Assembly: GCA_964016885.1 (NCBI GenBank)
Contig: OZ024740.1
Span: forward strand, 338,768,001-338,832,000
DNA from: Eledone cirrhosa
Taxonomy: Eukaryota
Length of the DNA: 64,000 bases
Reading direction: 5' to 3'
Position 1 is the first letter of the stretch, and each line of letters begins with the position of its first letter. The notes under the pieces are model-generated. The model was given only the letters and a program-made list of their open reading frames with translations, made no database searches and was not told the DNA's origin. A program made the translations under genes and the position numbers. Below are positions 1 through 64,000 of this stretch, in pieces.

Positions 1-2761
1 TGGAAATACACATATCGAATTAGAGTGCTCAATAGACATGTTAAAATAAAACAAAAGCTATTCATCACTCAATAGAATCGACAAAAAATGAGCAATAAAA
101 TTAACTGGTGGATAGCTATGTCCAGAGCTAAATATATTAGAAAGATCGAGTATCGAAAAATCGGCGCACGAGTTCACGAAAAACGAAATTCGATATGAGC
201 GGCAGAGGGCTCAATAATTCAGATGAATCAGAGCTATAACTATCGTTAAAATACCATCACATATAGAACAAGTCTACAATCAACCATACGATTTAAAATC
301 GATAAAGGAAGATTCGGGCCAAACAGATAAAAAATATCAATAAAACAATACGTCAATAATTTAAATGAATGTAAAATCATACCCGGACCCACTAGAAAGG
401 TGTTAAATCTAGCTTCATGGGTTTCTGTAAATCCTTAGACAGTACTCTATCAGCTCACATATAAATATAAAAGCCTACTAGAATAAGTGGAACGGAGTTT
501 ACGTTGTCAACGAGTTTTATCCTGGCGGCAAAGGAGTCAACTAGCGGTGAAAAACGCACATGGCGTTAGACAAGGGAGATGACCCCTATATCCGCGAAAA
601 CAATTCGAGTGAATGTGGAAATACACATATCGAATTAGAGTGCTCAATAGACATGTTAAAATAAAACAAAAGCTATTCATCACTCAATAGAATCGACAAA
701 AAATGAGCAATAAAATTAACTGGTGGATAGCTATGTCCAGAGCTAAATATATTAGAAAGATCGAGTATCGAAAAATCGGCGCACGAGTTCACGAAAAACG
801 AAATTCGATATGAGCGGCAGAGGGCTCAATAATTCAGATGAATCAGAGCTATAACTATCGTTAAAATACCATCACATATAGAACAAGTCTACAATCAACC
901 ATACGATTTAAAATCGATAAAGGAAGATTCGGGCCAAACAGATAAAAAATATCAATAAAACAATACGTCAATAATTTAAATGAATGTAAAATCATACCCG
1001 GACCCACTAGAAAGGTGTTAAATCTAGCTTCATGGGTTTCTGTAAATCCTTAGACAGTACTCTATCAGCTCACATATAAATATAAAAGCCTACTAGAATA
1101 AGTGGAACGGAGTTTACGTTGTCAACGAGTTTTATCCTGGCGGCAAAGGAGTCAACTAGCGGTGAAAAACGCACATGGCGTTAGACAAGGGAGATGACCC
1201 CTATATCCGCGAAAACAATTCGAGTGAATGTGGAAATACACATATCGAATTAGAGTGCTCAATAGACATGTTAAAATAAAACAAAAGCTATTCATCACTC
1301 AATAGAATCGACAAAAAATGAGCAATAAAATTAACTGGTGGATAGCTATGTCCAGAGCTAAATATATTAGAAAGATCGAGTATCGAAAAATCGGCGCACG
1401 AGTTCACGAAAAACGAAATTCGATATGAGCGGCAGAGGGCTCAATAATTCAGATGAATCAGAGCTATAACTATCGTTAAAATACCATCACATATAGAACA
1501 AGTCTACAATCAACCATACGATTTAAAATCGATAAAGGAAGATTCGGGCCAAACAGATAAAAAATATCAATAAAACAATACGTCAATAATTTAAATGAAT
1601 GTAAAATCATACCCGGACCCACTAGAAAGGTGTTAAATCTAGCTTCATGGGTTTCTGTAAATCCTTAGACAGTACTCTATCAGCTCACATATAAATATAA
1701 AAGCCTACTAGAATAAGTGGAACGGAGTTTACGTTGTCAACGAGTTTTATCCTGGCGGCAAAGGAGTCAACTAGCGGTGAAAAACGCACATGGCGTTAGA
1801 CAAGGGAGATGACCCCTATATCCGCGAAAACAATTCGAGTGAATGTGGAAATACACATATCGAATTAGAGTGCTCAATAGACATGTTAAAATAAAACAAA
1901 AGCTATTCATCACTCAATAGAATCGACAAAAAATGAGCAATAAAATTAACTGGTGGATAGCTATGTCCAGAGCTAAATATATTAGAAAGATCGAGTATCG
2001 AAAAATCGGCGCACGAGTTCACGAAAAACGAAATTCGATATGAGCGGCAGAGGGCTCAATAATTCAGATGAATCAGAGCTATAACTATCGTTAAAATACC
2101 ATCACATATAGAACAAGTCTACAATCAACCATACGATTTAAAATCGATAAAGGAAGATTCGGGCCAAACAGATAAAAAATATCAATAAAACAATACGTCA
2201 ATAATTTAAATGAATGTAAAATCATACCCGGACCCACTAGAAAGGTGTTAAATCTAGCTTCATGGGTTTCTGTAAATCCTTAGACAGTACTCTATCAGCT
2301 CACATATAAATATAAAAGCCTACTAGAATAAGTGGAACGGAGTTTACGTTGTCAACGAGTTTTATCCTGGCGGCAAAGGAGTCAACTAGCGGTGAAAAAC
2401 GCACATGGCGTTAGACAAGGGAGATGACCCCTATATCCGCGAAAACAATTCGAGTGAATGTGGAAATACACATATCGAATTAGAGTGCTCAATAGACATG
2501 TTAAAATAAAACAAAAGCTATTCATCACTCAATAGAATCGACAAAAAATGAGCAATAAAATTAACTGGTGGATAGCTATGTCCAGAGCTAAATATATTAG
2601 AAAGATCGAGTATCGAAAAATCGGCGCACGAGTTCACGAAAAACGAAATTCGATATGAGCGGCAGAGGGCTCAATAATTCAGATGAATCAGAGCTATAAC
2701 TATCGTTAAAATACCATCACATATAGAACAAGTCTACAATCAACCATACGATTTAAAATCG
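1..2761. repeat. 615-bp tandem repeat, about 4.5 copies, running off the window start
   Basis: TGGAAATACACATATCGAAT recurs at 1, 616, 1231, 1846 and 2461. Copies look identical by eye. The array breaks at about 2761. Confidence 0.97.
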
Positions 2762-2962
2762 GAAGACCAGTAAAACCATTATTCAACTTACTGCTTTATA
2801 AAAATAGAATGTAGATATTATTAGAAAAGGTCGTAGCCCTACGGTTAAGCTTATATCGTTTCGCAAGAGTATTTAAGCATCTTTACGGAGAATGTTGCAT
2901 TCAATGAATTATTAAATTAAATATTTTTTACTATAAACCCATTCTTACGGTAACTACGGCAG

Positions 2963-3013
<51 letters not shown>

Positions 3014-3014
3014 G

Positions 3015-3071
<57 letters not shown>

Positions 3072-3090
3072 GTATATATATGATATACTG

Positions 3091-3151
<61 letters not shown>

Positions 3152-3558
3152 CCAAAATTAAGATAAATTAAATGAATTTAATCTAAATCGAAATTGTGGG
3201 TGTCATGTTATAATGGCATGCGCCACATCACCTGGAAATAAGCTCAAAGATAAATCCGAGCATTTTATAATAACTAGAAATTGATTAACATATAAATATA
3301 CATGAATAATCACAGGAGATAATTTTTACACGCGTGTAACCACGCATAGCTAGTTTGGGTAATAATTAAATTTATACCTTTAAGTATGATTAACCTTCCT
3401 TGTATATATCCCATTAAAGAAATATATTTCACCAATTAATCAGATGGTAAGTCACGGAAAGTGGATATTATTGGATTGTCAACAAGGAAGAATAATAATG
3501 TCCAGCTATCCATCCTTACACAACGAGTTTAAATCCTCATCTGGCCGCTACCACGTGT

Positions 3559-3610
<52 letters not shown>

Positions 3611-3752
3611 CCCAAGGGCGGTGCCCCAGCATGGCCTCAGCCGGATGGCTGAAACAGGTAAAAGAGTAAAAGAGTAATATATAATCAGTTACAATAGTGA
3701 CATATGTAGGTACTTAAGTTTCATTGAGTTGCCACCACAACTCATTCACCCT

Positions 3753-3878
3753 GCCATATTGTGATGGAATACCCATCACAATATGGCAGACAGAATGTTG
3801 TAACCTATTCTACATAACTCGTCCTACAGACTGAGTGCTCTAAACCCTTGGATATTTATAGCACGTTTCTACAACAAT
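3753..3878 (+). mobile_element. Short non-autonomous element (family C) ending in a (TATG)n tail, 5'-truncated
   Basis: Near-identical to the reverse complement of 17311-17437 and followed by (TATG)n. Confidence 0.7.
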
Positions 3879-3911
3879 GTATGTATGTATGTATGTATGT
3901 ATGTATGTATG

Positions 3912-3942
<31 letters not shown>

Positions 3943-4355
3943 GGGAGAGATGACCCCTTAGCCTTTGTCAAGGCAGAATTCTAGGAGAAGGAAAACTCTG
4001 ATATAACGCCTGCAACCCTGATGGTATCCAATAATGTTGACTTGTTCTTCTTTTTGGTAAATATCATCTTGGTTAAGAGAGTGGGACTGGCTTTGTGCAG
4101 TGCCTTTGCTCACTATAAAAGCTTCACGGCACAGGCATTGCTTTATATCTGGAGATCTCTCTGCACTTGTCGTCACATGGTGCCATGTGCCCAGCATTAT
4201 GTGTCAATAATTGTCACAAGTGTAGTGTTTGTATCAGAGTTAACAAGTCACTGGCTGGACTTAAAAAAGTCACACTTGTTCAGCGCAGCGGTAGGGGTTC
4301 TCCTACATGGATATAAAGTAGTGGCCGTACTCGAAAACGAGTTGGCAGCCACCAT
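3943..4355 (+). mobile_element. Internally deleted RTE derivative (family A), 5'-truncated
   Basis: Carries the RTE 5'UTR-like motif CTAGGAGAAGGAAAACTCTGAT, a relic terminal C2H2 finger, a 3' stem-loop CTCG-AAAA-CGAG and a (TATG)n tail. Other copies at 9295, 15793, 16579 and 37330. Confidence 0.8.
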
Positions 4356-4427
4356 GTATGTATGTATGTATGTATGTATGTATGTATGTATGTATGTATG
4401 TATGTATGCATGCATGTATGTATGTAT

Positions 4428-4778
4428 GCGGGGACATAGAAATAGTCGGGCCGGACACCCGATCGCGCGGTTAAACCACTGGGAGTGAAGGACCCCTAGC
4501 CTTTGTCAGGGCATTCTTCTAGGAGAAGGCCACTCAGGAAACTGGGATAACTCCGATATAAAACCTGCGGCTCAGTAGTTACCGATGATGTTGATCTTTT
4601 CTTCTTTTCGGGTTATAGCTACTGTCGCTCTGAGAGTGGGATTGGCTCAGTGCACAGTCTTTCCTCTCTTTAAAAATTATCTTTACGTACAGTCATTGCA
4701 CGGTAGAATTAATTAATAATTATTAATAATGGTACAGCGTGCAATGGCCATACTCGATAACGAGGGGGCAGCCATCAT
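4428..4778 (+). mobile_element. RTE-derived non-autonomous element (family B)
   Basis: Starts GCGGGGACAT, shares the CTAGGAGAAGG block with family A, and ends CTCG-ATAA-CGAG...GCAGCCATCAT(GTAT)n. A second copy lies at 15382-15732 on the minus strand. Confidence 0.78.
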
Positions 4779-6890
4779 GTATGTATGTATGTATGTATGT
4801 ATGTATGTATGTATGTATGTATGTATGTATATTTTCAGGGTACTTTTCCAAAAGCAATGCGATACTATAATGATTTCAAAAAGCCCAAACAATGCATACA
4901 AAGAATTTTAATGTTTTAATTTTTATACACATTGTTTGGGGCTTTTTTATCATTTGAAATCCACAGAATTAACAAAGAAGAACAAGACAACGAATGGAAA
5001 CAAATCACAACGAAAAATGTTTTTAAGGGGAAACCTTAAAAAATTATTTTTTTAAAAATAAATATACAAACGAAGGACACAAAATAGATTTGGGCAGTTC
5101 CGAGCCCTACCAACGGTACTGCTGGTCCATCCAGGGTCACAGCGTCTGTCATAAGCCAAACGCTCCCCAAAGAAGTGAGAGACGAAAGACAAACAATAAT
5201 TTATAGCCGTTAAGCTACACAACATATACGTTTGTTTGTGAAGCTAGGGAAAATATACAATTTTACAAAAATTAAAAACAACCGGAATTGCCTCTTCTCT
5301 GATATATATTTAAAGCAATTAAACAAAAAAAGCTAACATTTATTAAGAAGCTAGTATCAAGAGACAAATTACCATTAGATATTTATGCAGTATGTATGGG
5401 TGGTTGGATGGATGAATGAATGGATGGATCCGTAATTCCTGATGGATAGAGACATACGCAAGCGGTTTTAAAAGTCTGGTGGAGTCCATTGTCAGTCAAC
5501 ATCCGAACACAGTCGATTTCTTCCATATGAGAGAGTGAAAAATAATAATAGAGGAATAATCGCCATCAGTACTGATCTAGTACTTTTTTGTCGAGCTCAA
5601 AAGGATGTAAAGCAAATGTGACGTCGGTGGCTCCTGAGAACCCAAACGAATACCATTAAGCATTCTATCCAACATTCTAACGACTTGGTAAATTCGCCAC
5701 CTATGAGATATTTATATTAATAATTAAATATCGTTAATGAAGCTTATAGTTGAAATGAATTCAGAATCAAGCTAGATAACAGGTGGAAGCACAGCTATAA
5801 TCTCTAAATAGGTGTTTAGATTAATGATGAAAGGTTGATAACTCTCTAATTCTATTAAAAGAAATTTAATTAGACAGATTGTAAATAAAATCTTATTCGA
5901 AATATGAAAAGAGTTACAACTTTTATATGCATTGATTGAGTCATGTCAGTATTTTCACCCACCTTAGTCTACATTTAAAACTATCTAGTGACACTTAATT
6001 CTTATAGATATATTCTCAAGCTCATGGAAAAATATTTGTCAAAGAGATCAAGGTGACCCATAAAAGAAAGGGTCATGGCACCCTTTACAAATGTACAACT
6101 TTCAAAATGACTGTTTAACTACACCCCTGTTTCCCCCCTGAAAAAAATATTTTCCCGTTTTTTTTCTTTTCTTAATCTCATCCATCTTCCTATTTCTTCT
6201 ACTTTCCATTCTATCTCCTAAGAAGGATTAATGACAAGAACTTTTCCTATTATATCAAGTGTTAAACTAGTCTGTATCATCATTGTATTGTTCTCCTCTT
6301 TCTTTCTCTGCTGACTTTTCCTATATAAATATATAGTTATAAAGGGGTGATATGCATGAAAGCAACCAATTGATACAGACAATTGAAGACCATTATTGAA
6401 GCGGATTCGTACAACCTCATGTCAAGAGGTTGTAGAAGAACGAAAGTTCACTATTCAACAGCTGTTTATGTATCTCCTCATGCTGGAGACTGAAAAAAAA
6501 AAAAAAGACTCGGCAAATGTGTCGTCGCACTAAAAATCGGTGTAAATCAAGCTACTCTGTCTTTCTTTGGCGCAGCAAAAACACCTTTTCAATTCTGTTT
6601 GCTGGGGTCGTGTGGGGGCATACATTTGGGGTTCTCTACGGTGGAATGAGAGAGAGGAATAACGGGGCAGATAGCGTTAAAACTTTTCATGGGCTGGTTC
6701 ACACTGTTACTGTTAGCCTCTGCATACGCGCATACATACATACATACATACATACATACATACATACATACATACATACATACATACATACATACATACA
6801 TACATACATACATACATACATACATGATGGCTGCCCCCTCGTTATCGAGTATGGCCATTGCACGAGAAGAAAAAAAAAAAAAAAAAAAAA

Positions 6891-6935
<45 letters not shown>

Positions 6936-6936
<1 letters not shown>

Positions 6937-7176
6937 CCATGAAGTCAAAGTGATCCCGATTGTCATAGGCGCACTGGGGACTATCTCCAAAAGTTTCCAG
7001 GGATGGTTAAAGAAAATCGGCCCCTTCACGCTTTTTGGAACGCTTCAAAAGGCATGCTTGCTTGGAACAGCAAGAACCCTCCGATACGTCCTGAATATCT
7101 GAGGCTGCAGGTAGTGGCTTGATATTCAATCCAACGGACTTTCCAGTTAACCAACATCAATGACTGAGATTCAAGG
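6936..7176 (+). mobile_element. 3' fragment of a Dong/R4-type RLE retrotransposon within (TAA)n
   Basis: 6941-7102 translates EVKVIPIVIGALGTISKSFQGWLKKIG...LQKACLLGTARTLRYVLNI*, an RLE C-terminus. TAA repeats flank both sides. Confidence 0.8.
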
Positions 7177-7479
7177 AATAACAATAACAATAATAATAAT
7201 AATAATAAATAAATTAAAAAAAAAAGAAATAAAAAAAAGAAATATATATATATATATATATACATACATACATATATACATACACACATACATACACATA
7301 CACACACATATACACACACACATACATTAATAACAATAATAATAATAATAATAATAATAATAGCAATAATAATAATAACGACAACAACAATAATAATATA
7401 CATATTCATATATATATACACACACGCACGAACATAAGCATATCTACACACACACACATACACACACACACGATAGCAA

Positions 7480-9120
7480 CTAACAGTGCTGCGATCGAAT
7501 GTGGCTTTTTAGCCCAGCCAATGATCTAAAATGTCTTGCACAGAGTCGGCAACCAAAACATTTACTGGGAATAGTCGGCTGTGGTTGGAGTTCGTGTACT
7601 TTTGCATGTCGCTTGAGCCCTCCTGCTGATTTACATTCTCTACCACATGTTTGGCAAGCATCATGAGTAGCATCTCCAACAGCAGCCTGGTAGTCAACCA
7701 CTGGTCTTACTTTATGACTGCGAAGATGACTTTCGAGTCCAGCTTTGCTTAGGCAGAGTCTCGCACAGACGCTGCATGTCAGCACCATAGGAGGACCCTC
7801 GCCGTCTGGAAGTGCAACAGCAATGCCCTTCCTCACATCCCGCTTTACTTTCTCGTGTGCGATTCGAGATGCCTCAAAGGCAACTTTTCCCACATATACA
7901 GTCTTTCTCCATTTATTACGATCAGCAGCAATATTTTTCCATGTATCAGCAGAGATGTTAGCGTCTTTCAGAGAGGCTTTCAGGGAATCCTTATACCTCT
8001 TTTTTGGTTTATGTGGCGGTCGTTTTCCTTTAACCAACTCTCCGTAAAAGAGTTGTTTTGGTATTCTAGAATCCTTCATCCTGGCAAGGTGACCACTCCA
8101 ACGGAGTCGTTGCTTAATCACAAGAGCTTCTATACTGTCACACATAGAGCTTTCCAAAAGTCCCTCCAGTGAACGCCGTGGATCCGTCTGAGACACATCT
8201 GATGGAAACGCTCCAATTGCTTAAGGTGGTGTCGATATGTGACCCAGGTCTCGCAGGCATAAAGAAGACAAGAGAGTACACATGCCCTGTACACCTTTAC
8301 CTTTGTCCTCCTGCATATGTCTCGCCGACCCCAGAGTCGCCTTTCTAGCTTTCCGAAAGCATCACTTGCTTTCCTAATCCTAAGTGAGATTTCACTGTCA
8401 AGGTTGCCGTATCGATTGACAGTGCTTCCCAGGTAGACAAACTGATCAACCACTCCAAGTCGTTTGCCATACACATAGATGTTTGGTTCAGTATACTGCT
8501 TACTAGGAGCAGGTTGGTACATGACGACGGTTTTCTTGAGACTGACAGTCAAACCCAGGGCAGTGCAAGCGTCAGAAAATGCATTCAAAATGTGCTGCAT
8601 ATCACTCTGTGTGCGCTACAAGATCGCAATCATCTGCATACAAGAGGTTTCTTATGATTGATGTAAATACTTTTGTCTTCGCAGCAAAGCGCCTGATGTT
8701 AAATATGCTGCCTGAGGTTCGATATCGGATGTAAACACCATGCTCGCAATTCCTGAATGCAATACAGAAAACCATTGCAAAGTATATGGCAAACAGGGTC
8801 GGTGCTGGAATATCCCCCTGTTTCACTCCATTTTTTACTGAGATAGGCTCCGACATGTTACCTCCGACATTAACCCAAGCCTTCATGTCGTCATGGAAAG
8901 ACCTAACTAAAGCAAGGAACTTATCAGGGCAACCAAGTTTCTGGAGAACCTTCCATAATGCATCTCTGTTGACAGTATCGAAAGCCTTTGTCAGATCTAC
9001 AAAAACCTGATACAGACCCAAGCCTTGTTCAATGCACTTCTCCTGGAGCTGTCTGGCTGAGAAGATCATATCAGTAGTGCCGCGTCCAGCACGAAAACCA
9101 GATTGACTTTCAGGAAGAAC
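7480..9120 (-). pseudogene. RTE-clade LINE reverse transcriptase, 5'-truncated and disrupted, with three C-terminal C2H2 fingers
   Basis: Motifs [55 protein letters not shown] and RLRWSGHLARM are spread over three ORF pieces separated by a stop and a frameshift. Confidence 0.95.
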
Positions 9121-9294
9121 ACAATACATACATACACACATACATACATACATACATACATACATACATACATACATACATACATACATACATACATACA
9201 TAATACACACATACATACATACACACATACATACATACATACATACACACATACATACATACATACATACATACATACATACATACATACATAC

Positions 9295-9587
9295 ATGGTG
9301 GCTGCCAACTCGTTTTCGAGTACGGCCACTACTTTATATCCATGTAGGAGAACCCCTACCGATGCGCTGAACGAGTGTGACTTTTTAGTCCAGCCAGTGA
9401 CTTGAAAACTCTGGTACAAACACTACACTTGTGACAATTATTGACACATAGTGCTGGGCCCATGGTACCATGTGACGACAAGTGCAGAGAGATCTCCAGA
9501 TATAAAGCAATGCCTGTGCCGTGAAGCTTTTATAGTGAGCAAAGGCACTGCACAAAGCCAGTCCCACTCTCTTAACCAAGATGATAT
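9295..9587 (-). mobile_element. RTE derivative family A, 5'-truncated
   Basis: Matches the 3' half of 15793-16402, with CATA arrays on both sides. Confidence 0.8.
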
Positions 9588-9695
9588 GCCATACATACAT
9601 ACATACATACATACATACATACGCGCATATATACATACATACATACATACATACATACATACATACATACATACATACATACATACATACATACA

Positions 9696-9727
<32 letters not shown>

Positions 9728-9730
9728 CAT

Positions 9731-12700
9731 AATCAGTCAACGCGATCAGTCGCATATTTTGGCATGGGAGACTATTTATTAAATTTAAAATGAATACTAT
9801 CTCCGACAGTAATGCCACAACTACAGCCAGGTTGAATAACTGGTTATTCTTCTAACTATCCCTTCTGAAGACACCTTTTATTCGAATTCGTAGATATATC
9901 CGACTAAATACATAATTCATTTTACAAGGATTTGCTACAAACAGCATGGCTGAACACAACATCAACAACAAAATTAAGGAAGTATCGAAGACAAATAGCA
10001 AAGAAGGTAATCAAACTTTATTCAGTTGTAGCTACAGAAGAAACCGAAATTATAAATCGCATTTCTCTTGGAGTTGCGAACTTAATGATTTATTTAATTG
10101 TTATAAAATGGCAAAAAAAAATCTCTCCATTGGCTATATGAATAGAATGAAGCTACACTGGGACGAAATGCACCCAGAGCTAAATTATTTCACAGCGAAA
10201 CAATTACGCCAACAAGCGACGTTTGTCCCCCACAACAAACATGGAATCAATAACACGTGCTGCAGATCGCCATGCTACTAGACTTCCTAGCAGCGAGGTC
10301 GAACAGCGCCTTGAAACAACTATGCCTGTAAAAAACTTGACACCACCTGTACCATCTAAGTCTACCTCGAATGCTGAGGAAAACACTATCAATAATAATA
10401 ATAATCGAAGAAATAATAATAATAATCGAATAAATGTGACACCACGTATACCGTCCGAGTCTACCTCGACTGTTGTGGAAAATACTATCGATAATGATAA
10501 TCAAAAGTATAAACAATTGAAAATTTCCCTCAACGAAATCTTCTAGAGAGAAATTAACTCATGTATAAACATCTCTCTTGCTGAACGTGTTAAAATGACA
10601 ATGGTGAATAAAAAACCAAATAATGAAATACTACGTGTTATTGACGAAATAGGGGATGAATATTTACGACGGATAAACACCCCAACATTTTGGCAAATCA
10701 GCGCCTGTTTATATGCCTTAGCAACGACAGTGAAGCATTATCTTGGTGATAGCAGAGATATTAACACGAACAAAACACCACCAAAAATACCATCATATAA
10801 ACTAAAATAGAAAAAAAGAGTGCTGACCTACGAAAAACAATAGGACATGTGACAATGCTCCTTACATGCAAACAAACGCAAAAAAACCTCACTCCTCACC
10901 AACAAAGAGCGAAAAATAAAATAGAGACGATGTTTGGTAACAGCAGAATCAGAACTCTCCAATATAAGCTGATCACCCTCAAACAAGAATTGAGAGCTGT
11001 TAGCGAAAAACGCCGATACCTGAAGAAGGTAGACGAGAGAAAAATGCTTAATAAAAGATTCAGACGAAACCAAACATCACTCTATAGAGATATGAAGGGC
11101 AAAATAATAAGTGTCACTGAGGCCCCATCCCAGAAAGACAGATTCCTTTTGGAGAAAAATATGGGGTGAAAAGAAGAATTTCAACCAAGATGCAGTGTGG
11201 CTAAGAGAAATCCGAAACAACTATTGCTCCTACACTACAACAAAAACATACGAAATAAGTGAGGGTACCCTTGAGACTGTGATAGGAAAACTCCAAGATA
11301 AGAAAACACCAGGAAGAGACATGATTGTCGGCTACTGGTACAAAAAAACTAATATTCTATCGGAGGTATCTTACTGACCTCTACCAACAAGTTCTTAAGG
11401 GAGATACACTTATACCAGAATGGTTGACATTAGCACAAACGTTACTGGTCCCCAAGAACAAAGACACCCACTTGGCAGAAAACTACCGACCCATTGCATG
11501 CCAGAATCTGATGTATAAGATGTATACAGCCTGCCTGAACCTATTCCTCCAAGATCACTGTGAAAATAATAACATCATCACAGATGAACAAGCAGCTGGA
11601 AAGAAAAGGGTTTGGGGATGTGCTTAACAACTCCTAATCAACAAAACTGCGATGTCGGAGGTGAGACAACTTAGGAGGAATATGACTACAGTCTGGCTGG
11701 ACTACAGGAAAGCTTTCGATTCTGTTCCCCACTCTTCGATGATAGAGGCCCTCCAAATTGCTAAAGTCCCAGACATTATTGTCAGAGCCATAGAGAGGCT
11801 GTCTTCTTCTTGGGCTACTATCCTAAGGTTAAAGACAGAGAGGGAGGACTCTATTTTCACTTATAAAATAAAATATTTCAGGGGTATATTTCAGGGGGAC
11901 AGTCTCTATGTGATATTGTTCATCTTGTCATTAAACCCCTTGTCCTTTCTGCTCAAGAAATGTGAGGGATACATCATTGGCTCACAGGAGGACAGAAATA
12001 CGAACCTAACCCATAACTTCTTTGTGGACGCTCTGAAACTCTATGCCAAGAACATGGATGGAATGAAGAAAAATCTTGACCTGGTTACAACGTTCTCAAA
12101 GGATATAGGAATGGAGTTTGGCCAAGATAAATGCACATACATGACTGTAAAGCGGGGAAAATCAACATCCCAATCTAGCAGCATTGTCATCAATGGTCTA
12201 ACTGTTTCACCGATATCTGATGAGAACTGCTACAGATACCTGGGGATAGATGAGAACATATCCTATAATGGTATCTGTAATAAAGAACGCGTAACCAGGG
12301 AATACTACACCCGATTAAGAAAGATCTGGTCATCGGAACTCTCTGCGCAAAACAAAACAGTGGCTCACAATGTGTTTGCTGTGCCTGTCCTTACACCAAC
12401 GTTTGGAATATTCAATTGGACGATAGATGAAATCCGAGCAGTTGATGTTGCAACTCGAAAAATACTGAGCAACACCGGAAACTTCCACATCAACAGTGAC
12501 ATAGACCACCTTTACTTGAAACGTAAGCAGGGAGGCAGAGGCCTAACATCAGTCCAGACAACATTTGAATGTCACATCATATCTCTCCGACAACATCTAC
12601 GAACCTCGAAGCGTAGGAGCCCGCTTCTCGAGCAAGTCTATCTGCATGAAACAGATAAGATCATGAGAGTTGGGAAGGAACTCTTTGAGAGATATTGCCT

Positions 12701-13812
12701 GTGTGATAATCAAAAACTCACACCCAGGGATATCGCTCAGCAGTATCGCAGTGAATCCATGGATGAAAAACTGCATGCCTAACAGCAAAAAATCATGCAT
12801 GGATATGTTGCCAGGAAGCTCCAGAGTGAGGGTAATATAGATAAGGAAAGTAGTCTATCTTGGACCAACAACCGCTATATTGGCTCCCACTTTGAAGGAT
12901 ACGCTTTTGCAATCCAAGAACAGGAGATTAGCACGAAATACCTGATTCACAAAAGAGATAGGGATGCAGGCAAAAGACCCAGATGTGATAACATGTGCAG
13001 ACTCTGCAGAACTAACATCGAGGATATCACCCATGTCATCAGCAGCTGTCCAAAGATGTCATCGCGGTACTATCTACCTATGAGGCATGATATAGTGGCC
13101 AAAACACTGTACAATGCAGTTCGTAAAAAAGATAGCCCCGATAATAAACACATTAAAAGCTACAACAATGTGGAAGACATCCATGTACATAATATGAAAG
13201 AGTACTGGTGGAAGGTTCCAAAAAACCCCAATAAAATGCAGGCATAACAGACCAGATATGATATGGGACAGGGAGAAGAAAACATGCACAGTAGTGGAAA
13301 TTAGCTGCCCAGCAGAAGCCAATATAATATCAAAGATTCGTGAAAAGGAGAATATCTATGCAGAACTGATGAGAAATCTGCAGATACTCCACCCTGATTA
13401 CACCTTCAGATTTATGCCTGTGATTGTTGGGGCACTGGGATATGTTAGTAACTGCCTCAATACAAATCTTGAGAAGCTAGGCTTCACAGGAACAGAAAGA
13501 ACACAACTAGTTAGGAAACTACAAGTACAATCCATTAATGGAAGAGTAAAAATATGTAAAACATTGCCAAGACTTTGCATCTAATAACTGCATATACACA
13601 TGTACAGATACAGAGCATATACACATGCACACATACAACTCAAAACGTCTACATCCACACATACAATAACATCCATATCTACACATGGATGCATACATAC
13701 ATATCTACCTAGTTGATGTTGTGTAAATTCCAATGAGCGAGTCTTGTGTCTATGTTAGAAACCGACTCTCTCTCTATTGGTAAAACTTTGTGAAATTATA
13801 AAACCAGAAGAA
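9731..13812 (+). mobile_element. Near full-length R4/Dong-type (RLE) non-LTR retrotransposon, disrupted
   Basis: ORF pieces span 9946-13584. RT motifs: YRPIACQN, WLDYRKAFDSVPH, GIFQGDSL, FFVDAL (degenerate DD), YRYLG, GGRGL. Also a CCHC finger CRLC...HVISSC, RHD, and a PD...VVEISCP endonuclease. (CATA)n lies on both flanks. Confidence 0.93.
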
Positions 13813-13906
13813 CATACATAAATACATACATACATACATACATACATACATACATACATACATACATACATACATACATACATACATACATACATACATA
13901 CATACA

Positions 13907-14224
13907 TAACACAACTAGTTAGGAAATTACAAGTACAATCCATTAATGGAACAGTAAAAATATGTAAAATATTCTAAAATTTCTGCTTCTAATAACTGCA
14001 TATACACATATACAGATACAAATCATATGCACATGCACACATACAACTCAAAACATACACATGCAATAACATCCATACCTGCACACATGCATGTATGCAG
14101 ACATGCATACATATCTACCTAGTTGATGTTGTGTAAATTCCAAAGAGAGAGTCTTGTGTCTATGTTAGAAACCGACTCTCTCTCTCTATTGGTAAACATT
14201 TGTGAAATTATAAAACCAGAAGAA
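13907..14224 (+). mobile_element. 5'-truncated copy of the same R4-type element
   Basis: Repeats 13501-13812 with substitutions. Starts in CATA and ends AAACCAGAAGAA-CATACA. Confidence 0.88.
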
Positions 14225-14289
14225 CATACATACATATATATACATAGATATATGCACACACCTAAAAAGTCTAAAGTCTGTTTTAAGCC

Positions 14290-14547
14290 AGAAGGTTCAT
14301 TTGGCCGGTGCTTATCCCGGTTTCATGGCGGGAAGCGACTGAGAGTACAAGACTACCCTGGACAGGACGCCAGTCCATTGCAGGGTTAAACCCCCAGCTA
14401 TTGATGGTACTCATTTTTCAGCTGACTATACTGGAGCAACGTGAAATGAAGTGTTTTGCTCAAGAACACAACATGCAGCCCAGGAATTGAACCAAGACAT
14501 TATGATAATAAGCACAACACCCTTACCACTAGGCCACGTGCCTCCAC
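14290..14547 (-). mobile_element. tRNA-derived SINE (second family)
   Basis: The minus strand has an A box TGGCCTAGTGG and a B box GGTTCAATTCC. Degenerate relatives lie near 30085-30205, 36820-36975 and 47735-47850. Confidence 0.65.
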
Positions 14548-14574
14548 AGCATGCATACATACATACATACATAA

Positions 14575-14976
14575 TGGCTGCAACACGATTTCGACCAATT
14601 CTATCGCTTGATACTTAAGAAAATGTCACATATCAAGTGATGCCTGTGCTTGAAACTTCTTTAATTGAGGAAAGGCTTTGCACGGAACCAATCCCACCCT
14701 CTCAGCATCCAATGCATTTACCCCAAAAGTAGAACTGGTCTACATCATTGGATTGCAGGTGATCTTCTCCCAGAGAAATGTCGTAATGATGACGAGGGGG
14801 TAGGGTGGTCTCACTCCAATGCTTCCCTAAAAAAAAAAGAATTAAACATTATTGGATAGCCGTTGACTCTCATGAGTTCCTCCACCCTTTGACATGTTTT
14901 GTTTTTTCATTCCGTAGGGGGCGATAACTTTTCATGGGCGGGTTCACGCTGTCACCGTTAGCCTCTGCCTACACGC
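14575..14976 (-). mobile_element. Diverged RTE-derived element (family D)
   Basis: Shares blocks with families A and B (GAGTCAACGGCTATCC, CTGGGAGAAG, GAGAGGGTGGGATTGG). Its 5' head matches 6683-6730. CATA lies on both flanks. Confidence 0.6.
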
Positions 14977-15156
14977 ATACATACACACATATATATACAC
15001 ATGCATATATATACATACAAACGTACAAACATGTAACCTGCATACATACATACATGCATGCATACACTCATACATACATACATACATACATACACTCATA
15101 AATACATACATACATACATACATACATACATACATACATACATACATACATACATA

Positions 15157-15372
15157 CAACCCGCTTGGACCAATGTATAACTGAACTTGGATTTTCGGAC
15201 AAAGAGGGCAGCTCCCTAATTCATAGTCTATAAATGGCTGCGATAGCTGGCACCTTCAAAATTTGCAGAACATTCTTGCGATTCAAGGGATGACAATTTC
15301 TTTTCTTTTACAACCTTGCCACCAGGAAGGTGGCCGGTCAAAAATATACTCGAAATTAAGAGAAAGAGATAG
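15157..15372 (+). mobile_element. 3' fragment of a second R4-type family
   Basis: Near-identical to 18047-18265, with CATA on both flanks. Confidence 0.85.
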
Positions 15373-15381
15373 CATACATAC

Positions 15382-15732
15382 ATGATGGCTGCCCCCTCGT
15401 TATCGAGTAAGGCCATAGCACTATATACCATTATTAATAACTATTAATTAATTCTATTGTGCAATGCCTGTGCATGAAGATATTTTTTAAAGTGAGGAAA
15501 GACTGTGCACTGTGCCAATCCCACTCTCTGAACGACAGTAGCTATGACGCGAAAAGAAGAAAAGATCAACATCATCGGTAACTAAAGAGCCGCAGGTTTT
15601 ATATCGGAGTTATCCCAGTTTCCTGAGTTGCCTTCTCATAGAATAATGCTCTGACAAAGGCTAGGGGTCCTTCACTCCCAGTGGTTTAACTGTGCGATCG
15701 GGTGTCCAGCCCGACTATTTCTATGTCCCCGC
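15382..15732 (-). mobile_element. RTE derivative family B
   Basis: Reverse-complement match to 4428-4778. Confidence 0.8.
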
Positions 15733-15792
15733 ATACATACATACATACATACATACATACATACATACATACATACATACATACATACATAC

Positions 15793-16402
15793 ATGGTGGC
15801 TGCCAACTCGTTTTCGAGTACGGTCACTACTTTATATCCATGTAGGAGAACCCCTACCGATGCGCAGAACGAGTGTGAATTTTTAGTCCAGCCAGCGACT
15901 TGAAAACTCTGGTACAAACACTACACTTGTGACAATTATTGACACATAGTGCTGGGCCCATGGTACCATGTGACGACAAGTGCAGAGAGATCTCCAGATA
16001 TAAAGCAATGCCTGTGCCGTGAAGCTTTTATAGTGAGCATAGGCACTGCACAAAGCCAGTCCCACTCTCTTAACCAAGATGATATTTACCAAAAAGAAGA
16101 ACAAGTCAACATCATTGGATACCATCAGAGTTGCAGGTGTTATATTGGAGTTTTCCTTCTCCTAGAATTCTGCCTTGACAAAGGCTAAGGGGTCATCTCT
16201 CCCGGTGATTTTGGATGGCCATTGACTCTTAACAGTTCCTTTGCCCTTTGACAGGTTTTATTTCTAGTCCTGCAGAATGTCCAAAGTCACCCTCCACGCC
16301 AAGAAACCTTGGTGGGGTTGCCAGTTTAGTCGCCAACGACCCGACCATGAGACAGGTTGTACTGGGATACATGTTACCAGTAGCACCATCTGGTGACCTA
16401 AC
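15793..16402 (-). mobile_element. RTE derivative family A, longest form (about 610 bp)
   Basis: Comprises a 5'UTR-like part, a terminal zinc-finger relic, a 3' stem-loop and a TATG tail. Confidence 0.82.
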
Positions 16403-16522
16403 AAACAATATATATACATATATACAATAGATACATATATATATACATACACACATACACATGCATACACATATATATATACATACATATGCACACATAT
16501 ATATACATATACATACACATCT

Positions 16523-16561
<39 letters not shown>

Positions 16562-16578
16562 CATATGCATACATACAT

Positions 16579-17186
16579 ATGGTGGCTGCCAACTCGTTTT
16601 CGATACGGCCACTACTTTATATCCATGTAGGAGAACCCCTACCGATACGCTGAACGAGTGTGACTTTTTAGTCCAGCCAGCGACTTGAAAACTCTGCTAC
16701 AAACACTACACTTGCGACAATTATTGACACCTAGTGCTGGGCCCATGGTACCATGTGACGACAAGTGCAGAGAAATCTCCAGATATAAAGCAATGCCTGT
16801 GCCGTGAAGCTTTTATAGTGAGCAAAGGCACTGCACAAAGCCAGTCCCACTCTTTTAACCAAGATGATATTTACCAAAAAGAAGAACAAGTCAACATCAT
16901 TGAATACCATCAGAGTTGCAGGTGTTATATCAGAGTTTTCCTTCTCCTAGAATTCTGCCTTGACAAAGGCTAAGGGGTCATCTCTCCCGGTGATTTTGGA
17001 TGGCCATTGACTCTTAAGAGCTCCTTTGCCCTTTGACAGGTTTTGTTTTTAGTCCTGCAGGATGTCCAAAGTCGCCCTCCTCACCAAGAAACCTTGGTGG
17101 GGTTGCCAGTTAAATCGCCAACGACCCGACCATAAGACAGGTTGTACTGGGATACATGTTACCAGTAGCACCAACTGGTGACCTGA
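16579..17186 (-). mobile_element. RTE derivative family A, longest form
   Basis: Direct repeat of 15793-16402 with scattered substitutions. Confidence 0.82.
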
Positions 17187-17310
17187 CATACATACATACA
17201 TACATACATACATACATACATACATACATACATACATACATACATACATACATACATACATACATGCATGCATGCATGCATACATACATACATACATATA
17301 TACATATTTA

Positions 17311-17478
17311 CATTGTTGTAGAAACGTGCTATAAATATCCAAGGGTTTAGAGCACTCAGTCTGTAGGACGAGTTATGTAGAATAGGTTACAACATTCTGT
17401 CTGCCATACTGTGATGGGTATTCCATCACAATATGGCCGCTACCGGGTGTCCATTCCGACTATGTCTATGTCCCCGCG
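17311..17478 (-). mobile_element. Short element family C with a GCGGGGACAT head
   Basis: The head is shared with family B and the body matches 3753-3878. Confidence 0.7.
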
Positions 17479-17530
17479 CATATACATATACATACATATG
17501 TACATGTGTATATACATATTTACACACTTT

Positions 17531-17706
17531 GGGATGGCCGTTGACTCTTATGAGTTCTTCCGCCCTTTGTCAGGTTTTGTGTTTTGTCCTGCAAGGTGTC
17601 CAAAAATCACCCTCCTCCCCAAGTAAACTTGGTGGGGTTGCCGGTTTAGTCGCCGACGACCCGACCATGCGACAGGTATTACCAGTAGCACTCAAGAGTG
17701 ACCTGA
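17531..17706 (-). mobile_element. Diverged 5' module of the family A lineage
   Basis: Aligns to 16999-17186 with substitutions and an internal deletion. Confidence 0.7.
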
Positions 17707-17735
17707 CATACGTACATACATACATACATACATAC

Positions 17736-18265
17736 TTCGGAAAACAAAATTAACAACAAACGAGGAAGAATATATTGAGACAGATGGCACTAAGGAATAC
17801 TGGTGGAACTTGAAAATAAAAACTGCCACCAAATTAAAGCACAACCGGCCTGATATTGTAGTTTGGGACCACACATTGAAAACGTGTTCTGTTGTGGAGA
17901 TCAGCTGCCCAATTGATGTAAACGTTGTCAGAAAAATACAGGAGAAGGAGGACATCTACGGACCATTGATGAGGAGTTTACAAATCCAGTATCCAAGATG
18001 CACCTTTAGCTTCATACCCATCATTATTGGTGCTACGGGTTATATACCAACCCGCTTGGACCAAAGTATGACTGAACTTGGATTTGCGGACAAAAAGCGC
18101 AGCTCCCTAATTCATAGTCTACAAATGGCTGCGATAGCTGGCACCTTCAAAATTTGCAAAATATTCTTGCGATTCAAGGGATGACAATTTCTTTTCTTTT
18201 ACAACCTTGCTACCAGGAAGGTGGCCGGTCAAAAAAATATACTCGAAATTAAGAGAAAGAGAAAA
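17736..18265 (+). mobile_element. 3' portion of a second R4-type family (RLE endonuclease domain plus 3'UTR)
   Basis: ORF 17810-18184 reads KHNRPDIVVWD...VVEISCP...IPIIIGATG. CATA lies on both flanks. Confidence 0.9.
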
Positions 18266-18339
18266 CATACATACATACATACATACATACATACATACAT
18301 ACATACATACATACATACATACATACATACCATATATAG

Positions 18340-18525
18340 GTTGAATTTTGACATATGACGGAAAATGACAACTGACGGTGTTTCGCGTCGTAGTTGAACC
18401 AAGGTGAAGTACCAATATATTTTCCCAAACAGAAACTGCATCAAAAGAAGATTGAGGTTACCGTTTGGTGGTTGGCATGAGGAATCATCCGCTATTAGGT
18501 TTCGAATAAAACCTCATTCTGAGCT
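18340..18525 (+). pseudogene. Mariner transposase relic
   Basis: Translates FPKQKLHQKKIEVTVWWLA*GIIRY*, resembling the mariner FPKPxLHQKKxMVTVWW motif. An upstream ILTYDGK resembles IVTCDEK. Confidence 0.75.
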
Positions 18526-19244
18526 GTAATATAATGTTTTAGAGTCGATGTTTATAGACATTTAATATTTATAATAAAAATTTAATATTCTAGTTTTATA
18601 GCTTTTTAATGTACTGTATATATTTGTGATCATTGAAAGGACAGTAGAATGCCCCTTTTCACATTGGAAAGAATTTCTCTGGACAGGAAGTAGTGGAAAG
18701 GTTTTGTGGATATATAACTGTTCAAAGATTTTGTTGGGATTGTGCAATTAATAAGAGATGTGAGCGTGATGAGCGTATATTTAATCAAGGTACGAAATGG
18801 GGGGGGGGGGGGGGGGGTAATTACTGGTTAGAAGAAAACTAATTACCATTGTATTAATTACTAGTCACGACGTATTTCTTCTGCTAGTGCATGACTTTAA
18901 CGGAAACACGAGCATTCCTGGGTTCTTTAATTCATCACGAATATATACTAAAGACTCAATATGTGGTATACTGCGAAATGGTCAGTTGAAGGTATTCCTC
19001 ACCCTAGGCTCAGGAACAGATCTAATCAAACAGGCCGACGTTGAGGGGTGTTCCAGACGTCACTACCCTATCTTTTATTCAAAATATTGTATATATGACT
19101 ACATCATCTAGTGTCTCGACTTTTTAAGACAGCAAAGTATGATTTAAGAGAAATTTGGGCAGCCTGTTGATTTGAGGCTACTTTCTTTGGAGTTTCACAC
19201 ACTGATTTTGCTATTATCAGGGGTCAAATATTTCAGTATCCAGC

Positions 19245-20172
19245 TAACCAACCAACCAACCAACCAACCAACCAACCAACCAACCAACCAACCAACCAAA
19301 TCTCCAACCAGCCTGCCAACAACCCAATCAACCACCCAACCAGCCAGCCAGCGAGCAACCCAACTAAGAAACCATTCAGTTAACCAACCAACCATCCAAC
19401 CAACCAACCATCCAACCAACCATCCAACCAACCAGCCAACCAGCCAACCAGCCAACCAGCCAACCTGCCAACCTGCCAGCCAGTATCCCAGCCAACCATG
19501 CACCCAACCATCCAACCAAACAGTCATCCAACTAATCAACCAACCAACAACTGAACCAGCCAGCCAGCCTGCCACACAATCAAACGCCCAACCTAACAAA
19601 ACAACTTCGCAACTAACTAGCCATCCACCCAGCCAGCCATCCAAACAATATACCACATATCCAACCAACTGCCCAACTATCCAATAAATCGTCTACTAAT
19701 CTGCCAACCACCCTGCCACCAAACTAGCCAACCAGCTTTCCAGCCACATAACCATCGAACTAACCAACAATCATAAAACCAGCCGGCCAACCAATCGAGC
19801 ACCACACAACAACCCAGCCATCCACCCAATCAACCAATCAACAAGCCATCCAAACAACTAGACACACAATCAACCAACGACACAAGCACCCAACTATCCA
19901 GCCAAACCTTCAACCAACTAACCAACCAACCAACTAACCAACCAACCAACTAGCCAGCCTACCAGCCAGTCAACCTGCCCCCCCCCCCCCCCCCCCCTCC
20001 CCCAAACCAACCAACCTCCCCCCAACCACCCAACAGCCACCCAACCAACAGCCACCCAACCACCCAACAGCCACCCAACCAACCAACCACCTGCCACCCA
20101 ACCACCTGACCAGCTACCCAACCCCCCAAAAGCCACCCAACCAACTAGCCTACCAGTCAGCCAGCCTGCCAA
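19245..20172. repeat. Degenerate (CCAA/CCAG)n microsatellite
   Basis: Direct inspection. Confidence 0.9.
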
Positions 20173-20231
20173 CTAATGAGAGCAGGGATGCCGTGTTGTG
20201 TATGTCTGGAATCAAGACACTTAACTTTCAA

Positions 20232-20398
20232 CAACTGACGACGCCATGCTTTGACGCATAGAGTTACGGCCCTTGCCATTCTGAGTTCAAATCCCGCCGA
20301 GGTTAATTTTGCCTTTTATTCTTACGGGGTCGATAGAATAAAGTACCAGTAATGCACTGGGTAATTGCTGGCTTTGTGCCAAAAGTAGAAACAATTAT
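20232..20398 (+). mobile_element. tRNA-derived SINE, main family (head truncated)
   Basis: B box GAGTTCAAATCCC, a central GCCTTT..TACGGGGTCGATA..AAGTACCAG block and the shared tail. Confidence 0.8.
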
Positions 20399-21597
20399 TT
20401 AGTTATTAATAGATGTCACAGAGTGGTTTAATTAGCCAATGGACGTAATGGCAACACTGTTGTTGTTATTTAGCTCCATGAAAATCCTATTGACCATCCC
20501 ACACATGACCATCCTGACTTTTGTTTTCAAGCACTGTTCTCCGGATTACATAATCATCTGTGTTCTTTTATAAGAAGATTTGGCTGCCATATCTGATAAT
20601 CAAGCGATCATTGTGGCTCCTTCGTTAACTCTGCAATGATATTGAAGAATTAATAATTGATTCGTTCGTATGCAATGTTGAGCAGGAAAATATGTATGCA
20701 ACAGACTATGGCCTTACCCAAGGGGATCCGTGAGATTGTCTTTCATTTATTATATGTCACAGGAAGTAACAAACACCGTTGAAGTTTTGGGCGCAGACAT
20801 GGTTGTGTGGTTAAAGATGTCCCTAATCATCTTTCAGGTTTTATCAGACTGCCACTTTAGACAACTATCTTTTACGAAAGCCCCGAGACAAGCAAAGAGA
20901 TTTTCGGTGAATTTGATACGCAGAATCTGTGGAGAAACTCCTCAAAGAGGCTGATTCTCTTTTTGAGTAGTAGACCTAACCTGTCACTCGGTTTAAAACT
21001 ACCCTCAACTGCCTTTAACAGTGTCCAATTTGTTTCAAGCTTTCAAGTAAGGTCACCAGTTTGGGAATAATTTCCTTCGTTCCACTCCCCAGTCCCTGTG
21101 AAAAAAGGGGATCAGAATTATTTCATTTGAACAGGCTATTAAAAGCAAACAAAAAAAGAAAGGAAGAAAGAAAGAAAAAGCGTAGTTATTTTTTTAAAGG
21201 GTTCAACCATCCTTTAATGCCAATGAAGTGAGATTTGGCTGTTATTTCGAGTAGGTCCACCGACACGTAGAGACCACAGACATTATATCAATTTGATATT
21301 TATGATGTGGCAAAGTGAAGTTAAATTATGTTTAATGAAATATCTTGATCAAAGACACGATGAAACAACTTCCGCGTGATTTGAACACATAATGCGTCAG
21401 TGGTTTAATAGCTGAATACCGTACCGTCTTAATCAACTCACTCAAAAGGTTATTGTCTCTCTATATAAAGAACTTCTTTAAACTTCAACAATCATTATTC
21501 TTTTGTCTAGTTATATCGAACATCATCGGTGAGAGCTTCGAGTTCAGAGAAGAAAGAACACCTTTTGCCATAGGATCGAGCATATTACAAAAAGTAC

Positions 21598-21671
<74 letters not shown>

Positions 21672-22572
21672 CAACAACAATAGTAATGATAACAATAATG
21701 AAGAAATAAAATGAAGCAAAAAAACTCACACATACGGTTCCATAATAACTATGGCTTTCTATGTGCAAATGATGCCAGCAGTCAGTCGAGAAGTATTATC
21801 CTCATTAAGCGGTCAGATAACGAGATATGGTGAATTTTGCATCAGTTTTCATCTGATAATTTTATCACTGCAATACCTATTTTTATTCTGTGGACATAAA
21901 AAATAGCCATAAAACCAACATTGGCTTTCTAGTCCAATATATAAGATTTCCTGATATAATAAAGACAAAAGATGAAGGGAAAAAGAAAGAAACTAAAAAC
22001 TAAAAAAATAAGTACGGACGAGGTTGTAAAAGAAAAAGACATCTCTGTTTATATTTTTGAATAGATAAGAATTTTGAAAGTGAGATGAATTCTGCAGGGA
22101 GTCATAAATTGAGTGTGAACGGTTATGGTCGAGGGAGAATCATGAAAGCAAAGAGTCTGCTTCAGATAATTCTAGCTTCATTATAAATCCATTGAAATTC
22201 AACAGATACAGACAAGAAACTAACTAAAACAACTTAAGTTCTTCATTTCACAATTTTTGTCGGAATCTACCGCAAATTTCTCTAATTCTTTACATTCTCG
22301 CTGTTTCTCTTCAATTTTTTTATTTATTTTCAATTTCCATTTCTTTGTGCACGGGTGCATTGGGGGTATTTGTTAGTCTTTATTCGTTCCTGTATGTCTT
22401 TATACTTTTTGTTTGGGACTGTCTTCTATGTGATATCTTTTGTCGATGTATTAACGAGTGTTTACACCTGTCTGTGCCTCAGCATGCATGTGTGTATGTG
22501 TGTGATACCCGTGTGTATATATCTATGTATTGTTTCTCTTTTGCTATTTAGATATATATATATCTATATCTA

Positions 22573-22621
<49 letters not shown>

Positions 22622-22622
<1 letters not shown>

Positions 22623-22928
22623 ATGGCCCGTGTGAATGGGCCTTCACTCTACATCAGACTATAGGTGAGGAAGATGAAAGACCAAGGGAGCACCCCTTCT
22701 CTGTGCTCCTGAGGAGAAGGGTTGCACACTTTTTTCGGGGGTGTGTGCGACCCCCCAAGGCGCCTCCTCTCTATTGAGGATTTTGTTAAAAATTTTATTT
22801 TTTGTTATATCTTATTTTATTTTTATATTTTGTTATTGCCTCCTCCTTATTGAGGACGCCTTTTTGTGTAAACTCCCCCCTTTGTACTTGTCCCACTTTT
22901 GATGCCCTAGTGGCAAATAAAAGAAACA
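22622..22928 (+). mobile_element. 5'-truncated 3' end of a Tx1/L1-type LINE
   Basis: Homologous to 28522-28780 (end of ORF2, 3'UTR, AATAAA) and preceded by (TATC)n. Confidence 0.85.
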
Positions 22929-23089
22929 TATCTATCTCTTTCTCTATCTAGCTGTCGTCTGTTCTACAGTGTGGATGTAATTCACTTCGCGCAGAAGTTT
23001 TGTTCAAATTTATTACGGAAATTTTGTGAGTTCAAATTTAATTTTGATACCATTGTGTAGCTTGACCCCCCCGTCTGAACTGTCAGACG

Positions 23090-25139
23090 GTGGGTCAGCT
23101 CATCTTTACCCCTCCTAGAGGTGAAAAACCTGTTTTCTTAAAATTTTGTGGCAAAAAAAAAAAAAATGTTTTCAATCGTCTGACAGAAATGTTAAACGAA
23201 GCGAACGAAAATAGTGGTGGGGGGACAGCGGTAAGAGTTGTCAGCTCGCACGCTTTAGTCCCCCCTTCCTTCCCAACTAACGTCATAGAGAAGGAAGGAA
23301 AAATTAAAATAAAAACAGACGAATCTGCGGAGAAAAATGACGAAAACACAAATCTGGACATGGATTCCAACAACGAAAAAAAAAAATTTGAAAAATTGCA
23401 TGACAATACTAACACCACAAACAAAGACACAACAAACACAAAAATAACATTTGAAAATAACACCATAACAGAAAGCAAAGCAGACGACAGAGTCAAGATT
23501 TCGTTTGCACAAACAACAAAGAAATCTTTGACTTATATACCCGAAAATATTTCAGATGTGGCACGAAGAATCACAGACGCCAAACAATACATAAGTGAAG
23601 GAGAGAATGGTATTTTATCGGTAAAAATGTCTCAAGAATTCACCAAAGACATTGAAAGTCGAACGGTCGTATTCCGCACCATCAACAACACTACAAAAAA
23701 ACCTGAACAGCCTTCTCAAGCAGATATCAAAACAGTACTCACAGAAGTACTTAATGAAACCACTTTCATAAGAAAAGACAGACTGTATGGAATCCTAGCA
23801 ATTATCATGAAGAACGAATCGGCGGCAAAAAAATGTGCTTTGTCACCGATTCGTTCGAAAAATTTTACCTTTTATCCATCTTATATGGGTAAAAGAACTC
23901 AACGCATATGGCTGGATGCAATGATGCCAGATGTGGACTACTGATGGCTCATAGCTGGCTTCATCAATCCAGTGAATGACAACGTGATTTCCATTGGGAA
24001 AACCACAGGCAATGCGTTCAGTGGAACAGGTATAGAGCTGGGAGTGCAAATGAAGCCTGAACGCATCGCCCAAATACCCGACAGAATCCTATTAGAGGGC
24101 CACGGGTATATAAACATTAGCGTGGAGGGGAGAAGGCCGTCCTGTCATATCTGTGCAGGCAGAGGGCACCTGAAGGCCGCTTGTCCCCAACTCAACAAAA
24201 AGAAAACCCTGCTACCAACACCAGCTCCACCACCACCACCACCACAACAGATAAACAAACAACAAAACTCAGTCCCACCCAACCCATCCCTCAGTAAAAC
24301 CACACCACCACCACAACACAAACAGTCACAACACATTACCCCAAAACAAAATACAGGCCCACCCAACCTCTCACTCAATAAAACAACACAACCACCGCAG
24401 ACACAACACACAACACAGTCTAACATAGTGACATCCATCTCCCCCACAAAGAAAACCAACACGGAAACATTACCAGCAAACATACCTCTTCCCTCCAACA
24501 CTGAAGATAACCCAACGAATTCGGAGGAAGAAACGGAGTCCTTCAGACAGATTAAAAGGAAAAAAAAGAAAACATGTGCAAAACACACAAGGCCAAACAA
24601 CCCCCACCCAAATCTCAACACAATCCAACAAAACAGAAAACACCCCTCCAGCAACAAACAAAACCAAACCTGCCCCTCCCCTCTTCGAAACACTCACACC
24701 ATCCGAAAAAAAGACATTACACTATACCTACATCAACAGAAACAATAATAAATTAAATGAACTCATAAACAATAATCCTTCGGTACAAACCGAAGGTGTA
24801 AACTTTGTTTCTTCAGAAAACTACCCACATTTAAAATGAATAAAGATCCCAATGAACCTCTACCAAAAACTAAAAAAGGATTTTAAGGAGGACGTAGGAC
24901 CACCCTCTGTCAAACCCATAAACCGCGTCCTACTAAAAAGCTCTCCCCCTCCCCTTCCCCTCCCCAACACAACTCCAAACACCCCAACCCCACCACACAC
25001 TGACGACCCCACACCACCACAAGACACCCCTTCACCCAACATCCCGACCCCATGGAAGTCGTGCAACCCGAACCCCGGGAAGCGGAAAGGTAGGTCTCTA
25101 CACTCTCCTTTGGCTCTGCCGCCCACATGGATGTGTTAA
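23090..25139 (+). pseudogene. LINE ORF1 (gag-like, zinc knuckle), disrupted
   Basis: CHICAGRGHLKAAC knuckle. In-frame TGA at 23942 and 24837 and a frameshift in the A-run near 24565. The end overlaps the ORF2 start by 13 nt. The true start codon is uncertain. Confidence 0.8.
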
Positions 25140-28100
25140 GAGTAGGATGTTTGAATGCACGTGGCCTGGGCTCAACTTGGAAGCAAGCAAAGCTTCTAAA
25201 TGACCTCAGGTCATGTAGTATAAATGTAATGGTTATCTGTGAGACTCGAATCAGCGTCGTGCGGCAGCTGGCCCCCACCTTCGATGACTTTGAGGTGCAT
25301 GCATCTCTCTGTCAACCTGGAGGTGGGGGTGGGGTTGTCGTACTGCTGCAAAAACACCTGGGTCTTGCCGTACAGGTTGTGCACTCGGACCCGGAGGGTC
25401 GTTTGTTGGTGCTAGACGTTGGCAGTAGTGAAGGTGCAGCCTTGAGACTGGTCGCCGTCTACTCCCCTTCCGGAGCTGAACGGCCCAACTTCTTCCAGCG
25501 TTTGGAGACTTTTCTGGGAACGTCGCGTTCCCTGCTTCTAGCGGGGGATTGGAATGACATCCTAGATGCACGTTGGGACTATGCAGGAGCATGTCCTAAT
25601 AGAGGGGGGTGTAACTGCCTCAAGGGGTTACTCGACCGTTTTAACTTGGTCGATAGATATCGACTAGATTTTCCAACTGTGCCTACCTGGACTTGGAGAA
25701 ACCACAGTGGTCAATCTAGATCGTACTTAGATAGATTCTTAGTTAGAAGTAAGGATAGGGACATATTAAGCTGTCCAGAAATGCGCACGGTTGGCTACAC
25801 GGATCACAAATTAGTGACCTGCGTAGTCAATCTCGAGAAAACACATAAACAGGGTCCCGGTTACTGGAAACTTAATTTGTCTTTACCGGCAAAAGATACT
25901 TACAGAAACCGGATTAGCAGATTATTTAAGGAGAGGTTGACGGGTGCAATCGTCAACAACCGATGGTGGGCATCTCTCAAAAGAGAGATTAGAACAGAAT
26001 CAATAAGTTATAGCAAGATGTTAGCTGCCGATAGGAATAGAAACGAGAAAGAATTAACAGGTAAATTAGAAGAGGCAATCAAGAGCGAAGATGTGGCCAG
26101 AGTGCTGGCATCAAGGACGGCCTTGAACCAGTTTTTCGATGCAAAGCACGAAGGCTGCGTCATTCGAAGTAAAATACGTGCTCTAAGTAATGAGGGGGCC
26201 AAAGCCGTTGGCTGGGCCCGCGTGACAGAAGCTAAGAGTGGAAATCGATCCACCATCCGGTCGTTGCAAGACGAAGATGGACGGGTGATCCGGGAGCCTA
26301 AGCAGATGTGCGAGGCCTTTCAAAGGCACTTTTCCCGATTGTTCGGGGGAGGCGAGGGTCCGGGCGGGGACGTGGATTTCGGTCCATACCTCGACGGCCT
26401 TCCGCGTCTCTCGAGCGAAGAGGCAGAGTCCTGCGAGGGACCAATCTCGGCTGATGAGATCGGAGATGCGCTGAGCCAATGCAGCAGACGCAAATCTCCA
26501 GGTCTCGATGGTATACCTTACGAACTTTATTTAGCAATGCCGGTCTTCTTCTCCGAACTCCTCGAAGCGGTCTACTGCAATTGGCAGCAGAACGGGAGAA
26601 TTCCTTGTTCTGTAGCCAAAGGCGTAGTCACGCTGGTGAGGAAGGACGAGAACAAGGGAGATAGTATAAATAATTTTCGGCCCATAGCCCTGCTAAACAC
26701 AGAGTTAAAGATTTTGGCCAAGGTGTTAGCAAAGAGGTTGGCGCTTGTCGTGGGTGGCCTGGTGGGAGATGCGCAGACATGTGCTATTCCATCCAGGTCC
26801 ATTCACGATAACCTCCACCTCATGCGATACATCATAGAGAGGGTTGGCAACAAACCCGGCTTCGGTGGGGCCCTGATCAACTTGGATCAGTCTAAGGCCT
26901 TCGATAGGGTCGACCATGGTTACCTGGATGCGGTGCTAGCGGCGGCTGGGTTCGGTCCTGTTTTCAGAGGCTGGATCACTGCCTTACATAGCAACCACAT
27001 CTGTTCTAGGATCAAGGTGAACGGCTACCTTTCGAAGCCGTTCGAAATCACACGACCCATTCGACAGGGGTGCCCTCTCTCCTCCCTTCTGTACGTATTG
27101 ACTCTCGAGCCTTTACTGAGGAAGTTGGAGTTGTTGCAGGGTATCCCCCTGGAACAAGAACTGAGCAAAGCGGTGTCGGCCTACGCCGATGACGTAACAG
27201 TAATGGTATCGACCGACTCGGAGATCGAGGCGATCGGTACTTTACTGGAGGATTACGAAAGGTTGTCAGGAGCGAAACTGAACCGGGAAAAATCCATCGG
27301 GCTGCAACTCGGAACGTGGAGAGGCAGACCGATGCCTCCCGACGGTGTCGTCGGACACTGGACGGAGGGCCCGGTAAAGTTGCTTGGGGTCTGGTTTGGA
27401 CCGGACCTCCAGGTGGAAAAGAACTGGAACTAGGTTACGAACAAGGTGTTTGCACTAACCCAGAAAAGGGCCAAGTGTAAGCTGTCCCTAAAAGGCCGGG
27501 CGGAGGTGGCGAACATTTACATAGCGTCCGTCACTTACTACCGCCTGACTGTCGTGCCTTGCCCCAAGGAAACACTCACCACCATGGAACGCATGCTCTT
27601 CCAATTTCTTTGGAAGAAGCGCCCTCCTATGGTGAAAAGATCCATCTGCTGCCAACAACCTTCAAAAGGAGGGCTGGGGATGCCGTGGTTGATGATGAGT
27701 AGGCACGCATTAAGGCTACGGCACCTACAGGTATTCCTCACTGGTCAACCGGTGTGGGCTCCGTTCGTGAAACGAGCCTTTCCGAGACTCGTCTCGCTCA
27801 CCGAGCTACAGTCCTGGGTCAAGCAAAGATCCGGAAAACTGGGAGACTGGCACACTGAATGTGCTCAGGCGCTCAGGGCTCTCTGGCAAGCGGGCCAGGC
27901 CATCGGTGGAGAATCCACCTCATCATTCTATAGAGGGCTGGTGGCTAGCAGGGGCGATGACACCCTTGGAGAGTCGCTGGACATGGAAGAAGACGAACTG
28001 GCCAGCCTGTTCGGTAGGACTTTCGGCCCAGGACCAATGGACAACTTCCAGAAGTCACTGGCCTGGCAGTGCTACCGAGGGGCTCTACTCGTTCGAGAGA

Positions 28101-28564
28101 GGCTCTACAGACACGGGCGCCCGGGCAGGGATCCCTCAAAAAAGATTTGCCCTAGATGCGTGCGTCACGAAGAAACCGTTGCGCACGCATTGGTGCAATG
28201 TCCGGGCGTGGCTGATCTGTGGGGCTACGCCGAACGACTGCTGTCGTGGGTGGCGCCGATTCAATAGACCGCCGAGTCCGTGATGACAATCAAGCCGCCT
28301 CCCCTCTTCACAAAGGAAGCAAAGGCGGCTTTGCTGTGCGTAATAGCCATGTTGAAAGAAGTTGTTTGGTGGACACGATTGAAAGGTCTGAGGTGAGGCA
28401 ACTTCCTCTCTGGCCATAGTCTGGTCTACTTCTTCCGATATCACTTCGGAAGAAGGATAAGAATGGAGAGAGAGGTGCTTGGCCACAGGCAGTTTTATGA
28501 AAGGTGGGTGATAGTGGCGAGAATGGCTCGTGTAAATGGGCCTTCTCTGTATACCATCCTGTAG
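25127..28564 (+). pseudogene. LINE ORF2 (AP endonuclease, reverse transcriptase, C-terminal zinc motif) with in-frame stops
   Basis: Motifs LNARGL, ICET, AGDWN, YLDRF, TDH, PGYWKLN, KSPGLDG, FRPIALLN, DQSKAFDRV, RQGCPLS, SAYADD, GGLG and CPRC..EETVAHAL..C. Stops at 27431 and 28265. Confidence 0.95.
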
Positions 28565-28818
28565 GTAAAGAAGTAAAGGAGAGGGGAGCACCTTCTCCAT
28601 GTGCTCCCCGGGCAAAGGATTGCACACTTATTCAGGGGTGTGTGCAACCCCCATCACGTCCCCTCCCTTTTGAGGTTATTTTCGATTATTTTCATGTTAT
28701 ACCCTTTTTACTCGATTGTATGTAAACTCCCCCTTTGTATTTGTCCCTTCTTTTTATGCCTTTATGGTAAATAAAGAAATATATCTATCTATCTCTTTCT
28801 CTCTCTATATATATATAT

Positions 28819-29007
28819 AATTGTTTCTATTTTTGGCTCAAGGCCAGCAATTATCTCAGTGTATTACTGGTACTTTATTTTATCGACCCCGTAAAGATGA
28901 AAGGCAAAGTTAACCTCGGCGGGATTTGAACTCAGTCCATAAAGGGACGTAACTGTGCTGCAAAGTATGACGTCCGACCCTCTACCGATACTGCCAATCC
29001 ACCGCCC
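28819..29007 (-). mobile_element. tRNA-derived SINE, main family, full length
   Basis: Head GGGCGGTGGATTGGCAGTATCGGTAGAG, B box GAGTTCAAATCCC and the conserved core. The core resembles my recollection of the MetaSINE domain, which is unverified. Confidence 0.85.
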
Positions 29008-29087
29008 TCAATTATATATATATATATGTATGTGTATATAAATATATATAATTCTCTCTCTCATTCTCCCCCCCCCCTCTCTCTCTG

Positions 29088-29776
<689 letters not shown>

Positions 29777-30477
29777 GTTACTTCCATGTTTCTGTTTACA
29801 TATTGCTACTTGTCAATTTTCATTCCATCAGTCTCATATATTCCTTTATTCTTATTCGTTTATTTTGCAATTGCAATGTTTTCATATTTCTATATTTTGT
29901 TACTCTAATATGTATTCATGTTTAATATTGTAATATAGTTTCTCGTTCCATTATTCCTATATTCTCTATACATATCACAATCAGCTTCAGGCTTAATGTC
30001 ATATATGATGCAATAATATTAAATAGAATTTATTTTTGTTGCACGAACTATACTATGTAAAATACTGTGGTACATTCTGTATCTGTGAAGGTGTGTGATT
30101 TAGTGTTTAAGGTGTTGGACTCATAATCATAAAATTGTGAGTTCCATTCTTGGACTGGGCGGCGCGTTGTATTTTTGAGCAAGACATTTCTTTTCACTTT
30201 GCTTTTCATGATCGGGCTGGGACCCTTTTCATTAAAACATAAAAAACTCCTGTGGCCAACTAAGCCTACAGAGGTTAGATCAGTAAATATCATTTCATTT
30301 TATTTTCATTTTATGTGGTGTATTTTAAGTAGTACATTGTATGTGTTGTACAGTGTGTGTTTGTGAAATATACTTTATGCATAGGCACCCAGTGGAAGAG
30401 TGTGTACGAGTATGTGTGTGCGTGTGTGGGTGATGGGTGGGGTAGGTCAATTGCCTTACCCTTGATCGCTCCTTCTA

Positions 30478-30945
30478 CAGACCTGCCAAACGGGGAGTAC
30501 CATGAAAAAAGTGCCCCAAAACGGGAAGAAATGAGGTAAAATGGGGAGATTTACATAATGAAAGCTATACCCATTTTCACAAGAGAAAACATCTCTCACC
30601 CACCCCAAAGTGGGTGGGAGATCTCCCCCGTTAGGCGGGGAGAGTTAACAAGTCTGGATTTACTACAAAAGGATATATATCGAAGAGCCAGCACAAATGC
30701 TCCAGAGCATTTAACCAAACACTTTAACGATTCTACTAATTCAACTATTATTTATAGCAGACCTGGCAACCTCTAAACACGCAAACTGGGAGTACCATAA
30801 AAAAAATGCCCCAAGGCGGGGAGAAATGAGACAAAATGGGGAGATTTTACATAATGAAAGCTATACCCATTTTCACAAGAAAAGACATCCCACCCAAAGT
30901 AGGTGGGAGATTTTCCCCATTGGACGGATAGAGTTGACATGTCTG
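30478..30945 (+). mobile_element. Two adjacent copies of an approximately 180-bp MITE-like element
   Basis: Copies at 30478-30656 and 30758-30944 have termini CAGACCTG(C/G)CAA / GTT(A/G)ACAnGTCTG. A third, inverted copy is at 54529-54722. Confidence 0.65.
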
Positions 30946-31100
30946 TTTCTAACAGAGGGAGAGAGGAAGAACCTAAAGAGTGTTGTAAATTCCAGTTTTC
31001 TGTCTGACTCACTAAGTAGTATTTCAATTAAATGTGAATTTTAGAAACAACTATTATTATCTAGCACTAAACCACCCACAAAGTAACCTTCATTCTCCCG

Positions 31101-31358
31101 CTAACATATATTGCATACGAATAGCTCAAGGATTAATGAGAACGGTATAGGTACCACCAACAACCATCTTACGTATGATTGTAATTGCAGAAATAGAAGC
31201 ATTTGCCCCTTAAATGGCAAATGTTTGATTAATAATGTAATATATAAATGCACTGTGTCTCCTACTGACTCCAACAAAACATATATAGGATCTACATCAA
31301 ACACATTTAAGAAAAGGTTTTACGCACATCCTAGTAGTTTTAACAATACTAAACTATC
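31101..31358 (+). pseudogene. Penelope-like element GIY-YIG endonuclease fragment, cut by a SINE
   Basis: CNCRNRSICPLNGKCLINNVIYKCTV...YIGSTSNTFKKRFYAH. A SINE 3' half follows at 31359-31462. Confidence 0.85.
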
Positions 31359-31792
31359 CCGCCGAGGTTAACTTTGCCTTTCATCCTTACGGGGTCGATA
31401 AAATAAAGTACCAGTAATACACTGGGATAATTGTTGGCCTTGTGCCAAAAGTAGAAACAATTATTTCTTTATATACAATTATTTTATCCTAGCACATGCA
31501 ATGATTTACCACCTTTAGAGGCGGCCGTGGACACTTTTTATTTAAACATGCGTTTAAAAATTTAGGGTATCTTTTATAATGTGTTTGTATTTTTATTTCT
31601 ATTTCTATTTTCTATATTGTGTTCCAGCCGAGGGGCTGAGGCCATGCTGGGATTTTACGAATGGTTATATTTTATGAAATAACCGGAGTTTAGCTGTATA
31701 AAACCTTCTAATAGTGCGGCCACGTCGGATATCAGCCGACTTCAAAGCGGCCTTCCAACATAAAAGGGTCTCTTATTTCTGTTTTAGATAAT

Positions 31793-31984
31793 AATGGTTT
31801 CTACTTTTGACACAAGGCCAGCAATTACCCCCAGTGCATTACTAGTGTTTTATTTTATCAACCCCGTAAGGATGAAAGGCTAAGTTAACCTCGGCGGGAT
31901 TTGAACACAGAACGTAAAGGGCCATAACTCTATGCTGCAAAGCATGGTGTTTGATGCTCTACCGATACAGCCAATCCACTGCCA
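31793..31984 (-). mobile_element. tRNA-derived SINE, main family
   Basis: Matches 28819-29007. Confidence 0.85.
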
Positions 31985-32370
31985 TTAGATAATAATGCTA
32001 CTAGTATCATGGTAGAAGGATTTATATCAAATTGGATTCTTTTTTTTACGTTGCTTTGACTGAATTACTAGCTTACTAGATAATCCAGATTGCTCATTCT
32101 TTTACTTAAATTGGTAAAAAAAAGAACGCAAAAACTGGCCTGAAGAGCAACGAAACACCGGTCTCGTGCCAAACATAGTCAACGAGCAGCAAAACAAGTA
32201 GTTTTGTTGGTGGTAAGGATGTCGCAAGCTGTCGCTAGACTTTAATCCTCGGGGAAGGAGATGACTTCAGAACATTCTGGGTGGACATTGTTTCGCAAGA
32301 AAGGTAGTTCAGGATTTAAAAAATAAAATTCATTACTTTATTTTCTAAATTTGACGGTACCCTTTGAAAA

Positions 32371-35300
32371 ATTGCTATCCAGTGCTATCCAGTGCTATCT
32401 AGTGCTATCCAGTGCTATCCAGTGCTATCCAGTGCTATCAAATGCTATCTAGTTCTATCTAGTGCTATCTAGTGCTATCTAGTGCTATCCAGTGCTATCC
32501 AGTGCTATCCAGTGCTATCTAGTGCTATCCAGTGCTATCCAGTGCTATCCAGTGCTATCTAGTGCTATCCAGTGCTATCCAGTGCTATCCAGTGCTATCT
32601 AGTGCTATCCAGTGCTATCCAGTGCTATCCAGTGCTATCCAGTGCTATCCAGTGCTATCCAGTGCTATCCAGTGCTATCCAGTGCTATCCAGTGCTATCC
32701 AGTGCTATCCAGTGCTATCCAGTGCTATCTAGTGCTATCTAGTGCTATCTAGTGCTATCTAGTGCTATCCAGTGCTATCTAGTGCTATCCAGTGCTATCC
32801 AGTGCTATCCAGTGCTATCAAGTGCTATCTAGTGCTATCTAGTGCTATCTAGTGCTATCTAGTGCTATCCAGTGCTATCCAGTGCTATCCAGTGCTATCT
32901 AGTGCTATCTAGTGCTATCCAGTGCTATCCAGTGCTATCCAGTGCTATCCAGTGCTATCTAATGCTACCCAGTGCTATCTAGTGCTATCTAGTGCTATCC
33001 AGTGCTATCCAGTGCTATCAAGTGCTATCTATTGCTATCCAGTGCTATCCAGTGCTATCTAGTGCTATCTAGTGCTATCCAGTGCTATCCAGTGCTATCA
33101 AGTGCTATCTATTGCTATCCAGTGCTATCAAGTGCTATCCAGTGCTATCCAGTGCTATCCAGTGCTATCCAGTGCTATCTAGTGCTATCTAGTGCTATCT
33201 AGTGCTGCCCAGTGCTATCTAGTGCTATCTAGTGCTATCCAGTGCTATCCAGTGCTATCTAGTGCTATCTAGTGCTATCTAGTGCTACCCAGTGCTATCC
33301 AGTGTTATCTAGTGCTATCTAGTGCTATCTAGTGCTATCCAGTGCTATCCAGTGTTATCTAGTGCTATCTAGTGCTATCTAGTGCTATCTAGTGCTACCC
33401 AGTGCTATCTAGTGCTATCTAGTGCTATCCAGTGCTATCCAGTGCTATCTAGTGCTATCTAGTGCTATCTAGTGCTATCCAGTGCTATCCAGTGCTATCT
33501 AGTGCTATCAAGTGCTATCTATTGCTATCTAGTGCTATCCAGTGCTATCCAGTGCTATCCAGTGCTATCTAGTGCTATCTAGTGCTATTTAGTGCTATCC
33601 AGTGATATCTAGTGCTATTTAGTGCTATCTAGTGCTATCCAGTGCTATCCAGTGCTATCAAGTGCTATCTATTGCTATCTAGTGCTATCCAGTGCTATCT
33701 AGTGCTATCTAGTGCTATCTAGTGCTATCTAGTGCTATCTAGTGCTATCCAGTGCTATCTAGTGCTATCTAGTGCTATCCAGTGCTATCTATTGCTATCT
33801 AGTGCTATTTAGTGCTATCCAGTGATTTCTAGTGCTATTTAGTGCTATCCAGTGCTATCCAGTACTATCTAGTGCTATCCAGTGCTATCTAGTGCTATCT
33901 AGTGCTACCAAGTGCTATCTAGTGCTATCTAGTGCTATCCAGTGCTATCTAGTGCTATCTAGTGCTATCCAGTGCTATCTATTGCTATCTAGTGCTATTT
34001 AGTGCTATCCAGTGATATCTAGTGCTATTTAGTGCTATCCAGTGCTATCGTAGTACTATCTAGTGCTATCCAGTGCTATCTAGTGCTATCTAGTGCTACC
34101 AAGTGCTATCTAGTGCTATCTAGTGCTATCCAGTGCTATCCAGTGCTATCTAGTGCTATCCAGTGCTATCCAGTGCTATCTAGTGCTATTTAGTGCTATC
34201 CAGTGATATCTAGTGCTATTTAGTGCTATCGAGTGATATCTAGTGCTATCCAGTGCTATCCAGTGTTATCTAGTGCTATCTAGTGCTATCTAGTGCTATC
34301 TAGTGCTATCCAGTGCTATCCAGTGTTATCTAGTGCTATCTAGTGCTATCCAGTGCTATCTATTGCTATCTAGTGCTATCTATTGCTATTTAGTGCTATC
34401 CAGTGCTATCTAGTGCTATCCAGTGCTATCTAGTGCTATCTAGTGCTATCCAGTGCTATCTATTGCTATCTAGTGCTATCCAGTGCTATCTATTGCTATC
34501 CGGTGCTATCCAGTGCTATCCAGTGCTACCCAGTGCTATCCAGTGCTATCTAGTGCTATCCAGTGCTATCCAGTGCTATCTAGTGCTATCCAGTGCTATC
34601 TAGTGCTATCTAGTGCTATCCAGTGCTATCTAGTGCTATCCAGTGCTATCTAGTGCTATCCAGTGCTATCCAGTGCTATCCAGTGCTATCCAGTGCTATC
34701 TAGTGCTATCTAGTGCTATCCAGTGCTATCTAGTGCTATCCAGTGCTATCTAGTGCTATCCAGTGTTATCTAGTGCTATCCAGTGCTATCTAGTGCTATC
34801 CAGTGCTATCTAGTGCTATCCAGTGCTATCCAGTGCTATCTAGTGCTATCTAGTGCTATCTAGTGCTACCCAGTGCTATCTAGTGCTATCCAGTGCTATC
34901 TAGTGCTATCTAGTGCTATCCAGTGCTATCTAGTGCTATCTAGTGCTATCTAGTGCTACCCAGTGCTATCTAGTGCTATCTAGTGCTATCCAGTGCTATC
35001 CAGTGCTATCTAGTGCTATCTAGTGCTATCTAGTGCTATCTAGTGCTATCTAGTGCTATCCAGTGCTATCTAGTGCTATCCAGTGCTATCCAGTGCTATC
35101 TAGTGCTATCCAGTGCTATCTAGTGCTATCTAGTGCTATCCAGTGCTATCTAGTGCTATCCAGTGCTATCCAGTGCTATCTAGTGCTATCCAGTGCTATC
35201 TAGTGCTATCTAGTGCTACCCAGTGCTATCTAGTGCTATCCAGTGCTATCTAGTGCTATCTAGTGCTATCCAGTGTTATCTAGTGCTATCTAGTGCTATC

Positions 35301-35927
35301 TGGTGCTATCTAGTGCTATCTAGTGCTATCTAGTGCTATCTAGTGCTATCTAGTGCTATCTAGTGCTATCTAGTGCTATCCGGTGCTATCTAGTGCTATC
35401 TAGTGCTATCTAGTGCTATCCGGTGCTATCTAGTGCTATCTAGTGCTATCTAGTGCTATCCGGTGCTATCTAGTGCTATCTAGTGCTATCTAGTGCTACC
35501 CAGTGCTATCTAGTGCTATCCAGTGCTATCTAGTGCTATCTAGTGCTACCCAGTGCTATCTAGTGCTATCTAGTGCTATCCAGTGCTATCCAGTGCTATC
35601 TAGTGCTATCTAGTGCTATCTAGTGCTATCTAGTGCTATCTAGTGCTATCTAGTGCTATCCGGTGCTATCTAGTGCTATCTAGTGCTATCTAGTGCTATC
35701 CGGTGCTATCTAGTGCTATCTAGTGCTATCTAGTGCTATCTAGTGCTATCCAGTGCTATCCAGTGCTATCCAGTGTTATCTAGTGCTATCTAGTGCTATC
35801 CGGTGCTATCTAGTGCTATCTAGTGCTATCTAGTGCTACCCATTGCTATCTAGTGCTATCTAGTGCTATCTAGTGCTATCTAGTGCTATCTAGTGCTATC
35901 TAGTGCTATCCGGTGCTATCTAGTGCT
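32371..35927. repeat. 10-bp satellite (AGTGCTATCY)n, about 355 units
   Basis: Direct inspection. A single 1-nt phase shift occurs near 34050. Confidence 0.98.
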
Positions 35928-36149
35928 TTTTCCTTTACTTGCTGACGGGCCCGGTATACCTAGCTGCATGTTTATTCATCAAATACATTTACAGATGTTT
36001 TGGTTTCCACGATATGTATTCCAGTTGTTCGATCTACGGAACAACCTGCTCGTGTAATTACCGTGCATTCCGTAGATACATGTATCCATAACCAATGGGA
36101 TATTCAGCGTGAAACAATATGTAACAAGGCGAACCCTTTGAATTACAGA

Positions 36150-36820
36150 TTCTTCTTCTTCTTCTTCTTCTTCTTCTTCTGCTTCTTGCGAGAGTCGTGG
36201 AGGCTGAGTCCTCAAATAGTCCTTCCAGCGGGTCCTGTCAGAAGCGACTGTCTCCGGCTGATCCGACTGGATCCCCAAGCGAGACCAGCCAAGTTCATGT
36301 ATGTTATCCAACCGTCTCGCTCGGGGTATACCCCTGAGTCTCCTTCCGGTAGATTTTGCCCGTAAAATATATTCAACGACTTTTTTCCTGAGACATTCTA
36401 ACCACATGCCCATGATATCGGATATGTGATCTCTGATTTCGGAGGAGTAGCGGCTCTACCTGGAGTGACTTTCTGATCTTCGGGCTACGCAGACTGTCGA
36501 CTAAAGTTACTCCAAAGACCCTTCGGAGGAATCCCATTTCGGCCGCTTGTATTCGTGATCTTATTTTTCCGGTCATTACCTGAGATTCATGACCTTAGGT
36601 AAGGTTTGGCACTAATATCGAAATGAAGATAGCGAGTTTGGTTTTTACGACTACCTCCCTTCTTCTAATTACTGATTACTAATTGTAGCTCCTGCAATTA
36701 TTGCCCTTAATTCAGCCTCCTGCATTCCATCATTTGTGAACATGGTCCCGAGATACTTGAACTTCTTTACCTGCTCCATTGGGCCTCCATTTACATGTAG
36801 GATCCACTGCGCAGGGTTCC
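36150..36820 (-). mobile_element. 3' fragment of an RTE-type LINE with a (GAA)n tail
   Basis: Minus-strand motifs EQVKKFKYLG, RIQAAEMGFLRRVFGVT and HGHVVRM. The same 3' end recurs at 48915-49163 on the plus strand. Confidence 0.85.
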
Positions 36821-37329
36821 TCAGTTTTCGCAGCATAGATGCAACTATTTTTTCACAGTTGAGCGGACTGGAGCAGCATGAAATATAATGTCATGCTTAA
36901 GAGCACGACGCACAGCCCGGTTCCGGAATCGAACTCTTGATTTTATGATCGTGAGCCGAACACCTTAATCAAATTGCTAAACACACACAGACAAGTGCAC
37001 ACGCATATACAAATATACATGCATACATATGTACATGCAATACTCACACATACATACATTAAACATACAAACATACATCACAGTCTCTCTTGCACTGTCC
37101 TCCTTTCACACACACATACATACAAACATATATGCATACATACATGCATACGTACAAGCAATACTCAACATACTTACATACATATATGCAATACTCATAC
37201 ATACATCACACTCTCTCTCTCTGACTATCTCCTTTTCACACACACATAGAAACATACAAGCATACATACGCACATGTAATACAAGCATACATATGCACAT
37301 GCAATACTTATACATACATACATACAAAC

Positions 37330-37742
37330 ATGGAGGCTGCCAACTCGTTTTCGAGTACGGCCACTATTTTATATCCATGTAGGAGAACCCCTACCGATGC
37401 GCTGAACGAGTGTGACTTTTTAGTCCAGCCAGCGACTTGAAAACTCTGGTACAAACGCTACACTTGTGACAATTATTGACACATAGTGCTGGGCCCATGG
37501 TACCATGTGACGACAAGTGCAGAGAGATCTCCAGATATAAAGCAATGCCTGTGCCGTGAAGCTTTTATAGTGAGCTAAGGCACTGCACAAAGCCAGTCCC
37601 ACTCTCTTAACCAAGATGATATTTACCAAAAAGAAGAACAAGTCAACATCATTGGATACCATCAGGGTTGCAGGTGTTATATTGGAGTTTTCCTTCTCCT
37701 AGAATTCTGCCTTGACAAACGCTAAGGGGTCATCTCTCCCGG
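37330..37742 (-). mobile_element. RTE derivative family A, 5'-truncated
   Basis: Matches 15793-16205 and sits in a degenerate CATA tract. Confidence 0.82.
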
Positions 37743-37824
37743 AAGATATATATATACATATATATATCCACACATATATACATACATATACATGCATACA
37801 TACATACATACATACATACATACA

Positions 37825-37858
<34 letters not shown>

Positions 37859-38039
37859 CATACATACATACCTAAACTCACGCTAATGACCAACACGTCA
37901 ACATTTAACGTAGGTCACTCAGTGAGAAGGTTACAAACACCACCATTCCTTTTTTATCATTCTTCTTCCATAATTGGCCACTTTCCTCCTACCCCCACTC
38001 ACTCACTCTTTCTCTCTTTGCATTTCTCTTTTCAATTAC

Positions 38040-39185
38040 ACGACCACCACCACCTCCACTTCCAGCAACACTACCACTATTACCACTATCAACACCCCCT
38101 CCACCACTCAGCATAGACACCACCATTCAGGACAGACACCGCCGTTGCTCCCGTTTCCATCACCACCACCTCTCAATGCAGACGCCACCACTCAAGACAG
38201 ACACCGCCACCTGCACCACCACCATCACCATCACCAATAACAACAACAACAACCCCACCAACATCAACATTACCCTCATTACCCCTCAGCAGCGACACCA
38301 CCACCATCATCATCATCATCACCCCTCAGCAAGGACACCACTACCACCACCACTACCACCACCACCACCACCATCATCACCACCACCACCACCACCATCA
38401 TTCCCCCCACCACTACCAACAACCCCACCACCATCGCCACCACCACCACTACCACCATCATCATTACCACCACCACCACCACTACCAACACCATCATCAT
38501 CACTCCTCAGCAACAACACCACCACCACACCACTACCACCACCCACCACTCAACACAAACGCCATCACGCAAGACAGACACTGGCACTCGCGACAAACAC
38601 TCTCCACCACCATGATTACCTTCACCATTCAGCAGAGACGCTTCCACTCAGCACATACGCCAACACCTTCATCACCTCCACCACCACTACCATCACAAAC
38701 ACCACCACCATCATCACACCTCCAACCATCACCCCACCACCACCACCACCACCATCACCACCACCACCAACATTACCCTCATCATCCCTAAGCAACAACA
38801 CCACCACCACCACCACTACCGCCACCACCACCATTACCACCACTACCACCACCACCATCAACACCAACACTATCACCATCACCAACGTCCCATCATCATC
38901 ACCACCAAGACCATCACCACCATCAACATTTTCCCCACCATTACCACCACCACCACCACCATCATCACCCCCACTATCACCACCATCATCGTCCCCCCCC
39001 CACCAACACCAACACCACCACCATCATCACCATCATCGCCACCACCAAGACCACCACCACCACCACCAAGACCACCACCACCACCAACACCATCATCCCC
39101 CCACCGCCATCATCCACCCATCGCCACCACCACCACCACCACCACCACCACCATCAACACCATCATCAAAGACACCACCATTACT
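38040..39185. repeat. Degenerate (CCA/CAT)n trinucleotide tract
   Basis: Direct inspection. Confidence 0.9.
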
Positions 39186-39609
39186 ACAATCTTCCTACGT
39201 ACATTCTATTTGTCTTCGTTGTTAAACCAACGAAATACTCGTGTGTTGCCTCTGTTGCTGTTGTCTCAAGCTATTGTTTCCTTCAAATCTGGCACACGAC
39301 GAACTTGTTGCCATAACTTCCGTTCAATTAGTGATTAAGTGGTAAAGGGTTGAAACAGCTTAAAGACATGTTGAGCCGGGTCTGGCAGCTTCGTTTGTGA
39401 CGTCCTACTCTAAGCCTGACGTCAAAGTTGACAGCCAATGAAACTAACTGCTTGCTACTGCTGGACTTAGTCTCTACGATCAACATACTAATATATCCGA
39501 TAACTGACATTTGACATTACTAACAGGCTTCCCAATCTTTTATATCCTGTTGCATCGACATCACTTTTGTCGTCACAACCACCACCATAGCCCCCGCCGC
39601 CCCCGCTAC

Positions 39610-39653
<44 letters not shown>

Positions 39654-39786
39654 GCATTTCTATCCTCACCCTATCCATCACCATCATCATTATCATCGTT
39701 ACCATCATCATGGCATCCCTTATATCGTTACCACCACCACCACCACAACCACCACCACCATCATTATTATTATTATCAACATCATT

Positions 39787-39977
39787 AGGGTGCTGGATTG
39801 GCAATATCGGTAGAGGGTCGGACGCTATGCTTTGCAGCATAGAGTTTCGGCCCTTTACGTTCCGAGTTCAAATCTCGCCGAGGTTAACTTTGCCTTTCAT
39901 CCTTACGGGGTCGATAAAACAAAGTACCAGTAATATACTGGGTAATTGCTGGCCTTGTGCCAAAAGCAGAAACAGTT
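39787..39977 (+). mobile_element. tRNA-derived SINE, main family
   Basis: Reverse-complement match to 28819-29007. Confidence 0.85.
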
Positions 39978-40261
39978 ATTATCATCGTTACTATCATCAT
40001 GACTCCCCTTATATCGTTACCACCACCACCACCATTGTCATCAACACCATATCCATCGCTATCATTACCACCATCCCCATGAACATCTTTACCATCACCA
40101 CAAACGCTACCGTTACCATGATTATCACCGTCCCCATCGTTACTACGGTCGCCATTGTTACCATCATCACCATCATTAACATCATCCCAGCCCTAGCATT
40201 CTCATCACCATCATTACTGTCATCATCATCATCATCTCAACATGCCATTTCCATCAAAATT

Positions 40262-40620
40262 ATTATCACCATCACCATCATAACCCTCATCACCATCAAC
40301 ATAATTGTCATTATCACCACCATCACCATCATAACCCTCATCACCATCAACATAATTGTCATTATCACCACCATCACCATCATAATCCTCATCACCATCA
40401 ACATAATTGTCATTATCACCACCATCACCATCATAACCCTCATCACCATCAACATAATTGTCATTATCACCACCATCACCATCATAACCCTCATCACCAT
40501 CAACATAATTGTCATTATCACCACCATCACCATCATAACCCTCCTCACCATCAACATAATTGTCATTATCACCACCATCACCATCATAACCCTCATCACC
40601 ATCAACATAATTATCATTAT
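40262..40620. repeat. 51-bp minisatellite, about 7 copies, built from CAT/CAC triplets
   Basis: ATAATTGTC recurs every 51 bp (40301, 40352 and onward). Confidence 0.9.
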
Positions 40621-40884
40621 CACCATCAGCATCACTATCACTACTATCATTATCACCCTCACCATCATTATCACCACCATCGTTATCGTTATCCCACCAT
40701 CACCATTGTCGTTACAACTATCACCGCCATTGCCATTACTACATCACCACCATGACCATCAACAGGCTCGACGTGTTTTTACCTCCACACACTACGAGTC
40801 AAAATAACAAAAATCCTACAAAAGCAACAAAGGAAGCAGTTAATATTGAAACCAACCACAATAACAGACCCATGCCTTTGTGTG

Positions 40885-41221
40885 TATATATGTATGGTCC
40901 CGTAACTCCTGATAAAGTCGCAGGGGCACCGTATTGACACGGCGTTTCTTGGGCATATTAAGACTGGCGGAGCCCGTCCCTCTCCAGGCCTGAGTACAGC
41001 AGATTTCGTCCAGAGAAAGATAAAAAGTGGGAGAGGGGAAATGAGAAAGAGATATAGAGGAAGAATCGGTCCCAGTACTAGACTGGTACTTTTTTATCGA
41101 CCCCGAAACGATGAACGGTAGAGTTGACCTCGGCCGATTTGAACTCAGAGAGCAGAGAGCCGGAACGAATTCCATAAAGCATTCTATCCGACGTTCTAAC
41201 GACTCCACAAATTCGCCGCCT
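40885..41221 (-). mobile_element. SINE variant with an alternative long 3' tail
   Basis: A SINE head and core at 41080-41221 are joined to a tail also seen at 43160-43340 and 49865-49975. Confidence 0.65.
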
Positions 41222-41799
41222 ATATATATGTATATTCTGTCAATGACTCTTCAAAATTGGCACATACAAACATATCCAAACATACCCACAATGTATTTCC
41301 TATCTGTCATATTCTTACAATAAGAAGTTCGCTTTTCAATCCCAAGTTCCTATAAATAGTTATTTCTACGAAGCTAATCATACTTATAATCTTGTTTTTC
41401 ATTTGTACATATATGATGAACATTTATGTAATTATATCCTAAAAATGAATTACTAAACTATCATTCTTATCTTTTTTCACTTAGGCCTGTGGATAATCAA
41501 CATAAATTCTAGGATTCCTATTATGCAAACCATTAACTTATCAAAACACAAATTTCCAAGTTTGTATGTTTGTTCATATATACAGTAATCCTGGTTGGTA
41601 TATATGGCATACCAATCCTGGACTGCACAAATCCAATACGTTCAACGCTATTGCCGTCATTATTACAGCACTGGGCCACCATTATAAACATATTGGAGGG
41701 AATCAGCAAATTTTAACTGCTTCCTAGATGTTAGGAAGTGACAGAAACCACATTTACTTGGAGCATTATATCATACCACACTACTTAATTCTCTACTTA

Positions 41800-42530
41800 A
41801 CATCATTCTACCTCAATAAACTGTAAAATACATCCATTACATCACTATACTAAAGTAAACTCCACACTACTGCTCTTTAAAACATACCACACTACCATAT
41901 TAAACTATACAACATATTACACGACAGCATTAAAATACTACTATACTAAACTATTCACTAAACCACTACACCACACTATCACACTACTATATTAAATTAT
42001 ACAACACATATACCACACTATCACACTACTATACTAAACTATACACCACAAAAACACCAGACTACACCACACTAATATATTAAACTATAAACCACACTAC
42101 CACACTGCTGCACTAATCCATACACTGCACTGCCACACTATGCGCCCTATTACCACACAACTGTATTAAACTATACACCACACCACTATACTAAACTATA
42201 CAAGACTACCACATTATTTTACTGAACTATACATTATACAACTACACCTCGCTGCACTACACAACCATACTAAACTATACACCACACCACTACACCACAC
42301 TACTATACTAAACTATACACTACACCACTACACCACAATACTACACTACTATAGTGAACTATACACCACAATACCACACTGCTGTACTAAACTATTCACC
42401 ACACCTCTACATTACACTACTACACCACTATCTATACTGAACTATACACCACATCACAACACCACTTTACTGAACTACAGAACTGTCTTATATATTATTA
42501 TACTATTATTATACTAAACAAGAACTTACT
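41800..42530. repeat. Degenerate pentamer-based minisatellite (ACACC/ACACT/ACTAT)
   Basis: Recurrent ACTATACTAAACTATACACCAC motifs. Confidence 0.8.
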
Positions 42531-42904
42531 CTACACTAGTGATCGGTAAATATTTTGGAGCCGTGCCAGTTGAGAAAGGTTTTAGATCTTGCGGGTCAAA
42601 GCAAATAAAAAATGAAACCATTGATTATACAAGGTAATGGAAACATTTCTTTAAAAATACTTTAATGTTTTTCAATATAAACATTTAACGTTGAATAAAG
42701 TGTTCTTTGCCAGTGATAAAATGAATAACCAAAAGTAGACATTTCTTAATACCATACTACAGCCGTCACCCGAGTATGACCAGACTTTCACAAAGTGGTT
42801 TAGATGCCCGTGCAGTCATCAGCAGACACAGACATGTTAACGACGTACCTATATTATTAGTCGTTAAAATCAAATGCCAAGTTATAAATGGTATTTAAAA
42901 CTTA

Positions 42905-43085
42905 GCGTTTAGGTGGACTATTTTGAGCGACAGAATGGACACTAAGGTATTGGAGAAGAACCAGAGGGCAACCAAAGGCAAGATGGCGCGAGGATCTGAC
43001 CCAAAATCTCGACCCCACATGGCTGAATATAGCAAGCGGTAGAGGTCAACCAGGGATGAGTTCCTCTAGCGGGAGTGAGAAGGTC
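42905..43085 (+). mobile_element. Old RTE-like LINE 3' relic
   Basis: Translates TEWTLRYWRRTRGQPKARWREDL, resembling the RTE C-terminal motif TEWxPxxxKRxRGRPxxRWxD. Confidence 0.55.
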
Positions 43086-43589
43086 CTGGATTTTGAATAA
43101 TATAAGGATGTATATGTATGTGTGTATACTAGAAGACGAAATTGGATGATGTATATGGTATCGTATGGTCTCGTAACTCCTGATGGAATCATAGGGGCAC
43201 CGTATTTACATATAGCGTTTCTTGGGCATTTTAAGCCTGGCGGAGCCCATCCTTCTCCAGGCCGTAGGGCAGCAGATTTTTTCCAAAGAAGGATAGAAAG
43301 TGACAGAGAGGAAATGAGAAAGAAATATGGAAGAATAATCGACCCCAGTACTAGACTAGTAGTTTATTTATCGACCTCGACAGATTGATAGGCAAAGTTA
43401 ACCTCAGCGGGATTTGAACTCAGAGACCAGGAACGAATACCATTAAGCACTCTATTGGATGATGTAATTCCCCCAGATATAAACGATTAAACGATATATA
43501 TATATTCTTTATATCTGGGGTGGGGTGGGGGGTGCTACATCATCCAACCTTTTCTTACACACACACACACAGACAGGCACACACGCATC

Positions 43590-43620
<31 letters not shown>

Positions 43621-43760
43621 GTATATATATATGTAGGAGGTGAGTTTTATTGTAGTACAATAAAGCAATGCAGATATCGGATAATAAGCACTCTACAGTT
43701 TGTAGGACTGGAGTATACATAATATATAAGAACAAAAGATGGTTAAAAGAGTTCCATGTA

Positions 43761-43827
43761 TTTTATTATGCGCATTTCAAAAACAAATATCATCATGCAA
43801 TAATATTTGTGTTTTCATCAGATAAAA
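43761..43827 (-). ncRNA. Minimal type I hammerhead ribozyme (mirror copy)
   Basis: The other arm of the palindrome carries the same motif. Confidence 0.8.
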
Positions 43828-43949
43828 CATGAAGACATGATATGAAGGTTAAAAAACACTTGTGGATAGTTCAGTTTTAAATCAATATATGTTGATTTAA
43901 AACTGAACTATCCACAAGTGTTTTTTAACCTTCATATCATGTCTTCATG

Positions 43950-44016
43950 TTTTATCTGATGAAAACACAAATATTATTGCATGATGATATTTGTTTTTGA
44001 AATGCGCATAATAAAA
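43950..44016 (+). ncRNA. Minimal type I hammerhead ribozyme
   Basis: TTTTAT-CTGATGA-(long stem II ACAAATAT/ATATTTGT)-GAAA-TgcgcA-TA-ATAAAA, with predicted cleavage after 44010. Confidence 0.8.
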
Positions 44017-44046
44017 TACATGGAACTCTTTTAACCATCTTTTGTT

Positions 44047-44120
<74 letters not shown>

Positions 44121-44404
44121 TGTGTGTGTGTGTGTGCGTGCTTGTATATTTATAAATAAATATATAAACATATATATGTATATATATATATATTTCGTTT
44201 CTGAATTTGTTTAGCAAGATTCTTTATCTGAAAACGTGTGTTGAAACCGATATTGTTATACTTTGGGAGGGTCATGTTGCCAATAAGAAACACACGCACC
44301 AGTTGCTTCACTCCAATTTATTATAAATTAAATTTATAAATTTAAGAATTTATAAATTTCCGGTTGGTTGGTTGGTTCCATAACCAGACGGTTGTTCATA
44401 TATT

Positions 44405-44447
44405 GTCAAAGTTCTTTCGTCACACATTCTGAGACCTCTTCAGTGAC
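44405..44447 (-). ncRNA. Probable degenerate minimal hammerhead
   Basis: GTCA-CTGAAGA-gGTC..GAC-GAAA-GaaC-TT-TGAC on the minus strand, beside a PLE endonuclease fragment. Confidence 0.5.
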
Positions 44448-44799
44448 TGGCGATTCTTTTCTTTGTTTTTGTGCCTCTCCTTTGTTCTGTCCTACGCCAT
44501 CTTGTTTTTGTGTGTGTTGCGTTCTTAGTTTGCGCATGTGTTACATCCGGGTGTCTGTGTGTGTTTATATTTGTTTATTTATTTATTTGTTTATTTACAT
44601 GTTACTGGTTGGTTTTTAGCTTAGAAATTTAGAAGGGCCCTAGATAAACATAAACTTAATATTAAGATAGTAGAAAGACCAGGTACCTCCATAAAAACAC
44701 TTATTAGCAATACATACCCTTTTCAAAGACCTCCCTGTATAGATAAAAAATGCATAATCTGTAAACGAAGCCCCCATATTAACTGTAAAACTAGAATGT

Positions 44800-45118
44800 A
44801 ATATATAGCATAAGATGTACTGAAGGACAATGTAAAGATAAGAATATAGTGTACATAGGTGAGACCGCTCGTAGTATAGGAGAACGGTTAAATGAACACT
44901 GGCGAGACCTTCAAGATAGTAAAGAATCATCTGTACTCTACCAACATGCTAAAATAGAACATAAGGGCAAATTAGAGAACATAGAAATAAAAATAGAATC
45001 TACACACAGAAAAGACGCAATGTTTAGACAAATCACAGAGGCAATAAACATAAATGAACTCCAACCAAAATTAAATAGAAAACATGAATGGAATAGCAAC
45101 ATTACAACTTACAATTAA
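44800..45118 (+). pseudogene. Penelope-like element GIY-YIG endonuclease C-terminal fragment
   Basis: YIGETARSIGERLNEH...HAKIEH...RQITEAININELQPKLNRKHEW. Confidence 0.88.
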
Positions 45119-45170
45119 AGACAACATGAAAGCACACACATAGAACAAACAACCAACCAGTAACATGTTA

Positions 45171-45241
<71 letters not shown>

Positions 45242-45264
45242 ATAAAAAACAACAATACAATATA

Positions 45265-45342
45265 ATTACCTCATTACCAGAGGTTTCCAGAATAAGGCGA
45301 ATACGAAAGAAACGTCTTCATTCGTTCGTCGGACGAGGCAAT
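45265..45342 (-). ncRNA. Hammerhead-like motif with a non-canonical core (CCGACGA)
   Basis: A 10-bp stem I (ATTGCCTCGT/ATGAGGTAAT), a long stem II and GAAA-CCtctGG-TA. U4 is replaced by C, so it is probably inactive. Confidence 0.5.
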
Positions 45343-45376
45343 ATATTTTTCTGTTTTCAACGGAAACTTCAATACC

Positions 45377-45466
<90 letters not shown>

Positions 45467-45467
45467 C

Positions 45468-45672
45468 GCGGGGACATGAAAACACTCGGTTTGGTGTCCG
45501 AGTGCGTGGTTAGCCCAGTGGGAGTGCGATAGCCCTAGTTTCATTGTAGAAGGAAAACTCCAATGTTAAAACTTGCGACTCAATGACAGCCAATGATGCT
45601 GTCTTGTTATTTTTGGATACCTATCTCCGTTGTTCAGAGAATGAGATTCGTCCAGTGCAAAGCCTTTCACCA
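45468..45672 (+). mobile_element. Diverged RTE derivative, family B-like 5' part
   Basis: GCGGGGACAT head and the AGAAGGAAAACTCC motif. Confidence 0.6.
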
Positions 45673-46524
45673 CTTAATATATATATTTCGTCAGGTGAGA
45701 ACCGTTCTAACTCTTCATTTATCTCACTCGGTTTACGCTTCTTCTTTTGTTTATATTACTTGATTCTATTGGTTGGACTCTGCTGCTCATTTTTTGCTCT
45801 TGTTTTCTCTATTAAAGCGTTTACTGTGATTGTTTCTTTAATGTTTGATTTCAAATTTGTTTTATATCGTTGTTCTTTTATTTACCTAGAAGCGTTTATT
45901 CAAGTTTTGGCCAGACAATTGATTGCTAATATTCTGTATTTTATAGTTTTCTTGTTTTTGTTTATATACTTATTTGTCTATATACTTTATTCGTAGCTTG
46001 AAGAATTCTTTTTCTTTGGATCGTTTGGTATATCCCTTGTTTATTAAATTCACTTGATTTTATAAAAATGATTATTGCTTTTTTATTTACACGTACGTTT
46101 ATATTTATTAGCAAACGGAAGAATAGAATAATGTAAGTATTAAAATAGTAATAATCAGGAAGAGAGAAAAAAGAGAGAAAAAATTGTAGGAAATAAAAAT
46201 TCCATGATGTAAAAAGGAGAAGGAAAGGTGGAGGCAAACTCTACATCCCTGGCTGAGCGGTAAATCTCAACTGCTCTCTGTGGACAAGATGGCGGAAGCA
46301 GTGCTGCAGAGAACAGCCAGCGACACCCGCTGCATCATTATTGTTAAACACATTTCCTGCTTATAGAAATGCTTGCATTTTACAGTACGTTGGTCATATA
46401 TTGTTTTCCTTGTTTTCATTTTATGGTATGGTGATTTTGGTGGATAGTATTTTATGGTTCGTTGGTCATACATATTTATTGTTTTTATTATTATGGTCTA
46501 GTGGTTTTAGTAGTTAGAAATATG

Positions 46525-46574
<50 letters not shown>

Positions 46575-46849
46575 AAGCAAGTATCGTAATTTGTCACGCT
46601 ATGGTTATTACCTATCTGCCATTATGTAATATATAAAAACTTTCTCCCTTGTTATAATCCCTCTACTGTTATGAAATATATGAACGACAATTCCCGATAT
46701 ATCCCCACTCTGTAAATTTAAGGTAAATATAACCAGTGTTTTGGAATTAAACTTACAATTATACGTTGTTTTCTAGCATAGATATTTATAATTTAAATAC
46801 GTCATCAAACATGCACGTCATATAAATTAGAATTTGCAAATTATATATA

Positions 46850-47231
46850 ACGGTTTCTTATATAGGCACAATGCCAGCAATTTTGGGGGAGGGGAAAGTC
46901 GATTAAATAAACCCAGTGCGTGACTGGTACTTTATTTTATCGACCTTGTAAGGATGAAAGGCAAAGTTAACCTCGGCGGGATTTGAACTCAGATCACAAA
47001 GGGCCGTAACTCTATTATGCTGCAAAGCTTGGCGTCCGACTGTCTACCGATACTGCCAATCCACCGCCCTTTGCAAATTATATATAATTGTTTCTACTTC
47101 TGGCACAAGGCCAGCAATTATCCCAGTGTATTACTGGTACTTTATTTTATCGACCCCGCGGTATTTGAACTCAGATCATAAAGGACCGTAACTGTTTGCT
47201 GCAAAGCATGGGACCCGACTCTCTACCGATA
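46850..47231 (-). mobile_element. Two tandem main-family SINE copies
   Basis: 46850-47069 is full length and 47086-47231 is internally deleted. Confidence 0.8.
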
Positions 47232-48783
47232 GGTATAACTAGGATATAGCCAGCATGGCACATGCCATAGGCACCACCTGAAGGGGACGCCACTTGGACT
47301 ATGAGCATTTTCTATAAAAGTCAGATAAGCTATCGCCGGAGAGTGAAAAAAGAAACTTCTTTAAATGTATGATCGTCTTTGATTATCATGGATAAGAAGC
47401 ACAATATATATAATGTATTAGGTCCAATAGTAGAGGCACAATTTCATTGCTTGTCACAAACACCATTTCTCCTACTTTCGCTTCCGCTTATGATTAAGCC
47501 TGATATATTTACCTACTGTCATATAATTGTTTTCAACTAGGGTGTTGAGAATCAACATAGAAGCGTCTACAGTGACGGTGGGGTGATTTGGCATGCTAGT
47601 CTGCTCAAATCTCAAATATATTGAACAACATAGAAATATACGAACATAAGTGGCATAGGATGGAATGAGGGCTGAACAATAATACCTCAGAGTCAACCTA
47701 AAAGTCTTTTTCATATATTTTATTATTGTATTGTGCAGCCTAGAGGTTTGGGTGTTAAGTTCACAATGAGGCTGTGAATCTGATTTTCAGATGGGGCGAC
47801 ATGGTGTGTCTCCGAGCAAAGAACTATTTCACGTTACTTTATCCAAACAAAGTTAGAGAGGAAGAGCAAGGACTACTAGACAAAGGAAGAAAGAAAGGAA
47901 GAAGAGGAGAGGGTCACAGACACTCCACCCGCGGATAAAATGGCAGTGGAATTTCCGTGGACAATGGCCAGTCACAAACGCTGCAACAGCCACCCCACCT
48001 CGCGGGGTTCCTTTCTCAGACAAGCTGCTACGCGTACACACACATATATAGACAGAAAGTAAAACGAAGTAACAAGGAGAAAAAGAACAAGAAGACGGAA
48101 GATGCTGCCAATGTGAATAAAGTCAGTACATTACATTTCGAGGTACGTTCTTTTTCAGAAAGTACAGAAAGAAAAAAATGCAAGAAACCAAGAAAAAATT
48201 ATAGACGCCAGTCATACGCGCACGCACATACACTTACATGCCGGGCTTCCATACAATTTCTACCAATTTCACTCACAATGGATTGATCAACAAAAATTGG
48301 TTAACCAACATTTTTTAAAAATATTTTTAAACATACACATCCTCTTGCCGAGAGTGGGATCATAGTTATATGAGGAGTGTTACTATAGTGAGTCATATAT
48401 ATTGTATGGGTATAATATATGAAAACTGAAAAAAAACGGAGAATATCCTGTTGAAAATGTAACGTAATTAATATTGAACTTGGATCAATGACAAGTGGTG
48501 ATGTATTATAGTAAGGCAACATTGGAATATATCATGTTGTGAGTAATTTCTAACTGACTACATTTCCATCGAATCATACTCTACGTTCTTAAAAACAGCG
48601 AAGGATATATTAGATAATTTAATCCTAGATACCACTAAATAGACAAACTGACCTTGGCTTGAATGTCTTGGATCATAGATCGACTCATTCTTAGTTCAAC
48701 CGAGGATACGCGACAACAACAAAATCAAACATGTTTATACTATAACCTTTTCATAACCATATTTCTAACAAGAATTATCAAAA

Positions 48784-48866
48784 TACGTGGGTCGGCTGAA
48801 AAGTCCATCGACTGACCAAGATACTCTCATGGAATGACCAAATGAGGTTTATTTTTTAACATAGTC
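48784..48866 (+). mobile_element. Mariner-like terminal inverted repeat fragment
   Basis: TACGTGGGTCGGCTGAAAAGT resembles mariner termini (TACGAGGG...AAAAGT). No partner end is visible. Confidence 0.45.
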
Positions 48867-48914
48867 GCTGGAAAGAAACAATGCAGTTATCTATAAGAAG
48901 AGTTGAAATTAATG

Positions 48915-49163
48915 CATGCAACGGACAAAACCAACCGACAGAAGACCTAGGGGTAAAACCCGAGCAAGATGGTTGGGTAATATCCATGAACTTGGTTGGT
49001 CTCGCTTGGGGATCCAACCGGATCAGTTGGAAACCGTTGCTTCTAACAGGACCCGCTGGAAGGAGTGTCTGAGGACTCTGCCCCCACGACCCTCGCAGGA
49101 ATAAGTGGGTGAAGAAGAAGAAGAAGAAGAAGAAGAAGAAGAAGAAGAAGAAGAAGAAGAAGA
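48915..49163 (+). mobile_element. RTE-type LINE 3' end with a (GAA)n tail
   Basis: RRPRGKTRARWLGNIHELGWSRLG, matching 36150-36365. Confidence 0.85.
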
Positions 49164-49325
49164 TTTCACACCTCTAGCATCACTCCTCCATAGTCAGTCT
49201 ATGAACATTTCAGTTGGCCATCGTAATCAACAATTGGGAGAGTTAGTGAAATAACCAACTTTCAACTTAATAACGAAAGGCAAATATTTAAGTACGGAAA
49301 TCAAATATTGACTGGTATGTAATAA

Positions 49326-49552
49326 TGGTTTCTTATTTAGGCACAAGGCCAGCAATTTTTCTTTGGGATTGGGGGGTGGGGGTCGATTAAATCGACCCTA
49401 GTTCGTTATTGGTACTTTATTTTATTGACCCCGTAAGGATGAAAGGCAAAGCTAACCTCGGCAGGATTTGAACTGAGAAAGTAAAGGGCCATAACTCTGT
49501 GCCACAAAGCTTACTGTCCGACGCTCTACCGATACTGCTAATCTGCCGCCCT
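49326..49552 (-). mobile_element. tRNA-derived SINE, main family
   Basis: Matches 46850-47069. Confidence 0.8.
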
Positions 49553-50725
49553 TGGCTGGAATCTAATAATGAGATTTCAGTCCCAGGTTTAGATTTCGAT
49601 TTAAAAAAGTTTATTAAAGGCGAATTGTTATATTCAAAAGTATAAGGCAACAAGATAGTCTCTATGTGGCTGCTTGTCCTTCAAGAAATAGCAGCCATTT
49701 TCCTTCAAATAACAACCTACCATTTTAATTAAGGGAAGGATTCATTGTATAATGTAGTACTTTGTATTCGCCTAAAGACGTGATAGTTATGATTCCATTG
49801 TTGACACTTGCTGAGAAACACGACGGCACAGCATAAATAAATGCCTTGCTCCGAACCTCTGGTGAAATGGAACGCAGTCTTGGGCATTTTAAAACTAAGG
49901 GAGCTCATCTCTCCCCAGGTCTGAACACGGCTGATTTTCTTCCAGAGAGAGAGAGAGAGAATGGTAAGATGGAAGAGCAATGTTGACCTCGGCGAGATTT
50001 GAACTCGGAGCGCAGTGATCCTGAACGAATACTGCGAAGCATTCTAGCTGACATTTTAACCACTCAGTCAAATTGTTTCCTTATATCATACATATATGTT
50101 ACTACAAACCAACGTGGAAGTCTCTCTGCATAGTAATGTTTTGAACTGAATGCAAGGAAGATGGGTGTGGTGGGTGAGAAATGGTACTTGGACGTAGCAT
50201 TAGTTTCTACTTCGTCTTTCCTTCCTCACACCACAACACCTCCTTTTCAGTTTTGAGTCATGCTGACATCTCGGCCTACCTCCTTCGTCAGCAACAAACA
50301 TAGTGACATTTACTTCACTGTCCTACGGGAGTTGTCATCTCAAACAATTATGACCCCGGAGCATGATATGTTAAAGAGCTCTTGTTCTCGTCTCCTATCC
50401 TGTCTTTCCCTTCTCACTGAATCAATTTCTCTCTCACTCACTTCCCTCTCTCTCTATCCCGTTCTCTCTCATCCTCTTCCTTCTCTCAACCCCTTTCTCT
50501 CTCATTCTCTTCCCTTTCTTTATATTTTTCTCTCTCATTCTCTATCTTTCTCTCGTCACCTTCGCTCTTCATATCCACTTCAATATGATCCAAGTATCAC
50601 TGTAAAATGAAAGTGTAGCAGTATTAAAATGAAGATATTTCTTAAGAGTGCAACCATATTTCAACATTGAAAATAATTACAATATACATACACACACGCT
50701 CACATTATATACATATCTCTATATA

Positions 50726-50835
<110 letters not shown>

Positions 50836-50899
50836 GTATAGGATTATTATGTAAGCACACGGAATAAATTACCTTTTTATGATGTCTACCTGTTATTAT

Positions 50900-50958
<59 letters not shown>

Positions 50959-51158
50959 TACATATATGTATACATATATACATATATATATATGTATAAA
51001 TATATACATATATATATATGTGTACATATATATATGAAATGTGTGCGTCCCAATACAAATGAAGATAAATAATAGTTGAGAAATCGGATAAAGTACCCAT
51101 AGAGGCGAACATTTCTACCTTTCATAAAGAATGTTATTCATTTATTAATTTATATATA

Positions 51159-51216
<58 letters not shown>

Positions 51217-51474
51217 CACGTACATACATATATGTATACAGACGCACAGTAGTATGTATATATATATACATACATGCTCCCATATATATATGTACGTATG
51301 GATTCACCGAATATTTATTATAATGCTCGGTGTGTTTGTAAACCACCAGAGGGCGTTAGCCCCTGTGATTTTTGCATAGCTACTGCTTTCTAAATGTTTA
51401 CCAGTAAATATACCGTGTTTCTTAGAAATACAAAATGTGTATACATATCTGTATACAGCTATGCCTGAAGCTAA

Positions 51475-51512
<38 letters not shown>

Positions 51513-51516
51513 CATA

Positions 51517-52188
51517 CGGAAAAAATGAAACGAAATTTCATTTCCCACTCTTAGTACGGCTGTTACTTAAGTATAAGTATATACACGTACATAGATATAT
51601 GTATACAGACGTACAGTAGTATGTATATATATATATACATACATGCACACATATATATATATATATGTACGTATGGATTCACCGAACATTTATTATAATG
51701 CTCGGTGTGTTTGTAAACAAACATCCCGCATTAAGCCGTAGTGTCTAGCAACCATCGTTGCTCGTTTGTTAAACACTGACAAAGGAACGCTGTACTAGTT
51801 CCAAGCTTATTAGCTATCGTCAGCTACGTATACCTTCCTGCCAGATTGTTGAACGTATATCCTTACCTTATGCATATTAACGGCAATCTAACAGCGATAG
51901 CTAATAAGCTTGAAACTAGTACAGCGTTCCTTTGTCAGTGTTTAACAAACGAGCAACGATGGTTGCTAGACACTACGGCTTAATATGGGATGTTTGTTTA
52001 CAAACACACCGAGCATTATAATAAATGTTCGGGGAATCCATACGTACATATATATATGTGTGCATGTATGTATATATATATACATACTACTGTACGTCTG
52101 TATACATATATGTATGTACGTGTACATACTTATATTTAAGTAACAGCCGTGCTAAGAGTGGGAAATGAAATTTCGTTTCATTTTTTCC

Positions 52189-52191
<3 letters not shown>
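51517..52191. repeat. Inverted repeat with arms of about 300 bp from a hammerhead-bearing element
   Basis: 51517-51819 pairs with 51894-52191. Further copies lie at 51213-51343 and 59310-59750. Confidence 0.9.
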
Positions 52192-52234
<43 letters not shown>

Positions 52235-52238
52235 ATAC

Positions 52239-52271
<33 letters not shown>

Positions 52272-52348
52272 ACGAAGGAAATGTGGTAAGGAACCAGGTG
52301 GACCATAACGCACCAAAGTACTCAATACTTGAGGTAGTAGAGTGGGTA

Positions 52349-52466
52349 ATAGGAACCAGTAAGACCCCGACAGCTGAGCTCAAGCCGTTTCGACGGCTAA
52401 TTCTGGACTCAGTCCAGAATTAGCCGTCGAAACGGCTTGAGCTCAGCTGTCGGGGTCTTACTGGTT

Positions 52467-52471
<5 letters not shown>
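52349..52471. repeat. Perfect palindrome with 61-bp arms and a 1-nt centre
   Basis: The centre is GGACT-C-AGTCC at 52410. Confidence 0.95.
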
Positions 52472-52502
<31 letters not shown>

Positions 52503-52659
52503 TTAGTTTCAGACATAGCTGTATACAGAAATGTATACACATTTTGTATTTCTAAAGAAACACGGTATATTTACTGGTAAACATTTAGGAAGCAGTAGCT
52601 ATTCAAAAAACACCGGGGCTAACGCCCTCTTGTGGTGTCTAGCAGAAACAAGGTTGACA

Positions 52660-52703
52660 ATCGTCGATGCATTTCAGACTTCACTAGTCTTCATCAGAAC
52701 GAT
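52660..52703 (-). ncRNA. Minimal type I hammerhead ribozyme
   Basis: ATCGTT-CTGATGA-AGACT agtga AGTCT-GAAA-TgcA-TC-GACGAT. Confidence 0.82.
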
Positions 52704-53006
52704 CCCTCCCACACTTGAGACTGCTGAACTTGAAAACAGTCGAGAATATATAGTTTTCTCCTCTCTCTATATATATATAGACGGTGATTTCTCTCGAATG
52801 AAACAGTTCTAGTCCTGTAGAAGCCATTTATATATATATATATATTGAAATTGGTGCTCTGAAATAGCGATATATATATGAATGTATATATAGTGTATTT
52901 TGCAATACACTGTATGCTTAATTAAAAGCATTTTGAAGACGTTACGCTATTGTTTTAAAGTAGCGACAGTGTCACTTACTTCAATTTTCAGCAAACAAGG
53001 GGAGAT

Positions 53007-53053
53007 AAGCTGACAGAGCTCTGTTTCGTGCTTGTTGGTACTTATCAAAGCTC
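53007..53053 (-). ncRNA. Minimal hammerhead, U3:A8 core variant (second copy of the 29540 family)
   Basis: GAGCT-TTGATAA-GTAC caacaa GCAC-GAAA-CAG agct CTG-TC-AGCTT. Confidence 0.7.
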
Positions 53054-53113
53054 ACTACTCCTCCTGTTTGATGAAAATTATGAATGTTGAATTCTTATAG
53101 AATTCCAGTAATA

Positions 53114-53151
<38 letters not shown>

Positions 53152-53297
53152 AAAATAGTCAGGACTCCGGCGGCAGGAGCTCAGCCGCCGGGGTCCTGAC
53201 TCTTTTCTTATTACCCACTCTACTACCCTAAGTATCGAGTAGTCTGGTGCGTTATGGTCCACCTGCTCCTTACCACAATCTCTTTGTTATATATATT

Positions 53298-53337
<40 letters not shown>

Positions 53338-53869
53338 CCGACACATGTATATATATACTTGTGTGTGTGCGTGTGTTTGTGTGTGTATTTATTCATCCAC
53401 AGTCACTATGTACTTCAATTGAATTGATATACGTCTTTACTTAGGGAATTTTAAACACGAATGCCTAAGAAAAAAGTAAAAAGATTGAAAAATGAAAAGA
53501 TACAAAATTAAAAAAAGAAAAATCTCAGCACCCTAAATTATTATTAGTATTTTTTGAATAACTAGCAAATAGCAAGAAAGATCAAAGATTGAGAATTATT
53601 CCCCAATGTCCAGAGACAACCGTATATTAAAAGTACGAAAAAAATGCCAAAGAAGCAGTGTTAAATATTTGAAAACATGTTTAAGACAATTGTTAAAAAA
53701 TTGGTTAGCTTCTAATTCGTTCAGTAAGAGGATATTTCACCTTCCACTCCCTCCCCCACTGTCAGAATTGAGTCTCATACGGTTTGAGAAACATTAGTGA
53801 TTTGTATGCCTGCACTTTAACAGATTCTTCCCTCGACCTCTGTGATTCCTTTTGGCACAAGACTAGTCA

Positions 53870-54490
53870 CACGAGACAGCCACACCGGCAAAGCATAAAT
53901 GAATTGAGAGAGAGACTGAGCATAAGAGGAATCAAATGCTGTATGAAGGAGAGGCGGTTGCGTTGGGATGGACATATGATGCGTACGAAGGATGAAAGCT
54001 GCATAAAAAGGTACAGAGCACTAGAAGTCGGTGGAAACCGTGGAGTGGGGAGACCCAAGAAGACCTGGGATGAGGTGATAAAAGCCGACCTTACACAATT
54101 ACACCTCTCAAAGGCGATGACACATGACCGTGACCTCTGGCGTCACGCAGTAATACAGAAGACCCGACCCCCCACGGGTACAATCCGAAGCTGAAACATA
54201 TAGACAATATGCCCCCACCTCCTCCCACTGCAAAGTGGTCGTGGAGGTGTCACGGCAAAAAAGCACCCAGCCCACACTGTAAAGTGGACATGTAAGTGTC
54301 ACGCAAAAAAGCACCCAGCACTCACTGTAAATGAGGTTGGTGTTAGGAAGGGCATCCAGCTGTAGAAATCAAGCCGGAATCAGTTCCCGTATGAGCAAGA
54401 CAAGGTCAGCCGACCGGACACTGCCCACAACAGGACAACCCGTCTAACCCATGCTAGCGTGGAAGAACGGGTGTAAAACGGTGATGATGA
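53870..54490 (+). mobile_element. RTE-type LINE 3' fragment with 3'UTR and (GAT)n tail
   Basis: LRERLSIRGI..ERRLRWDGHMMR...RGVGRPKKTWDEVI. The UTR contains AGGAAGGGCATCCAGCTGTAGAAA. Confidence 0.85.
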
Positions 54491-54528
54491 TATATATATA
54501 TATAACCTTTGCAATGCAGATAACTATA

Positions 54529-54722
54529 TCAGACCTGTAAACTCTCCCCGTTGGACAGGGAGATCTCCCACCCACTTTGGGGTGGGTGACCGATGTCTTC
54601 TCTTGTGAAAATGGGTATAGCTTTCATTATATAGAACCTCTCCATCGTGCCTCATTTCTCCCCGTTTTGGGGCACTTTTTTATGGTACTCCCCGTTTGAG
54701 TTTTTAGAGGTTGGCAGGTCAG
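54529..54722 (-). mobile_element. MITE-like element, third copy
   Basis: Reverse-complement match to 30758-30944, with imperfect 13-bp terminal inverted repeats. Confidence 0.65.
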
Positions 54723-55252
54723 CTATAAAAAATAATTGAATAAATCGAGTAAAATACTCTTGGAGACTGGAAATAGTGGGCATAGATGCCTACAGGGCAT
54801 CAAACCACGCATTCCTTTCGTATGCCGAACGAGCATTTTTAATTACCGACCTTTTAGCTGACTTATAAAGCATTAGAGAATTTTAAATTTGAAAATATAG
54901 ACGCATAATACAGATAACTACACTAATAGTTGATAACAAAAATATTAGTTGAATAAATCGGCTAAAACAACGTTGGAGATGAGAAATGCGGACACCAGTC
55001 GACTGCGGAGAATCAGATCGTGCATTTCTCGTATGCAGAGCGAACACCATTAACCACTACACCAAAGACATGCTGGCCGCTAACTAATATATATATATAT
55101 AGCGAGCGATATATTCTGGGCTGAACTAGCTGTTTAAACGGCAAGATCTCAGCCGTCGGGACCCGACTCTTTATAATATAGCCATACTCTACTACCCCAA
55201 CTATCAAGTACTCTGTTGAGTAATGGTCTAACTAATGCTAAACTGTTCTACA

Positions 55253-55324
<72 letters not shown>

Positions 55325-56409
55325 GAGTGCGATGTGTGTATTTTTTAAAAATGCAACACGTGGTTTGAGTCATTCACAGATTTGCATTTGCTTTGTAAAC
55401 GTAGATAGTTATTTATTCTCCTTTGGTGACCATCCAGGATTTGACTACTGTGATTTACTGATTAATTGGTGAAATATATATTTTTTTATTTAAAGAAATA
55501 TATACAAAGGAGATTAATCATTTTAAAATGTATCTATATTTGAAGTTCTAGTTAAACTTTAATTGGCCTAGCTATGTGTGCTTACATACTTTACAAATTA
55601 TCCCCTGTGATTGTTCCATATGTCTATTTTATATATATATATGTTAAAATAATCAAATTAAATTAATTCAATAGTTAAATACACAGGAATAATAAGGTTG
55701 TTACCAAGGAGCCAGAAGATTTACAAGTCGGCCCTAAATATGACTACTAGCTCTAGGAAAGCCATGAACGTCACCACATTTTTTAACTTTGATATTGAAA
55801 GTAGGTTTATAATTATTAATTTTCATTATAGGTTCGTAGGTGTCTCGCCGGTCTAGTTGGAGGAATCATAGACGGTGGTGTTCCTGCTCTGAAGTTCGAA
55901 CCGGGCCGGGTTTAAGGTTCCCGGTAAACCTTTTCATTTTTTTTTTTTTTATATGGGATGTAAAATAAAAACTGAAAATTACTTGCACTTCTTGACCAGG
56001 ATTGAACCCAAGGCCAGTATCTCCACCGTCTCTAGTACTTACGGCTAGGCCACCGAGACAACCGCATGAAAATTCATACTTATAAATCTACTTTCAAAAT
56101 TCTAAAAACAAAATGATGTGGAGTCGTTCATGTCTTCCTTAATGTTATTGCTCCTACTTAAGGTCGACTTCTAAGTGATTTGGGTGTTCCATAAACTACA
56201 TCCTCCTTTTGTTTCTCATCTATCTAGACTATATTTTAACCTGTAATCCATGTTTCATTTCTGTTGCACCTCATTTCCCCCTCCTCTCTTTCTCTCTGTG
56301 ATATTTGAATCTTCTATGATTTTGGCTTACTTTATACATATATATATATTTTTGCATGTCAAATTCAAACTTACAATGATTGGCATTATATATATATATA
56401 TATATATAT

Positions 56410-58514
56410 ACGTGGGAAAGTAAAAAATAGGAGAATAGACCGTTAAAACATGTTTATTTAAAACAGCACCTACGTACGTTTCGCCCAGTTGGGCTTCTCA
56501 AGGGCATAAATAATCACAAGTGTTCCTTATATTGCTCGGAAAGAGTTTTGGGGGTTAAATCCACATCAAGGTTCATTGCTCGCAAAAATATCTTGTTTTG
56601 ATTTTGCAGCAGGTCAAGGGACGTAACTCTGGCCGGTGTTAGGGCAGTCTTTCCCGGACAATTTTTTATTTATTTATTTTTTTTTTTTTGCCGCATCCGT
56701 TTGTCTGAGGCTGGGTCTGGTATGTAAGGATTGTTTCCTGGGTGTTATTTTGCAGCGCCTGCCCGCCGGGGTGTTAAGACTTGTTGCAGGGAGATCCAGT
56801 GTACTGTTTCACTCTTCATCCTTAACCCATCTGAAGAAGGATATTTTTAAGCGATGTGTACAACTTATCGCTGTTTCAGCTCTGCTGTTGATGAGCACGT
56901 GGGGTGCAGTTATGATGTGGTAGAGCTCCATGAGGCAAAGATCGCATTTCCTTTTGAAGTTGTACGGTGCAGCCCTGCCGACAATCTCCCAGTGCGTGGA
57001 GAAGCTGATGTTTAAGTCCTTTAGTGATGTGATGTAGTCCGCGAGCGAAGTGGAGTGCCTTTGTGAAAGAGTGGAAATGTGTTCGAAACCTAATTTTGAA
57101 CGGGCTGGAGGTGGCCCCTATATAATGTTTAACGCTATTGTGGCTAGTAATAGTGCATCTATATTTAACCCTATCAGTCAAGCAGTATCCTCTAAGGGGA
57201 CAGCATCCTCTGTTGCGGCAGTTGCAATTTCTGTCGCGGTTCCGTCTATTTCCCACGGTAAGGCTATCATTGTTGCTGCCTACGTTACCTACGCTACCGC
57301 AGCTGTCGTTAGCACAATTACAACCCACAGCACGCGGGGTGGTGCGATTGTTATTCCGCACGTCATGTTCTGCATGTTCCCCAGTCATTTCGCGGTTATT
57401 CTGGTTGCGTCTGCGGATGCCGTTGCCAACACTATTGGATGCTGCCAGGGAGTTGTTAAGGCCGATATTGTTATTGTCAGGTGTAGGTGCGTCTGTGTCG
57501 AGGTGCTGTGTCTTGGTGATCTTACTGTGGTTCGTTGTTCCTTTGATGTCTGCTAGGTTAGGAGTAGTAGAGAAGGATATTTTTATATTGTTCCTATTAA
57601 CGTGCTAACGACAGCTGCGGTAGCGTAGCTAAAAACGTAGGCAGCAACAGTGATAACCTTACCGTGGGAAATAGACGGAACCGCGACAGAAATTGTAACT
57701 GCCGCGACAGAGGACGCTGCCTCCTTAGAGGATACTGCTTGATTGATAGGGTTATATATAGATGCACTATTACTAGCCACAATAGCGTTAAACATTATAT
57801 AGGGGCCACCTCCGGCCCGTTCAAAATTAGGTTTCGAACACATTTCCACTCTTTCACAAATAGAAAACTAAGGCACTCCACTTCGCTCGCGGACTACATC
57901 ACATCACTATAGGACTTAAACATCAGCTTCTCCACGCACTGGGAGATTGTCGGCAGGGCTGCACCGTACAACTTCAATAGGAAATGAGATCTTTGCCTCA
58001 TGGAGCTCTACCACATCATAACTGCACCCCACGAGCTCATCAACAGCAGAGCTGAAACAGCGATAAGTTGTACACATCGCTTAAAATATCCTTCTTCAGA
58101 TGGGTTAAGGATGAAGAGTGAAACAGTACACTGGATCTCCCTGCAACAAGTCTTAACACCCCGGCAGGCAGGCGCTGCAAAATAACACCCAGGAAATAAT
58201 CCTTGCATATCAGACCCAGCCTCAGACAAACGGATGTGGCAAAAAAAAAAAAAAAAAAAATATTGTCCGGGAAAGACTGCCCTAACACCGGCCAGAGTTA
58301 CCTCCCTTGACCTGCTGCAAAATCAAAACAAGATATTTTTGCGAGCAATGAACCTTGATGTGGATTTAACCCCCAAAACTCTTTCCGAGCAATATAAGGA
58401 ACACTTGTGATTATTTATGCCCTTGAGAAGCCCAACTGGGCGAAACGTACGTAGGTGCTGTTTTAAATAAACATGTTTTAACGGTCTATTCTCCGATTTT
58501 TTACTTTCCCACGT
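56410..58514. mobile_element. Penelope-like element 3' region with an inverted duplication of about 910 bp
   Basis: Arms 56410-57315 and 57602-58514 each encode CNCR..C.LRGYCL...YIGAT..FKIRFRTH (GIY-YIG). The spacer continues the minus-strand ORF (RNNIKISFSTTPNL). Confidence 0.9.
58419..58458 (+). ncRNA. Minimal hammerhead, U3:A8 core variant (mirror copy at 56466-56505, minus strand)
   Basis: GCCC-TTGAGAA-GCCC aact GGGC-GAAA-C gtac G-TA-GGTGC, downstream of the GIY-YIG ORF. Stem I is weak. Confidence 0.65.
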
Positions 58515-58763
58515 GCTTACGCTCTGCTAACTCTCTAGCCCACTAAATATTAACACTTCGAATATTTAATACCTCCGGCACAGGTATCGAGCACCTTTGG
58601 CATACGCTAATTGGCAAATAACTATATGTATCCCCCCTTTTTTTTCTCTTTCTCGATACGTAAATACTATATATATATATATATATATATAAAACATGAG
58701 AAGAAAGAAGAATACTGCGTGGTTGCACATGGGTTACATATGATAAAAATAGTCCTTCGTCAG

Positions 58764-58842
<79 letters not shown>

Positions 58843-59589
58843 ATATATATATAGAGATAGATAGATATGTATGTACACCACCTTTACCACTAATTGATTT
58901 GACAGATGTCTTTAACCCTTTGGTACCAAACATTATTTGGTCAGTAGTTCGTGTCTATGTGTAAGTATATACATATATATATATAAGTATATATATATAT
59001 ATGCTTGTGTGTGTGCCTATATATATATGTTTGAATGCATAAATGAATACACACTGATTCCAGCTATTTGCACTATCATATATTTTGGTTTCTAATAATT
59101 CCCTGGGGAATGCTTTGCTTAATTGTTTTATTTATTCTGAAACAAATTGTATTCTTTCTCTTAGACTTCAGGGACTTTTTGAAAGCAAAGCATTGGCCTC
59201 TAAAATACTACATTGGACTCTGCAACGCTACTGTGGGTTCTCTGGGGCCCACTTGCCATTGGGCAACCTGGCAACCAGGCTAGTCCGCCGCTGTATATAT
59301 ATATATAAATGGAATAGAATGAAACAAAATTTCATTTCTCACTCTTAATTACGGCACTTACTTAAATGTAAGTATGTATGTATGTATACGTACATACATG
59401 TATTTATACAGACGTACAGTAGTATGTATATATATACATACATGCACACATATATATATGAAAGTATCGGTTTACCGAACATTTATTATAATGCTCGGTT
59501 TGTTTGTTTGTAAACAAACAAACAGCCTGAATTACGCCGTACAGTGTTTAGGCAACCACGTCACCCTTTTGTTCAACACTGACACAGGA

Positions 59590-59632
59590 ACGATGTACTA
59601 GTTTCAAGCTTATTAGCTATCGTCAGCATCGT
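59590..59632 (-). ncRNA. Minimal type I hammerhead ribozyme
   Basis: ACGATG-CTGACGA-tAGCT aata AGCTt-GAAA-CtaG-TA-CATCGT. A mutated copy (GGAA) lies at 51787-51829. Confidence 0.8.
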
Positions 59633-60365
59633 ATACCTTCCTGCCAGATGGTTGAACGTCTGAAAGTATATACTTTCCTTATGCATATTAACGGCTGAGC
59701 AGCCTAATTTGCATATCGAGTGAGTTCAGTCGGCCGGGCACACCGAAAACGATATATATATATATATTAATTTGGTAGGTTTTGGTTGGTACAGGCAAAT
59801 ACTTTAAAACCATGCTTTGTATCTAAACCGTACTTTAGACACCGTCGCCCATTCGAGTAACGAATTGATGTCGACCGAAACATATACGAATATAGGTTTC
59901 TTTTTTTATCTGAAATCGCTTGGAGGAATTTGTTCAGGAATCATTCTAATTTGAATGTTATGAGATATTTGTATTCCATGGTGTGTTTCGTTATGATATT
60001 AAAGAGACAGTTATTATATGATGTGAGCTCGATTTCTGTAGGGGACAAATGACCCTAGGAGCAAGTCGTGGGTGAATTTTAAAGTTGAGAATCAAAATCA
60101 TTGAGAAGTGGAAAATACTTGAAGAAATTTAGGAAAGTTTTATGTAGATGGTATGTTCATGACTCAAGATGTATGTTAAACGGCTCTTGGGTAAGTATGT
60201 ATGTATGTTTATATGTTTGTATGTATGTATGTATGTATATAGGTATGTATGTATGTTTATATGTTTGTATGTATATATGTACCTACATATGTACATATGT
60301 ATGTGTATGTATATGTTTATGTGTATATATATATATGATATGTATCTATGTATCTTTCTATCTCC

Positions 60366-60429
<64 letters not shown>

Positions 60430-60438
60430 TGAGAGATC

Positions 60439-60469
<31 letters not shown>

Positions 60470-60774
60470 GGACAGAGAGAGAGAGAGAAAATGATGCACA
60501 CATATCCGTTAATGTTTATGAGCCATAAAACCACAAACCACAGCTGACCTTCGCATAAATCAAATCTTTTAATACAAATATCATACTAATAAAATTCCTT
60601 AACGAAAATATCAGCCTGTTATTTCAATACCACCCTAAAATTCCAAACCACTGAACTTCACACAGAATTTATTTTAACCCCCATGTCCAAAACATTCATT
60701 CTACAATCACATCCCCACACGCTAACTTCACTTTCTTTGAATTCTATACAATTATTTAAAAAATTTATGTAAAT

Positions 60775-60907
60775 GCGCAGGCAGGACTATGTGACTAAAG
60801 ATTACGCTAGGCAATGTCGTAGTCTCGGGTCCAGTTCTACGGCGTAGCATCCTGGGAAAGTGTTTCTACTGCCGAGTTGCGTTGACCAAGGCATTTTGAG
60901 CAAAATT
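60775..60907 (+). mobile_element. Degenerate tRNA-derived SINE (third family)
   Basis: GCGCAGG head, GGGTCCAGTTC B-box relic and GGGAAAGTGTTTCTACT. A similar relic lies at 20790-20940. Confidence 0.5.
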
Positions 60908-60908
60908 G

Positions 60909-63900
60909 CTAGTCTACTTTGACTGTTCGCAGCTATCTAATCCTAACTCTTACATTTCGGTGACACATACTAGTTTATTTTGACTTGTCGCAGCTAGCTA
61001 ATCCTAACTCTTACATTTCGGTGACACACACTAGTTTATTTTGACTTGTCGCAGCTATCTAATCCTAACTCTTACATTTCGGTGACACATACTAGTTTAT
61101 TTTGACTTGTCGCAGCTAGCTAATCCTAACTCTTACATTTCGGTGACACACACTAGTTTATTTTGACTGGTCGCAGCTATCTAATCCTAAATCTTACATT
61201 TCGGGCACACACTAGTCTATTTTGACTGGTCGCAGCTATCTAATCCTAACTCTTACATTTCGGGGACACACTAGTCTATTTTCACTTGTCGCATCTATCT
61301 AATCCTAACTCTTACATTTCGGGCACACACTAGTCTATTTTGACTGGTCGCAGCTATCTAATCCTAACTCTTACATTTCGGGCACACACTAGTCTATTTT
61401 GACTGGTCGCAGCTATCTAATCCTAACTCTTACATTTCGGGCACACACTAGTCTATTTTGACTGGTCGCAGCTATCTAATCCTAACTCTTACATTTCGGG
61501 CACACACTAGTCTATTTTCACTTGTCGCATCTATCTAATCCTAACTCTTACATTTCGGGCACACACTAGTCTATTTTGACTGGTCGCAGCTATCTAATCC
61601 TAACTCTTACATTTCGGGCACACACTAGTCTATTTTGACTGGTCGCAGCTATCTAATCCTAACTCTTACATTTCGGGCACACACTAGTCTATTTTCACTT
61701 GTCGCATCTATCTAATCCTAACTCTTACATTTCGGGCACACACTAGTCTATTTTGACTGGTCGCAGCTATCTAATCCTAACTCTTACATTTCGGGCACAC
61801 ACTAGACTATTTTGACTTGTCGCAGCTATCTAATTCTAACTCTTACATTTCGGGCACACACTAGTCTATTTTGACTTGTCGCAGCTATCCAATCCTAACT
61901 ACTACATTTCGGGCACACAATAGTCTATTTTGACTTGTCGCAGATAACCAATCCTAACTCTTACATTTAAGGCACACACTAGACTATTTTGACTTGTCGC
62001 AGCTATCTAATCCTAACTCCTACATTTCGGGCACACACTAGTCTATTTTGACTTGTCGCAGCTATCTAATCCTAACTCTTACATTTCGGGCACACACTAG
62101 ACTATTTTGACTTGTCGCAGCTATCTAATCCTAACTCTTACATTTCGGGCACACACTAGTCTATTTTGACTTGTCGCAGCTATCTAATCCTAACTCTTAC
62201 ATTTCGGGCACACACTAGACTATTTTGACTTGTCGCAGCTATCTAATCCTAACTCCTACATTTCGGGAACACACTAGTCTCTTTTGACTTGTCGTAGCTA
62301 TCTAATCCTAACTCTTACATTTCGGGCACACACTAGTCTATTTTGACTGGTCGCAGCTATCTAATCCTAACTCCTACATTTAGGGCACACACTAGTCTAT
62401 TTTGACTGGTCACAGCTATCTAATCCTAACTCTTACATTTCGGGCACACACTAGTCTATTTTGACTGGTCACAGCTATCTAATCCTAACTCTTACATTTC
62501 GGGCACACACTAGTCTATTTTGACTGGTCACAGCTATCTAATCCTAACTCTTATATTTCGGGCACACACTAGTCTATTTTGACTGGTCACAGCTATCTAA
62601 TCCTAACTCTTACATTTCGGGCACACACTAGTCTATTTTGACTGGTCACAGCTATCTAATCCTAACTCTTACATTTCGGGCACACACTAGTCTATTTTGA
62701 CTTCTCGCAGCTATCTAATCCTAACTCTTACATTTCGGGCACACACTAGTCTATTTTGACTGGTCACAGCTATTTAATCCTAACTCTTATATTTCGGGCA
62801 CACACTAGTCTATTTTGACTGGTCACAGCTATCTAATCCTAACTCTTATATTTCGGGCACACACTAGTCTATTTTGACTTGTCGCAGCTATCTAATCCTA
62901 ACTCATACATTTAGGGCACACACTAGTCTATTTTGACTGGTCACAGCTATCTAATCCTAACTCTTACATTTCGGGCACACACTAGTCTATTTTGACTTCT
63001 CGCAGCTATCTAATCCTAACTCCTACATTTCGGGCACACACTAGTCTATTTTGACTTGTCGCAGCTATCTAATCCTAACTCTTACATTTAAGGCACACAC
63101 TAGTCTATTTTGACTTCTCGCAGCTATCTAATCCTAACTCCTACATTTCGGGCACACACTAGTCTATTTTGACTTGTCGCAGCTATCTAATCCTAACTCT
63201 TACATTTCCAGCACACACTAATCTATTTTGACTTGTCGCAGCTATCTAATCCTAACTCTTATATTTCGGGCACACACTAGACTATTTTGACTTGTCGCAG
63301 CTATCTAATCCTAACTCTTACATTTCGGGCACACACTAGTCTATTTTGACTTCTCGCAGCTATCTAATCCTAACTCCTACATTTCGGAAACACACTAGTC
63401 TATTTTGACTGGTCGCAGCTATATAATCCTAACTCTTACATTTCGGGCACACACTAGTCTATTTTGACTGGTAGCAGCTATCTAATCCTAACTCTTATAC
63501 TTCGGGCATACACAAGTCTATTTTGACTGGTCGCAGCTATCTAATTCTAACTCTTATATTTCAGGCGCACATAAGTCTATTTTGACTGGTCGCAGCTATC
63601 TAATCCTAACACCTACATTTCGGGCACACACTAGTCTATTTTGACTTGTCGCAGCTATCTAATCCTAACTCTTACATTTCGGGCACACACTAGACTATTT
63701 TGACTTGTCGCAGCTATCTAATCCTAACTCCTACATTTCGGGAACGCACTAGTCTCTTTTGACTTGTCGTATCTATCTAATCCTAACTCTTACATTTCGG
63801 GCACACACTAGTCTATTTTGACTTCTCGCAGCTATCTAATCCTAACTCCTACATTTCGGAAACACACTAGTCTATTTTGACTGGTCGCAGCTATATAATC

Positions 63901-64000
63901 CTAACTCTTACATTTCGGGCACACACTAGTCTATTTTGACTGGTAGCAGCTATCTAATCCTAACTCTTATACTTCGGGCATACACAAGTCTATTTTGACT
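60909..64000. repeat. 59-bp satellite (first four units about 61 bp), about 52 units, running off the window end
   Basis: Unit CTAGTCTATTTTGACT(G/T)GTCGCAGCTATCTAATCCTAACTCTTACATTTCGGGCACACA. Confidence 0.98.

Follow-up and report, generated by a model that had tools for sequence, protein, structure and literature searches.

Dong elements, known from Bombyx (Dong), a snail (DongBg), and ostracods (Dong1/2) and including DongAg, share a single-frame layout of an N-terminal domain, a reverse transcriptase (RT), a CCHC motif, and a restriction-like endonuclease. They insert into a microsatellite, published as (TAA)n (PMC3812793, PMC7998251). The N terminus of R4/Dong elements is described as Myb/SANT-like and free of zinc fingers (PMC7998251). 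Microsatellite-specific non-LTR elements also include Waldo (ACAY), Mino (AC), Kibi (TC), Koshi (TTC), and Togen (TG), which belong to other clades; the Waldo target overlaps the CATA repeat considered here, and the available parts of the sources mention no second superfamily inserted on the other strand (PMC3812793, PMC4640811). RTE elements are described as having no sequence-specific target (PMC2887409), and the site-specific members of APE-type LINEs are attributed to the Tx1 and R1 clades only (PMC6007223, PMC13295347). Insertions of Bov-B and plant RTE elements are dispersed and lie about 10 nt from a T stretch, and they have target duplications that begin with A and then T and microsatellite-like 3' ends (PMC6007223, PMC13295347). 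In octopus, Dong-R4 and RTE are reported to be among the most active LINEs, with five Dong-R4 families and 1,129 recent insertions, for which the available text gives no target (PMC13282606). RTE-2_OV from Octopus vulgaris has an endonuclease, an RT, a terminal C2H2 zinc finger, and a mostly microsatellite 3' UTR, and the accessible part of its description reports no target preference, duplication, or short derivatives (PMC9115989).

The window (the whole stretch of DNA analyzed, 64,000 nt) holds relatives of both groups. Two Dong/R4-like families, A and B, have the Dong frame layout and likewise insert into a microsatellite, but the microsatellite is (CATA)n rather than (TAA)n, and they form a separate branch, fully supported in a quick tree; Dong-type TAA families also occur in this genome, one of them within the island described below. 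The RTE LINE resembles RTE-2_OV, the two being compared by description only. It shares with Bov-B and plant RTE the A-then-T start of the duplication and the microsatellite-like 3' end; unlike them, its copies have alternating repeats on both sides. The short N2 element has the bipartite structure already known for non-autonomous RTE elements, from which it differs in target and stacking (PMC5786205). We found neither a CATA-specific Dong branch nor a repeat-bound RTE in the literature, and Repbase, Dfam, or the Zenodo octopus library may already annotate such targets.

Layout of the island

Between positions 3676 and 18330 we counted about 19 element pieces, of which 12 are true RTE or R4 3' ends, and 18 CATA/TATG runs of at least 4 units, compared with 2 such runs elsewhere in the window (Table 1). 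The plus strand reads TATG at 3877-4830 and CATA at 6731-18330. An earlier note on this DNA had described about 15 elements chained with the tetranucleotide as spacer. The stack is real, but 1.85 kb of other DNA (4831-6680) interrupts it and divides it into two oppositely polarized islands rather than one chain, and an untargeted SINE is also part of it. We considered whether the plus-strand island had arisen by inverted duplication of 15384-17437 and rejected this, because 99% identity is limited to the foldback piece, while the N1 and N2 copies are 95% and 92% identical. Such islands are not exceptional in kind: in an unselected genome sample of 1.6 Mb (160 stretches of 10 kb), 5 of the 160 stretches held at least three RTE or R4 3' ends, against 0.45 expected under a Poisson distribution. 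ARAGORN found no tRNA genes, and the 72 Rfam matches in 3000-19000, all below gathering scores, were microsatellite-driven miRNA look-alikes without any ribozyme family.

Table 1. Elements and element pieces of the island (window positions)
Position	Strand	Feature	Remark
3676-3876	+	Foldback element with one partly deleted arm	No RTE relationship found
3877-3941	+	(TATG)16 array	
3943-4353	+	N1, non-autonomous RTE, 5'-truncated	95% to N1
4429-4776	+	N2, non-autonomous RTE, full length	LINE 5' UTR plus last 41 nt
6681-6730	-	N4-like 5' head, no 3' part found	91% over 43 nt to N4
6826-9122	-	RTE LINE, 5'-truncated	RT, C2H2 zinc fingers, microsatellite-rich 3' UTR
6936-7176	+	TAA-type Dong-like 3' fragment	Antiparallel within (TTA)n of RTE 3' UTR
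9297-9587	-	N1, 5'-truncated	0.4% from family majority
9733-13811	+	Family A, full-length but broken	CATA on both sides
13900-14223	+	Family A 3' fragment	87% to full copy
14263-14549	-	tRNA-like SINE (presumed class)	Not repeat-targeted
14574-14975	-	N4, older non-autonomous RTE family	72% over 114 nt to LINE 5' UTR
15157-15369	+	Family B 3' fragment	3' end faces that of N2 across 14 nt
15384-15731	-	N2, full length	92% to copy at 4429
15795-16407	-	N1, full length	
16581-17192	-	N1, full length	95% to copy at 15795
17314-17437	-	Foldback copy, inverted	99.2% over 124 nt to 3753-3876
17520-17705	-	Older N1-related element, 5' part, without 3' end	84% over 150 nt to N1
17736-18264	+	Family B 3' fragment	1% from family majority; (CATA)16 follows

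The element at 3753, which the note had counted as RTE, is part of a foldback element with a hairpin (z = -6.6) and no match to the LINE 5' UTR or the short RTE (N) families. Twenty relatives consist of long inverted repeats with TA/CA runs after them, and such runs flank the family in either polarity. The inverted copy is fused to an N2-like 40-nt head at 17438-17478, and the next-best genome match of the piece that the two copies share is only 88 to 91% identical. The SINE, which we take by eye to be tRNA-like, has 57 matches in the 1.6-Mb sample.

The RTE LINE and its derivatives

The LINE matches RVT_1 and zf-C2H2 in Pfam, its terminal 41 nt lie at 6826-6866, and its 3' UTR recurs in other genome copies. 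Another copy, L139, has what we take from its motifs to be an endonuclease-like N-terminal frame; a single frame with an APE endonuclease and an RT is thus present, the RT identified by Pfam and the endonuclease by eye. The name RTE is our assignment, presumed from this architecture, the described likeness to RTE-2_OV, and RTE-typical motifs. In one respect the assignment departs from the clade as described, since insertion is not free of a sequence-specific target: 5' flanks of N1 alternate between purine and pyrimidine in 63 of 78 copies, against a background of 8.4%. The only full-length LINE 5' end found (L391) is preceded by a T run rather than TATG, and the 5' truncation points of LINE copies mostly adjoin TATG or TA runs.

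Among the short families, N2 has the complete bipartite structure of a LINE 5' UTR (positions 3-298 are 89.6% identical to that of L391) joined to the 3' end it has in common with the LINE, with no frame. N1, N4, N5, and N7 are 69 to 75% identical to the LINE 5' UTR (N1, 69% over 229 nt) and carry a related 3' end. A terminal stem-loop was significant in N1 (z = -3.7) and not in N2 and the LINE (z = -0.5).

The Dong/R4-like elements

Family A encodes, in order, the N-terminal domain, RT, CCHC motif, and restriction-like endonuclease, followed by a CA-rich 3' UTR. The R4/Dong arrangement of an RT followed by CCHC and a PD-(D/E)xK restriction-like endonuclease is thus present: Pfam returned RVT_1 and a weak zf-RVT, the CCHC and RPD..E motifs were read from the translations, and the PDB matches were R2 proteins only. 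The N-terminal domain matched the N terminus of Bombyx P0050 over only 41 aa (34% identity, E = 1e-4), and the one N-terminal frame scanned showed no zinc finger. In a quick, midpoint-rooted tree of 113 rows, which lacks an outgroup and named R4 or Dong sequences, families A and B fall within a 14-row clade inside a 40-row clade, on a fully supported branch that excludes both the TAA families and a Bombyx protein. The (TAA)n target of Dong in the strict sense was found here only for the fragment at 6936-7176. An element from another source, a metagenome (L311), has an intact 1,179-aa frame 41 to 52% identical to A and B and CATA at both ends, and CTTA adjoins sister elements.

TAA-type copies in the random sample have AAT runs directly 3' in 7 of 8 cases. 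A special preference of these elements for RTE UTRs was considered and dropped, because such copies occupy 4 of 29 UTRs and, in the random sample, 6 of 55 TAA arrays with at least 5 units, which is no excess. No insertions were found in family A's own CA-rich 3' UTR.

Strand polarity and junctions

The polarity described for the island holds throughout the genome. All four inserts of families A and B run antiparallel to the RTE-lineage elements and carry CATA on the sense strand, as the note had stated; the fifth R4-clade insert lies in (TAA)n, not CATA. TATG on the sense strand was confirmed for the RTE-lineage elements of the island, although not for the element at 3753. In the unselected sample the expected polarity was seen at all 20 R4 ends and at 43 of the 45 RTE ends, the two exceptions being reversed tracts at RTE 3' ends, so that orientation, which the note had proposed to tabulate, is not random. 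For comparison, 8.4% of random 16-mers are at least 85% purine-pyrimidine alternating (n = 20,000), and the SINE meets alternating tracts at this background rate (5', 1 of 13; 3', 1 of 7); given both, the polarity is more than chance.

The microsatellite adjoins the 5' ends of both groups as well; of the three tests named in the note, this one and that of orientation came out as it had expected. CATA polarity was found at R4 3' flanks in 56 of 57 copies of A and 38 of 39 of B, with none reversed, and at 5' junctions in 36 of 46 (A) and 23 of 27 (B), with one reversed. Ten of the 46 family A "5' junctions" were ties, part of them internal breaks and part genuinely without CATA; at full-length 5' ends of A, a CATA-polarized tract was adjoining in 20 of 20. 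Flanks of N1 (78 copies) alternate at 63 5' and 72 3' ends, including 20 of 25 truncated copies, with polarities of 70:0 and 73:0, respectively, and the 3' flank begins with AT in 75 of 78.

Informative N1 target duplications of at least 10 bp numbered 13, 6 of them 12 bp long, compared with 3.1 ± 1.6 in 200 shuffles (maximum 7). Upstream of N1, TATG density is 0.54, and downstream it is 0.46; the two are correlated (rho = 0.50), a value that slippage and decay after insertion, which can blur flanks, could inflate. For R4, own flank pairs agreed no better than shuffled ones (A, 5.9 versus 6.2 nt; B, 15.6 versus 14.7 nt), and 3' flank lengths cluster at 16 to 17 nt (14 of 95).

Origin of the shared repeat

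We consider it likely, with a probability of about 0.75, that RTE and the two Dong/R4-like families each target pre-existing (CATA)n/(TATG)n and nick different strands of it, which would account for their opposite orientations. The T run before L391, the two reversed RTE tracts, and the family A ends that lack CATA speak against this. The repeat stands at both ends of both groups, so it was probably the landing site rather than a tail built by RTE. The note had proposed the latter, with TATG tails synthesized by RTE becoming the target of R4 and of later RTE copies. In the random sample, an RTE 3' end did lie opposite R4 3' ends more often than at other tracts (3 of 11 versus 18 of 478, P = 0.009, with 11 R4 3' ends in all), 8 of 19 tail-to-tail pairs are spaced by about 11 to 19 nt, several with old RTE families as partners, and RTE elements are reported to generate microsatellites in Lepidoptera (PMC2887409). 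The predicted enrichment near RTE was therefore seen, but it extends to 5' ends: RTE 5' ends lay opposite R4 5' ends in 5 of 9 tracts versus 17 of 480 (P = 1e-5, random sample), and with all loci pooled, head-to-head pairs (24 of 69) were at least as frequent as tail-to-tail pairs (19 of 87). Both adjacency tests became nonsignificant when restricted to arrays of at least 4 units. Tail-to-tail spacers are shorter (median, 24 versus 62 nt; P = 0.02), and an R4-borne tail or a preference for the RTE side could cause both these spacers and the cluster at 16 to 17 nt. What undoes the causal claim is that the array flanks RTE on its 5' side equally and that the 3' "tail" reproduces whatever target is present locally rather than a fixed TATG. 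Moreover, 8 of the 11 R4 3' ends face no RTE tail, 439 of 489 polarized tracts touch neither group, and the distant relative L311 also targets CATA. Divergence from the family majority (A, about 4%; N1, 1.5 to 2.2%; B, 1.5%; N2, 4.6%) makes A older than N1, the commonest RTE family, with ages overlapping between the groups. We regard creation of the target by RTE tails as very improbable and largely refuted already.

Base pairing of a read-through repeat at the RNA 3' end, rather than the endonuclease, might instead set site and strand in both groups. Tail repeats of RTE have been proposed to guide cleavage or priming (PMC6007223), and the 16-nt mode past R4 ends, the R4 copies with CATA on the 3' side only, and the short ATC or ACC repeats that precede AT at the ends of families would suit such pairing. 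Yet N1 copies within pure TA arrays (L215 and L269) have TATG on neither side, and the retention of CATA across about 50% protein divergence, with CTTA at sister elements, suits specificity set by the protein; we think pairing unlikely. Unspecific insertion shaped by selection or by later repeat expansion could draw on the abundance of microsatellites and the alternating background noted above, but young copies with base-precise junctions, the near-complete strand polarity, and the absence of any such pattern in the SINE make it the scarcely credible case.

If both groups target a pre-existing repeat, the junctions suggest how. Since RTE junctions begin with AT, the first nick would fall on the CATA strand, the sense strand then reading TATG; palindromic (TA)n would allow either RTE orientation. 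Since R4 junctions begin with ACAT, the R4 nick would fall on the TATG strand. Both registers would fit one TpA step cut from opposite strands, within the 1 to 2 nt of uncertainty that microhomology leaves. Every insertion would leave repeat on both sides, and duplication and slippage would renew it, so that occupied arrays likely gain copies and grow into chains; repeats within RTE LINE UTRs may offer fresh targets for N1 and TAA-type elements. The self-extension suggested in the note is plausible by this route of target duplication and UTR repeats, though not by a tail made for R4. More tentatively, RTE and the Dong branch may have come by convergence to use one TpA step of (CATA)n, cut from opposite strands, with duplications of about 12 bp and UTR repeats renewing targets for RTE, two Dong types, and a Tx1-like element; we rate this combined scenario as possible but doubtful. 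If true, microsatellite specificity would extend to RTE as a third APE clade, and the TAA/CATA/CTTA series of Dong would be a natural set for locating the residues that read the target.

A repeat-bound RTE would break the rule that confines site specificity among APE elements to Tx1 and R1. Because a Dong branch specific for a tetranucleotide shares one genome with TAA-specific families, the target switch is directly testable. The 44 true 3' ends in 1.6 Mb extrapolate to about 80,000 copies genome-wide, a number relevant both to repeat hotspots and to microsatellite markers in these animals.

Orientation relative to CATA/TATG arrays

The strand-polarised stacking of RTE and R4 elements in CATA/TATG arrays is real and genome-wide. 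For the two Dong/R4-like families, A and B, the best-match fetched copies and the random-sample copies together showed CATA at 56 of 57 and 38 of 39 3' ends, respectively, with none reversed, and at 36 of 46 and 23 of 27 5' junctions, with one reversed. The 5' end was examined in 20 full-length family A copies, and a CATA tract adjoins every one. In N1, a short non-autonomous RTE family, the flanks of 78 copies favor TATG in 70 cases at the 5' end and 73 at the 3' end, and CATA in none. Because best matches are biased to young copies, we added an unselected sample of 160 evenly spaced 10-kb stretches. It held 489 polarised tracts of at least two units, after exclusion of 81 mixed tracts and of tracts within elements or up to 60 nt from an edge. 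All 20 R4 ends had the expected polarity, as did 43 of 45 RTE ends, and the non-random orientation proposed in the earlier note thus extends to the whole genome. For comparison, 2 of the 20 ends of a tRNA-like SINE control adjoined an alternating tract, near the 8.4% background.

Target-primed reverse transcription allows the primer strand to be read from a junction. Since RTE junctions start with AT and R4 junctions with ACAT, the RTE primer would lie on the CATA strand and the R4 primer on the TATG strand, and both junctions would be compatible with nicking of a single, shared TpA step (uncertainty of 1 to 2 nt). Bov-B duplications likewise open with A and then T, according to the available part of PMC13295347. 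Microsatellite targeting by Dong is already known (available parts of PMC3812793 and PMC7998251). Descriptions of a CATA-specific Dong or a microsatellite-bound RTE were not found in the accessible portions of a literature including PMC3812793, PMC2887409, PMC9115989, PMC4640811, PMC13295347, PMC6007223, PMC7998251, PMC5786205, and PMC13282606; supplements, Repbase, and the Zenodo octopus library may name these targets.

Target or tail

The repeat around N1 is a target, not a tail. As the earlier note expected of RTE 5' junctions, a microsatellite is present: the 5' flank is alternating in 63 of 78 N1 copies and, among truncated copies, in 20 of 25. In 75 of 78, the 3' flank opens with AT and runs on as TATG or TA in line with the 5' flank (rho of 0.50 and 0.54). 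TATG density is no higher on the 3' side than on the 5' side, and two copies in pure TA arrays have no TATG. Duplications of at least 10 bp that are not pure repeat numbered 13, versus 3.1 ± 1.6 in shuffled pairs, and six of them are 12 bp long; around R4 copies, no signal of target duplication was found. With the array on both sides of N1 and the 3' flank following the 5' flank, an RTE-built TATG tail is very unlikely as the origin of the repeat. RTE and R4 likely share a pre-existing target.

In the random sample, an R4 3' end faces an RTE 3' end (tail to tail) in 3 of 11 tracts versus 18 of 478 others, and an R4 5' end faces an RTE 5' end (head to head) in 5 of 9 versus 17 of 480 others; among its arrays of at least four units, neither association was significant. 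When loci from the whole genome are pooled, the tail-to-tail arrangement accounts for 19 of 87 R4 3' ends and the head-to-head one for 24 of 69 R4 5' junctions (P = 0.10). The supposed enrichment of R4 at RTE tails therefore survives as clustering of the two groups and fails as tail-side specificity. Leaning the opposite way, spacers are shorter tail to tail (median of 24 nt) than head to head (62 nt). The 3' flanks of families A and B have a mode of 16 to 17 nt of CATA (14 of 95), whether or not an RTE follows. Possible causes of these short spacers and flanks are the footprint of R4, a tail carried by R4, and a genuine preference for the RTE side.

Order, nesting, and clustering

A one-way order, RTE before R4, is contradicted by divergence dating, which indicates overlapping activity. 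Copies differ from their family majority by a median of about 4% in A, 1.5 to 2.2% in N1, 1.5% in B, 0.4 to 1.9% in the autonomous RTE (LINE), and 4.6% in N2, another short RTE family (n = 6 copies). In the window, the tabulated family A copy (2 to 4%) is older than the neighboring N1 (0.4%). Nesting inside LINE 3' UTRs is a real case of RTE supplying targets: of 29 such UTRs, four hold an antiparallel TAA-type Dong, also of the R4 clade, and two hold N1. The Dong rate is near the ordinary rate per TAA array (6/55).

True 3' ends in the 160 stretches average 0.275 per 10 kb with a variance of 0.63, and five stretches have at least three, versus 0.45 expected. With 12 in 14.7 kb, the island exemplifies, on a large scale, a structure that is common; the clustering may come from better arrays or from renewal by earlier insertions.

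Anatomy of the island

The window is part of a 443-Mb contig in a 3.0-Gb genome. A 50% homologue in Argonauta, together with the resemblance to the published RTE-2_OV, makes an octopus source likely. Self-comparison, reading frames, and a library assembled from genuine copies resolved about 19 pieces in 3676-18330, among them one full-length copy and one fragment of family A and two fragments of family B. The first element, previously taken for an RTE, belongs instead to a foldback family, with no RTE match found, and what had been described as one chain is two islands, with a 1.85-kb stretch of other sequence between them. A TAA-type Dong-like fragment absent from the earlier reading lies in a (TTA)n tract that belongs to the LINE itself. 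Two inverted copies, 13.5 kb apart, are 99% identical, while the next best genome match is only 88 to 91%; the match sets in at a perfect hairpin, which suggests a template switch or conversion that was local and recent.

Features of the window
Feature	Position	Strand
615-bp tandem repeat, about 4.5 near-identical copies (starts 1, 616, 1231, 1846, 2461)	1-2760	
Foldback-family element	3676-3876	
Inverted copies	3753-3876 / 17314-17437	
RTE LINE, 5'-truncated	9122 to 6826	minus
Family A copy	9733	
(AACC)n array, degenerate, about 215 units	19246-20104	
Two-frame LINE with endonuclease-like start, likely Tx1-type	23066-28264	plus
10-bp satellite, 355 copies, 91% matches	32373-35927	
N1, solitary, outside the island between CATA tracts, same polarity	37332-37742	

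The RTE LINE and its short derivatives

Downstream of the frame, 29 genome copies of the LINE carry a 3' UTR composed of TG, TA, TTA, and T runs; the next match is a 41-nt terminus in 22 of these copies. N2 joins the LINE 5' UTR (89.6% identity over 297 nt to the copy at L391) to this terminus; N1, N4, N5, and N7 share 69 to 75% identity with part of the 5' UTR. A (TTA)n tract of the LINE 5' UTR hosts another element's 3' end in all three fetched 5' regions (L389, L390, and L391). The L390 insert encodes what we take to be a Tx1-like C-terminus, and the two-frame LINE in the window resembles it. At L254 (6448-7775), a 57-bp tandem repeat of more than 20 copies has a unit matching part of the N1 5' end. 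Compared by description, the LINE agrees with RTE-2_OV as presented in the available part of PMC9115989, and bipartite RTE derivatives are already known (PMC5786205, available part).

Relatives of families A and B

In a quick midpoint-rooted tree of C-terminal regions (113 rows, no named reference row, 14 of 120 homologues excluded because of their length or the lack of a motif), A and B group in a clade of 14 rows nested in one of 40, separate from a Bombyx protein and the TAA families of this genome. A metagenome scan gave 78 loci, and flanks were inspected for 26. Among the six with a best segment of at least 43%, CATA flanks L311 on both sides, CTTA stands at the 5' ends of L312 and L320, one locus ends in ATG units, and the other two show no repeat. 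Among the 20 at 30 to 38%, TAA runs end 17, ACA one, four ATAC units one, and no repeat one. The presence of CATA on either side of L311, whose identity to A and B is 41 to 52%, makes it likely that CATA targeting belongs to the lineage and did not arise from this genome's RTE. At L175 (listed with L194), family B sequence joins family A sequence inside the frame, possibly through a template switch between the families.
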